A stretch of 46,961 bases of DNA, taken from assembly GCA_003990765.1 (NCBI GenBank), contig RBNJ01000049.1, forward strand, positions 1 through 46,961, given 5' to 3'. Position numbers and translations under genes: made by a program. Below are positions 1 through 46,961 of this stretch, one piece after another. Positions within the stretch are counted from its first letter, which is position 1; each line of letters starts with the position of its first letter. Source of the DNA: Jimgerdemannia flammicorona. Taxonomy: Eukaryota. Under the pieces are notes generated by a model. It was not told where the DNA came from. It worked only from the letters and a program-made list of their open reading frames with translations, and did not search any database.

Positions 1-468
1 AGAGCAAGCCATGTTGAGGAATACGCAGTGTGAAGAGACATTGGGAGGGGGGACCCAATCGCTAGGAACAAAATAGTGAGAGGACATCTCACCACGATCT
101 TGAAAGAAGATGGCAAGGTCAAGAGCACGATGAAAACATGTTAGACGAGCCGGATCAGTGAAGGAGAATTGTGAGGGAGTCGCAGGAAAAACAAAGCGAG
201 GTCCCAAGGATAAGGCAAAGACTTGAAGGGGAGAAAGGGGGCAGTCAGCCGAAGAAAAAGGAGGAGACAAAAGTGTTCCAAGAGAAGAATAAACCCGAAA
301 GTTCGGGACAAGCAACTGGGAAAGGCGAAGGGGGGACAGTATGAGGAACCACTCAGGGTACACCAGAAGCGACGACGGAATCCGAGAAGGGACGGGGACA
401 CCGGGGGAGAACCACGCCAGGGGGAAGTTTAAGAGCGGGAGGCCTTCCCCTTCCCTCTGACTTTTTTT
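1..468 (-). CDS. PLE reverse transcriptase ORF2, N-terminal part (no ATG near its start; predicted entry by -1 frameshift); runs off the window
   Basis: Stop-free frame from about 502 to 1, absent from the ORF track: FKKSQREGEGLPLLNFPLAWFSPGVPVPSRIPSSLLVYPEWFLILSPLRLSQLLVPNFRVYSSLGTLLSPPFSSADCPLSPLQVFALSLGPRFVFPATPSQFSFTDPARLTCFHRALDLAIFFQDRGEMSSHYFVPSDWVPPPNVSSHCVFLNMACS. Confidence 0.7.
421..468 (-). promoter_or_regulatory. Predicted -1 programmed ribosomal frameshift signal (A AAA AAA plus H-type pseudoknot)
   Basis: Slippery A7 at 468-462 is in phase with ORF1 (TCA AAA AAA GTC). After a 6-nt spacer, stem 1 is GGGA(455-452)/TCCC(440-437) and stem 2 is GGGGAAG(450-444)/CTTCCCC(427-421). 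The -1 frame is the RT frame. Confidence 0.65.
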
Positions 469-1633
469 GAAGGTGGCGAGCCCGACGAATGGGAGCACAC
501 CCCGTCAGAGTGCCAGATCTTGCGGCCACAGGCTTTTGTGCAGCCCTTACATTCAGGGGCATGGGTGGAGGAGGCAGAGGAGGAACCGGCAGAGGAAGCC
601 GAAGGCGAGCGAGCAGCCGAAGGGGCAGCAGCGCGAGGAACACCACCATGGGGACAGACGGACTTGGCCGGGTGCCAGTAGGCACGGTGGAGGCGACCGG
701 AGCAGACAGTGCAAGGCCAAGCCCCAACGGGGTGAGAACCAAGTTGGCGGCCATGCTTGGGGGCAGGGGGAACAGAGGAGGAGGCCTTGGCGGGGGAGGG
801 GGACCGGGAAGAGGCCGACGAAGCCTGGTTGGGCTTGGCGGGGGTCTTGGCGGGGCCTTGGCGGCGGCGGCGGCGAAGGAACGAACCTCAGCACGAGCAG
901 CAGCACGAGCTTCAGCGCGAATGGCTTCAGAGACTGAAACCTCAGGGGAGGCAGGGAGGGGAGCAGTGGCGGCGGCGCGAGCAGTAGCGGCGGCACATGA
1001 CGACTCCTGCTCGTGAAGACGAACAACAAAGGAAGTGCCGGCGAGGAGGAAACAACGCATAGCGTCGATGTCGGCGGCGACCGAAGGAACCTCGTGGATG
1101 GCAAAGCCACAGAAAGGGGCGGCATCCGAAAGGCGGGAGGAGGTGAAGGCCACGAAAGTGGCACAGGCACGGTGGAAGGCGGTGGAGGCGGCGGCGGCAG
1201 AAGCAGCGGCGGCATCAGCGGTGGCGAGTTTGGCGGCGGTGGTGGCGGCACAAACCTCTTCAGAGAGGGCTTGGCGGCGGGCCTCGGGGAGAACGGAGTA
1301 GCGGACAGCGGGCGGAGCGACGACGTCGACGTCACGGCAGAGACGAGCCTCCTTGGCGGAGAGGACAAGAACCGACCGGAACTGGGAGAGAAGCGGATGA
1401 CCAGAAGGACAAAGGTCCAGGGGGAGGGAAAGGATGGCAGACGAGATGTAGGTCTCGAAGGAGACAGTGGCGGGGGTAAAGGCAGGGGGAGGAGGAGGAG
1501 GAAGTACCTCATCCATGAGCTTGTCGACGAGGACGGAGGCCCCGAGAGCAGGCGGTACAGCAGAGGAGGAGAAAGGCCCAGCGGGAGCCAAGGGAGCAAA
1601 CCCAGAGCCAGTGTCAAAGCGAATGGAAGACAT
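429..1633 (-). CDS. PLE ORF1 (about 401 aa once one frameshift is corrected); Ala/Pro-rich, two Cys/His motifs, basic C-terminus
   Basis: ATG at 1633. The G4 run at 852-855 would be G5 by comparison with the neighbouring CTTGGCGGGGG repeat. Adding one base gives AKAPAKTPAKP...CTVCSGRLHRAYWHPAKSVCPH...CKGCTKACGRKIWHSDGVCSH...PSKKVRGKGKASRS*, with TAA at 431-429. Confidence 0.65.
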
Positions 1634-1897
1634 GTGGAAAAGCGTGTATAAGGGGGATGAATAAAGAACGTAACCAAAAGTGCATCAGCCGTTTATTGCC
1701 ACGTAAAAACGTGGTCCTTATATACAAAATATGACATCCCAAAAGGGAGGACGCGCCACAACTCGGGGCGAACCGAATTAGGAACCACATGACCGCCAGA
1801 GATAAGCGGAGATAACGGGAGAGCCAATCCCAGTTGCAGGATAAAAATCACAAACAAACATAAACAAAACAAATCCAAATCGAGATTAAAAAACATC
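1551..1897 (-). repeat. Left arm of inverted repeat (pseudo-LTR in element orientation: 5' UTR plus first ~27 codons of ORF1)
   Basis: Its reverse complement aligns with 2051-2397; the mismatches are mostly transitions. Confidence 0.95.
1692..1724 (-). promoter_or_regulatory. TATA box (TATATAA) followed by AATAAA within the pseudo-LTR
   Basis: Minus-strand TATATAA at 1724-1718 and AATAAA at 1697-1692, about 60-90 nt upstream of the ORF1 ATG; both are conserved in the inverted arm. Confidence 0.4.
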
Positions 1898-2050
1898 TGC
1901 AGACCCCGGAGGGGTGAGCGCGAGCGAGGGGTGAGGCCGAAACGGAGCGAGCCGCAGCGAGCCCGAGCGAAGCGAGGGGCCGAAGGCAGCGGAGGGGAGC
2001 AGAGTAAGGCCGAGACCCCGGAGCGAGCACGAGACCCCGGAGGGGGCAAG

Positions 2051-2397
2051 GATGTTTTTTAATCTCGATTTGGATTTGTTTTATTTATGTTTGTTTGTGA
2101 TTTTTATCCTGCAACTGGGATTGGCTCTCCCGTTATCTCCGCTTATCTCCAGCGGTCATGTGGTTCCTAATTCGGTTCGCCCCGAGTTGTGGCGCATCCT
2201 CCCTTTTGGGACGTCGTATTTTGTATATAAGGACTGCGTTTTTACATGGCAATAAACGGCTGATGCACTTTTGGTTACGTTCTTTGTTCGTCCCCCTTAT
2301 ACACGCTTTTCCACATGTCTTCCGTTTGCTTTGACACTGGCTCTGGGTTTGCTCCCTTGGCTCCCGCTGGGCCTTCCTCCTCCTCGGCTATACTACT
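2051..2397 (+). repeat. Right arm of inverted repeat (inverted pseudo-LTR ending in an ORF1-derived tail)
   Basis: Inverted copy of 1551-1897; encodes MSSVCFDTGSGFAPLAPAGPSSSSA and then joins AT-rich gypsy DNA. Confidence 0.95.
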
Positions 2398-3278
2398 TTG
2401 GGACTGGGTGCAATCAAGTGTCTATTCCCTATTTCCTTCTTCCAAATTTGGCTGTACCATCACAATAGTTTGGAAAGATCATCATTATCATTATCTTCTG
2501 CTGATAACTCTTTAATAGTATATATGTAGATATACTACTCTGGTTTCCAGATTAGCTTTTTCATTTGAATAGTAGAGATAATATTGTACTTGGATTTTGC
2601 TTTCTTCTTAATCTGTTCTAGCTATAGCTTAATATATCTTAGGGAGATTGTATTGGGTTTTTAGTTAATAAGTAGATTTTTTTGAGTGAGCCAGGATTTT
2701 CTAAGAATGAGATTATGTTCTGAAAGATATACAATATAGAAGATCTGCTTTGTAGTGTAGTCTCTAGTTATAGAAGTACACTCTTGCAGATTTTTGAGAG
2801 TTTCTGAGTTGGTTTATTTCTAAATATAATAATGTTTCTTTCTGAGTTTCTTTATATCTTGAGTCTAAACTTATCAGCAGTCTCCTTATCAAGATAGCAC
2901 TTACTTGCTCCACTATCAATAAGAACTTTAACAGAGTTTCCTTCAATTTTCTCTTATAAGTGAATATATTCAGGATTACTGTCTTGTCAAGTAACAATTA
3001 TTTCTAAAGAGACTTCTTCTTCCCAATCTTGTACATCTTTATCTTCATCAATAATATTCTTGATTTCTTCATTTTATTATTCTGGAATAGTTGACTTATA
3101 CTTCTAGATATATAATATATTCTTCTATATATTTGAAATAGTACATCTTGACTCTGTGAGAATATCATTCTGTTAGAATATATATACTGTTATTATTTCT
3201 GATCTTAGTCTTCAATACAAACAATCTTCTATATCTTGATCTTCTTCTTAGTCTTGTTAGAGTACTTTTTTATTGATC

Positions 3279-3285
3279 TGAAAGC

Positions 3286-3361
<76 letters not shown>

Positions 3362-4109
3362 CTGTCCACCACAAAAATTATGTGTATTATGCTGCCATCA
3401 CTACACACACCCTATTGTCGCCCATTTACGCCATCCATGTTACATGAAATCCTCCTCATACTCTGCCACATTCTCCACCTCCTTGTCCCGCCAATTGCTC
3501 TTCATGTTAACCTTACTGAAGAAATCATCCACCTGCTTCTTCGCCTTCCACTTCTGCTCGGCCTGTCTCTCCTCCTCCGCCCGCTTGCTGAACTCCGCCT
3601 GCCGGCTCTGGAGTTGGTCCTTCTTGTCCCGCGCCAATTTTTCCACTGCCAAGTCGGGCTCGCGCTCCTCCTTGGTCTTGTTGAGGCGGTTCACAATCGC
3701 GTTGACGCATATCTTGACGTGGATGCGTTTGACCTTATCCAGTTTGTGGAACGACACCTGCCCCGTTTCTATCCCTGCCATCTTCTTGAGGTTGTCCCAC
3801 GGCATGTAAACAATCGCTATGTTGTTTTTCTTGTTGCCATCGATACTGTTCGACTTGACTAATTGCGCGCAATCCACGAGCAGCTCTTTGGGGATCTCGG
3901 CCCAATCCTGGCCCGGCTGGAGGCGGAGGTAGACGTGGGCGCTTGAGAGCTTATCAATGTGAAACCAAACGTCCTCGGGAAACCCATACTTGATAAGATC
4001 CTCATTTTCGAACTTGTCCTTGCCCATGTAGATAGTGGCGGGCAGGTTGACAACATTGCTGGTGAAATACAGGACCATGGTGTGTATGCTGCGTGAAAGC
4101 TTTTTCTCT
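3279..4109 (-). pseudogene. CCDC25: Processed retrocopy of a CCDC25-family mRNA with poly(A) tail and 16-bp TSD
   Basis: TGAAAGCTTTTTCTCT occurs at 3279-3294 and 4094-4109. Between them are a poly(T) run to 3361, a 78-nt 3' UTR, an intronless ORF and a 15-nt 5' UTR. It interrupts a gypsy dUTPase. Confidence 0.95.
3440..4078 (-). CDS. CCDC25: CCDC25/Jlp2-family protein (NFACT-R/DUF814 domain plus coiled coil), 212 aa, open frame within the retrocopy
   Basis: Family motifs [17 protein letters not shown], [18 protein letters not shown], DCAQLVKxNSIx[12 protein letters not shown] and the C-terminal EEDFM. Confidence 0.93.
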
Positions 4110-5133
4110 CTATCAGAGAGTGATAGTTTATTTATTTCTTTGACTTTAAGATTATTATATATTACCTTGATAATAGCTTAAACAATTCATTTTTCATATA
4201 TAATTTTGACTGCTTTCTGTCCAGTATTATATAGCAGGACCTTGATTTTGTCTTTGAATTCTTAGTCTATAACTCCTCTAGCTATACAGAGTCTCTCTTT
4301 CTTAATCAGACTGCTTCTTTCTATAAGACAGATATAGATTTCTTTAGAGACTTCCATTCCAATACCTATGCTAATAGTTACTTATTTATTTAGTTTAATA
4401 GTTACTTTTATACTAAAGTAGAGGTCATAGTTAGCATCAGATTTATATACTTCATTTAGAATTTTTGCAGCAATATAAAATCTCTTAACTTTGATTTTTT
4501 CAGAGATTTCTTTAAGATTATCTCTTATTATAGTAATAGTGTATGAGGAGAATGGTCTTTTGTTTATATTGGTCTTCTTATCAGGGTATTTACAAGACAT
4601 ATGTTCTCTCTTTTTATAGTAGAAATATGCTTCTTTCTTTATGAGTTTCTCTATTTTCTTATTGGACAATTTCTTTAAATTTTCTTACAATTTCAGAAGT
4701 TATTCCAAGATTTATATTTCTTTTTAAATTAATATCACTTATCTCCTTTGTTATTGTTTCTGTCATTTCTTAGTTTTTGGGCTACTAAGATAGTATATAC
4801 TCTAGTAATGGCTTATTCTAAGTATTATTACTTATATAAGTAATTATATAGTTATTTATACTCTTAGATCTTTTCTGATAACTATCTAAGAATTGTAGTA
4901 TCAAAGAAGTATACTGCTATGATTCTATTTACAGTTTGTTATATCAGCTATATTCTACTCTTATAGTATTCAGAAGAGTTTCTAATCTTATTACAAATAC
5001 TTTCTTTTCTATCATTATAGAATTAGAGGTTTTTGAGTTTAGTTCTAGCTTTGGAGATGTGAATAGAGCTATAGAACTATTGAATGATCAGTTTCTTTGA
5101 TTTATGGTAGCTGAGTAGACTTTATAGTTAGAG

Positions 5134-8100
5134 TTTTTTTTTTTTTTTTTTTTTTTTTTATAGTTACTCAGACTTCTATTTATTACCACTCAATCTATAA
5201 ATAATAATACATATGTACCCACAACCTCTCAGCCAATGCCCCTCAGATCTCTCTCCCTACTCTCCATCTCTCTCTGCTAAAGGACAACCCAACTACCCAC
5301 TATCTGAACCCTCCCTCCACTCTTCTTGCAAATATATTTTACCAAATTCTGATGGCCCCCTCCACCCAATCCCTACCCTCTCCACCAACTATTCAAAATG
5401 TCAAGATTAACCATTCCCAATGTGCTACCCTAGCTCCAACTGCAACCTGCTGACCCCCCTCAAAGATATGAAGCCAATGACTAGTCAGCTCTATCCAAAT
5501 TACCAGGGCCCATCCTAAGGTCAATCATTCATCTCCAATCCTATCCACCAACCTATGCTGGAGGTCCCCACATCTCCCTCCTTCCCCCTCTACCAGAGAC
5601 TGCAATCCCAAACTACTAGTAATACTATGCCAAAACTCCCCCAAAACTTCACACTCCTCTAGCCAATGATTGGTACCACTCCTCCCTCCTGGTTAATATC
5701 CATACAATCCTCAAACTCAAATGTACCATCTACCACCAAGTGCCCTGACCAATAGTTCAGCATCACATTCTGCCTTAGGAATCTCCACCATACCACTCAG
5801 AACTTGAAGGGAAGCCACTGCATTGTCCTCTTACTCTAAAGCCAAACACCAATCCAGTCCTACTCCTTGCCAATCCCCACCCTTTGCCATGCTACAGACC
5901 ACACATCCCCCTGAGTCCCTGCATACATTCCATTCCATCACCAAGCTAAAAATCCTCCACCAATGTATCTCCCAGCATTAGCCAGTCCCATCTCCACATC
6001 CATGATCCCCAGTCCTCCTCTCCCTCATCACCCCTCCACTGAAGTCCAATTCTCCTTGCACTATCTACTACTTCTCACCAAAAACCTTTGTAATGTATCC
6101 TCCTGCTCTCATTCATGGCCACCATTGCTAGCAGGTTACCAGTCACTCAATAAGAGAAGTACTGGACTTCCCACACCCTCTGCATAAGTGGCACCCACTC
6201 CCAGCCTCTTAACTCACTTGTCCTCTTCGGCCACCATACTCTCAGATAATATAGGTGCTTGGTAAAGTCTACTAAGCCCAGCTCACCTCTGTCAACAGGC
6301 AAAGTCAGAACCTCCCAGCCTATCTGACTTCACCACCTGGCCCAAATCTATGATCTTGCCATCTTCAGAAGTCACCTGACCACTCATGCTGAGAATTCCA
6401 GATAATACCCCACATACTACAGCTTTAGCAGCCAATATACATTCAGCACTATCACCCATCCTGCCAAGGAGATATGCTGACCACCCCATCTCACAAGAAC
6501 ATTCCCCCATACTAGTAGCTACTGTTCCTACAATATATGAGACAGAAGGGATCCATATACTGAAAAGTAGATCCCCAAGTACCAGATCAGTTCTCCTGCT
6601 GGAACCACTGTTTCAATCATATCACTGCTAATTATTCTGCTACCTAGCATCAAAGTCTCACATTTGTACAAGTTGAGCTTAGCACCTGAGCCCCTCTCAT
6701 ACCATTCCACAGTCCTCCTTAATTCCTCCACATCCTCTAATAAACTCAGTCCAACCACTATATTATCTACAAAAGTCCCCCCCACCTTCCAGTTAATTCC
6801 CAAAATATCCAAACCCCCAATTCAATGCCAGATCCTGTCCAATAGGGGCTCTAAGGAAAGGGTGTATAGGATGAGTGACAAAGGATCTCCTTGCAGCACC
6901 CCATGACCTAGCAGAAAAGTAACACCCCTGTGCCCATTCACTACCAATACTGCTTGACTGTTTTTCAATAGACTGATTAATGACCTCCTGAACTCTGGGG
7001 GAACTTTTACCCATTTCAGCACTTCCTCCAGCCAGACTCTCACCCTGTTATATATCTTCTCCTGATCCAGAAACATTAACCAGCCATTAATCCCAGCTGC
7101 TCAAGCCACTTCAATCACTCCATAGATCCAGAGAGTTCCATCTCAGATCAACTGACCACCAACAAATCCCCTCTGCTCTACTCCTAGTATCTGCTGAGCA
7201 ATCTCCTGCAGTCTAGTCACCAAAATCTTTGTCACCAGCTTGCAGTCCATGTCAAGGAGCATGATCAGCTACCAGTTCTTCCTATCTTCTCTTCTCCCCT
7301 TATCCTTATAGAGCAAGGAGACCAACCATAGACACTGGCCCCCAATCCAAGTTCCAGATTAATGAACCTCATCACTCATTACCATCATCTCCTCCAATAC
7401 CACCTCCACTCCAGCTATCTTCTTCCAAAAATCCCAGAGAAGCCCATCCTCTCCTGGAGCTATCCCCTTACTTGTTGAAGCCAGGATCTTGCATACTTCC
7501 TCTCCCTGCACTGGGTCTCCCAGTATCCCCAGGTCCAGAGCTGGGTCCAGATACCAATTTTCTAACTGCTGTTTGATGTTTAGGGCATCCTCACCCCCTT
7601 CTTTGTCACTCTATAAATTCCCACAGTGAGTCCTCAGTAATCCCAAAATCTTAGGAGTCCCTGCCACCATCTCTCCATCTTCATCCAAAATACTATCCCA
7701 CTGTTGCCTGGTTCACTGAGCTTAGAGCAACTATGAAAGAAATCTAGTGGGCCTCTCTCCCTCCTCCAACCCCTGCCACTGCAACCTTGCCACCATCCCC
7801 TTCAGCTGAACCTCTTCCTCTATTCATAACACTTCCTTTAGCTCATCTACTTCTTTTTGTATCTGCAGAAATCGCCAATCAGCTGCTCCCCAATCCTCCG
7901 GCGACTCTGCCCACCTCCTCAGAAGTGCTGTCAATCTCTGTAAAGTTCATAGCACTTGTTGCCTCTGCTGAACACTCCTTCCTTCCTCCCTCCCTCCAGT
8001 ACCTCTGAGCACTTGTTTTCAGTCACTGCCAGTGATCCCCAATCACTAATCCCTGTTTCTGCCACCTACCAATCTTCACAATAACTTCCACCTCCCAGTC

Positions 8101-10887
8101 TATCTATAAGGAACCATCCTCCAACAAAGAAGAATTCAATTGCCAATGTCTAAGCCCATCCTCACTTCCCCCAAATCTCCCACTTTCTATCAGACCCCAG
8201 TGATCTGACTATGGGCACCAAACCACCTCCAGCATGTTCCAGACATTCACTCTTCAGTACTCTACCATCAATACCCAGTCAATCCTGAAGCCCATCCCTG
8301 TCACCCAGTGAGTATAAATTCGGTGATTCTCCCAAAACTGTCACCCTGAGTCAACCAAGGAGCTCAACCTCTCAATCTCCATCCAATCATCCAACCTGCC
8401 ACTTCTGCCTTCCTTTCCTCTCCTTCTATCAGTTCTGTCTACTCCATTATCACATACTATATTGAAATCACCCCTCAGGCAATCAATCCCTACCTCACCC
8501 ATAATACCAGCCTCTCTCAAGCCTCTGATCCAATCTACACATTCCCCACTCTCAGCTGGGCAATAACATGACTCAACAGTCAAAGGGTTCCACCCAGGCC
8601 TCCTCTATACTCCCTACACCAACCTACTCTCCCAATGTCCAATATCCCCAATATCCCCCACCCCCTTTCAAACCAGAATGCCCACCTGCCCAGTTCACAC
8701 AGCTGCTCTGCTCCATTCTCTAGTTTAGTTCTGTAAATACCTATCTACCTTATACCATATATCCTGTAGTAAGAAGAGATCTGCATCCAGCCCCTTCAAC
8801 CAGCCAAAGATATTCCTTCACCACACTATGTCCCTCAACCCTGTCTCATTCAAAGAAAAGATTCTAGTTGTACTGTTTATATTGAATAATGTTTGATATT
8901 GAGAACCCATCATAGTACTCCATGCTCATCTCATCACCAGCCAGCTCTAAGTGCCACTCTGCCTCCAACTCCTTCTCCACTACAGCCTGAGAATCCAGTG
9001 CTTCCAAGATTTCCTAACACTCCACTGCATCCACCACCTCTATTTCTGCCTGATAATCTGTGCATATCAATCTCCACTTCTCCAACCTCTTCCTTGATCC
9101 CCACAAGTATGCTGCCTGATCACTCACAATCTCTCAAAGGGTCTCCTCCCTCTGATCATCAACCTGAAACTCCTCCAACTCCAAGAGCACTGTTAGGATC
9201 TCATTCCTAATCTTTTTTGACACCTCCTCACCATGGAGAATTTCCTCCTGGTGTCTATTACTTAGAACCTGAAAGTCCTCTCTCTCCAGCTCCTCAGCCA
9301 CCACACTCTCCAGAGTCTTCCACAGTCACTTCTCTTCATCTACTGCCTTAGCAACACTCTGGGTAACCCTTTCAGCCACCACCACAGAGTCCACCAAAGT
9401 GCTCCTCCTCTCCAACTCATCCCACTCCTCTTCCAACATATCCAGGAGTTCCTCCTCACCCTTTGCCCCACCCAGGACATCATACTAAGGGTGTACTCTC
9501 TCTCCCATTTCAGCATCCTCCTCTATACCACCCCATCCCTCCTGTGCTCAATCCACCTTGTGCCATACCCTGACCCAGCCTACTCTCTCCAGGCCAGGCA
9601 ATCTCTCTCAATCCAGTACCATCTTCATCTACCCCACTACCTACCACACTCCCTCCCAATTACTCCAATAGCTCCTTCTGGATTCGCCTCCCCTGCACCT
9701 TCTTCCAGGCCACCTTGTCCATCCTAATCCTCTTTCCATCCACAATCTCCACCACTGTCTTGGCTTCATACTCCTTCCAAGACAATCTTCTCCTCTCTAC
9801 TGCTTCTGCCAGATCCTTGAGAGCCTCCAGCAAGTCCTCTTCTTCCTCTGGTGTCCTTTCACCTGCAAGACCTTGCATTCAACCAGGCCCCACTTAAGAG
9901 TTGCCAGCCAGTTCCTTGTCTTCTCTGTATTCTCTCTTCCAGCCAGCCTCACCCTGACATCAATGTCTCCTGTCCAGAGTTTAGTACCCTCCCAGACTCT
10001 GAACCCAATGTCCACAATATCCCCATACTCCTTGACCACCTCCACAATCAGCTCTCTGGTCCTCTCCCTTGACACCATAGAAAGATCCAATACCATCAAC
10101 TGCACCACTCAGGGGTCCCAGTATATATATCTGGCCATAGGAACTACCACTCTGCCCACTATCACCCCCTTCTCCATGGCTTCCAACATCAATGCCTCTT
10201 CCTCAAATCCAACCTTGACTCCTTCTTTCCCCTTCAAGAACTTCACTGAAGCCACCCCCTTCACCTTCTATATCACCAGCCCCAGAATCATTCTCACTAT
10301 CACTGCCAAGCCTTGGAAGCACAATGTGATAGTGAATTCTGATCTTGACTTTGTAAGTAATGGTGCTGACACCATTCCAGTCATGCCATCTGCCAGGTCC
10401 CTGGGCCTCATGCCCTCCTCCTATTCTGATTTGCCCACAACTGTCACACCTGGATTTTTTTCCAGATTCTCAGTCACAGCTCTATCAGCAGTCACATCTC
10501 CAGCCCCTGCTCCCCCCCTCTCCCTACTGCCTGGACCTCCCGCCCCTCTCTGTCCCCCAACTGAAGCCATCAACACCTTCCCCAGTCCCAACCAACTATA
10601 CAGACCAGATGCTATTCTCTCCATCTTGACCTTATTACCTCCTCCCTCCTTGTTGCCTCAATCTGCCCTTCCATCTATCACCAATACCACAATCAGTCAT
10701 AGAAGGCTCTGGCATCCCCAAACCATCTCCCCACCTCCTCCCTATATGCTGCCAGTTGATGGCACTGCTGCCTCCCTGGCTGACATGCTCACCAGTATAT
10801 TCATTGCTGCCCATGTTGCTAGTCTCCTTTTTGCAAAAAGTGTTGTCTGAGTCTTGTGTCACCTGAATGTTACCAGTGAAAGGTATG
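5134..10887 (-). mobile_element. L1/Tx1-like LINE copy A, near full length, decayed
   Basis: Poly(T) at 5134-5159 with the same 3' end as copy D (AATAAATA...GTAACTAT-An). RT motifs FLDQEK, GVLQGDPLS, FVDN, SGAKLN; endonuclease GDFN; ORF1 LWTGDIDVRVRL; 5' end shared with copies B and C. Confidence 0.92.
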
Positions 10888-10889
10888 TG

Positions 10890-11300
10890 TTAGTGATTGA
10901 TTCCAGGCTGACTACTATATTATCTACAAAGGTACCAACTTTCCACCCAATGACATATACTGAAAGCCCTCCTATCTGGTGCTGAATCCTATCCATCAAA
11001 GGCTCCAAGGAGAGTACATACAGAATGGGGGACAGTGGGTCCCTCCAAGGGACACCCCTACCCAGAGGGAAGGCCACCCCTCTATACCCATTATATATAA
11101 TTGCAGCTCTGCTTTCTTCTAGTAGACTGACCATTACCACTCAAAACTGTTGAGAGATACCAATCCAATCCAGAACCTTGCCATTCAGACTCTCTGAACA
11201 AGGTCATCCACCTTCTCCTGATTCAAGAAGACCAGGCACCCATCTAGTCCACAGGCTCATGCCCCTTCAATAATATTATATACCCAAGCCATAATACCCA
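10890..11300 (-). mobile_element. LINE RT fragment (most similar to the D/E subfamily)
   Basis: FPLGRGVPWRDPLSPILYVLSLEPL...FVDNIVV; nucleotide sequence close to 40210-40600. Confidence 0.85.
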
Positions 11301-11304
11301 TCTA

Positions 11305-12535
11305 TCCTATATAAGTACAGTGAACCCACCCCCTACCCTATCCCCCTATGGGGGCCCCTCCCCCCTACCCCTTCTTGACGAAACACCACTCTATTGAATA
11401 CAATTCCCACCCTCCCACCACTCTGATCACATATCTTTGTCACCAAACCTCATTGTCACCCCCCTGAAGGACCCCAACCTATCCACCATCCAGTCATCAG
11501 ATCTCCCAGCAGCTCCTCCCACCTTAAGACCTTCTCCTGCATACTCACCCACTCCCCCTCCTCAAATACAAATAACCAATGTCCTGCCAATCCCACCCAA
11601 ATTGCTATCACCCACCCAACAGTGAGCCAACTATCCCCCACCCCCCCCACTAGCCAAGACCTCAAGTCCTCTCTGCTATCTGGTCCTCTCCTTTGACACC
11701 ATAGGGAGATCCAACACTGTCAACTGCACCACTCGGGGGTCCCAGCGCATGCACCTGGCCATAGGGATGACAACCCCACCAACTGTCACCCCCTTCTCCA
11801 AGGCCACCAGTAAAGTGTCTTCCTTCTCGAACCCCACCTCAACCCCTTCCTTCCCCTTCAAAAACTTCACCAATGCTGCTCCCTTTGCCTCCTGCACCAC
11901 CAGCCCCAAAATCATCCTTGCCATCACTGCCAAGCCCCAGAAACACATCATGACTGCGAATTCCGACCTCGACTTCTTGAGTAACAGGGCCGACACCATG
12001 CCCATAACCCCATCTGCCAGGTCCCCAGGCCTCGTGCCCACTCCCCATCCTGAATTATCAACTGCCATCACATCTGGATTTTTTGCCAGATCCTCAGTCA
12101 CAGCCCCATCACTAGTCACATCTCCAGCCCCTACTCTGGCTCCTCCCCCACCCTCAGCAACTCCCCTGGGTACACCTCCCAGACCCCCAGCAGCAGCTAT
12201 CGACACCTTCCCCAGGCCCAGCCAACCATCCAGACCTGAGGCCATCTTCCCCATTCTGACCTTGTTAGCAAAGGTCAACCTCTCTCCTCCTCTCTGCCTC
12301 AGACCACCCCTCCATCCACCACCAGGACCTCAGCTAACCATCGAGGCCCCCAGTATCCCCAAACCATCTCTCCTCCTTCCCACCTGCTGCCAGCCAAAGG
12401 TGCTGTCTCCCCCCTGGCCAGCACACTCACCAGTTCGATCGTTGCCATCCATGTCAATAGTCATTGGACACCAAAATGTAGTAAAAAGTATTGCCTGAGT
12501 CTTGTGTCACCCGAATGGTACTGGTGAAAGATGAT
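11305..12535 (-). mobile_element. LINE copy B, internally deleted (5' end and first third of ORF1 fused to the 3' terminus)
   Basis: 12535-11676 aligns with the 5' ends of copies A and C; 11675-11305 aligns with the ORF2 C-terminus (WVIAIWVGLAGHWLFVFEEG). Confidence 0.8.
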
Positions 12536-12539
12536 GCCA

Positions 12540-14950
12540 AGACCCTGGCCTCTTTCAACCCATGAATCCAATCCACCCACTCCCCTCTCACAGCTGGGCA
12601 GTAACATGACTCAACCATCAACAGGCTCTATCCAGACCTCTTCCACACTCCCTACACCAACCGAGACCCTCAAGGTCCAATGTCCCCAATGTCCCTCATT
12701 CCTTTTTGAATGAGGATACCTACTCTCCCCATCCATACCACAGCCCCCCCCCATTCCTTAGTTCAATCCTGTAAGTCCACATCTACCTCATAACAGACAT
12801 TCTGCAGCAAGAAGAGATCTGCATCCAGTTCCCTTAGCCATCTGAATATGTACTTCCTCCTAGCTACCCCCCATAACCCATTTATGTTCAAAGAGAATAT
12901 TCTAGTTATACTGTTTATTTTGAAGAAATGTTTGAATTCAAGATCCCAGCCTAGTATTCCATACTCATCTTATCCCAACTCAGATCCAAGCACTGCTCTG
13001 CTTCCAATTCACCCTCTGCAACAGTCTGAGCATCCAATGCCTCCAATATTTCCTGACATTCCACCCCATCCACCACCTTCATCTCTGTCTGGTAGTCCAT
13101 GCAGACTGCTCTCCACTTCTCCAAACCCTTTCTTGAGTTCCACAGATATGCTGCCCAGTCATTCGCAATCCCCCTAAGTTCCTCTCCCACAGATCATCAA
13201 CTTGGTATTCAACTGATTCCAAGAGAACTGCCAGGATCTCATTCCTTACCTTCCTCAGTACCCCCTCTCTCCCATAGGATTTCCACCCAATGCCTCTCTT
13301 CTATAACCTGGAAGTCCTCTCCCCACAGCTCCTCTGCAGCCACCCCTTCCAGCATCTTCCACAGCCACTTCTCCTCATCCACCACCTCTGCCATACTCTG
13401 GGTAATCTGATCACCCCCCACCTCTGGGTCCACCAGAGCACTCCTCCTCACTGACTCATCCCACTCCTCATCCAGCATGTCCAGCAACTCCTCCTCCCCC
13501 CCAGCTCCACCCAGGACACTGTACTGAGGGTGTACTCCTTCACTCATTTCTGCATCTGCCTCCACACTGCCTTCCCTCTCCTCTCCCAATCCAACCTGCA
13601 CCCCACCTTGGGCCATTTCGCTTCCCCCTGCCCAGGCACTCTCTTGCAATCCCACTTGCCCATCCCCCATATTGCTGCCTGCCCCACCACTGCCCAGCCT
13701 TGCCAGCAGCTCCTTCTGGATTTTCCTCCCCTGCATCTTCTCCCAGGACACCCAATCCATCCTGACCCTCTTCTCATCCATGACTTCCACCACTATCCTG
13801 GTCTCATACTCCTTCCAAGCCAATCTCCTCCTCTCAACCACTCCTTCCAGATCTTCCAGAGCCTCAAGCAAGTCTTCCTTCTCCTCTAGAGTCCCCTTCA
13901 CCCTCGTGACCTTGCACTCCACTGGTCCCCACTTTAGAGTCGCCAGCCAGTCCCTCAAATTCCCCATGTTCTCCTTTCCAGCCAGCCTCACCCTGACATC
14001 AATGTCACCAGTCCAGAGCTTGGTACCCTCCCAGACCTTGAACCTGACATCTACAATCTCCCTATACTCCTTGACTGCCTCCACAATCAACTCCCTAGCC
14101 CTCTCCTTTGACACCATAGAAAGATCCAACACTGTCACTGTATCACTCAGGGGTCCCAGTATATGCATCTGGCCATAGGGACCACAACTCTGCCCACTGT
14201 CACCCCCTTCTCCATGGCAGCCAGCAATGTCTCTTCTTCCTTGAACCCTACCTCAATTCCTTCTTTTCCCTTCAAAAACTTTACCAATGCCACTCCTTTC
14301 GCCTCCTGCATCACCAGCCCCAAGAGCATCCTCATAGTTATCACCAAGCCTCTGAAATACATTGTGACAGTAAATTCCAACCTCGATTTCTTGAGCAATG
14401 GTGCCAACACTATACCTGTCACCCTATCTGCTAGGTTCCTGGGTCTTATACCCACCCCTTATCCTGAATTAGCAGCTGCTGTCACATCTGGATTTTTATC
14501 CAGATCCCCAGTTACAGTCCCATCAACAGTCATATCTCCAGCCCCTACTCCTCCTCCTCCCCTACCACCAGATACTCTCCTGGGCACTCCTCCTAGTCCC
14601 CCAGCAGCAGCCATCGATGCTTTCCCCAGGCCCAGCCAACCATCAAGGCCAAAGGCCATTTTCCCCATCTTGACCTTGTCAGCAAAGGTCAACCTCTCCC
14701 CTCCTCACTGCCTCAGGCTGCCCCTCTCTCCTCCACCAGAGCCTCAGCCAGCCATTGATGCCCCTGGCATCTCCAAACCATCTCCCCTCCTCCCTACCTG
14801 CTGTCAGCCAAAGGCATCACCTCTCCTCTGGCCAGTACACCCACCAGTTCAATTGTTGCCATCTATATTGATAGTCATCTATCACCAAAAATATTGTAGA
14901 AAGTATTGTTGGAGTCTTGTGTCACCTGAATGTTACTGGTGAAAGGTGTG
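12540..14950 (-). mobile_element. LINE copy C, 5' part (ORF1 plus start of endonuclease), 3'-truncated
   Basis: 5' end CACACCTTTCACCAGTAACATTCAGGTGACAC at 14950; ORF1 segments at 14692-13239; endonuclease start IFSLNING...ADLFLLQ near 12900-12790. Confidence 0.88.
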
Positions 14951-15064
14951 ACATCTTTCTATCTTTAAGAATGATATTTTATTATATTTCATTTATTCAC
15001 TAGTTCTTCTTCTATATTTGTATTTTCCTACCATCAGAATTTATCTATATTTTTTATTTTCACT

Positions 15065-15706
15065 CTCTTAGAAGGTATTAATTTGTAGCCAAATATGGCT
15101 ACATTTTTATTATTTATATAATTTGGTTATTATTAGGTTTGTATATATTTTAATAATAATAATTAAATTTTAAAGATATATATTTAATATTTTATTTAAA
15201 GCAAATTATATCTTTTAAACTAAAATTAAATTAAAATAATTGTAAATTTAATATCAATTCATAATATATGTATAACTTATTTAAAATATTTTAAAATATA
15301 ACTTATAATTTTTAATTTATTAAATTTAAATTTATCTGCTATTTTACTAAACATTTTAAAGCTTTCAACTTACAGCCTTTAACTTTATGATATGTAAAAT
15401 ATAATATGTAACATATAACAATATTTAAAGTGTGATTGATTTGTGATATAGCTTATAACATTATAATAAATATTATTGATGATTTACAATAAATAAACAA
15501 TAATTTATAACTATAATTTGTAAATTTAAATTAAATAAAATTTATTAATATTTATATGTAAAATGTGATAAATAAGTTAATTCTAAGTTAAAATTTTAAA
15601 CTAATAACTATATTATTAATTTCATAAATTAAATAATATATAAAGTATATAATATTATAACTTAAATATTTTTGCAGCCAAATTTGGCTGCAATAACATC
15701 TAAGGG
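15065..15706. mobile_element. MITE-like element with imperfect terminal inverted repeats and subterminal 20-bp palindromes
   Basis: Left end CTCTTAGA...TGTAGCCAAATATGGCTACA (15084-15103); right end TGCAGCCAAATTTGGCTGCA (15673-15692)...TCTAAGGG; extremely AT-rich non-coding interior. Confidence 0.6.
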
Positions 15707-16690
15707 ATAGTTTCTTATACTTTAAGTATGGGTAAATAGTATTTTTTAGTATATTCATAGTTTTTCTTTTGCAGTTATTACCTAATTATATTATATTCCT
15801 ATTTATATACAAATATTACATTCTTGTATATTATCTCATTAAGTAAGAGTATTGAAATTATCACTATTACATCTTGATAATATATATTATATATAATATA
15901 TCATCTTTTGAGTTATGTTACTTAATATGTAAATATATAAGTCTTTAATAAAAACAAGACTGCTCTTTTCTCCTCTACTATATATTCCCAACTAATATAT
16001 AATATATATAATATAAAATAGAAATATTATATAAATTCTAATAGAAGATATTTTGAATATATAGTATTATCTATCAATAGAAATCTGATAATCTATTAAA
16101 ACTATAGCTCCTCTATTGTCTTTTTCTAAGAGTAGAAGTTCTCACTATTTACTTTGATAACTCAAGAAAATGCCTCATAATCTTGCTGTTATCTAGATGA
16201 TAATATACAACTCAATCTTCAACTAATTCTGTTTTAATTTATTTGATACTCCAGCAGATGTCCAGTTGGGAATATAGTGCTAAGTATATTATAAAAAGAG
16301 GTCACATAGTACTAAGATATCTCTTGAAATCTGTTGAAGGATTCTATGACGATTTTAAAGAGATGTAAGCATACTAAGGTAAAGTTTCCAAAGCTCTACT
16401 GTCATTAACAAGAAGGGTGAGACTACTTCCAATCTATTAGTTACCAACTTCCAAAATCGAACATCATCTAAAAGACTGATAGAAACCCAAAACCAATAGC
16501 ATACTGTCTCCAGTAATAACAGCTCAGCTAGGACACTATATCTTTGTAAACACTATTCTCCTTTCTTTTATCAAGTATGGTAAATTCCTCTATTAAATGT
16601 CTTTTCTCAACAGGGTTGACCTAGAACATTCCTGTCCCTTCTGTTGCTCATGCCAGGGAGATAATATTTGCCTTCTCTAGTAAATGTGAT

Positions 16691-16692
<2 letters not shown>

Positions 16693-16738
<46 letters not shown>
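16693..16738. repeat. Poly(T) tract at the left border of the CpG-rich island
   Basis: 46 consecutive T. Confidence 0.9.
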
Positions 16739-16740
<2 letters not shown>

Positions 16741-18566
16741 ATGTTTCCGTAACCATTGGTTATGTGATAACTATTGTTCGCCCACCACAAAGTTACGGCT
16801 TCACATCCTGGGCATTGTCTTTCGGTGGTTCTACGGCTCGTCAAAAGATTCGTAGAATTTTCCAAAATCCGATATCCAACAACCGTGCCCCGATTTTTAT
16901 AATCTGCATACGACATAGGATATGTTAATTTATCGTCAAAAGTTCCCTCGATGTAATTCAGGAGAAATTATCGTGCATCCTTTCAGATACGCTCAAAATT
17001 TTATGTGAAGGTCTACTGATACAGTATTCTCGTTGCGCCGTGTCCGCGACAGTTTTGGCTGGACACAGTTTGACCCAGCCACGACAGGCTGCTCATTTGA
17101 TGGCAAGGTTTCAATGACGGGTTAGGCAAGTCATTAGACGGCAATGTGATTGGTGGGCCTTATTAACAACCTGCCGAATATATCAGCTAGCGACGCACAG
17201 TTGCGCCCCAGCGTCACGTTCGTTGGCCAGTTGGGTTGGTCAAATGACGAGGGGCCCGTCATTCATTCGCCCTAGAGCTTTTAGACGACCCCAAATAGGC
17301 GTACGTAACGCAATTGTTTTTTATTATTATTTTTTTATTGCTATCTTTACTACTACACTCCACTCACGTCTTCTACGCTTCTTCTACGCTTCTCCAACGC
17401 GCTCTCCAACGCGCTCTTCATACCACCGCCTCCCAATTACCCAACGACACTACTCCGCAAAACGGGCTTTTGGCCTGTGTTCGATCCTGATCTATCCGAA
17501 TTTACCGTGTACCGCCTGACTGGACAAGCTCACGCGCCTCTCTTTATGGACGTACAATGGCAGACCCATCCCACACTTCGACGGCTGAAAGCAGCGAACG
17601 AAGACACGTCCCACGCTACTTCGGCACCGTATCTGTCGCGCATGACGTTGGTCCAGCAGGGCAGCCACGGCGGTGGGGACCGGTTGTTCCTTTGCCACCA
17701 GTCCTTAGTTTCCAGAGTTCGTTGTCATGGGTGGTGCGTCACGAACGTGCGCTTAGCGGCCAGAGCCATTCGTGGCCTTTTGATTTTTACCTAGTATTTC
17801 TTTTCTGGTGACATGTCGAACACGCCACTCTCACACCCTCGACTACGCAACTCAAGCCAACAAAGTATCCGCCCATTGGTCACCGCCCAGTTTGTCGCGT
17901 GAAAGCCTTTGCTTCGTAAGGCGCTGCCATCTAACCCCCAAACCGCTTTCACCCCACCTGTAATGAGCATACCACGCCAAAATTCAAACGCCAATTGCCA
18001 ATTCGGTGGCACTCCAGTAACCTTCCTCGTTTGCTGCTCATGTGAGTTTAGCCTCTACTTTTCATCATCTCCCTTTTTGCTCCATGCGCCCTGGCGAGCA
18101 GCAGACTCGCGCACAATGTATACATGTCTAAGCAGACGATTCACATTCAACTCGCCGGACATTCAGTATCAGCAGAAGACGACATCACCATCGGTAGCTA
18201 AGGTACGTACTGGATAACGGTGTGAAGGTGTGGAGGTCCCGACTGGTATGCCGTAGACTGAAAACATCGGTGATGGAGGCAGGAATATATGTTTCCTTGG
18301 GAATTAAGCTGAAAACGTGGCATGATCGACAATTGAGCAGTGCCTTAATTGGCTGTAATATTAATTTCCGTACTTCATATCCATAAACAGCCGCCACATA
18401 AACAGGCGACGCTGATGGTTTCCGTGTATCTCGGGAAAAATTGGCGGCAAGTAAGGAGGCGGTGGGTTGTTTATGGCGTGGTATCTTTTACACGGGTGAA
18501 AAAAAAACAAAAAAAAAAAATACAAAAAAAAAAAAAACTAAAAAAAAAAAAAAAAAAAAAAAAACC

Positions 18567-18613
<47 letters not shown>

Positions 18614-20170
18614 AGAGGTTCGACGTAACGTTACTGTGTATACAGGTTTCATCTCTGGTAATCTAATTCGGTCCGTTGACAACATACTTTTAAATTATCT
18701 CCAGCGTTCAAGCTTTCCATTGGCGTTTGTTATTTTCGTCATGACGTAAATAAATGTGATAACGATCCTCGATTTTTCAAACGAATACGACAAAAAATGA
18801 GTGGTAAATCGAGGAGGTCTAACACTACTGAAAATTTTAGGTTTGATTATATTATAAAATTGTGGATATCGATCCTGACGTGTGATTATCATCTGTTTTA
18901 TTTTTATTTATTTTTTTATTTTTATTTTTTATTTTTATTTTTATCAATACAATAACAGACTCCTTCCGCTACCCACATCACGACGCCTCCCAAGTTGGCA
19001 CGTCTTCAAATGCTTACGTGTACCCAAGCAGGTAAGCGCAACCACAAGCTCAAACCGCAATCTTGAAGGGCTAGGAGAATATTGTTGAAGTGACGCGTTA
19101 GGTATATGAATGGGGGAAAGAATGTATTATTAAAAAAAATAAGGGCGGGTATCTTGGAGACGCGGGAGGGAAGACAATTCTATAGCGGCATCCAATAGGA
19201 GACGGAAAAAAAAAAAAAAAAAAAAAAAGGGCGATTTTATAACGGGTATTCAAAAGGAGACAGGAGAAGAAAAATCTGTGACGGTATATATTCATTTCTT
19301 TATATAACTTCGTCTCTTATAATTAAGCAAACGCTCCAAACGGACAAGCACAATTTTAAAGACACGACATAGGCTTGCACGACCGGGTCGGCATAAACTC
19401 TGACCGTGAAAGATCGGCAACCTCAGGTGCACGTAAAATCATGAAGATGAAATATACGAGCAGTTTCGGGAGGCCAGCAGTTCGAAATATTAAAATGCAT
19501 TATTCCACAAGACATGAATTTGAGACAATTATGTATCGTAAGAGCCTCCAAACCAATTTCCGAAACAATATGGTACATGCAATGCATCTTATTGGCAAAC
19601 CTAGTGTGTGTGTTGAAAAGGAGGACGAAAGACAAATGGGTGATAACAAAAGGCAACCGTACAATAGTGTTCTACAAGCGGAGCATAACTCGACCGACGC
19701 CACAATAGCTAAGCGCAAGTCTGAGGGACCGGAAGCAGGGTGGCGAACCTGCACATGTTTTCATTGCAAATTATTGTTCTTCCAGAGCATTCTAAATTCG
19801 CGCATTCCAGGTGCATTTTAGACCCACTACGTTCTGAATACGTGCATTCTGAGAGCAAATTTATCCTGCTGCGGTTTACTTCTACACATTCTAGGAGTAC
19901 GCTATCCTGTTCTATTTGTTGCCATCCCTCCTGCCCGTCGCGCTCGTCACCGTCATGGCTTGGTCAAGTTATGCCGTCACGGTCCAAGTTTGAATCCGAT
20001 GTATAACAAAATCGTGAGCATTGCGATATTGAGAAACGTACTACAATCGGGCATTCCGCATCTCGAGGATGCAAAGGAAAGTTTAGGGTCGGCATCGTGG
20101 AAAATGCACCATGACAGAAAATTGCAATCAAAAACGCAAACTCTTTGACTTTGTGAAGCTCTCACCATGC
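16739..20170. other. CpG-retaining non-repetitive island; possible spliced + strand transcription unit, product unrecognised
   Basis: CG dinucleotides are frequent here and rare in the flanks. Donor-like GTGCGT 17734, GTGAGT 18042, GTACGT 18203, GTAAGC 19032; acceptor-like AG at 17794, 18135, 18958; ACAATGG start context at 17557. Confidence 0.4.
18499..18611. repeat. Long interrupted poly(A) tract
   Basis: About 113 nt of A with a few C/T interruptions; no TSD found. Confidence 0.85.
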
Positions 20171-20249
20171 CTTTTTATAATAAAATAAGAGTAAACAGAT
20201 CAAGTTTATTTTGGCAAAAGAGAAGTTATATATAAATTTATTTATTCAT

Positions 20250-20955
20250 CAGCTTTGTAATAAAACTATACACTGATAGAATTAATATGTTGCAGAGAGT
20301 CAAAGGTGACTTTCAGCCCTAAGTTCTGAGTTCTTAAGGAAGTACTGAGTTCCAATTACCTATTGCAACAGAGTCCATGTATCACTTTCAGGTTCTTATA
20401 CTAGTGGAAGTACCATGCTTATATCCCAAGTTAATCAGGCTTGGAATTGTTAACAAGTCAGATCTGAGGGTTTTATTGCTTTATTCTTATGTTTGGAGAA
20501 AGCAGAGCTGAGGTTACAACACACTCAGTATAGAGAGAATTTATATATATTTGAAGACTATAACTAAATATAGTATACTGGATACATTCATATATATATA
20601 GTTATACTTCTTTAGGTAACTATGGCTGCTAGTTAGAAATTCTGTAGAAATTTCTAGTGACTTTTGTAGATATATGTAATAATTCATTATATTCTTCCTT
20701 TCTTTACTTGAACCTACTTGTTAGGCTCAGTATAAGTGCACAACCTCTAAGCTACTGAAATTGTATATCATCTTTAGAATAAATCTGGAAATCACATATA
20801 AGATCACAAAGCTGAGTTAAACCAAAGTTACAGATCATGAAGCTGAGTCAACTTGAAGTCATAGAATATAAAATATATAGAAATAGAATCTTACTAATCA
20901 GGACTGAAAGTATATATACTAAATATATAGTATAATGAAGAACTACAACAAACTG
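20250..20955. other. Old CpG-depleted repeat-like DNA that hosts LINE D; continues at 26833-27723; family not identified
   Basis: Same decayed composition on both sides of the LINE D TSD; no diagnostic motif recognised. Confidence 0.3.
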
Positions 20956-21038
20956 CAGCCTTTCTCAGCTACCATTCATGTTATACATACTTTTACAACA
21001 CACTTTCAAGTTGTTTATTAGAGAAAGGTACTAAGGCA

Positions 21039-23080
21039 ATGACAAACAGCAAGCAATCTGGAGTGCATACTGGGCAGGGTGGCCCTAGCACGTTCAACTG
21101 GCAGTAGGTGGGGAGAGGTCCTGGCCTGGGGGGAGGCATGAGGGGGCTGTTGGCAGGAGAACAAGAAGGGAGAGGAGGCAGTAGTAGAGGACAGGGGTCT
21201 GGGAGGGCAAGCTTTGCAGAGATGGTGAAGGAGAGGCAGCAGACATCTGGGTTGAAGGGTTGGCTGAGAAAAGGCAAGGAGATGGAGAAGACAGCAGTTC
21301 ACAGAGGAGTAGTCCTTGGTGGTGAGGGCAGTGAAGCTGGGGGAGTAGTGGCTAGGGAGAGTATGATGGCTAATGGTGATGGGACTGCCAATCTGGAAAA
21401 AAATCCAGATATGACTGCTGATGGCATGGCTGAGCAGCTGAGGCTTGGAAGGCAAGGAGATTTGGCAGATAGTGTGATGGGTCTGGCAGTGGCTCCATTA
21501 CTCAAGAAATCGATCTTGGCATTTGTAGTGACGTTGTGCTTCTAGGGCCTGGCAGTGATGGCAAAAATGGTGCTGGGGCTTATTGCTAAGCAGGTGGCTG
21601 GAGCAGTATCTGTAAAGTTCCTGAAGGGTTTGGAGGGAGTGGAGGTGGGCTTTGAGGAGGCTGAGCCTCTGGAGGAAGCACTGAAAGTTGGATTGATAGT
21701 TGGGGAGGTGTGTGTTCTAATGGCATGCTGCCTGAAATAGGACTCCAAGGTGGTCCAACTGCTGGTGAAAGGAGTGCCTATGGTAATGGCAGTAGAGATG
21801 AGAAGGAGAGTTGAGGAGGTCATAGTGGAGTATAGAGAGGTGGTGAATATGTATCAGATTCAGAGTCTGGGAAGGGATCTTGCTCAGAACTGGAGATGTG
21901 GATGTGAGGATTCAGCTGGCAGGAAAAGAAGCTATCAGAAAGGCAAGGGACTGGCCTTCAGAGATAGTCTGGGGGGTGATCTTGTACAAGGTGACAAGGG
22001 TGAAGAGGAGTGAGGAGGAGGAAGAGGACTTGCTGGAGGCACTGGAAGAGCTGAGTGGAGCAGTAGAGTAGCAGGTGAAGGCTTGGAAGGTTTTTGTGGA
22101 GTCAACATACTTGGAGGTGGTGGATGGAAAGTGGATTCGAGTAGACAAGGGGTAATGGGAAAAAGCTCAGAGATATAAGCATCAGAAAGAGCTACTGGCT
22201 AAGATAGAAAGTCAACCATAGAAGGAGATAGGTAGAATGATAGAAACAGGGGGTGCCAAGGCAAGTATCTGGGCTGGCAAAGATGGTGGGAGTACAGAGA
22301 AGAGAACAGAAGAGGACAGGAAAGCAGCTAGCAATGACTCATATGCTGATGGTATATTGGAGGTCTGAGAAGAGGACTGGGAGGGATCGCCTACCTCTAC
22401 TTCTCTTATCAGGCAAGGTCCAGCTTCCCAGAGCAGGATGAGAGAGAATATACTAATAAAGGGGGCCCAGTGAGTGCAATTTGGAGTTCCTGAGGTAGCA
22501 AATGGGGGACAGGTGGTGGCAGTTAAAGAGGAGGAACTGGTGGATATCCCAGAGGTGTGGGATGAGGCTGCAAGTACTGGGGCTGACACTACAATGTTGG
22601 ATGGCAGGAGACTAGTGACTCCTGGGGGAAAAGAGGTAGGAAACCTACTTTGGATATGCAGAATGATGAATAACCTAGCAGCTGAAGAGTTGGGGGAGGT
22701 GGACTTGAGAGTAATGAGCAATGAGCATTGGGCATAGATCTTGCAGGGGAATGGAGTGGAGTTGGCATTGAAGGCAGAGATTCTTGCAGTGTATCTAGAG
22801 GAGGAAGAGTATGAGGTGGATAAGGAGCAGAAGACAGAGCTAGCAGGGGTTGCTGGTGAGAGGGCCAAATACTGTTGGGCCAAGCAATATAGATTGTAGC
22901 TCTGGTAGGAGGTCTGCCTGAAGTACTGAGAGAAGTTTGAGGAGAAGACAGATGGAGAGATAAATGAGCTATTGACTGGATTGGAGGCTCAGAGGGCTGA
23001 AGAGGAAGCAGTGACTGTGGAACATAATCTGGACATAGCACAAGAAGAGATAAACATAGAGCAGTAGGAATGGACTGAAT
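21039..23080 (+). pseudogene. LINE D ORF1 (nucleic-acid-binding protein), multiple stops and frameshift
   Basis: ATG at 21039; RTGDVDVRIQL motif and acidic tracts homologous to ORF1 of copies A, B, C and E. Confidence 0.75.
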
Positions 23081-26000
23081 AAATACACTATACTTTATAA
23101 TAAATAGTACAACTAATATTTTTTCTTTGAATATGAATAGGTTACAGGATGCTTATCAATGAAGGAACATTTTTACTTAGCTGAAGGGATTGGAGGCCAA
23201 TCTCTTCCTCTTGTAGGATGTCAGGTATGAAGATGATTTAGATAGACTGGAATGGACAAAGAAATGGAGAGATGAGGCAGTTTGGAAGGGAAAGGTTGGG
23301 ATTCTGGTACAGAAAGGTAGAGGGGAGATAAGAGATATGCAGAGCTGGGGGGATAGATTGGTCTGGGGTGAGTGGATATGTACAGGATGAGAGCTGGTCA
23401 CAGTGGGCTCCTGTTACTGCCCTGCTGTACAGAGTGAGCATGTGGATTGGGTGAAGGGCCTTCAGGAGAGTGAAATCCTTGTAGAGGCAGGGGTGGATAT
23501 GCTTGGTGGAGACTACAATATGGTCTGAGATATACTGTTAGATAGAACAGATGGAGGATGGGGAGCTGAGGGTCAGAGTGGAGGACTGGCAGTATAGGAG
23601 GAAGTGAAAAGGCTGAGTGCTCTGGTGGATGTGGGTAGAGAGTGCTGGGGGAATAGGAGGGTATACATGCATTGAGTAGGGGGCTTGGAGATGAGAATTG
23701 ATTGGATTCTGACAGCTAGCTGCTGGGGCTTAGATGTTTGGAAGTTACTGGAGGTGGAATGGTGTCCTTGATTGGATTATTAGAGGCTTTTAGAACAGGA
23801 GCATTTTGGGGGGAGTAGGGATGGGCCTGGACATTGGTACTTCAATTCTTCCTTATTAGATGATAAGATCTGGTGGGATGAGTGGGCTGCAGACATTCAA
23901 CTGAGGGTAGAGTGTTAGAGACAGGAAGGTGCTCCAGTTGGTGTTTGGTGGATATGGATAAAAGAGATGGCCAGGACCTACTGAAGTGAGGCTGGCAAGG
24001 AGGCTGGGAAACAGAGGAGGTGATGGGTGAGATGAGCTTCTAGTAGACTGTCTAGACTCTTGGAGAATTGAGCAAGACTGGCAATATTGGAGGGAGAGGA
24101 GAATTGGAGATCAATGAGGGTAAAAAGGGAGGTTGGTGAACTACAACAGGTATTGCAGGAGGAGGAAGAGGCAAAGGTGCAGAGCTTGGCAGTGTGGCTC
24201 TGTTGGCAGGGTTTGGAAGAAGGGGAGAGACCCTCAAAGTATCTCACAAGAGCCCTTCAGGCAAGAAGGGTACAGCAAAGGTGGAAGGGGGTGCTTGACT
24301 CTGATGGTATACTGGTGCATGATATACAAGACATTCTTAGATCTTTAAAGGAGCATTGGAGTAGATTGTGGAGTAAGGAGGAGGGTGGGGCAGATGTGGA
24401 TACTATTGACCAAGTATTAGAGAATTGGCACCCCTCACGAGTAGATGGGTTGGGAGACTTGGTGTTGCCAGTACAGGAAGAGGAGATCCACCAGGTTCTT
24501 GCTGTGACAATGCTGGATATGGTACTTGAGAAGGACAGTTTACCCTGGGACTTTTGGAAGAAGATGGTGGGAATCTCAGGAGTACTGAGTGAGATGATAG
24601 TATTGTGTGATTTGATTCTATAGATGGAGAGATGGGTGGGGGAACAGGATCTGGGATTGGTGACATTGCTTTACAAGAACAAAGGAAGGCAAGAGGACTA
24701 GAAGAACTGGAGGCCAATTATGCTACTGAATATGGACAGAAAGTTGGTTACTAAGATGGTAGTCACAAGGCTACAAAAGGTGACCCAGCAAGTCTTGGGT
24801 ATTGAGCAGAGGGGCTTTGTAGGAGGCCAGCTCATTAGAGATGGTACAGCCTGGATACATAGAGTTATTGAAGAGGCACAAGCTAGTGGATTGAATGGAT
24901 GTCTGGTCTTTTTGGACAAGGAGAAGGCTTATGACCAGGTGAGGCAAGGCTGGCTGGCAAAAGTATTAGATAGGACTGGGGTTCCATACCAGTTCAGGTC
25001 AGCAATGGTCAGCCTACTGGAAGGGAGTAGGGCTGTACTCATATGTAATAAACATAGAGGGGTAGAATTTCCCCTGGGTAGGGGGGTGCCCCAGGGGGAC
25101 CCACTGTCCCCCATTCTGTATACTCTTTCTCTGGAACCCTTAATGGATAGAATCAGGTGGAAGATAGTGGGGCTCTCCATCTTTGGCATTGGGTAGAAAG
25201 TAAGGGCCTTTGCAGATAATATAGTGGTTGGACTGGGATCCATTACTGATGTGGAGGAGCTTAAGGAGATAGTAGAGTGGTATGAGGAGAACTCTGGGGC
25301 TAAACTTAATTGGCATAAGTGTGAAACAATGGTGTTAGGCAATGGTCTGATGGGAGGGGAGGTTATTGGAACAATTGTCCCTACTGATGAGACAGTGCAG
25401 TACTTGGGTATCTATCTGTCAGTATACAGGTCAGTTCTATCCAAGCTTTGGTGGAAGCAGTGGGTTAGAATCTGAGGAGAGGCCCTGCAGAGTTGGGAGG
25501 GTTGCCAATTGTCTCTGGCAGGGCATGTCTCGATTTTGAATATCTACTAGCTGCCAAAGTTATAGTATCTGGCTTATTATCTAGACTTCCCAGCCTGGGT
25601 GGTGAAGAGATTGATGAGGCTGGCCAAGGGATGGATCTGGGCTAGAAGAAGGAGTCAGATCAGCTGGGAGGTCTTGTCCTTACCAGTGGTGAGTAGTGGA
25701 CTTGGGCTGGTTGACTTTCCAAAGAGGCTACACTGCTTGAGAGCATGGTGGCTGAAGAGAGCCATGAAGTTGAGAGGGGGAGGTTGGGTTCTCCTATTAC
25801 AGAAGGTCTGGGAGATGAGGTCCTTGCCAAGAGGCTTGACTGGAGATCTCCTATCTTTGGTTGGCCTTCAGAATACTGAAAAATTGCAATATAAAGGCTT
25901 CTGGTGGGGGGTAGCAGAGAGGATGCACTGTATTGGAATTCATTGGCAAGAAAATGAAGAGGAGGTGGCTTGGGACCTGGTGATGTAGAGATGGGACTGG

Positions 26001-26780
26001 GTGTTGCTGGGCAGCATTCCCTTACTCAAGTTTAACATTAGTGATGAGATTGAATGCCAAAGGAGACCAGGCCAGGATCTGTGGCCCAGTGGTTGGTAGG
26101 GAGTAGGAATTGGCAAAAAGTGAGACTAGTATGGCATTTGGGCCTGGAGTGCTGAGGTGAGAAGATGGATGCTACTAAAGTACTGAGTGACTTGGTGGCA
26201 CATGCTGAGGAGAAATGTAATGCTCAACTATTGCTCAGATCACCTTATCAAGGGGGGTTGCTTCGACTGTGAGGAGTGCCATAATGTAGAGCAGGAAGGG
26301 AGATATGTACAGACACCTGAATATTGGCTAGAAGAGTGTGAGGTACTTAGTGACTTTTGGCAGACTGTTGGGAATCATTTGGGGGTAGGGTGCAGGGGAG
26401 TTGGCATACAGGGGCAGTGAGAGGATTTGAGAGATAGACTGGTGGGGGTGGTGGGAAAGGAATGATTCACATTAGGCTGGGCTCTGGTCATTTGGGTGGG
26501 GTTGGCCAGCCACTGGCTATTTGTTTTTGAGGATGGAAGGAGACTGGGCTTGGGGGTCCAGCTGCTGCAGTAGCATAGCCTTATGGAAGACATCTTGACA
26601 GGCTGGTGGATTGGTTGGGGGTTACAGGGTGGTCAGAGGTGTCAATTGGTAGAGAAAATCTGTAGGCAGAGTGGGGGAAAGGTTGGAGTAGTGGGTGAGA
26701 AGGTGGTCTTTGTTCAGGAGAGAGTGGAGAGAGGCTCCCCTACAGGGATCAGATAGTGGGAGGAAATACTATAAACTTAT
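23070..26780 (+). pseudogene. LINE D ORF2 (APE endonuclease - RT - Cys-rich C-terminus), multiple stops
   Basis: NIFSLN, GGDYN, RIDWIL, WYFNSSLL; KNWRPIMLLN, FLDKEKAYD, GVPQGDPLSP, FADN at 25209-25220 (decayed FADD), SGAKLNWHKC, YLGI, GLGL, CFDC. Confidence 0.9.
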
Positions 26781-27723
26781 TAATAGACTAGTAATAAATA
26801 GTGGAGTCCAAGTAACTATAAAAAAAAAAAAAAACTACAACAAACTGAAACCATAACCATAACTCTCAAATATATATTTAGACATGACCACTGAAATCTA
26901 TAATTACATTTATGCTGACATTTGGAATACCATTGTTAACTGAGCCATAATACTCCTATCTCTTATGAATATTTATGACTTAGCACTCCTTTACTTTATA
27001 GAAACCTGATGGAATATCCTAAACATACTTAGTGAGGTCTACCAAATTTGACAAATTTCAAACTACTATCAGATCAGCTGTCTCCTGGAAGATATAGTTA
27101 ACCACTACTATAATATAGATATTACTAAAATATCTCTATATCAGAAACTCATTTCTTATAAATACTGAGAACTCTTTTATAAGTATAGAATCTTTATTCT
27201 TTATCTCTGAGTTACTACTACTAAAATAGTTATTACTCTGACTTATAGTCAAATTAATAATATGGTATAAGAACTTAATCGCAAATATATCAAGTATATT
27301 CAAATTACTGATAGACTCTTTCTATATCCAGATGACTATATTCTACAAATACCTTAAGTTGAATATATTATGAAGAATATCTACAATATAATTCAATTTG
27401 ACAATAATGAAGTAGAAGATAACAATCTCTCTAATATTGATATAATCTTTAGCCAAGAATCTCTACCAACTCTGATCACTCTACTAACTTTACCAATGAA
27501 CTTACAATAGTTTATAACTATATAAAATCTATTGAAATAATGACCACTGATATGAGTATCAATCTACATTTATATCTAACTACTTCAACTATAATGAAGA
27601 AACCAGAGAATATAACCTATATATCCTGATAGTCTCTTATTAATATAAATATCCTCTCCTTTAGATCTTAGAAACTGAGATATGAATAGACAAAAATACT
27701 ATTAAGAATACTTCTCTACACAA

Positions 27724-29305
27724 TATAACAGTGACCTCAGAATGATGACATTAGTACAGAAGACAGTCTTTCATTATAAGCTATCAGATTAGAGTATAAG
27801 AAGATTATATGGTATGACTCATCCAGGCTATAAGATAAGCAATGATGACCAACTGTGAGTCATTATGACCACAAGACAGATATCTTGAGAAATATAAAAG
27901 AAGGATCAAGAAACTGCAGTAGCAGCAACTCAAACAAAGCTTACAGAAATAGTTCAAAAGACTTACCATAAATAAAATGCCTACCACTCACTAAACCTCA
28001 AGGTCCAGGAACTACTAAGGCCCCTTAGTTCAGGAAAAGGATATTCTAAGACATCAGAAGAACTACATATAAGGATCCATACAAGAAGGACTTCTAGTCT
28101 CAACCTGGGTACTAGTGACTTTTATCATTATATCCTCTATTACTACAAAATGGAAACAAGGATCACTATTACTACCAAATGCCTCTGGATATAACAGGAG
28201 TATGAAATAGGAAACCTCCTCTACTGGAAATTCCCTCAGGCCAGTCCTTAAGAAATACAAGAAGCTACTTCTATAGATGTGCATGAAATAAGGATAGCCA
28301 AGAAGATTTATTAGGTATTTAGGTATATACTGTAGTTAATCTCCAACTTGGAGTATATTAGAATCTCAGACTTCAAGGAACTGTCAGCCTGCTGTACCAA
28401 TATACTGGAGACCATGGTGGCCACAGAAGTCCAGTCTACCATCACTCTCAATAGTGATAAAGTAGAAGAGTTCTGGTATCCCATCTTCTAGGATAATCTA
28501 GATCAATTCATACAAGGATTGATCTCAGTATTCCAAGACCCCAGCATCCAGGTTAGACCTCCTCAAGACCCCACATTTATTTCTTATTTTGTGGAAGAGA
28601 ATGTCATAGATTGGAGAGCCCCCACTACTACCAAATGAGATGATACCACCTATGATAATATTATCAGTAATGATGCTATCTCATGTGATATATGCAAAGT
28701 ACATAAAACATGTAATATTGTAAAATGGACAAAATATTCATGGATCTCATTTCCTTCAGCAGTGATGAAGATGAAGTCTCCATAGTCCTGAACATTCTAC
28801 TCTAAGTTCTTAGTAACACTGAAATCTTCTGGTATTCTTTTTCTATATGACTGAATTCTACTAGTAACCTTTTTCTATAATATCTGAATCTTTGAGTACT
28901 CTTTTTCTGTACTACTGAAATCTACTGGCATTCTGAACTTATACAACCATTTGTACAGATACTTGAATTTGTACTTACAACTGTAGTTTTCTGTGTTCCA
29001 GTATTTTATTTGATTATTGGAATTTATATTTAGCTTTATAACTTAGCAATCATTAAATTATATTTTATATAAATACCTCTTTTATTTCCTTTGAAATAAA
29101 GTCAGTCAAGTTCACTTACATTCAATTTTATATAAGTAATCTAAGAGATAACAAGACAGTTTAAAGATAAGAAGTTTGAGGACTATAAGACCTTGAGAAG
29201 GTACTCCAATAAGAACCTACTTATAACAAACTTGTGGTTAGTCTAAGAGATATACCTTGAAGAGAATCTGACATATTTAAAGGACTCAGTGACCACTATG
29301 TGACA
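27724..29305 (+). repeat. 5' LTR (~1.58 kb)
   Basis: Starts TATAAC (decayed TGTAAC), ends GTGACA; aligns with 34940-36324. Confidence 0.88.
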
Positions 29306-29308
29306 ACT

Positions 29309-29325
29309 TGGTATCCATTGGCTGG
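29309..29325 (+). promoter_or_regulatory. Putative primer-binding site (tRNA not assigned)
   Basis: TGGTATCCATTGGCTGG begins 3 nt after the LTR-terminal CA. Confidence 0.55.
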
Positions 29326-29425
29326 TGATTCAAGATGAATCTCTCACTTTTAAGCTGAAAAATGAACAACTATCACAACAACTACCCTGACTATAAGAGT
29401 CACCCCTACAAGAATTCAAAATAAG

Positions 29426-30250
29426 ATGGAAATGCATCTTTCTATATTCTATAGATATACTACCAAAGAGTCAATCCTGATCTTCATTGAAGACTTTGAA
29501 CAATTTGCTATTATACAAGCTCTCACCATAGATGCACAATTGGCCCTTCTACCTATCAGCCTCAGAGAACCTATCAGAGATAAGTTCAATGTAGTCACTA
29601 TTACTGATACTGGTATAGTCAAACTTGCCAATATAAAGACCTTTCTCAGAACTATATACTATACTGAAGAGATCAAGCAAGCTCTCAAGAATTAACTCAA
29701 TACTATCTACCAGAGACTTAGTGAAGATCCCAACTCATTCTATACCCAAATCTGTCACCAGATTATCTTGGCTGGCTATGATGATATCCTTAAGAAACAA
29801 ATAGCTGATTCAACCTTCCTCAAAGGAGTTTACCCTGAAATTGCCCTAGCAATCCAGTCTACTCCAGCTGCTCTGACTCTTAACCTGAAAGTGGTCTTTG
29901 TATAGAGATATTGGACTGTTAGACACCCTGCCAAACACTCAATGGAGAAAATAACTAGCATCAAGATAGAGCCATCAAAGCTAACCAATATTATACCTAT
30001 TATAGTTATAAACAGATAACTATCCCCACCTACCCCCAAGGTAGCCAAAGCTGACCCAGTGGAGGAACTTACCAAGCAGTTTGCTGAGATGACTGCACAC
30101 CTTAGTAATATTGTTAGAGAAGTCTGAAGTGCCAACAGGAGACTAGTATAGAGATTTGCAATTACTATAGAAAAACATAATATCACATACTTTAGATGTA
30201 GAGAAGAAGGCCACTATACAAAGAGTTATATGACTAAAACAAGATATAAA
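29426..30250 (+). pseudogene. gypsy gag, decayed
   Basis: FIEDFEQFA...LPISLREP, FLKGVYPEI, and a decayed knuckle YFRCREEGHYTKSY at ~30185-30230. Confidence 0.75.
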
Positions 30251-30799
30251 GCCCAACCAAGCAATACTATCAGAACTAGAGAATAAATCAATATAGTGGT
30301 TATTGAGGAGATTAGTGACACTGATGATAAAGAATACTATGAGAAGTCTGAATTCTACCCTATTACTGAAGGTACCAGATCCTGGTCTAAGCCTTATGAT
30401 AAGAAGAGCAACAGCAAGCTAGTTGGAAGACCAAAGAAGACCCCAGCTATCACTATTCAAAGCAAGACCCAACCCAAGGAGATTGATCAAGACATAGAGT
30501 TAGATGAAGCTGCCCACCAGATTATTGAAGACACTACTCCAGTCTCAGGAGAAAGCAAAAGCAAGAAAGAACAGAAGCTATATAAGATCAAGATCCACCA
30601 GTATGATATCTATAAGGACCTCAAGAAATAGAAGGTCAATGCTACTTTTGGATAGCTAGCCAAAGTCTCTGCCTTCAGATAGCAGTTGAGAGTAGAACTT
30701 GCAACTACTATTAAGAACCAAGAGTACAAGATCATATAAGCTCACAATGTATAAGAAGATGAATAAGAAGACTCAGATGAAGAATCTGAAAATCAGTGT

Positions 30800-33700
30800 A
30801 AGATATCAGCCTATATCTCATGTCAGATTAAAGATTGTATCTTTGATGTCATCATTGATACTAGTGCTAGAGGATGTCTCATGAGTAAGAAGACAATTGA
30901 CTACCTAGGTTGGGATATTGAAGAGTTTATCAAAATGGTCTATGTCACAGCAGATGGTATATAAGCTACCTCTCTAGGCAAGATCTGAGAAGTCTCCATC
31001 AAGATAGGAGGAGCTATCATCCTAGTAGACATAATTGTTACAAGTGCCACCAACTATGACATCCTCATTGGTAATCAATGGCTTCATAAGATCAAGACTG
31101 TCATTGATCTCAATGCTCAGAAGATGCAGATCAACTATAGAGGAAGAAAGGTATAAGTCTCTATCAATGTCTACAAAGGAGTACTACCAGACATAGAGGA
31201 AGGAGATGAAGAGAACACAGAAGTCTTTATACACTTAGTATATAAGAACAAGAACAAGACACCCAAACTCACAGATGAGCAGTAGTATAACAAGATCATT
31301 GATGACTATGTCTCTCAAGGAAGATACCCCCATGATACTAGGATATACTGCTCTGAACACCTGAATGACTACTGGTCCTGTATCAGTAAAGTTAGAAAAA
31401 TCTGTCAATAAAAGCATAAGCAAGAAGCTGCTGAAGCAAAAAGGAAAGCTGAAGAAGATACCCAGCTCCCAGAGCTTCAAGCTGATAGTGATGATAAGGA
31501 GGAACAAGAACTAGATATTACTCTCAAGGTCAAGAAGTTTCATTCTGAAGCCAAGATCTCAGAATATAAAACTGAAGGAGCCATAAGAATAGATCTTGCC
31601 AGTATTCAAGATACTATTCTCAAACCACAGACCACTACTCTACTTGGTACTGGAATTGAAGTCAAGTTACTAGAGAACTATGCTGGAATTATCAAGACTA
31701 AGAGTAGTCTGGCCAAAAGTGAAATCTCAGTTAAAGGAGGAGTAATTGACCCTGATTATACTGGTGAGATCTTTCTCATAGTCAGGAATCACAACTCCAT
31801 CACCCCATTCAAAGTCAAGAAGCATGACAGAATTGGCCAGATGCTGATCCATACTGAAGCCATTGAACTTATCAAGACCAAGAGAAGAGAATAAGGCTTT
31901 GGATCTACTGGAAGAGGAGCCTATACTACTACTAAGATTACCAAACTCAAGCATAAGAAAGACAAGGGCCAGAATAAGCACACATATACTATTGGAGAAA
32001 ACTTTCTCCTAGAAGAACAACTTCTCAAGATCCTATATCAGAATAAAGAAGTACTCACCACAGACTTCAGGGATATTCACAATCAAGAACTCAAGTACTA
32101 CTATAAAGTTGACACAGGTGATACTAAGCCCATCTACCAGAAAGCCAGACCTATACCACCTGCCTACAGAGAATGGCTGTGAGCAGAACTCAAGGAAATG
32201 GAAGAAGCTGGAATTATCAAGCAAGCTATTAGCCCCTAGGCTTCACCTATTGTCCTTATCTCAAAGAAAGGAAGCAAGCCTGGAGAGTTTGTCCCAAGAC
32301 TCTGTATTAATTATAGAAAGCTCAATGTAATCACTACAGCTCTTACCAAATATTCAAGAAATCCTTACCACTCTTGGAAGCAAAGCCAAATACTACATCA
32401 CCTTAGATCTGTTCTCACTCAAGATACCAGTAAGAAATCAGCCTTCATCATACCTGATGCCACATATGTCTACCTATAAATATTATTTGGAATATACAAT
32501 GTCTTAGCAAGTTTTCAGCAAATAATGAATAGAGTCTTTAGCAATGAGATTGGAAAATGGCTTTTTATCTATATTGATGATGTGATCATCTTCAGTAATA
32601 CTATATGGGAACATATCAACTACATACAACTGGCTCTCAAGAAGCTCAAGGAGCATGACCTCTATATTAAGCCCAAGAGGTGTAAGTTTGCAGCTCAGGA
32701 AATTGTCTACCTAGGACACATCATTAATCAGACTAGAATTCACACAGACCCCATAAAGATTGAGGCTATTGCAGCCTATCCAAGATCTAGAACAACTACA
32801 GAAGTCCATGCCTTCCTTGGACTGGCCTCCTACTATAGAAGATTTATCAAAGAATACTCCAACATTGCAGCACCTATCTATGAGCTACTGAAGAAGGAGA
32901 CCAAATTTGAATAGACCAAGAAATGTCAAGAAACCTTCAATGAACTCAAGCACCCATCCTTAGAAGACCAGATTGGAACCTAGAGTTCATCCTGCAGACA
33001 GATACAAGTACTATAGGACTTGGAGCAGTCCTAGCTTAGAAGAAAGATGGACATGAATATATTATCTCCTATGTAAGCTAAGGTATCTATAGAGCAGAAC
33101 AGAACTACAAGTCATGCAAGCTTGAATGCTTAGCAGTAGTCTGGACAGTAGATAAGTTCTACTACTATCTAGCTGAGAAATACTTCACTATTTAAACAGA
33201 CTATTCTGCTCTTGCCTGGCTATTCCACACTCTGAACCCCAAAGGAATATATATCAGATGGATCTATAGGCTGTAAAAGTATAACTGTACTGTTAAACAC
33301 CACTCAGAAAGAACTAATGTCAATGCTGATACACTCTCAAAGATACTCCAAAATACTCTCATTAAGACTATTCAACATGAATAAGGAGCTATATTATGGA
33401 TTAATCAGCTATGTTGGGCAGCAGAAGATACCCAACTATCTTGAACCCTGGATTATCACTATCATCAACCAGACTTGGAAACAATTTGAACTAGACAACA
33501 CCACACTCAGAAAAGGAGGAAAGCTTATAATATCTGAACACAAAAAGTATCAAGTAATGAAGGAAGTATATAAACAAAAATACCTAAGAGGAATCAATAT
33601 ATACAATAAAGCAAAAAGAACTATATGGTGGCCTAAGATGGAAGAAGATCTGCACCAATTTATCAAAGAGTATGACAAGTATCAAAAACAGAAATAAGAT

Positions 33701-34624
33701 CAGTAAGACCAGGTACCTGAGTTATCAAGAATTGAGCCTATTCCCTTCCACTACATTGCAATAGATATTATTGGATCACTACTAGTAATACTATTAAAAA
33801 ACCACTATATTATAGTTATTGTAGACCTCTTTACCAAATAGATAGAAGCAGGAGCATTACAAGAAGCCAATACTCTCTCTATAGCTGACTTCCTATACTG
33901 AGAAATAATCTACCACTATAAGATACTAAGATAAATCACCACAGACTGCAGCACAGAATTTGTCAATAGATTCTATGAGATAATATATCAGAAATATAAG
34001 ATTCAGCACATCAAGACCACTACATACTACTCTCAAGGAAATGGACAGACAGAGAGAACCAACAAGACCCTCAAGAATATTCTGGTGATGATCTTAGACA
34101 CATATGACAATTGGGATAACTATCTCCCAACTGCTCTCTCTATCCTATGAGATATACAGTCACAGAGTATATACTTTACTCCAAGAGAACTACTCTTTAG
34201 AGAAGAAGATTCTGATGAAACCTCAGCCACAAATCTAGACCTAACTTAGAGATGAGTTAACTCAGAAATCCAGAGACTATACCAAATCAGGAAAAAGGCT
34301 GAAGATTATATCATCAAGTTATAAGTGCTGATAAAAAAGAATGTAGAAAAGAATCACAAGACCCTAGAACCCATTCAAATCAGAGAAAAGGTTCTACTAT
34401 ATTGAAATATGGTAGAAGCCTCATGGTCATGAAAACTGGAGCTCAAATGAGAAGAACTCTTCTATGTGCAAGATATCAAGAGAACTACCTTCTGGCTTAA
34501 AAAACTCTCAGAAACTATACTGCCTACTATAGTATACAGGAACAGACTCAAGAGGTACCATGAACCTATACAAGAGAAGTAAAATATGATGACTACCCAT
34601 GAGGTTCTAGTCTATGAATCATAA
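30800..34624 (+). pseudogene. gypsy pol (PR, dUTPase, RT, RNase H, integrase), decayed
   Basis: IIDTSA at 30851, ILIGNQWL, YIDD at 32570-32581, FLGLASYYRRFI, GLGAVL, ECLAVVW, GNGQTERTNKTLK, VYRNRLKRY. Confidence 0.92.
31523..31912 (+). pseudogene. dUTPase domain between protease and RT
   Basis: IDLAS...GTGIEV...KSSLA...GGVIDPDYTGEI...DRIGQMLI...GFGSTG (all five trimeric dUTPase motifs). Confidence 0.92.
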
Positions 34625-34929
34625 CAGTATGTCTCATGATCAGCAGGAAATTTGTCTGGACCATTCTCTAAGGAATATGGTACCAGTAACTACTCATTCA
34701 TGAGACTTTCAAAGCCAGAGGAGTTTGAACTATCAACTGATTGGTCAAGATCAGAATTAGACCCTTGCTCTATATAAAGAGAGTGACCCTTCACCATCAT
34801 ACCAAAATACATAAAGAAGATGCCAGCTCATAAATACCACTTTTTGACCCCCTACCAGAGGTTATGAGATTAGCAAATTTTTCAGGACTGGACTAATGAA
34901 TAAGAATGTTCAAAAGAAGATTCTTATTC

Positions 34930-34939
34930 AGGAGGAAGA
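34930..34939 (+). promoter_or_regulatory. Polypurine tract
   Basis: AGGAGGAAGA immediately before TGTAAT of the 3' LTR. Confidence 0.8.
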
Positions 34940-36324
34940 TGTAATGGTGACCTCAGAATAATAACATTAGTACAGGAGACAGCCTTTCCTTACAAGTCAC
35001 CAGATTAGAGCACAAGAAGATCATATGGCATGACTCATCTAGACTACAAGATGAGTAATGATGACCAACTGTGAGTCATTGTGACCACAAGACAGACATC
35101 TTGAGAAATATAAAAAAAGGATCAAGAAACCACAGTAGTGGCAATCCAAATAAAGCTCACAGAAATAGTTCTAAAGACTTACTATAAACAAAATGTCTGC
35201 TGCTTGTCAAACCTCAAGGTCCAGGAACCACTAAGACCCCTCAGTCTAGGATAGTATGTTCCAAGACATCAAGAGAGCTATGGGGATCTATACAAGAAGG
35301 ACTCCTAGCCTCAATCTGGGTACTGATAACCCTTATCATTATATCCTCTACTACTATGAAATGGAAACAAGGATCACTATTGCTACTGAATACCTCTAGA
35401 TATGGCAGGAGTATGAAATAGGAAATCTCCTCTACCAGGAGTTCCCTCAGGCCAGTTCTCAGGAGATTCAAAATACCACCTCCATGGATATATATGAAAT
35501 AAAAACAGCAAAGAAGATGCATCAGATCTTCTGGCATACACCATAATTGATCCCCAACTTAGAGTACACTAGGATCTCAGACTTTAAGAAACTGTTAGCT
35601 CACCACACCAATACACTGGAGGCCATGGTGGCCACAGAGGCTCAGTCTACTATCACCCTTAATAATGATAAAGTAGAGGACTTCTGGTATCCCATCCTCC
35701 AGGACAACCCAGATCAATTCATGTGAGGATTGATCTCAGCATTCCAAGGCCCCAGTATCTAGGTTAGACTTTCCCAAGACCCCACATTTGTTCCTTATTT
35801 TGTAGAAGAGAATGTCATAGATTAGAGAGCCCCTGCTACTACTGAATAAGATGACATCACTCATGATGATGTCATTAGTGATGACATCATTCTACACAAC
35901 ATATGTAAAACATGCAAAATATGTGACATATGTGAAACAGATGAAACATTTGTGGACCTCATCTCCTTCAAAGACATCCTGTCTCCAACCTCTGGCCTTA
36001 ATAATAGTGATAAAGATGAAGCCCCCATAGTCCTGAATATTCTGCTTTAAGTTCTTAGTAATACTGAATTCTACCAACATCCTTTTTCTGTATAACTGTA
36101 ATTCTTCTGGTATTCTAATCTTGTGTAACTCAGAATTCTTCTGGTATCTTTTTTCTGTATTACCAAAATTCTACTGGTATCCTAAACTTATACAACTATT
36201 TGTATAGATACTTAAACTTATACTTACAACTGTAGTTTTCTGTATTTCAGTATTTTATTTGATTATTGGAATTTATATTTAGCTTTATAACTTAGCAACT
36301 ATTGAATTATATTTTATATAAATA
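34940..36324 (+). repeat. 3' LTR, truncated by the LINE E insertion
   Basis: Aligns with 27724-29075; homology stops after TATTTTATATAAATA. Confidence 0.9.
35193..36050 (+). pseudogene. Decayed ORF (~286 codons) of unknown function inside the LTR; second copy at ~27977-28810
   Basis: Single frame from AAACAAAATG (ATG 35193) to TAA 36050; most internal stops are TGG/CAG/CAA in the other LTR copy. Confidence 0.6.
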
Positions 36325-39300
36325 GGCAGCTCTCTCTGGTAACATTTAGGTTACACAACCTTTTGGCAATACTTTTGATATAGTTTCTGGAAAAAAGCTA
36401 CTAGTATCATAGCAACCAATGAGTATTCCAAGGTACATACTGGGCAGAATAGCCTGGGTGCATTTGACTGACAGTATGTGGGGAGGGGCCCTGGCTTGGG
36501 GAGAAGTATGAGGGGCCTACTGGTGGGAGGATATAGTAGGAGAGGAGGTAGTGCTAGAGGTCAGAGGACAGGGAGGGTGAGCTTTGTGGATAAGGTGAAG
36601 GGGGGTCAGCAGAGAGCTGAGATAGAGGGCTGGCTTAGGAGGGACAAGGAGATGGTAAAGACTACAGGGTAGCAGCCTCAAGGGGGAGTCTCTCTGGGGG
36701 GCCAGAGTAGTGAGGCTAGTGGTGTAGAAGCTGAGGGGGTGACTGCTGATGGGAGTGTGATGGGTGATCAAGAAAAAAATCTAGATGAGACTACTGATGG
36801 TAGACTGAGCAGTGAGAAAGGCATAAGGTCTAGTAATCTGGCAGATGGTGTAATGGGACTGGTGGTGGCACTGTTACTCAAGAAGTTGATCTTGGAGTTT
36901 ACAGTCACCTTGTGCTTCTAGGGCTTAGCAGTGACAGCAAAAATAGTCCTGGGGCTGATTGCTGAGCAGATGGCTAGAGTGGCATCTATAAAGTTCCTGA
37001 AGAGACTGGAAGGAGTAAAGATTGGCTTCAAGGAGACTGGACCATTGGAGGAGGCACTGAAGGCAGGGTTGATAGTTGGAGAGGTGTGTATTCTGATAGT
37101 ACACTACTTGAGGTGGGACCCCAGGGTGGTGTAATTGCTGGTGAAAGAAGTGCCCATGGTGACCACTGAGGAGATAAGGAGGAGAGTTGAGGAAGTCATA
37201 GTTGAGTATAGCGAGGTGGTCAATATTGGGTTCCAGGTCTAGAAGGAGACCTCATTCAGGACTAGAGATATTGATGTTCAAATCTGATTAGTAGGGAAGG
37301 AAGCTACCAGGAGGGCTAGGAACTGGCCTTCAGTGATGGTCTGGGGGGTTTTTTTGTGTAAGGTGATGAGGGTAAAGGGGAGTGAGGAGGAGGAGGAAGA
37401 TCTGCTAGAGGCACTGAAAGAGCTGAGCAGTACTGTGGAGTGGAGGGCTAAGGCTTAAAAGGTATATGTCAAGTCAATGCATTTGGAAGTGGTGGATGGA
37501 AATAGAATTTGGGTAGATAAGGGGTGGTAAAAAAGATCCCAAGAACACAAGAGGCAGAGAGGGCTGTTGGTGAAACTGGAAAGCAGGGCAAAGAAGAATG
37601 CTAATAGTGTTGAAATCATGGGGGGAGCCAAGGAGAGTGTCTGGGCCAGCAAGGATAGAGAGAATACAGAGAAGGGGCCAGGAGGGGGAGAGGAGGTGAA
37701 GGAAAATAACCCTTATGCAGATGATATCTTTGAGGTCTGAGAGCCATCCCTGACCCCTATGTTACTTATTAGACAAGATCCAGCTTTAAGGGGCAGAGTA
37801 GCAGAGGATGTGCCCATGTGGGGAGTCCAGAGAGTATACTTTAGAGTTTCTGAGGTGGTAAAGAGGGGGTAGGTGGTGGTGGTGGGCAAGGATGAGCTGG
37901 TGGATATTCAGAAAGAGAAGTGGAATAAGACTATGAGTATAGGGGCTGATATCTCAATGCTGGATAGAGGGCAGCCAGTGACTTCTGAGAGGAAGGAGGT
38001 GGAAAATCTACTATGGATATGCAAGATGATAAACAACTTTGCAGTGGAGGAGTTGGGGGAGGTAGATCTGTAAGTGATGAGTGATGAGTATTAAGCATGT
38101 ATCCTATATAGCAAGGGAGTAGTGGAGGTACTGAAGGTGGAGATCCTTGCAGTTTTCCTTGAGAAGGAAGGGTATGAGGTTGATAAGGAGAGGGAGACTG
38201 GGCTGGTGGTTGCTGCTAGTGAGAGGGCTGCTTTCTGTTGGGTGGAGCAGCATGGGTTGAAGCTCTGACAGGAGGCCTGTCTGGAATATCATGAAGAATT
38301 CAAGAAGGAGGATGGGGAGCTTATGGAACTTCTGGCTAGATTGGAGGCTAAGAGGGCTGAAGAGGAGGAGGAAGCTGCAGAACATGATCTGGACCTGGCT
38401 CAGGATGAGATAAACATGGAGCAGTAGAGGATATACTTACTATTATATATTATTCTTTATAAATAGTACAACCAATATTTTCTCTTTAAATGTGAATGGA
38501 CTCTAGGGTTCATTTTATCAATGGAATATTTTTGCTTAGCTGAAGAAATTGGAGGTCAATCTCTTTCTTTTGCAGGATGTCAGGTGTGAGGATAAACTGA
38601 AATGGACAAAGAAATAGAGAGAGGAGGCAGTTTGGAAGGGCAAGATTGGGATTCTGGTCAGGAAGAGCAGAGGGGAGGTATGGGATGTACAGAACTGGGG
38701 AGATAGGCTGGTCTGGGGTGAGTGGATTTGCACTAGTTGGGAACCAGTTATGGTCAGATCCTGCTACTGCTCGGTGATACAGGGTGAGCATATAGAGTGA
38801 GTGAAGGGTCTCCAGGAGGAAGGGACTCTGGTAGGGGCTGGAGTGGATGTGCTTGGTGGGGACTTTAATATGGTTAGAGATATACTATTGGATAGAACTG
38901 ATGAAGGGTGGGGGGCAGAGAGAAGGAGTGGAGGTCTGGAGACATGGAAAGAAGTAGAGAGGCTGAGTGCTTTGATGGATGCTAGCAGAGAGTTGTGGAG
39001 TGACAGAAGGGTGTATATATATTGGGTGAGTGGCCTGGGGATGAGAATTGACTAGATTTTGACAGCAGACTGCTGGGGTCTGGATGTTTGGGGGTCTCTG
39101 AAGGCAGAATGGTATCTGTGGTCTGATCATTGGGGACTGCTGGGACAGGGCCATTTTGGGGAGAGTGGAGATGGATCAGGACATTGGCACCTCAACTTCT
39201 CTCTGGTAGACAATAAGGTACTATGGAACAAGTGGGCTGAGGATATTCAGCAGAGGGTGGAGGGGTGGAAATGAGAAGGTGCCTTAGTTGACATTAGGTA

Positions 39301-40897
39301 GATAAGGCTGAAGGAGGCTGCTAGAGTCTATTGGAGGGAGGTAGGTATGGCAGCTGGGAGATAGAGGAGGAAGAAGAGGTTGTGGGCCTCTGCTAGATTG
39401 ATGAGGCTGTTGAAAGATTTGGTAGACTTGGTGGCCCTAGAGAGGGTGGAGAATTGGAGATTACTATGGGTGAAAAAGGGGGTTGTGGAGTTATAACAGA
39501 TATTGCAGGAGGAGGAGAAAGTACAGATACAGAGTATGGTAGTATGTCTACATTGACAGGGGCTGAAGAAAGGAGAGAGGTCCTCTAAGTTTCTCACAAG
39601 GGCCCTTCAGGCAAAGAGAATTCAGCAGAGGTGAGAAGGGGTTCTTGATTCTGAGGAGACATTGATGCATAGTATATAAGACATTCTCAGATCACTTATG
39701 GAGCAGTGGAGTGGCTTGTGGAGTGAGAAGGAGGGTGGGGCTAAAGATGCCACCATTGGTCTTACCTTAGAGGATTGGCACCTGCTATAGGCAGAAGGGC
39801 TGGGCAACCTAGTAATACTGGTGCAGGAGGAGGAGATTTACCAGGTTCTTATCACAACTATGCTAGATACAGCACCAGGTAAGGATGGCCTACCCTGGGC
39901 TTTCTGGAAGAAGATGGTAGATGTCCCCAGTGTGCTGGGAGAGCTGAGGGCACTCTCTGATTTGGTACTGTAGTCCAGAAGATGGATAGGAGAGCAGGAT
40001 CTGGGGCTGGTGGTGCTGCTGTATAAGAACAAGAGTAGGAGAGAGGACTGAAAGAACTGGAGGCTGATCATACTACTGAACATAGACAGGAAGTTAATTA
40101 CTAAGATGGTAGTAGCAAGGCTGCAGAAGGTGGTCCAGCAGGTCTTGGGGGTAGAGCAATGGGAATTTGTTAGAGGCCAACTTATTCAGAATGGTATGAC
40201 TTAGATATATAGTGTTATTGAAGGAGCATAGGCCTGTGGATTAGATGAGTGCCTGGTCTTCTTGGATCAGAAGAAGGCATATGACTGTGTTTGAAGGGTC
40301 TGGTTGGCAAAGGTACTAGATAGGATTAGAGTCTCTCAACAGTTCCGAGTAGCAATGGTCAGTCTACTGAAAGAGAGCAGGGCTGTACTCATGTGTAATG
40401 GGCATTGAGGGGTGGCTTTCCCTCTGGATAGGGGTGTTCTCCAGTGAGACCTGCTGTCTCCTATTTTGTATATACTCTCCTTGGAGCCCTTAATGAATAG
40501 GATTCAGCAGAAGATAGGAGGGCTTTTAGTTTATAGCATTGAGTGGAAAGTTGGTACTTTTGTAGATGATATGGTAGTCAGCCTGAGTTTGATTACCAAT
40601 GTTGAGAAGCTCAAGGAGACTATAGAGTAGTATGTATGAGGCACACTCTGGGGCTAAACTCAATTGACATAAGTGTGAAACAATGGTACTGGGTAATAGC
40701 CTGGTAGGGTGGGATGTCATTGAAACAATTGTCCCTGCTGGAGAGGCAGTAAGGTACTTGGGCATCTATCTGTCAATATATAGATCCATTCTTCCAAAAC
40801 TCTGATGGGAGCAGTAGGTGGGTATCTGGGGGGAGGCCTTGTAGAGCTGGGAAGGCTACCACTTGTCTCTAGTGGGGCATGTTTCCATCTTGAATAC
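36325..40897 (+). mobile_element. L1/Tx1-like LINE copy E, 5' end to late RT, interrupted by a gypsy insertion
   Basis: Collinear with copy D; GGDFN, SDH, APGKDGLPW, FVDD at ~40558; homology ends at TTGAATAC|TGTAAT. Confidence 0.92.
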
Positions 40898-42105
40898 TGT
40901 AATGTGCCTGGCTCAATAGAGGCAAATTACAAGGTTGGGGGTTAATGTAGTTTGGCTTAAGCCCTCAGTTACTTTGTCAAAAGTAACAAAATGTTCTAGG
41001 ATTCCTGAGGTCCTTAGTGTTTAGTAGTATAATTGTCAAAGCTGGATATCTGTGAGCAATTTATATATCAATTTCCTAATTGGGATGGTTCTTGGAGTGT
41101 AGTGGCAATTTGTAAATGGGTTTTCTTCTTGGGTCAACTGGGAATTAGTAGAATTTCATATATAGCATGAGTGGTTTCCTTCTTGAGTATTAGGCGATTT
41201 CTATATAGTACAGTGATCTCCTTATACATAATGGTCTGGCAATTTAGCAGTTTTCCTCATGCAATTTCTGCATGATGATCTCTGTATAGCATAATGATCT
41301 CCAAAGGTATGCAATTTCTGGTAGATAACTTGATTTAGGTGCAGCTTCTCTAAAATAGTAGCTTACTGAGAATTATACTAGTGGCAGATTCTTCTGCACT
41401 GGGCTTACTAAGAATAATAAATAACTTGGATAGCACAGATTCTTCCTGAATCAGCGGGCTCTTCTGGGAATATTGGATAACTCAAAAATAGTAGATGACA
41501 TGGATTCTTCTGAATTGGCAGACTTCAACTGAGAAATATAACTGACAGCTTTGGGAAAGGGTCTCTTAGCAAAGTTGCATCAAAGACTGGCTTTGTTTGT
41601 ACAAATAGATTCATTGTGAAGTTGTGTCAGAAACTGGCTTGAGCAAGGTAGCTTTCTCTTAGGTAGTGGAAAAGGCAGAAATCTTCAGGCTTATCTAGTA
41701 AGTGAACTAATAGTACAGCTTATTCCTTAAGTAGTGGGTCTTTAGTCTTAGTCTGGCAAGTATACCAATAATTCCAAAGGTGTCAAAGTTCTTCACTTGA
41801 ACTTGGTGGCAAAATCTTCAAGCTTTATATCGAAAAGTGGACCAGAGTGAGGAAATAAGCTTACAATCTCCTAGCAGTAGCTATAGAGTTTCTCTCGAAG
41901 TGTGGTAGGCAGACTTGTCTTTTGCTTCAATTTCAGACTGAGGTTTATTCACTCTTATCTCTGGGGTAATTTATAAATTGTGGTTGCTATTTGATTATTA
42001 TGTGGCTAACTATAGATTTGCTACTAATAGCAAGTGTGCAGATCTGGCATGGGTGTATAGGTCTTGTATAGGTGTATAGGTCTTATACAGATATACAGGT
42101 CTTAC

Positions 42106-42140
<35 letters not shown>

Positions 42141-42313
42141 TATACAGGTCTTACACAGGTATATCTTATCTGGTAGTCTAGCTATTTATACAGTTTTATA
42201 CAGTAATAGTTACTGGTTACTATGCTATATGTTTACATCATCTGGCTAAGTTACTAATTATTCATGTCATCTGGCTAAATTATAATTTGGATGATATATT
42301 TTGGTTTGTCACA
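40898..42313 (-). repeat. 3' LTR (~1.4 kb) of the third gypsy element
   Basis: Minus strand TGTGAC (42313)...ATTACA (40898), preceded by PPT-like TTTAGTGGGGGCTGA (42328-42314); only one copy in the window. Confidence 0.75.
42089..42155 (+). mobile_element. Poly(A)-only retroinsertion with 18-bp TSD
   Basis: AGATATACAGGTCTTACA at 42089-42106 and 42138-42155 flanks TT plus about 30 A. Confidence 0.75.
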
Positions 42314-45300
42314 TCAGCCCCCACTAAAGGATGGTCTGTCCACAGACTGTTCTTTAGTCATCATCCTAGTGTGGGTAAGCATCTTCTGCATCAATACCTG
42401 TTCTGTTATCTTCATCATCTGTACCATGATTGCTCCATTCCAAGGGTTCTTCTTCTTCTTCTGAGAACAGAATTTCAACAGCATTGATGATACTCAGATA
42501 GATGGTCAGATTCATTCTTTATACATTCTACCAGAAAAATTGTGCCTGTAATAAGACTGCAGAATTATATTTATAAAGAGTGTAGAGCCTGTCTGCAGCA
42601 GTGGCATCTCTTCTTGATAGTTCTGTGGTGCTTCAGATGTATATTTGTTCTGAGACTAGAAGGTTCTACAATTATTCTCTAATTATATAGTGGGTCTGAA
42701 GTTGATGGATCTGTAACAATCATCTGGCTAGGACAAGATTCTCTTGATGAATCTGAATTCTCTAGAGAGTGTTCCCATTGACTTCTCAAAATTGGAGTAG
42801 GGGAACTAGTAGTGATTGAAATGAGCTAAGGACAAGAGTCTGGAGGCAGTTGTCAGCTCTCTGATTCATGATGTAGGGGGAAGGTATATCTTGAGACAAT
42901 TGATATATACTGGTGTCCTCATAGTTCATCCATCCATGCCTCTTAAATAGATGCTGGTTCCTCTGATGTTGTGTACAAGATAAGATCCTTCTTATTTAGG
43001 CTCCAATTTGGTGACAAAGTTTGTTTCAATTATACTTCTCCAAACTAGTACTTGATCTCCAATCTTGATCTTCTGGTCCTTCTGTTTTTGATCATAGTAC
43101 TTCTTTTGTCTTTCTTGGGCTTTGGTAATCTGAACTCAGGTCTGATTACATAACTATTCTGCCTTCTTGAGGAGGTCTCCAAAATTCTCATGGTCAGCAG
43201 TTCTGGTTTTCTTGGCAAACATCATTTTGAATGGCTTTTGTTTGCAGGGGTATTCTGAATTTTCCATAGGATCTCAGATAAGTAAAGATTCCAGTTGGTA
43301 AGATTGATCTGGGAAAGTTCTTTCTTAATAGTCTGGTTCATTCTTTCTGTCATGCCATTGGTCTGTGGGTGATATGATGTAGTCCATTTGAGGTGGATCT
43401 TGTGAATTCAGGCATAACTTGTGATTATGTTGATGATGAATTCTGTGCCTCAGTTAGAGATAAGTTCTTCTGGGGGTCCATATCTGAGTGTGAGTCTATG
43501 GAGAAGGCCTACAATGGTCAAGGTATCTGCAATTTCCATTGGAAAAGTCTCAGGCCACTTGGTCAGGTGTTCCACAAATATAAGGATGTACTTGTTTCTT
43601 CTTAGTATAACTGGTAGGAGTCTAATTATATCTACTCTCCATCTCTGAAAGATGTTATCTGGTAGTGCAATTGGTTGCAATAGTGCTTAGTAGTTCTTCC
43701 TTCCTTAGTACTTCTGGCATATGTTACATTTCTTAAGTATGTCCCAGACTTATATTCTGAGGTTGGGCCAATATTGGTGTATTGTTTGTAGCTTTTCTTC
43801 TATATTCACTGTCCCTGGTGGGCTTTCTGATGTTCGTTTTGGATGAGATCTTCTTGTGCCTTAATAGTCTGAGGAGCTTTCTTTAGAGTGTAGTTCCTCA
43901 GGACACCCTTCTTCTAGTTCATTGGGGGTGGCAGGAAAGTACATCAACATTGTTGTGAGCTTTCTCTGCCTTGTGAATAATAGTGATTTGTAATCCTAAA
44001 GGATAAGGATCCAGTGGGCTAAGATTCCAGTAGATTCCTTATGGTTGAATAACCATTTGAGGGCTGAATGGTCAGTTATCAGAGTGAATCTTTTTCCAAT
44101 AAGATAGTGTTTGAACAGGGTAACTGCCTATATGACTGTAAGGCATTCCAATTTGGTACTGCCATAATTCATCTGCTGCTGATTGGTAGCTCAGCTTGCA
44201 TAAGCTATTATATGATATTGTTGGTCAGGTCCTTCTTGGGCTAGAACTGCTCTCAGGCTATCTTTGGAAGTATCTATATACAAGATGAATAGCTTCTGTA
44301 GATTGGGGCAGATGAGGATTGGTGCTGTGGTCATGTGGTTCTTAAGTTCCTTGAAGGCTTTTTCTTGTGACTCTGTCCATTTATAAGGTACTCCTTTCTT
44401 GAGAAGAATTCAGATTGGAGCAGCAATTTGGGCAAAGTCTTTGATAAACCTTCTGTAGTAGGATACTAGCATCAGGAATGATAGTATTTCCTTTGGGGTC
44501 TTGGGTACTGGCCAATTGTTGATCTTCTCAGTTTTCTTTGGGTCTATATGGGTTCCTTCTTTTGAAACTACAAATCCAAGGAATTCAAGTTTCTGTTTCC
44601 CAAAATAGCATTTCTTGGTATTGAGTCTCAAATAGTTCTTGTGAGTGAGCTTGAAGAATTCTTCTAAGTAGTGCAGATGTTCTTTGAAATTTGCTGAATA
44701 GATGTTGGAATCATCCATATATACAATTAAACAGTAGTAGATCAGGGGGGCATAAACTGAATTCATCATCCTCTGGAAGGTGGGGAGTATATTGCAAAGT
44801 CCAAAGGGTATTTAGAGGTATTCAAACAGTTTTTCTAGAGCAAGGAAGGCTGTCTTCTGAATGTCATTGGGGTCCATGGGGATTTCATAGAATCTTGCAA
44901 AAAGGTCCATACTGCTGAAGTATCTGGTATCTTGTAGCTGATCCAAAAGGTCATCAATTCTGGGCAGAGGATAGGTATCCTTTTCTGTAACTGAATTGAT
45001 TTTTCTATAATCTATACAGAGTATCCATCTTCCTTTCTTTGGTATAATAAGTATAGGGCTGGCCCAGAGACTGGTAGAGGGTTGGATAACTCCATTGTCT
45101 AAGAGTTCTTGAATGTGCTCCTTTTCAAATATTTTTAGGTGATGGGGTATTCTATAGGGTTTCTGCTGGATGGGTGTTGTATTTCCTGTATTGATGCTGT
45201 GGTAATATGATGGATTGTATGGCAGATTGCCATAATTGGTGGTAAAGATATCTTGATATTTGTTGAGGAGTTCTACTAGTTATTGCTTCTGCTGGGGTGT

Positions 45301-45740
45301 CAATTCTTCTCCAATGTTGGTGGAAGGTTTCACTGTCTCCTGGATCGCAGAGGGGTCTTTCCTTTCTTCTGGAACCTTTTGCCATTTTCTGATAAGTTTA
45401 GTTCATAAACTTCTCTATGGATTCAGCTGAGAAAAGGCACCAGATGTCCTATGATGGTTCCTTTTGGTAAGATGATAGTTTCCCAACTTTGGTTGGTTGC
45501 TCAGGAATATACTGAGTTTATCTTGTCAGAGAATGTGTGTCCTTCTATGTCCAGATGTGGGATATCTTCATTGGGTTGGAAGAAAAGATTTCTGAGGTCA
45601 GGTGGGACAAAGATTTCGAAGGTGGTTTGTTCTCCAGGCTCCAGGATGAGATTCTTATACAGTTTGACTGATTGGTGATATACTTGCTGGGGGATATTTC
45701 TCTTGAGGTAGTTGACTTGAAGGAGATGTACTTCCTTCTT

Positions 45741-46145
45741 ATCTGAACTTCTAAATCCTTTGGCTTGTCTTATTTCTTTAGTCAGTTCAGAGACTTTTTA
45801 TAATTGTGAGGTCTTGACCTTCATGAAGACTGCTTGGGCAATCTTCTGTCCTCTGATGATTCAGTGCCATTCTGTACTACTGTTGTATAGAATGACCTTG
45901 ATTTTGCCTATATATTCTGGGTCAATAGTTCCTCCTTCTACAGTTATTCCTTGTCTGGCAAGTTCAGATCTTGAGGTCAGTTGGATGTAAGCTTCTTGGG
46001 GTGGCTGCATGGCCAGTCTAGTTCTGATCATGAATGTTTTTCCAGACTTAATGGATTCATTCTCCAAACTGTGAAGATCATACCCTATATCTTCTGGGTG
46101 GGCTTTGGTTGGGAATTTGGCCTTAAGATGTAACAGAGCATACTG
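45741..46145 (-). pseudogene. dUTPase domain upstream of RT
   Basis: PTKAHPEDIGYDLHS...SRSELARQGITVEGGTIDPEYIGKIKVILYN...RIAQAV...KGFRSS. Confidence 0.92.
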
Positions 46146-46944
46146 GGCAATATCCTTGCTGAGTTCAGGCTATTCTAGGGCTGAAGCTCCACTAGCAGAG
46201 AGCCTCCAGACTCTGAGGTTGAGGTGTAACCATCTGGCTCCAGTAGAGAGGTCTTGGAGATAGTTGATTCCTCTTCTTCTTGTAGGGTCTAGGGCTTCTA
46301 TGAAGTTGGTGGCATCCTCTACCCATCCTTGGTGAGTTGTATGTCTGATGAGAGCTAGGATGTCTTCTCCTAGATTGTAGATCTTGAGGATCCTTCTTTC
46401 TGGCTTCTTGGTCTGGCTTTTTCAAATCTGGCCTCTGTTATCTTCTCTCTTCAGAGTGTGGATCACAACATTATGACTGAGGTGAATCTTCTGATATTTG
46501 CAATCTCAGCAGTCTAGATGTTTTTCATGGTTACAATATTCCATTGCTTGAAAATGCTGTTTCTGGTTATTGATCTCTTATTGTCTCAGGAATTGGTATC
46601 CATCTTCATCATAAGTTGAGGGCAGAGTAAATAGGGAGTATATTTCTGTTTGGGTGAAGAAACCTTGTCCTCTGAATCAGCTTTGCAATCTGGTGGTGAT
46701 TTCTTGAAAGATAGTTGACTGTGCAACTATAGTTAGGAGTTCTGATCTTTGGGGCCTCTGTCTTTCCTATTGGTCCAGTAGATAGCATTGGTAGCAGTAG
46801 TTTCAGAGAGAGTGGAAGGTTATTTGGTATAGACATCTTCTTAGCTGAAAAGCTCTTTCTTGGTGAGTTTCTTTCTTGGGAATAATGGGGATTATGCTGG
46901 ATCCTTCTTCTATATTCCAAGGGTCATTATTCTTGAGTAGTGTC

Positions 46945-46961
46945 TTTTTTTTTTTTTTTTT
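46945..46961 (-). repeat. Poly(T) at the window edge, probably the tail of another retroinsertion into the gypsy pol
   Basis: The T-run abuts gypsy coding sequence; truncated by the window. Confidence 0.5.

Follow-up and report, generated by a model that had tools for sequence, protein, structure and literature searches.

The window analysed here, by which we mean the whole stretch of 46,961 nucleotides, carries close to its first position a repeated element whose first open reading frame, ORF1, runs on the minus strand and ends in a pair of Cys/His motifs. ORF1 consists of two parts that lie in different frames. The N-terminal part (856-1633, minus strand, frame A) starts with an ATG at 1633-1631 and encodes approximately 260 amino acids rich in Ala, Ser and Pro. 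The C-terminal part (432-851, minus strand, frame B) comprises Pro/Ala/Lys repeats, the two Cys/His motifs with the linker between them and a basic tail, and is closed by a stop codon at 431-429. The change from frame A to frame B takes place at a run of four C on the minus strand (852-855; GGGG on the plus strand). Motif 1, CTVCSGRLHRAYWHPAKSVCPH, occupies 648-713 of the minus strand and reads C-x2-C-x4-H-x4-H-x5-C-x-H in translation; in the frame 887-432, the residues just before it end in AWP. Motif 2, CKGCTKACGRKIWHSDGVCSH, is found at 489-551 of the minus strand and its translation reads C-x2-C-x3-C-x5-H-x4-C-x-H. Both are separated by a Ser/Ala/Pro-rich linker of 32 amino acids (552-647, minus strand), and directly 3' of motif 2 follows a tail of Lys and Arg, SSGSPPSKKVRGKGKASRS (432-488, minus strand), which includes a run of seven A at 462-468. 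An earlier note on this DNA had placed both motifs at these coordinates of the minus strand and had pointed to a Trp in front of the His, a Ser/Ala linker and a basic tail, all of which were seen again in the translation.

Upstream of ORF1 lies the 5' terminal region of the element (1634-1897, minus strand), which has a sharp 5' end at 1897 and contains TATATAAGG at 1724-1716 and AATAAA at 1697-1692. Head-to-head with it, an inverted second copy of the 5' end is located on the plus strand (2051-2393), comprising the 5' region and the first approximately 26 codons of ORF1 and ending at 2393. If 2051-2393 of the plus strand is compared with 1897-1555 of the minus strand, both are 95% identical and the alignment starts abruptly at the same base. 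The 5' ends are separated by a spacer of 153 nt (1898-2050) that is G-rich on the plus strand and flanked by 14-nt direct repeats (1901-1914 and 2032-2045). Past the ORF1 stop, the minus strand of 1-428 continues in frame C, which is -1 relative to frame B, and this stretch is a candidate start of ORF2. The ORF1 element itself continues past window position 1, and its own reverse transcriptase (RT)/ORF2 and its 3' end lie beyond there. It is a multi-copy element: besides the second 5' end in the window, 136 divergent contigs were found in one public run (X1, a soil metagenome) and 42 in another (X2), with a likeness of 80-99+%; both runs carry a small share of it, and no RNA run is listed among the carriers.

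The reading frames of this region have to be judged with its composition in mind. The minus strand comprises 42% C and 10% A here, and stop codons are rare on it because it is C-rich and A-poor. Frame A is open from 356 to 1684 with the first Met at 1633. Frame B is open over 432-887, contains no Met and meets nine stops farther upstream; consequently, the motifs could be expressed only via a joining of A and B near 852. To compare the frames, a position-specific composition was trained on frame A of 857-1633 and used in sliding windows. In all 13 such windows between 1630 and 910 frame A was best, and the six between 850 and 550 favoured frame B, the switch from A to B falling at approximately 850-910. 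Over 432-851, frame B scored +0.4 bits, frame A -61.5 and frame C -89.3. The related contigs provide evidence of a different type. From the comparison, 40 of 320 differences were listed and 29 of these lie within 432-1522. If frame A is applied above 852 and frame B below it, 19 of the 29 affect a third codon position (binomial P of 0.0004), and 18 leave the amino acid unchanged. Of the 21 differences listed above 852, 14 are at frame A third positions and 13 are synonymous. The eight listed below 852 include five at frame B third positions, all of them synonymous, whereas only two of the same eight are synonymous if read in frame A. Of the six indel rows listed in the relatives, three have a length divisible by three (-3 at 619 in the inter-motif linker of one X1 contig, +12 behind 833 and -3 at 1504). 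One X2 contig accounts for two more, a -1 and a +1 separated by 5 nt, and the last is a +1 behind 851. The X1 differences are transitions at 237 of 262 places (approximately 90%). Over 432-851, the co-wobble frame of the plus strand is equally synonymous (five of the eight listed differences), and the antisense co-wobble frames carry stops: two in 432-851, one at 1398 in the window and one at 1385 in one relative. We conclude that the motif frame B is coding. The frame that the earlier note had restored by one extra base is thus found under coding constraint, as indicated by the composition switch and by the third-position excess in the relatives.

One might object that the minus frames are chance openings of a C-rich strand and that the motifs are without function. 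Three minus and several plus frames indeed stay open over hundreds of codons in the ORF1 region, frames antisense to the LINEs of the window reach 392 aa without matching a family, and no homologue of the ORF1 protein turned up in any library searched. However, the motif pair in its strict pattern never recurs in shuffles, the excess at third positions and the change of frame are matched by an indel of a relative, and the indels of the relatives keep the frame. An artefact of this kind is therefore very improbable in our view.

The break between both frames deserves separate consideration. Record 4 of X1 (236 nt, depth 11.4, covering 730-952) comprises one extra G behind 851 and in addition an in-frame insertion of 12 nt, corresponding to a further Thr-Pro-Ala-Lys unit. 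The sole other contig that spans 851 stems from X2, has a depth of 2, which is an error-prone level, and lacks the extra base. Thus the additional base that had been postulated at 852-855 is present in one of two relatives, the X1 record, and missing from the shallow X2 contig. Since the site at 852-855 is not a X XXY YYZ heptamer, we take the window copy to be probably defective through a one-base loss, or miscalled in the homopolymer at the C4 run. Its N-terminal and knuckle parts are out of frame at this site, so that a full-length product is unlikely and the window copy is probably unable to make the full ORF1 protein. An alternative scenario would be a programmed frame change, by -1 ribosomal frameshift or transcriptional slippage, with C4 as the functional state. 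The change from A to B is a -1 shift by coordinates, the four-base run is common to the window and one X2 contig, and -1 shifts are used by retroelements according to the accessible part of PMC8557442. However, the shift site AAG GCC CCG offers no heptamer of the type named above, the X1 relative simply has the extra base besides its in-frame insertion, and the X2 contig with the four-base run is the error-prone one. We know of no precedent for a frameshift in the middle of gag in a gag-like protein, and consider a programmed event improbable at this position.

The Cys/His pair itself is real and non-random. All seven Cys residues of the 152-aa motif frame lie inside the two motifs, and in both of them a Trp directly precedes the shared His. 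If aligned with one gap, motif 1 and motif 2 show the same residue in 8 of the 22 columns, namely C, C, R, W, H, V, C and H, and four of these eight shared residues are encoded by differing synonymous codons. Since the motif residues are common to both while their synonymous codons differ, the duplication appears to be old and to have been kept at the protein level. When 432-887 was shuffled 20,000 times with its dinucleotides preserved, the strict pattern CxxC-x9-H-x4/5-C never occurred twice, whichever of the three frames was read, and the same was true for 20,000 residue shuffles. A loose motif pattern occurred twice in 0.035% of the dinucleotide shuffles and in 0.025% of the residue shuffles; when the whole window was read in all six frames, it matched six times, and two of these matches are motifs 1 and 2.

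In the relatives, the differences listed (40 of 320) touch 2 of the 12 Cys/His positions, one of which is kept and one replaced by Arg. The first Cys of motif 1 shows a synonymous exchange (TGC to TGT) in five X1 contigs and one X2 contig, and the residue after it changes from Thr to Ala. At the end of motif 2, His became Arg (CAT to CGT) in one X1 and one X2 contig, which are both contigs that cover position 490. Judged from these two contigs, the His that ends motif 2 is not conserved as a fixed ligand. The earlier note had included this final His in the C-x-H of its aligned motifs.

Comparison with known proteins delivered little. None of four cuts of the motif region (152, 99, 30 and 29 aa) matched a Pfam family at E<=10, in line with the earlier note, which had not recognised the finger type. 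Frame A of 356-1684 gave no Pfam family either, and in particular no RRM. Against PDB sequences nothing was obtained but a chance match to histone H2A (E 1.1). Among 1.84 billion representative proteins, phmmer revealed no true relative of the C-terminal 152 aa. Its single match, P0001, is a tandem-repeat protein whose alignment consists of ten weak stretches, and we discarded it as spurious. For the N-terminal part of ORF1 nothing was found among 8,000 scored protein candidates of 143-455 aa. At the DNA level, 595 and 444 pattern matches in metagenome_contigs, 373 in viral_contigs and 360 in genome_contigs were followed up and none was confirmed as a relative; the plasmid collection, which is irrelevant to this element, gave no match. 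In the ESM Atlas, the best value for the C-terminal part was 0.78, a look-alike cluster with zf-CCHC reached 0.77, both under lead level, and there was no usable match for the N-terminal part. Single-sequence AF2 models were of too low quality for use, with a pLDDT of 47.7 for the motif part and of 40.1 for an all-helical model of 856-1636. A literature search for the spacing Cx2Cx9Hx4/5C returned only unrelated work that shares the truncated string CX2CX9H, and one for Cx2Cx4Hx4H and Cx2Cx3Cx5H returned nothing.

Taken together, we consider it reasonably probable that the translated zinc-knuckle-like pair represents the nucleic-acid-binding, nucleocapsid-like C-terminus of ORF1 in a multi-copy retroelement. 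A zinc-knuckle function of the pair is likely, and the nucleocapsid-like module that the earlier note had proposed fits both the place at the C-terminus of ORF1 and the basic tail. Each motif would bind one Zn, and two sets of ligands could be envisioned. The first set would be common to both motifs and consist of Cys1, Cys4, the Trp-preceded His14 and Cys19/20 (C-x2-C-x9-H-x4/5-C), which equals the pattern of the earlier note minus its last His. The second would employ the first four Cys/His residues in the classical 2-4-4 register, resulting in CCHH for motif 1 and CCCH for motif 2. In either case, the conserved Arg and Trp might sit on zinc-stabilised loops and touch unpaired RNA bases, and the flexible Ser/Ala linker would allow both knuckles to bind one RNA. 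The Lys/Arg tail could add further charge for RNA binding and possibly mediate nuclear import; as a nuclear localisation signal it is a possible candidate only, since such a role is not separable from plain RNA binding. The ORF1 protein might then coat or chaperone the RNA of its own element ahead of reverse transcription. By analogy, the Jockey-like LINE ORF1 proteins, as far as the available sections of PMC3905857 describe them, and retroviral Gag should serve as models for the function of the knuckle pair. A bolder idea is that the motifs form a Cys/His finger class of their own. With six potential ligands per motif and 12 in total, there would be enough for three metal sites, the V-C-x-H pairs could bridge the knuckles, and the finger would mark an orphan retroelement lineage, possibly a fungal Penelope-like element (PLE) or an otherwise unclassified one with a gag-like ORF1. 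We regard this idea as improbable.

Whichever ligands apply, the class of the element that carries the nucleocapsid-like ORF1 cannot be read from the window. The 5' signals, the A7 run and the open -1 frame lean towards an LTR-like gag-pol layout, without proving it. ORF1 would then be Gag with a C-terminal nucleocapsid (NC), and pol would follow in the -1 frame, a possibility that we put forward tentatively. Knuckles at the C-terminus of Gag are the rule in LTR elements. Both copies of the 5' end share an identical first base, and approximately 220 nt past the sharp end follow TATATAAGG, AATAAA 19 nt later and then GCA, 4 nt and TGG, an order that we take to resemble U3-R-U5 plus a primer-binding site. 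The A7 run (A AAA AAA, 462-468) is a heptamer in phase with frame B approximately 30 nt before the ORF1 stop and the only such run in 1-2050, and the -1 frame stays open for 168 codons between 504 and the edge of the window and has a Met at around position 95. However, these 168 codons yielded neither a Pfam match nor a protease motif, and the composition past the stop favours frame C only from approximately 310 to 1 and weakly favours frame A at 430-250. The sequence 3' of the A7 run, evaluated for a hairpin or pseudoknot, has an MFE of -29.6 kcal/mol with z = -0.13 and folds no better than shuffles, 85 of 200 of which fold as well. Furthermore, no second LTR copy is present within the window. 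The window contains no tRNA genes, which were wanted for a comparison with the primer-binding site. Its other RTs are either L1-like, or gypsy-like and accompanied by integrase and dUTPase. As the window is dense in LINEs, with an RT at 24702-25193 that resembles LINE-1 ORF2p (E 7e-18) and a weak APE match at 12766-12969, a non-LTR element with a Jockey-like ORF1 protein and C-terminal knuckles has to be considered as well. Such ORF1 proteins end in at least one CCHC knuckle according to the portion of PMC3905857 at hand. Against this stands that no RRM or other domain was detected upstream of the knuckles and that likeness to the LINEs of the window, in DNA or protein, is confined to low-complexity proline runs; when 1-2050 was compared with the remaining window by tblastx, such proline-rich matches were all that appeared. 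Moreover, the strand composition is opposite, with ORF1 on the C-rich and the LINE RT frames on the G-rich strand. LINE copies are usually 5'-truncated, whereas the 5' ends here are complete and identical in both copies. Finally, the next in-frame Met is approximately 335 nt away from the ORF1 stop. A LINE is thus rather unlikely.

The earlier note had assigned the ORF to a PLE, as its ORF1. An inverted partial copy does adjoin the element and inverted neighbours are frequent in PLEs. In addition, an ORF1 is present in some PLEs and one Chlamys type possesses an upstream zf-CCHC ORF, as described in the accessible text of PMC8557442; a knuckle-bearing ORF1 in a PLE would consequently be no first. 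However, the same text gives a single ORF for canonical EN+ PLEs and names an inverted, 5'-truncated copy as the typical neighbour, whereas the inverted neighbour found here is a 5' end that is truncated 3' at 2393. It further lists hammerhead ribozymes for all PLE clades but Naiad and most Chlamys. An Rfam search of the window, which ends before the 3' end of the element beyond position 1, gave no hammerhead at gathering score, and among five weak Rfam matches at E<=10 in 1-3300 none was a hammerhead. A tandem repeat of the 3' part of the element upstream was not seen in the window, and neither GIY-YIG nor a PLE-type RT was detected when 194 ORF translations were scanned, the 3' part of the element lying beyond the window. 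With no hammerhead in the window and no GIY-YIG among its scanned ORFs, with L1-like non-LTR RTs in it and with the ORF2 of the element past its start, the PLE label is unsupported here, and we consider it improbable.

What lies at this locus is most likely a familiar type of module with unusual spacing in an unannotated repeat. Through their zinc knuckles, Gag and ORF1 proteins pick out retroelement RNA and act on it as chaperones, and a variant that remains invisible to profiles illustrates how such elements evade annotation: none of the protein collections searched contains this ORF1, and copies of it are visible only as short contigs. If Zn is indeed bound with a 9-residue loop or by CCHH/CCCH ligands, the sequence definition of nucleocapsid-like domains would become broader. 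A class assignment based on ORF2 would tell if gag-like first ORFs occur where they are rare among retroelements. The practical gain would be an improved repeat annotation for the source genome; no long-standing question is touched.

Several known finger systems invite comparison with the knuckle-like pair. In the CCHHC fingers of the MYT1/NZF type (zf-C2HC), the potential ligands are ordered C..C-x4-H-..-H-x5-C and the first His is not known to serve as a ligand. Motif 1 has the same order, which would parallel the CCHC reading; in contrast, the two Cys and the two His are spaced differently, the first His has no counterpart in motif 2 and no Pfam match to this type was obtained. Members of this family are cellular DNA-binding proteins and not transposon proteins. 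Among PLEs, Chlamys-2_cBra also has a gag-like knuckle on an ORF of its own upstream, as reported in the available part of PMC8557442. There, however, the knuckle is a canonical zf-CCHC and a 3' hammerhead is present; neither was found here, where the PLE nature is unsupported. The Jockey-like LINE ORF1 proteins likewise end with Gag-like knuckles that are thought to bind the RNA of their element, but the accessible sections of PMC3905857 place RRMs before their CCHC knuckles, whereas ORF1 has no detected RRM and another spacing. The remaining comparison is the one with the NC knuckle of retroviruses and retrotransposons (zf-CCHC, PF00098). Its HMM does not match the motif region even at E<=10, and the Gly residues of its consensus are absent from both motifs. 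According to the earlier note, the spacing is unlike that of the retroviral knuckle (C-x2-C-x4-H-x4-C). This is true for the 9-residue loop and for motif 2, in which the third ligand is displaced by one (C-x2-C-x3-C-x5-H), and does not apply to motif 1, which keeps the 2-4-4 register with C-x2-C-x4-H-x4-H but ends with a His. Both motifs add a conserved V-C-x-H to the knuckle scheme. In other respects the likeness is evident: the zf-CCHC knuckle is likewise short, starts with C-x2-C and occurs in tandem, it holds a similar aromatic residue near its His, and its place is similar too, beside basic residues and C-terminal in the first ORF of a repeated element.

Two 5' ends of the element, the multi-copy retroelement at the start of the window, lie head to head, and both begin at the same base of the element's sequence. 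The 5' end of copy 1 (1555-1897, minus strand) is 95% identical to that of copy 2 (2051-2393, plus strand), and both are separated by a G-rich spacer of 153 nt (1898-2050), which is bounded by direct repeats of 14 nt with the sequence AGACCCCGGAGGGG (1901-1914 and 2032-2045). Three possibilities could be envisioned for this arrangement: it may reflect a target that is preferred, it may have arisen by palindromic rearrangement, or it may belong to the element's own structure.

If the first 2,400 nt of the window (1-2400) are compared with the related contigs from a soil metagenome run and from the run labeled 'organism A', about 90% of the differences are transitions. In the soil metagenome, transitions were found at 237 of the 262 places, with 88 G>A and 69 C>T changes among them. 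Such an excess is compatible with either deamination of methylated cytosine or mutation of the repeats by a RIP-like process.

Besides the element, the window contains several decayed copies of an L1-like LINE family (5000-15000, 21000-26000, and 36400-41000), which are 65-81% alike and partly arranged as a tandem repeat, with 8510-10887 resembling 12548-14950. Their RT frames are located on the G-rich strand; the C-rich strand antisense to the RT comprises long spurious ORFs, the largest of which reaches 392 aa. At 3294-3361, 5134-5159, 16693-16738, and 18499-18611, there are extended tracts of poly(A)/poly(T), and A7 matches occur 268 times across the window vs. about 10 expected; some of the tracts may be LINE tails. 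Remains of LTR (gypsy-like) retroelements were found at 31412-33694 (plus) and 44413-46169 (minus); the domains recognized in them are dUTPase, RT, and the zinc-binding domain of an integrase. A single-exon, apparently intact gene with an NFACT-R_1 domain (3440-4177, minus strand; E 1.3e-32) sits in AT-rich DNA between the repeats.

At the end of ORF1, on the minus strand, an A AAA AAA heptamer (462-468) is in phase with the knuckle frame, which encodes the two Cys/His motifs, and precedes its stop by 30 nt. The -1 frame is open from 504 to the window edge at position 1, and composition favors it only over the last part of this stretch, between about 310 and position 1. Past the ORF1 stop, at 353-431, the frame of the ORF1 N-terminal part scores best in composition, and the two differences listed within this stretch (359 and 419) are both synonymous in that frame, although this is too little data for an interpretation. 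The fold downstream of the heptamer is no better than that of shuffled sequence (z = -0.13). The heptamer and the open -1 frame look like a gag-pol slippery site. In the 5' terminal regions of both copies, TATATAAGG is followed after 19 nt by AATAAA (1692-1724, minus, in copy 1; 2224-2256, plus, in copy 2), and these putative signals resemble a promoter and a poly(A) signal, as in an LTR.

Follow-up and report, generated by a model that had tools for sequence, protein, structure and literature searches.

A CCDC25 insertion with the structure of a processed pseudogene in decayed retroelement DNA of a Mucoromycotina-like fungus

Processed pseudogenes are textbook components of mammalian genomes, and the nick made there by L1 has the consensus TTTT/AA. 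We have analyzed an insertion of CCDC25 sequence in a window of 46,961 nucleotides (the whole stretch of DNA under study), and it shows the structural features of a processed pseudogene of the mammalian type. Like the L1 processed pseudogenes, it is a promoterless, apparently intronless cDNA with untranslated regions, a 3' poly(A) tail and a target-site duplication of the 15-20-bp class, and it shares with them the pattern of neutral decay and CpG hypermutability. It differs from them in its host, which is Mucoromycotina-like, and in its putative nick, which reads ...CTCT/CT.

Gene retroposition in fungi is described as little studied in the available text of a 2017 review (PMC5470649). In Magnaporthe grisea, according to the relevant sections of the original report, the machinery of a LINE (MGL) copies cellular RNAs and leaves direct repeats of 10-20 bp; the retropseudogenes described in those sections are chimeras of the non-coding RNA WEIRD with MGL or Mg-SINE, formed via template switching (PMC2104539). 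Compared with these chimeras, as they are presented there, the window copy is simple: a protein-coding mRNA with a complete CDS and its own poly(A) tail. Processed pseudogenes mediated by Ty1 are reported from yeast (excerpts of PMC7175516 and PMC5470649), and they resemble the window copy in that a cellular mRNA was reverse-transcribed by retroelement enzymes in a fungal host. As outlined in these excerpts, however, they arise through template switching or recombination by an LTR element, without target priming and without a long duplication beside the poly(A). Zorro3 of Candida albicans, an L1-superfamily LINE with a 3' poly(A), is described in a passage of PMC7175516 as integrating into poly(A) tracts, whereas the two window insertions that could be scored lie in targets of mixed sequence. 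Our literature search found no mRNA retrocopies in Mucoromycota, which is no proof of their absence.

Anatomy of the CCDC25 insertion and its surroundings

An earlier note, made from the sequence alone, had described a 15-nt 5' UTR, a 212-aa ORF, a 78-nt 3' UTR, a tail of about 68 A and a perfect 16-bp target-site duplication. The feature is real, and each of these elements was confirmed at the position given for it. The parts of the insertion and the adjoining host DNA are as follows.

3279..3294, no strand: target-site duplication TGAAAGCTTTTTCTCT, poly(A)-side copy (16/16 identical to 4094-4109)
3295..3361, minus strand: poly(A) tail, 67 uninterrupted A (Tandem Repeats Finder row 3286-3361)
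3362..3439, minus strand: 78-nt 3' UTR from the retroposed transcript (X1 and X3, RNA-library contigs)
3440..4078, minus strand: CCDC25 / NFACT-R_1 ORF, 212 aa plus stop, uninterrupted (translation, Pfam, contig comparison)
4079..4093, minus strand: 15-nt leader, a remnant of the 5' UTR, abutting the duplication (sequence reading)
4094..4109, no strand: second copy of the target-site duplication, adjoining the cDNA 5' end (16/16 identical to 3279-3294)
4199..4513, minus strand: host DNA of the insertion, a decayed, CpG-free gypsy-like coding remnant (tblastn; CpG o/e 0.00)

The insert proper is read from the minus strand and measures 799 bp (3295-4093). The two copies of TGAAAGCTTTTTCTCT bracket the cDNA and its tail exactly and form the longest direct repeat within 3200-4200, where the sole other family is of 14 nt at 93%; by hand arithmetic, the chance that the 16-mers on either side of a poly(A)-tailed cDNA match exactly is about 4^-16 per alignment. 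The poly(A) tail directly follows the 3' UTR of the mRNA and abuts one copy of the duplication, and its length becomes 68 A when the T at 3294, common to the duplication, is counted. The ORF begins with an ATG at 4078 and ends with a stop at 3440-3442. No upstream gene sequence is included in the cDNA insert, and the cDNA ends without fused LTR or gypsy sequence.

The window protein matches the Pfam profile NFACT-R_1 (PF05670) with an E value of 9e-33 over profile positions 1-111 of 112, and it has the organization of the CCDC25 / NFACT-R_1 family, in which an RNA-binding domain is followed by a coiled-coil tail of ~100 aa. CCDC25 is a conserved gene of the housekeeping type, and the protein collection holds 4503 homologues, the best named of which are 212-aa proteins of Mucorales with 66% identity. 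A maximum-likelihood tree was built from 62 CCDC25 proteins; it includes no rows of Glomeromycota or Endogonales, none of which occur among the best 120 matches. In this tree Mucorales plus Umbelopsis form the sister group of the window protein with support of 100/99, and the window protein falls outside the chytrids, Mortierellomycota, Kickxellomycotina, Dikarya and vertebrates. This placement agrees with the fungus-like host proposed in the earlier note. The note had also anticipated that automated annotation would take the copy for the gene, and an automatic gene call of 194 aa, P0001, does sit on the retrocopy.

The composition of the insert sets it apart from its surroundings: its GC content is 0.52 and its CpG o/e 0.83, against 0.26-0.29 and 0.00 in the flanks, so that the description of a GC- and CpG-rich body within AT-rich gypsy debris holds. 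Transposable-element DNA throughout the window has a CpG o/e of 0.00-0.06. By tblastn the right flank matches the translated gypsy copy at 42150-46961 (E 1e-8, 33% identity). Mixed retroelements make up the remainder of the window, namely gypsy elements with dUTPase and at least 4 LINE-like pieces. The dUTPase domains of the gypsy-type LTR elements lie at 31412-31891 (plus strand) and 45864-46169 (minus strand), with Pfam E values of 4e-19 and 5e-17, and adjoin RT and integrase remnants. Rfam and tRNA scans of the window gave 0 matches.

CpG-normal DNA in the window is limited to the block 1-2400, an island at 16739-20940 and the retrocopy. The block 1-2400 is GC-rich (0.58-0.70) and purine-rich, has long overlapping ORFs on both strands with 0 Pfam matches, and includes an inverted repeat of 343 bp (1555-1897 versus 2393-2051, 95% identical). 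The island holds a compound A-rich tract at 18509-18611 and an A23 run at 19206-19228. At 16693-18750, a poly(A) tract of 46 nt (T46 on the plus strand) ends a minus-strand piece of ~2 kb that has a CpG o/e of 1.1 and shows no coding signal and no Pfam or Rfam match. A possible 10-bp duplication, ATCACATTTA, occurs at 16681 and 18751, with ~0.3 such pairs expected by chance according to our estimate. This piece could be a second retroposed host RNA.

Decay of the copy relative to RNA-library contigs

Five public runs matched the insertion with a small word share (0.04-0.19), two of them from a coded organism and three from root metatranscriptomes. Four of the five were compared, giving five contigs; two of these runs are recorded as RNA libraries and two were taken for RNA by guess. 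The samples behind the contigs differ from that of the window and may represent other strains. All five contigs are confined to the cDNA part of the locus (3398-4082) and stop short of the flanks; they align without gaps, joints or loose ends, and their 5' reach ends at 4082, inside the 15-nt leader. The longest contig, from run X1 (669 nt, 3414-4082), takes in the entire CDS and is colinear with the window copy without gaps, and contigs X1 and X3 cross the 3' UTR (3398/3414-3439) without a listed difference.

X1 differs from the window copy at 18 of 669 sites. The other contigs repeat these differences wherever they overlap, except at three sites in X3, which has private differences at 3510 and 3916 and the window letter at 3511. 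Site 3511 is the single one of reversed direction; at the other 17 of the 18 the contig has G or C and the window A or T (binomial p 1.4e-4 against symmetry). The differences are concentrated at CpG, where 13 of the 18 are found, while CpG makes up 102 of the 669 positions (p 1e-7); outside CpG there are 5 differences in 567 sites. Of the 51 CpGs in X1, 13 are missing from the window copy, which has no CpG that X1 lacks. The trinucleotide contexts of the differences are mixed (ACG, GCG, CCG, TCG).

A test of selective constraint indicated its loss. Nonsynonymous and synonymous differences stand at 14:4, against neutral expectations of 187:163 for all such transitions and 60:38 for those at CpG, and five of the replacements fall on near-invariant residues. 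The RNA-type residue is found in 110 of 115 homologues at P12, 112 of 113 at V41, 119 of 119 at both T92 and M103, and 115 of 119 at R124, while the residues of the window protein at these positions occur in none of the 113-119 homologues compared. Only 1 of 98 possible CpG transitions creates a stop codon, so that a frame that has stayed open does not speak for selection. Since the differences are directional, centred on CpG and damaging to the protein, the window copy appears to be decaying while an intact version persists elsewhere. Judged from this comparison, it is a derived, probably unconstrained pseudogene rather than a working gene, and an intact, apparently expressed version of CCDC25 is represented in the RNA libraries. 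A working parent gene elsewhere in the genome is the simplest account of these results.

Several searches were made for such a parent. An exact pattern of 30 nt, taken from a stretch free of differences, had 0 matches in metagenome contigs. A protein-based scan of metagenome contigs yielded 85 relatives, of which 80 were kept; the parent was absent from these, the best having 53-63% identity, and the scan also gave a segment of 76% identity over 93 residues. In the protein collection, no entry of near length exceeded 66% identity besides P0001, the window's own call, and no entry of short length, as expected for exon-sized pieces of a parent, exceeded 77%. The metagenome homologues are usually split: 7 of the 8 examined fall into frame-shifted pieces, and in 4 cases the break lies at codon 38/39, a point that the window ORF crosses without interruption. 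Because of this splitting, a parent gene with introns is plausible.

Since the surrounding repeats are all free of CpG, the decay most likely stems from deamination of cytosines that would have been methylated in silenced DNA. A RIP-like process may also lie behind the loss of CpG. It may be that, in this early-diverging fungus, a still-active L1-like LINE placed a host cDNA in silenced gypsy DNA, where it was drawn into a CpG-directed genome defence, through spreading of methylation or a RIP-like mechanism, to which the repeats around it had already lost every CpG.

Probable source of the enzymes and alternative explanations

The neighbouring LINE for which a 15-bp duplication had been claimed was recovered with that duplication on both sides.

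20941..26847, plus strand: dead LINE copy with a 15-bp duplication; body 20956-26819, A tail 26820-26832 (tblastn, repeat comparison)

The duplication, AACTACAACAAACTG, occupies 20941-20955 and 26833-26847, and the element (20956-26832) terminates in 13-15 A. Every LINE copy of the window is dead, with no intact ORF, and the copies are 65-81% alike. Pfam searches with their own broken ORFs matched RVT_1 only, with no endonuclease match, while the proteins related to the RT fragment in the database combine Exo_endo_phos, RVT_1 and zf-RVT. By tblastn, residues 6-716 of P0125, a protein of 1202 aa with endonuclease, RT and zf-RVT, align with the first LINE copy, residues 7-255 and 340-936 with the second and residues 339-1082 with the third. 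By homology, therefore, these are LINEs of the APE type (L1 superfamily), with an APE endonuclease, RT and zf-RVT in addition to the A tail and duplication; the label 'L1/Tx1-like' refers to this domain architecture alone. In the ESM Atlas the RT fragment fell among RVT_1 clusters only, which carry no clade information. The A-tailed copy at 20956-26832 sits between the AACTACAACAAACTG repeats, and so a LINE of the APE type, with a poly(A) tail and 15-bp duplications, was at one time active in this genome.

Further LINE sequence lies on either side of this copy. A T26 tract at 5134-5159 is the poly(A) end of a minus-strand LINE block at 5160-15000, which comprises at least 2 nested or tandem pieces with RVT_1 remnants at 6825-7100 and 10862-11140; a duplication of 10 bp or more was sought for this block and not found. 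The 17-bp repeat GATATACAGGTCTTACA, which flanks an A30 tract (42109-42138), was rejected as a safe target-site duplication because the motif recurs in a tandem array with a period of ~19 bp, situated at the 3' terminus of a LINE copy within 42040-42160; the pair may be a tandem unit instead. The LINE copies at 5160-15000 (minus), 20956-26819 (plus) and 36300-42108 (plus) have far more G than C on the sense strand, with a GC skew of ~0.45. On that strand CpG is almost absent and the excess of CpA is greater than the excess of TpG, an asymmetry that points to deamination biased toward one strand or to an intrinsic skew of the element.

The insertion is very probably a processed pseudogene, made when a spliced, polyadenylated CCDC25 mRNA was copied in trans by an APE-type L1-like LINE, and decaying since. 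The earlier proposal of L1-type retroposition of a host mRNA is upheld by the poly(A) that abuts the duplication, by the perfect 16-bp repeat, by the lack of upstream gene sequence and by the gapless colinearity with the RNA contigs. From these hallmarks we infer target-primed reverse transcription in trans, for which a LINE, now represented in the window by dead copies, would have supplied the enzymes. The LINE endonuclease and RT would have captured the fungus's own spliced CCDC25 mRNA and nicked the plus strand of the window after ...TTTTTCTCT; the T-rich 3' end at the nick would then have primed on the poly(A) tail, so that reverse transcription placed the cDNA within a decayed gypsy element, and a second, staggered nick 16 bp off would have produced the duplication. 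The targets on the nicked strand are ...TTTTTCTCT/CTATC for the retrocopy and ...TTGTAGTT/CTTCA for the LINE, both cut after T and before CT; with n=2 insertions, this common motif is no more than a hint. The promoterless copy would thereby have landed inside repeat DNA lacking every CpG and, since insertion, would have undergone C-to-T and G-to-A changes, for the most part at CpG, without constraint at the protein level; its frame would still be open only because such changes rarely make stops in this copy.

Other accounts of the locus were weighed against retroposition followed by decay. If the copy were a relocated functional retrogene and the only CCDC25 of the species, the RNA-type contigs would represent this locus as it stands in other strains. 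That neither a second locus nor a parent-type protein was found in the collections searched speaks for this account, as do the intact ORF and its acceptance by the gene caller. It is nevertheless improbable: at those of the 17 G/C-to-A/T sites that it covers none of the five contigs has the window-type letter, five near-invariant positions bear residues seen in no homologue, the 14:4 split and the CpG-directed bias fit decay and not constraint, and the copy brought no promoter into surroundings of CpG-free repeat DNA. Less probable still is that the 18 differences arose by normal divergence of working orthologues between strains or species, or by RNA editing. The runs do come from other samples, and differences of the A>G type between DNA and RNA superficially resemble A-to-I editing, but divergence of orthologues should be about symmetric and mostly synonymous, instead of 17:1 in direction, with 13 of the 18 differences on CpG dinucleotides and 14 altering the protein. 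Editing was rejected because the sense strand shows both RNA C with DNA T and RNA G with DNA A, and A-to-I conversion cannot give both.

The abundance of gypsy copies in the window, and the position of the retrocopy inside gypsy-derived DNA, would suit an origin by Ty1-like template switching in a virus-like particle with a neighbouring gypsy element as the source. Integrase-mediated insertions, however, make duplications of 4-6 bp and carry LTRs. Here a tail of 67 A abuts a duplication of 16 bp, no LTR or gypsy sequence is joined to the cDNA, and both a 15-bp duplication and an A tail are seen on a LINE of this window; we give the LTR origin as little credence as divergence or editing. The least probable of these accounts is an assembly artefact, in which cDNA or a chimeric read contaminated the contig. 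None of the five contigs bridges the junctions, as an artefact would allow, but a contaminating cDNA would lack both the exact 16-bp duplication of the local target and the CpG-directed decay relative to the expressed sequence.

Meaning for annotation and for a possible genome defence in the lineage

The locus provides a case of an APE-type LINE in a fungal lineage that, as the probable source of the enzymes, acted in trans on a host mRNA. It also carries a warning for annotation, in that retrocopies can be mistaken for the real gene: here a dead copy was accepted as a gene (P0001). What is new is that contigs from RNA libraries expose the decay of the copy at CpG sites relative to an intact version. 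The inserted host sequence appears to be subject to the same CpG-directed decay that stripped the neighbouring repeats, and the retrocopy could serve as a dated marker of that decay. If the genome-defence reading is true, retroposition of mRNA would be ongoing in this lineage, and retrocopies could be used to calibrate the rate and reach of the defence.

What the first reader, a model, noticed from the sequence alone, without database searches (positions are those of the whole stretch)
35193..36050. Protein-coding ORF embedded inside a gypsy LTR
Seen: both LTR copies share a frame reconstructed as MPAARQTSRSRNH...HYILxxYEMETRITIATECLWIWQEYEIGNLLY...MVATEVQSTITLNxDKVEEFWYPIxQDNPDQFMRGLISAFQDP...YFVEENVIDWRAP. 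It runs 286 codons without a frameshift in the 3' LTR. About eight stops in one copy are TGG/CAG/CAA in the other; the three shared stop positions are each one C>T away from a sense codon. Some differences are synonymous or conservative (ATA/ATT, E/D, V/I). Established: LTR-encoded proteins are known from MMTV sag and partly HIV nef, but are unusual in Ty3/gypsy elements. Inference: an unrecognised accessory protein, explaining the 1.6-kb LTR.
Basis: partly seen in the sequence, partly recalled or inferred. Interest (0 to 1): 0.75.

Follow-up and report, generated by a model that had tools for sequence, protein, structure and literature searches.

The report
Accessory gene inside fungal retrotransposon LTRs
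A family of fungal jumping genes carries a real, selected, undescribed protein gene wholly inside its long terminal repeat, between its own TATA box and the repeat's poly(A) signal, so that even leftover solo repeats hold the whole gene; the protein looks most like a self-encoded transcription activator.

Summary
Confirmed and extended. The window holds a decayed dUTPase-bearing Ty3/gypsy element of a fungus; both LTRs carry a broken ~280-codon frame. In the same genome 36 of 136 scored copies are naturally uninterrupted, and all 36 lie in LTR sequence (5', 3' and solo). The frame is under selection: no fixed stops, third-position bias, shared indels in multiples of three. Homologues (30-41% identity) occur in two other Gypsy families, and probably a fourth (weak match), on both sides of the chromovirus/non-chromovirus split: inside the LTR in three families, just before the PPT in one. 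Each has a TATA-like box 60-90 nt upstream of the ATG; in family A the main LTR TATA and poly(A) signal lie downstream, so the gene is in U3. The protein is soluble and helical, with a basic N-terminal arm and a disordered acidic tail that passes an activation-domain rule. No Pfam, PDB or fold match; not env. Best reading: an element-encoded transactivator organised like foamy-virus Tas (about 0.45). Function and expression are not shown. The scan noted what reads as this gene family before, on other pieces of this genome; those notes gave the Tas lead.

The parts
27724..29305 (+). 5' LTR (1,582 nt), family A
   Evidence: 81.5% identical to the 3' copy; ends in CA before the PBS; homologous LTRs flank gag starts and pol ends in other copies
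27893..27899 (+). Upstream TATA box of the accessory gene, 5' LTR copy
   Evidence: a TATA word at this LTR position in 64 of 67 aligned copies
27977..28805 (+). 5' LTR copy of the accessory ORF, broken by stops and three frame-shifting indels
   Evidence: profile match 28069-28662, E 6e-81
29066..29100 (+). Main LTR TATA box and AATAAA poly(A) signal (5' LTR), downstream of the ORF
   Evidence: TATA in 62 of 67 and poly(A) signal in 61 of 67 copies; 80% over 45 nt to the family-B LTR promoter. Function inferred from sequence
29309..29322 (+). Primer-binding site
   Evidence: TGG-start 3 nt behind the LTR end; same place in nine other 5' LTRs (flanks)
29400..34630 (+). Decayed gag-pol: gag, protease, dUTPase, RT, RNase H, integrase without a detected chromodomain
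   Evidence: Pfam dUTPase E 6e-20, RVT_1 E 2e-12, rve and Integrase_H2C2 E 2e-5; gag, protease and RNase H read by eye
34930..34939 (+). Polypurine tract
   Evidence: directly before the TG of the 3' LTR; same in seven other 3' LTRs
34940..36324 (+). 3' LTR, cut at 36324 by an unrelated repeat; lacks the poly(A) signal and U5
35109..35115 (+). Upstream TATA box of the accessory gene, 84 nt before the ATG
   Evidence: 64 of 67 copies
35193..36050 (+). Accessory ORF, 285 codons + stop, 8 internal stops in this copy: basic arm (about 1-40), helical core (about 45-215), acidic disordered tail
36051..36314 (+). U3 stretch with short imperfect repeats between ORF stop and main TATA (candidate enhancer or response elements)
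   Evidence: a 10-nt degenerate word occurs 2-5 times in 31 of 36 open copies; function not tested
36315..36324 (+). Main LTR TATA box (3' LTR)

Best explanation
Shown: a third, separately started, purifying-selected gene of a group of fungal Ty3/gypsy retrotransposons. In family A (this window) it lies wholly in U3: LTR start, TATA (nt 156), ATG (242), stop (1078), repeats, main TATA (1288), AATAAA (1315). Inferred: it is transcribed from the upstream TATA and ends at the LTR's poly(A) signal, so 5', 3' and solo LTRs each hold a complete small transcription unit; the gene enters or leaves the LTR when the plus-strand primer site (PPT) lies upstream or downstream of it. Inferred, weakest step: the protein is an element-encoded transcriptional activator that works like foamy-virus Tas: the basic arm and helical core find the element's promoters, and the acidic-aromatic tail recruits coactivators, switching on the main LTR promoter in a genome that methylates and erodes its repeats.
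For: Gene is real: 36 of 136 scored copies open; no fixed stops; among 31 copies not chosen for openness, site diversity is 0.166/0.127/0.216 at codon positions 1/2/3 (p 2e-7), flat outside the ORF (p 0.68, 0.48), integrase control 0.125/0.117/0.154; shared indels are multiples of three in 10 of 11 events inside against 4 of 23 outside (p 7e-5; 28 of 33 against 6 of 41 over all 67 copies); pN/pS 0.48 (transversions) and 0.67 (transitions), lowest of six frames; core identity 41% A-B, 30% A-C, 36% B-C, similar to the RT identities of 38-44%. Own promoter: TATA-like word before the ATG in 64 of 67 A, 27 of 27 B, 18 of 18 C and 11 of 12 E copies. Whole cassette in solo LTRs: 8 of 36 open copies are solo LTRs with a 4-nt target duplication. 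Activator-like tail: pLDDT under 50 over 217-278; 35 of 36 open A tails pass the relaxed and 23 of 36 the strict acidic activation-domain rule of PMC10550315; B, C and 2 of 3 E rows pass the relaxed rule; 0 of 5 control proteins do. Soluble: highest 19-residue hydropathy 0.43-1.02 in 13 full-length rows. Layout and size match Tas: about 300 aa, N-terminal DNA-binding part, C-terminal activation domain, internal promoter ahead of the 3' LTR (PMC9241813 passages).
Against: No known DNA-binding fold or family was recognised, and the core behind the basic arm is net acidic (17 basic, 25 acidic residues in the query copy), unusual for a DNA-binding domain. The activation-domain rule is compositional and was tuned on human factors; acidic tails also serve as chaperone, DNA-mimic or adaptor-binding regions. 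No response element shared by the two promoters was shown. Transcription from the upstream TATA is inferred only. Copies are related and pairs are not independent, so the p-values overstate; the transversion pN/pS of the +1 frame (0.57) is close to that of the ORF frame. The family-E homology is weak (24% over 121 columns, hhalign probability 9%).
Confidence: 0.45

Rival explanations
1. Anti-silencing factor: the protein is targeted to its own element and counters DNA methylation or RNA silencing, as VANC proteins do for plant VANDAL transposons (recalled, no call).
For: CpG observed/expected is 0.00-0.06 in the window's repeats and 0.9-1.2 in its gene-like stretches, so silencing pressure is strong; short repeats lie in U3; nuclear-type basic arm; own promoter allows expression before the full element is active.
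Against: No likeness to a known silencing suppressor; the tail composition fits an activator directly; copies carrying the gene are as CpG-eroded as other repeats.
Confidence: 0.2
2. Cytoplasmic adaptor that uses a clathrin-box-like motif in its tail to tie virus-like particles to membrane traffic or to disturb it.
For: F-x-D-L-I-S-F is kept in 36 of 36 open A tails although tail length takes 15 values from 56 to 73; a like motif is in B and in metagenome relatives; viral clathrin boxes of the form L-hydrophobic-x-hydrophobic-[DE] are known (PMC10132805 passages).
Against: Only 6 of 36 A copies and none of four B rows meet the strict motif; C and E lack it; the strict motif also turns up by chance in gag and pol controls. 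The same residues fit an activation motif.
Confidence: 0.12
3. Negative regulator (copy-number control or exclusion of related elements) made from an internal start, like Ty1 p22 or foamy Bet (recalled, except Bet in the abstract listing).
For: Separate promoter; kept intact in solo LTRs, from where it could act in trans.
Against: No likeness to the element's own Gag; the families that carry it are very abundant (thousands of first-look candidates).
Confidence: 0.1
4. Env-like or movement protein.
For: In family B it sits at the env position, between integrase and PPT.
Against: No hydrophobic segment or signal peptide; no conserved cysteines.
Confidence: 0.04
5. Not a functional gene: a passively copied host fragment or a chance open frame.
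For: No expression shown; no known family.
Against: Codon-position bias, in-frame indels, conserved start and stop, conservation at 30-41% across distant families; no longer host protein holds the domain (weak evidence).
Confidence: 0.03

Closest known systems
Foamy-virus Tas/Bel1 with its internal promoter (PMC9241813, passages)
   Same: About 300 aa, non-membrane, N-terminal folded part plus C-terminal acidic region, made from a second promoter ahead of the 3' LTR promoter.
   Different: No sequence or fold likeness found; host element is an env-less fungal Gypsy; in three of four families promoter and gene lie inside the LTR, so they are doubled and survive in solo LTRs; activation not shown.
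MMTV sag, primate lentiviral nef and the bovine foamy virus LTR ORF (PMC2664473, passages)
   Same: Long ORF in the 5' part (U3) of an LTR; sag makes a long (1.3 kb) LTR.
   Different: Those are vertebrate retroviruses; sag is a membrane superantigen (recalled) and nef only reaches into U3; this protein has no transmembrane segment and no likeness to them.
Sense additional ORFs between pol and the 3' LTR of plant and rotifer LTR retrotransposons (PMC7264820, first third of the text; PMC5408684, passages)
   Same: Extra gene at the 3' end, kept in most copies, shared between distant lineages; family B has exactly this layout.
   Different: The described ones are internal and env-like or enzymes (GDSL, DEDDy); this one is an unknown soluble family and mostly lies inside the LTR.
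dUTPase-bearing fungal Gypsy elements (Tmt1, PosPlaTy3; PMC2864245, section 5)
   Same: dUTPase between protease and RT (A, C) or before protease (B); chromovirus and non-chromovirus lineages.
   Different: The text read names no LTR-encoded gene; its Figure 3 legend mentions an 'add. ORF' of unknown function whose element and place I could not see.

Membership tests
Ty3/gypsy LTR retrotransposon (host element) | Two LTRs with PBS and PPT | tested here: met
Ty3/gypsy LTR retrotransposon (host element) | pol order protease-RT-RNase H-integrase | tested here: met
   RVT_1 upstream of Integrase_H2C2 and rve; order
Chromovirus | Chromodomain at the integrase C-terminus | tested here: not met
   none in the window's family-A integrase (decayed copy); present in family B (PF00385 E 7e-12) and by likeness in E
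env / env-like ORF3 | Signal peptide and transmembrane segment | tested here: not met
   highest 19-residue hydropathy 0.43-1.02 in 13 full-length rows
env / env-like ORF3 | Position between pol and 3' LTR | tested here: not met
   inside the LTR in A, C, E; met only in family B
Foamy-virus Tas/Bel1 | Sequence or structural homology | tested here: inconclusive
   no Pfam, PDB-sequence or fold match listed; an unlisted family is not excluded
Foamy-virus Tas/Bel1 | Second (internal) promoter ahead of the gene | tested here: inconclusive
   conserved TATA-like word 60-90 nt before the ATG in all four families; no start site measured
Foamy-virus Tas/Bel1 | C-terminal activation domain | tested here: inconclusive
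   composition rule passed by 35 of 36 A tails; no assay
Foamy-virus Tas/Bel1 | Binds response elements in both promoters and activates them | not testable with these tools
   needs binding and reporter assays
MMTV sag-type LTR gene | ORF wholly within U3 | tested here: met
MMTV sag-type LTR gene | Membrane glycoprotein superantigen (recalled) | tested here: not met
   no hydrophobic segment
Clathrin-box protein | L-hydrophobic-x-hydrophobic-[DE] in a disordered region | tested here: inconclusive
   strict in 6 of 36 A copies, near match in the rest and in B, absent in C and E

The most novel reading that the evidence does not exclude
These env-less fungal retrotransposons have independently arrived at a complex-retrovirus design: a self-encoded activator or anti-silencing factor with its own promoter, packed into the LTR so that solo LTRs scattered through the genome remain autonomous expression cassettes able to switch on cognate elements, and perhaps nearby host genes, in trans; the cassette is exchanged between chromovirus and non-chromovirus lineages.
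Probability: 0.3. Interest if true: 0.87.

Novelty: new variant of a known kind. Interest (0 to 1): 0.7.

Why it matters
LTRs of retrotransposons are treated as non-coding and solo LTRs as dead remnants. Here a new protein family with no recognised fold lies wholly inside the LTR with its own TATA box and the LTR's poly(A) signal, and stays open in solo LTRs. If it is an activator or anti-silencing factor, it gives a direct handle on how Gypsy families reach very high copy numbers in a fungal genome that erodes its repeats, and a natural series (inside the LTR in three families, outside in one) for studying how LTR-encoded genes such as sag or nef arise.

Tried and rejected
Family and structure searches gave nothing: Pfam on the window copy and on 18 aligned members (best E 0.03), PHROGs, PDB sequences with the profile (0 hits at E 10), phage records, viral contigs. 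ESM Atlas: best 0.83 with low recognition for the A protein (second hit an unnamed cluster, commonest Mucoromycota) and mixed 0.92 hits for the B core; leads only. First AlphaFold run on near-identical copies was useless (pLDDT 36). With the better model: Foldseek PDB best E 0.36, BFVD best E 0.11, VIA-align best Z 4.3 (83 aligned, rmsd 3.3); no helix-turn-helix match stood out; this shows neither a new fold nor absence of kinship. Longer proteins (600-2000 aa): none among 6397 candidates (weak). Rfam and ARAGORN on the 3' regions: nothing above noise. Pol read-through rejected: stops in 27-31 of 31 copies at several in-frame codons upstream of the ATG. Antisense reading rejected: 4-15 fixed-stop columns in the minus frames. 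Expression: no RNA holder listed on record. Three contig runs were laid: run X1 (RNA is a guess) covers the LTR and ORF at summed depths of about 200-2,000 and the last 1 kb of pol at 0-2, runs X2 and X3 cover both; contigs cannot show strand, start or level, so this is not used as evidence. Of 20 listed X1 differences within the ORF, 14 fall on third codon positions (only the best-supported rows were shown). A span-length-modulo-3 line was dropped because the end column was misaligned; one search gives 18 of 31 spans as multiples of three. Complex prediction (homodimer) was not available; a tail-clathrin job was not possible because the host clathrin gene is in several exons. Earlier-note look-ups by sequence returned nothing. 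Literature: no paper for 'ORF within the LTR' + gypsy + retrotransposon or clathrin + LIDFS; the listings showed no title or abstract on an LTR-encoded gene of a fungal Gypsy; the library lacks most subscription papers, and Repbase/GyDB entries could not be searched.

Full report
OBSERVATION. Window 35193-36050 is an ATG-to-TAA frame of 286 codons with 8 internal stops and no frameshift. It lies in the 3' LTR (34940-36324, behind a PPT) of a decayed gag-pol element with dUTPase, RT and integrase. The 5' LTR (27724-29305, before a PBS) is 81.5% identical and carries a second copy with three frame-shifting indels. The 3' LTR is cut at 36324 by another repeat. Three stops are shared, 5 and 6 are private. 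Repeats in the window have CpG observed/expected 0.00-0.06, gene-like DNA 0.9-1.2. The genome is fungal: 44 matches to the fungal transcription-factor family PF04082, none in 14 control genomes.

THE FRAME IS A SELECTED GENE. Thirty best DNA matches (of 40 scored, 3587 candidates) and the 5' LTR gave 31 copies chosen by likeness, not by openness. In the ORF frame 0 of 276 columns have a stop in 90% or more of copies, against 4-17 in the other five frames; the terminal stop is in 31 of 31, the ATG in 17 of 31, and several in-frame stops are fixed upstream, so it is no extension of pol. A protein search scored 136 of 7444 candidates; 36 have no internal stop. All 36 were fetched and all lie in LTR sequence: 9 are 5' LTRs, 7 are 3' LTRs, 8 are solo LTRs with a 4-nt target duplication, 3 are unclear and 9 lack an end (my count from the flanks printed; the script's own labels missed one PBS spelling). 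In the 31 unselected copies, site diversity at codon positions 1/2/3 is 0.166/0.127/0.216 (p 2e-7), flat on both sides of the ORF, with an integrase control of 0.125/0.117/0.154 in 15 copies. Indels shared by two or more copies are multiples of three in 10 of 11 events inside and 4 of 23 outside the ORF (28 of 33 and 6 of 41 over all 67 copies); pN/pS over 250 random pairs is 0.48 for transversions and 0.67 for transitions, the lowest of six frames, though the +1 frame is close for transversions. Copies are related, so p-values are optimistic.

RELATIVES. Database searches found only unnamed proteins from JGI and ENA: 5 at 61-88%, 5 representatives down to 35%, 11 with the profile. One metagenome contig shows the same integrase end, LTR start and ORF start. 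Used as bait, the distant proteins found further families in this genome. Family B (118 scored of 6095 candidates) is a chromovirus (PF00385) with 0.8-kb LTRs; its homologue is single and lies outside the LTR, with its stop codon directly on the PPT in 20 of 23 distinct copies, the other 3 cut or frameshifted. Family C (150 of 4647) has the homologue inside 2.35-kb LTRs (one full element with both LTRs, two partial). Family E, a chromovirus with 2.07-kb LTRs, has an LTR ORF that aligns colinearly but weakly (24% over 121 columns; profile scores 4-17 bits in 12 of 12 copies, 20 shuffles at most 5.4). Core identities are 41% A-B, 30% A-C, 36% B-C, against RT identities of 38-44%; RT trees put A with C and B with E. 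So the in-LTR position occurs on both sides of the tree, and the gene's closest pair (A-B) is not the RT's closest pair; module exchange or rate differences could explain this, and no test separated them.

ANATOMY. In a natural family-A LTR of about 1,525 nt: TG, TATA at 156 (64 of 67 copies), ATG 242, stop 1078, short repeats, main TATA 1288 (62 of 67), AATAAA 1315 (61 of 67), CA. The main promoter region is 80% identical over 45 nt to that of the family-B LTR. A TATA-like word lies 61-73 nt before the ATG in 27 of 27 B copies, 62 nt before in 18 of 18 C copies and about 77 nt before in 11 of 12 E copies. By established LTR biology the ORF is therefore in U3: absent from the 5' end of genomic RNA, and translatable only from a separate message. 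The conserved upstream TATA provides that, and in A, C and E it is inside the LTR. Inference: each LTR, solo ones included, is a complete small transcription unit.

THE PROTEIN. About 270-330 aa. No hydrophobic segment. AlphaFold2 on 18 rows: mean pLDDT 63.6, 138 residues at 70 or more, a mainly helical core (14-33, 44-163, 190-216) and a tail under 50. First 40 residues basic, core net acidic, tail strongly acidic with aromatic and leucine clusters. Within a tail of 15 different lengths, F-x-D-L-I-S-F is kept in 36 of 36 open A copies and a P-x-[VI]-L-N-[FI]-L end in 34. The acidic activation-domain rules of PMC10550315 (passages read) are passed by 35 (relaxed) and 23 (strict) of 36 A tails, by the four B and two full C rows and 2 of 3 E rows (relaxed), and by none of 5 controls. 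The strict clathrin box (PMC10132805 passages) is met in 6 of 36 A copies only. No family or fold was recognised.

MECHANISM. Shown: selected gene, U3 position, conserved upstream TATA, survival in solo LTRs, presence in distant families, soluble protein with acidic disordered tail. Inferred: separate transcript; gain or loss of the in-LTR position by a shift of the PPT. Most likely function (0.45): self-encoded transactivator, organised like foamy-virus Tas (PMC9241813 passages). Before I favoured a clathrin-box reading; earlier scan notes gave the Tas and internal-promoter lead, which I then tested. Against it: no DNA-binding fold, acidic core, no response element, no expression data. Rivals: anti-silencing factor 0.2, clathrin-linked adaptor 0.12, negative regulator 0.1, env-like 0.04, non-functional 0.03.

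KNOWN AND NEW. LTR ORFs are known in retroviruses (sag, nef, bovine foamy virus; PMC2664473 passages). Extra 3' ORFs are known in plant and rotifer LTR elements, as internal genes (PMC7264820 first third of the text; PMC5408684 passages). dUTPase-bearing fungal Gypsy elements are known (PMC2864245 section 5); its Figure 3 legend mentions an additional ORF of unknown function, and the figure and Additional file 1, which I did not see, may bear on novelty. PMC3248453 passages gave nothing on extra ORFs. Searches showed no report of an LTR-encoded gene in a fungal Gypsy, in a library without most subscription journals. Eight earlier scan notes describe what reads as the same family on other pieces of this genome; identity by sequence could not be confirmed, and they are not counted as support.

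VERDICT. Real and well supported as a gene; a new protein family in an unusual place; works most likely like Tas but is not a member of Tas, sag or env. New variant of a known kind; interest 0.70.

Noticed in passing
L082 (G000:C227) between integrase and ORF; L110 (G000:C86) upstream of the 3' LTR; L112/L113 (G000:C5): A non-coding segment of about 255 nt is 76% identical between chromovirus family B and non-chromovirus family C, whose RTs are only 40-44% identical; it also lies inside the 1.48-kb LTRs of a further family; no Rfam or tRNA match. Suggests exchange of 3' modules or a conserved RNA signal.
   Followed up: partly
L113 (G000:C5:10660-12142 and 15536-17018): A family with 1.48-kb LTRs starts like the family-E LTR but holds the shared 3' segment instead of the accessory ORF; no long open frame, no profile hit. 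Looks like a chimeric LTR.
   Followed up: partly
L086/L087 (G000:C1117:7484-11398): A 3.9-kb family-B element with two LTRs and the accessory ORF but no pol match, nested in a family-A element.
   Followed up: no
flanks of L032-L065: Family-A target duplications are 4 nt of the form ATAT, ATAG, ATAC, GTAT, GTAG (one TTGA), often in TA-repeat DNA.
   Followed up: no
window 36325-41000 (-), 21000-26000, 8500-15000: A strongly GC-skewed, CpG-free repeat family, in several copies in both orientations, one of which cuts the 3' LTR; not identified.
   Followed up: no
window 41000-46961 (-): Another decayed Gypsy pol (RT 44341-45207), sister to family C in the RT tree; no accessory-ORF profile hit beside it.
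   Followed up: partly
window 3440-4075 (-), poly-T at 3286-3365: Intron-less NFACT-R (PF05670, E 4e-32) frame followed by a long poly(A) on its strand: probably a processed retrocopy of a CCDC25-type gene (name recalled).
   Followed up: no
window 1555-1897 and 2051-2393: 343-nt inverted repeat, 95% complementary, 153 nt apart, beside a GC-rich, CpG-intact stretch at 1-2000.
   Followed up: no
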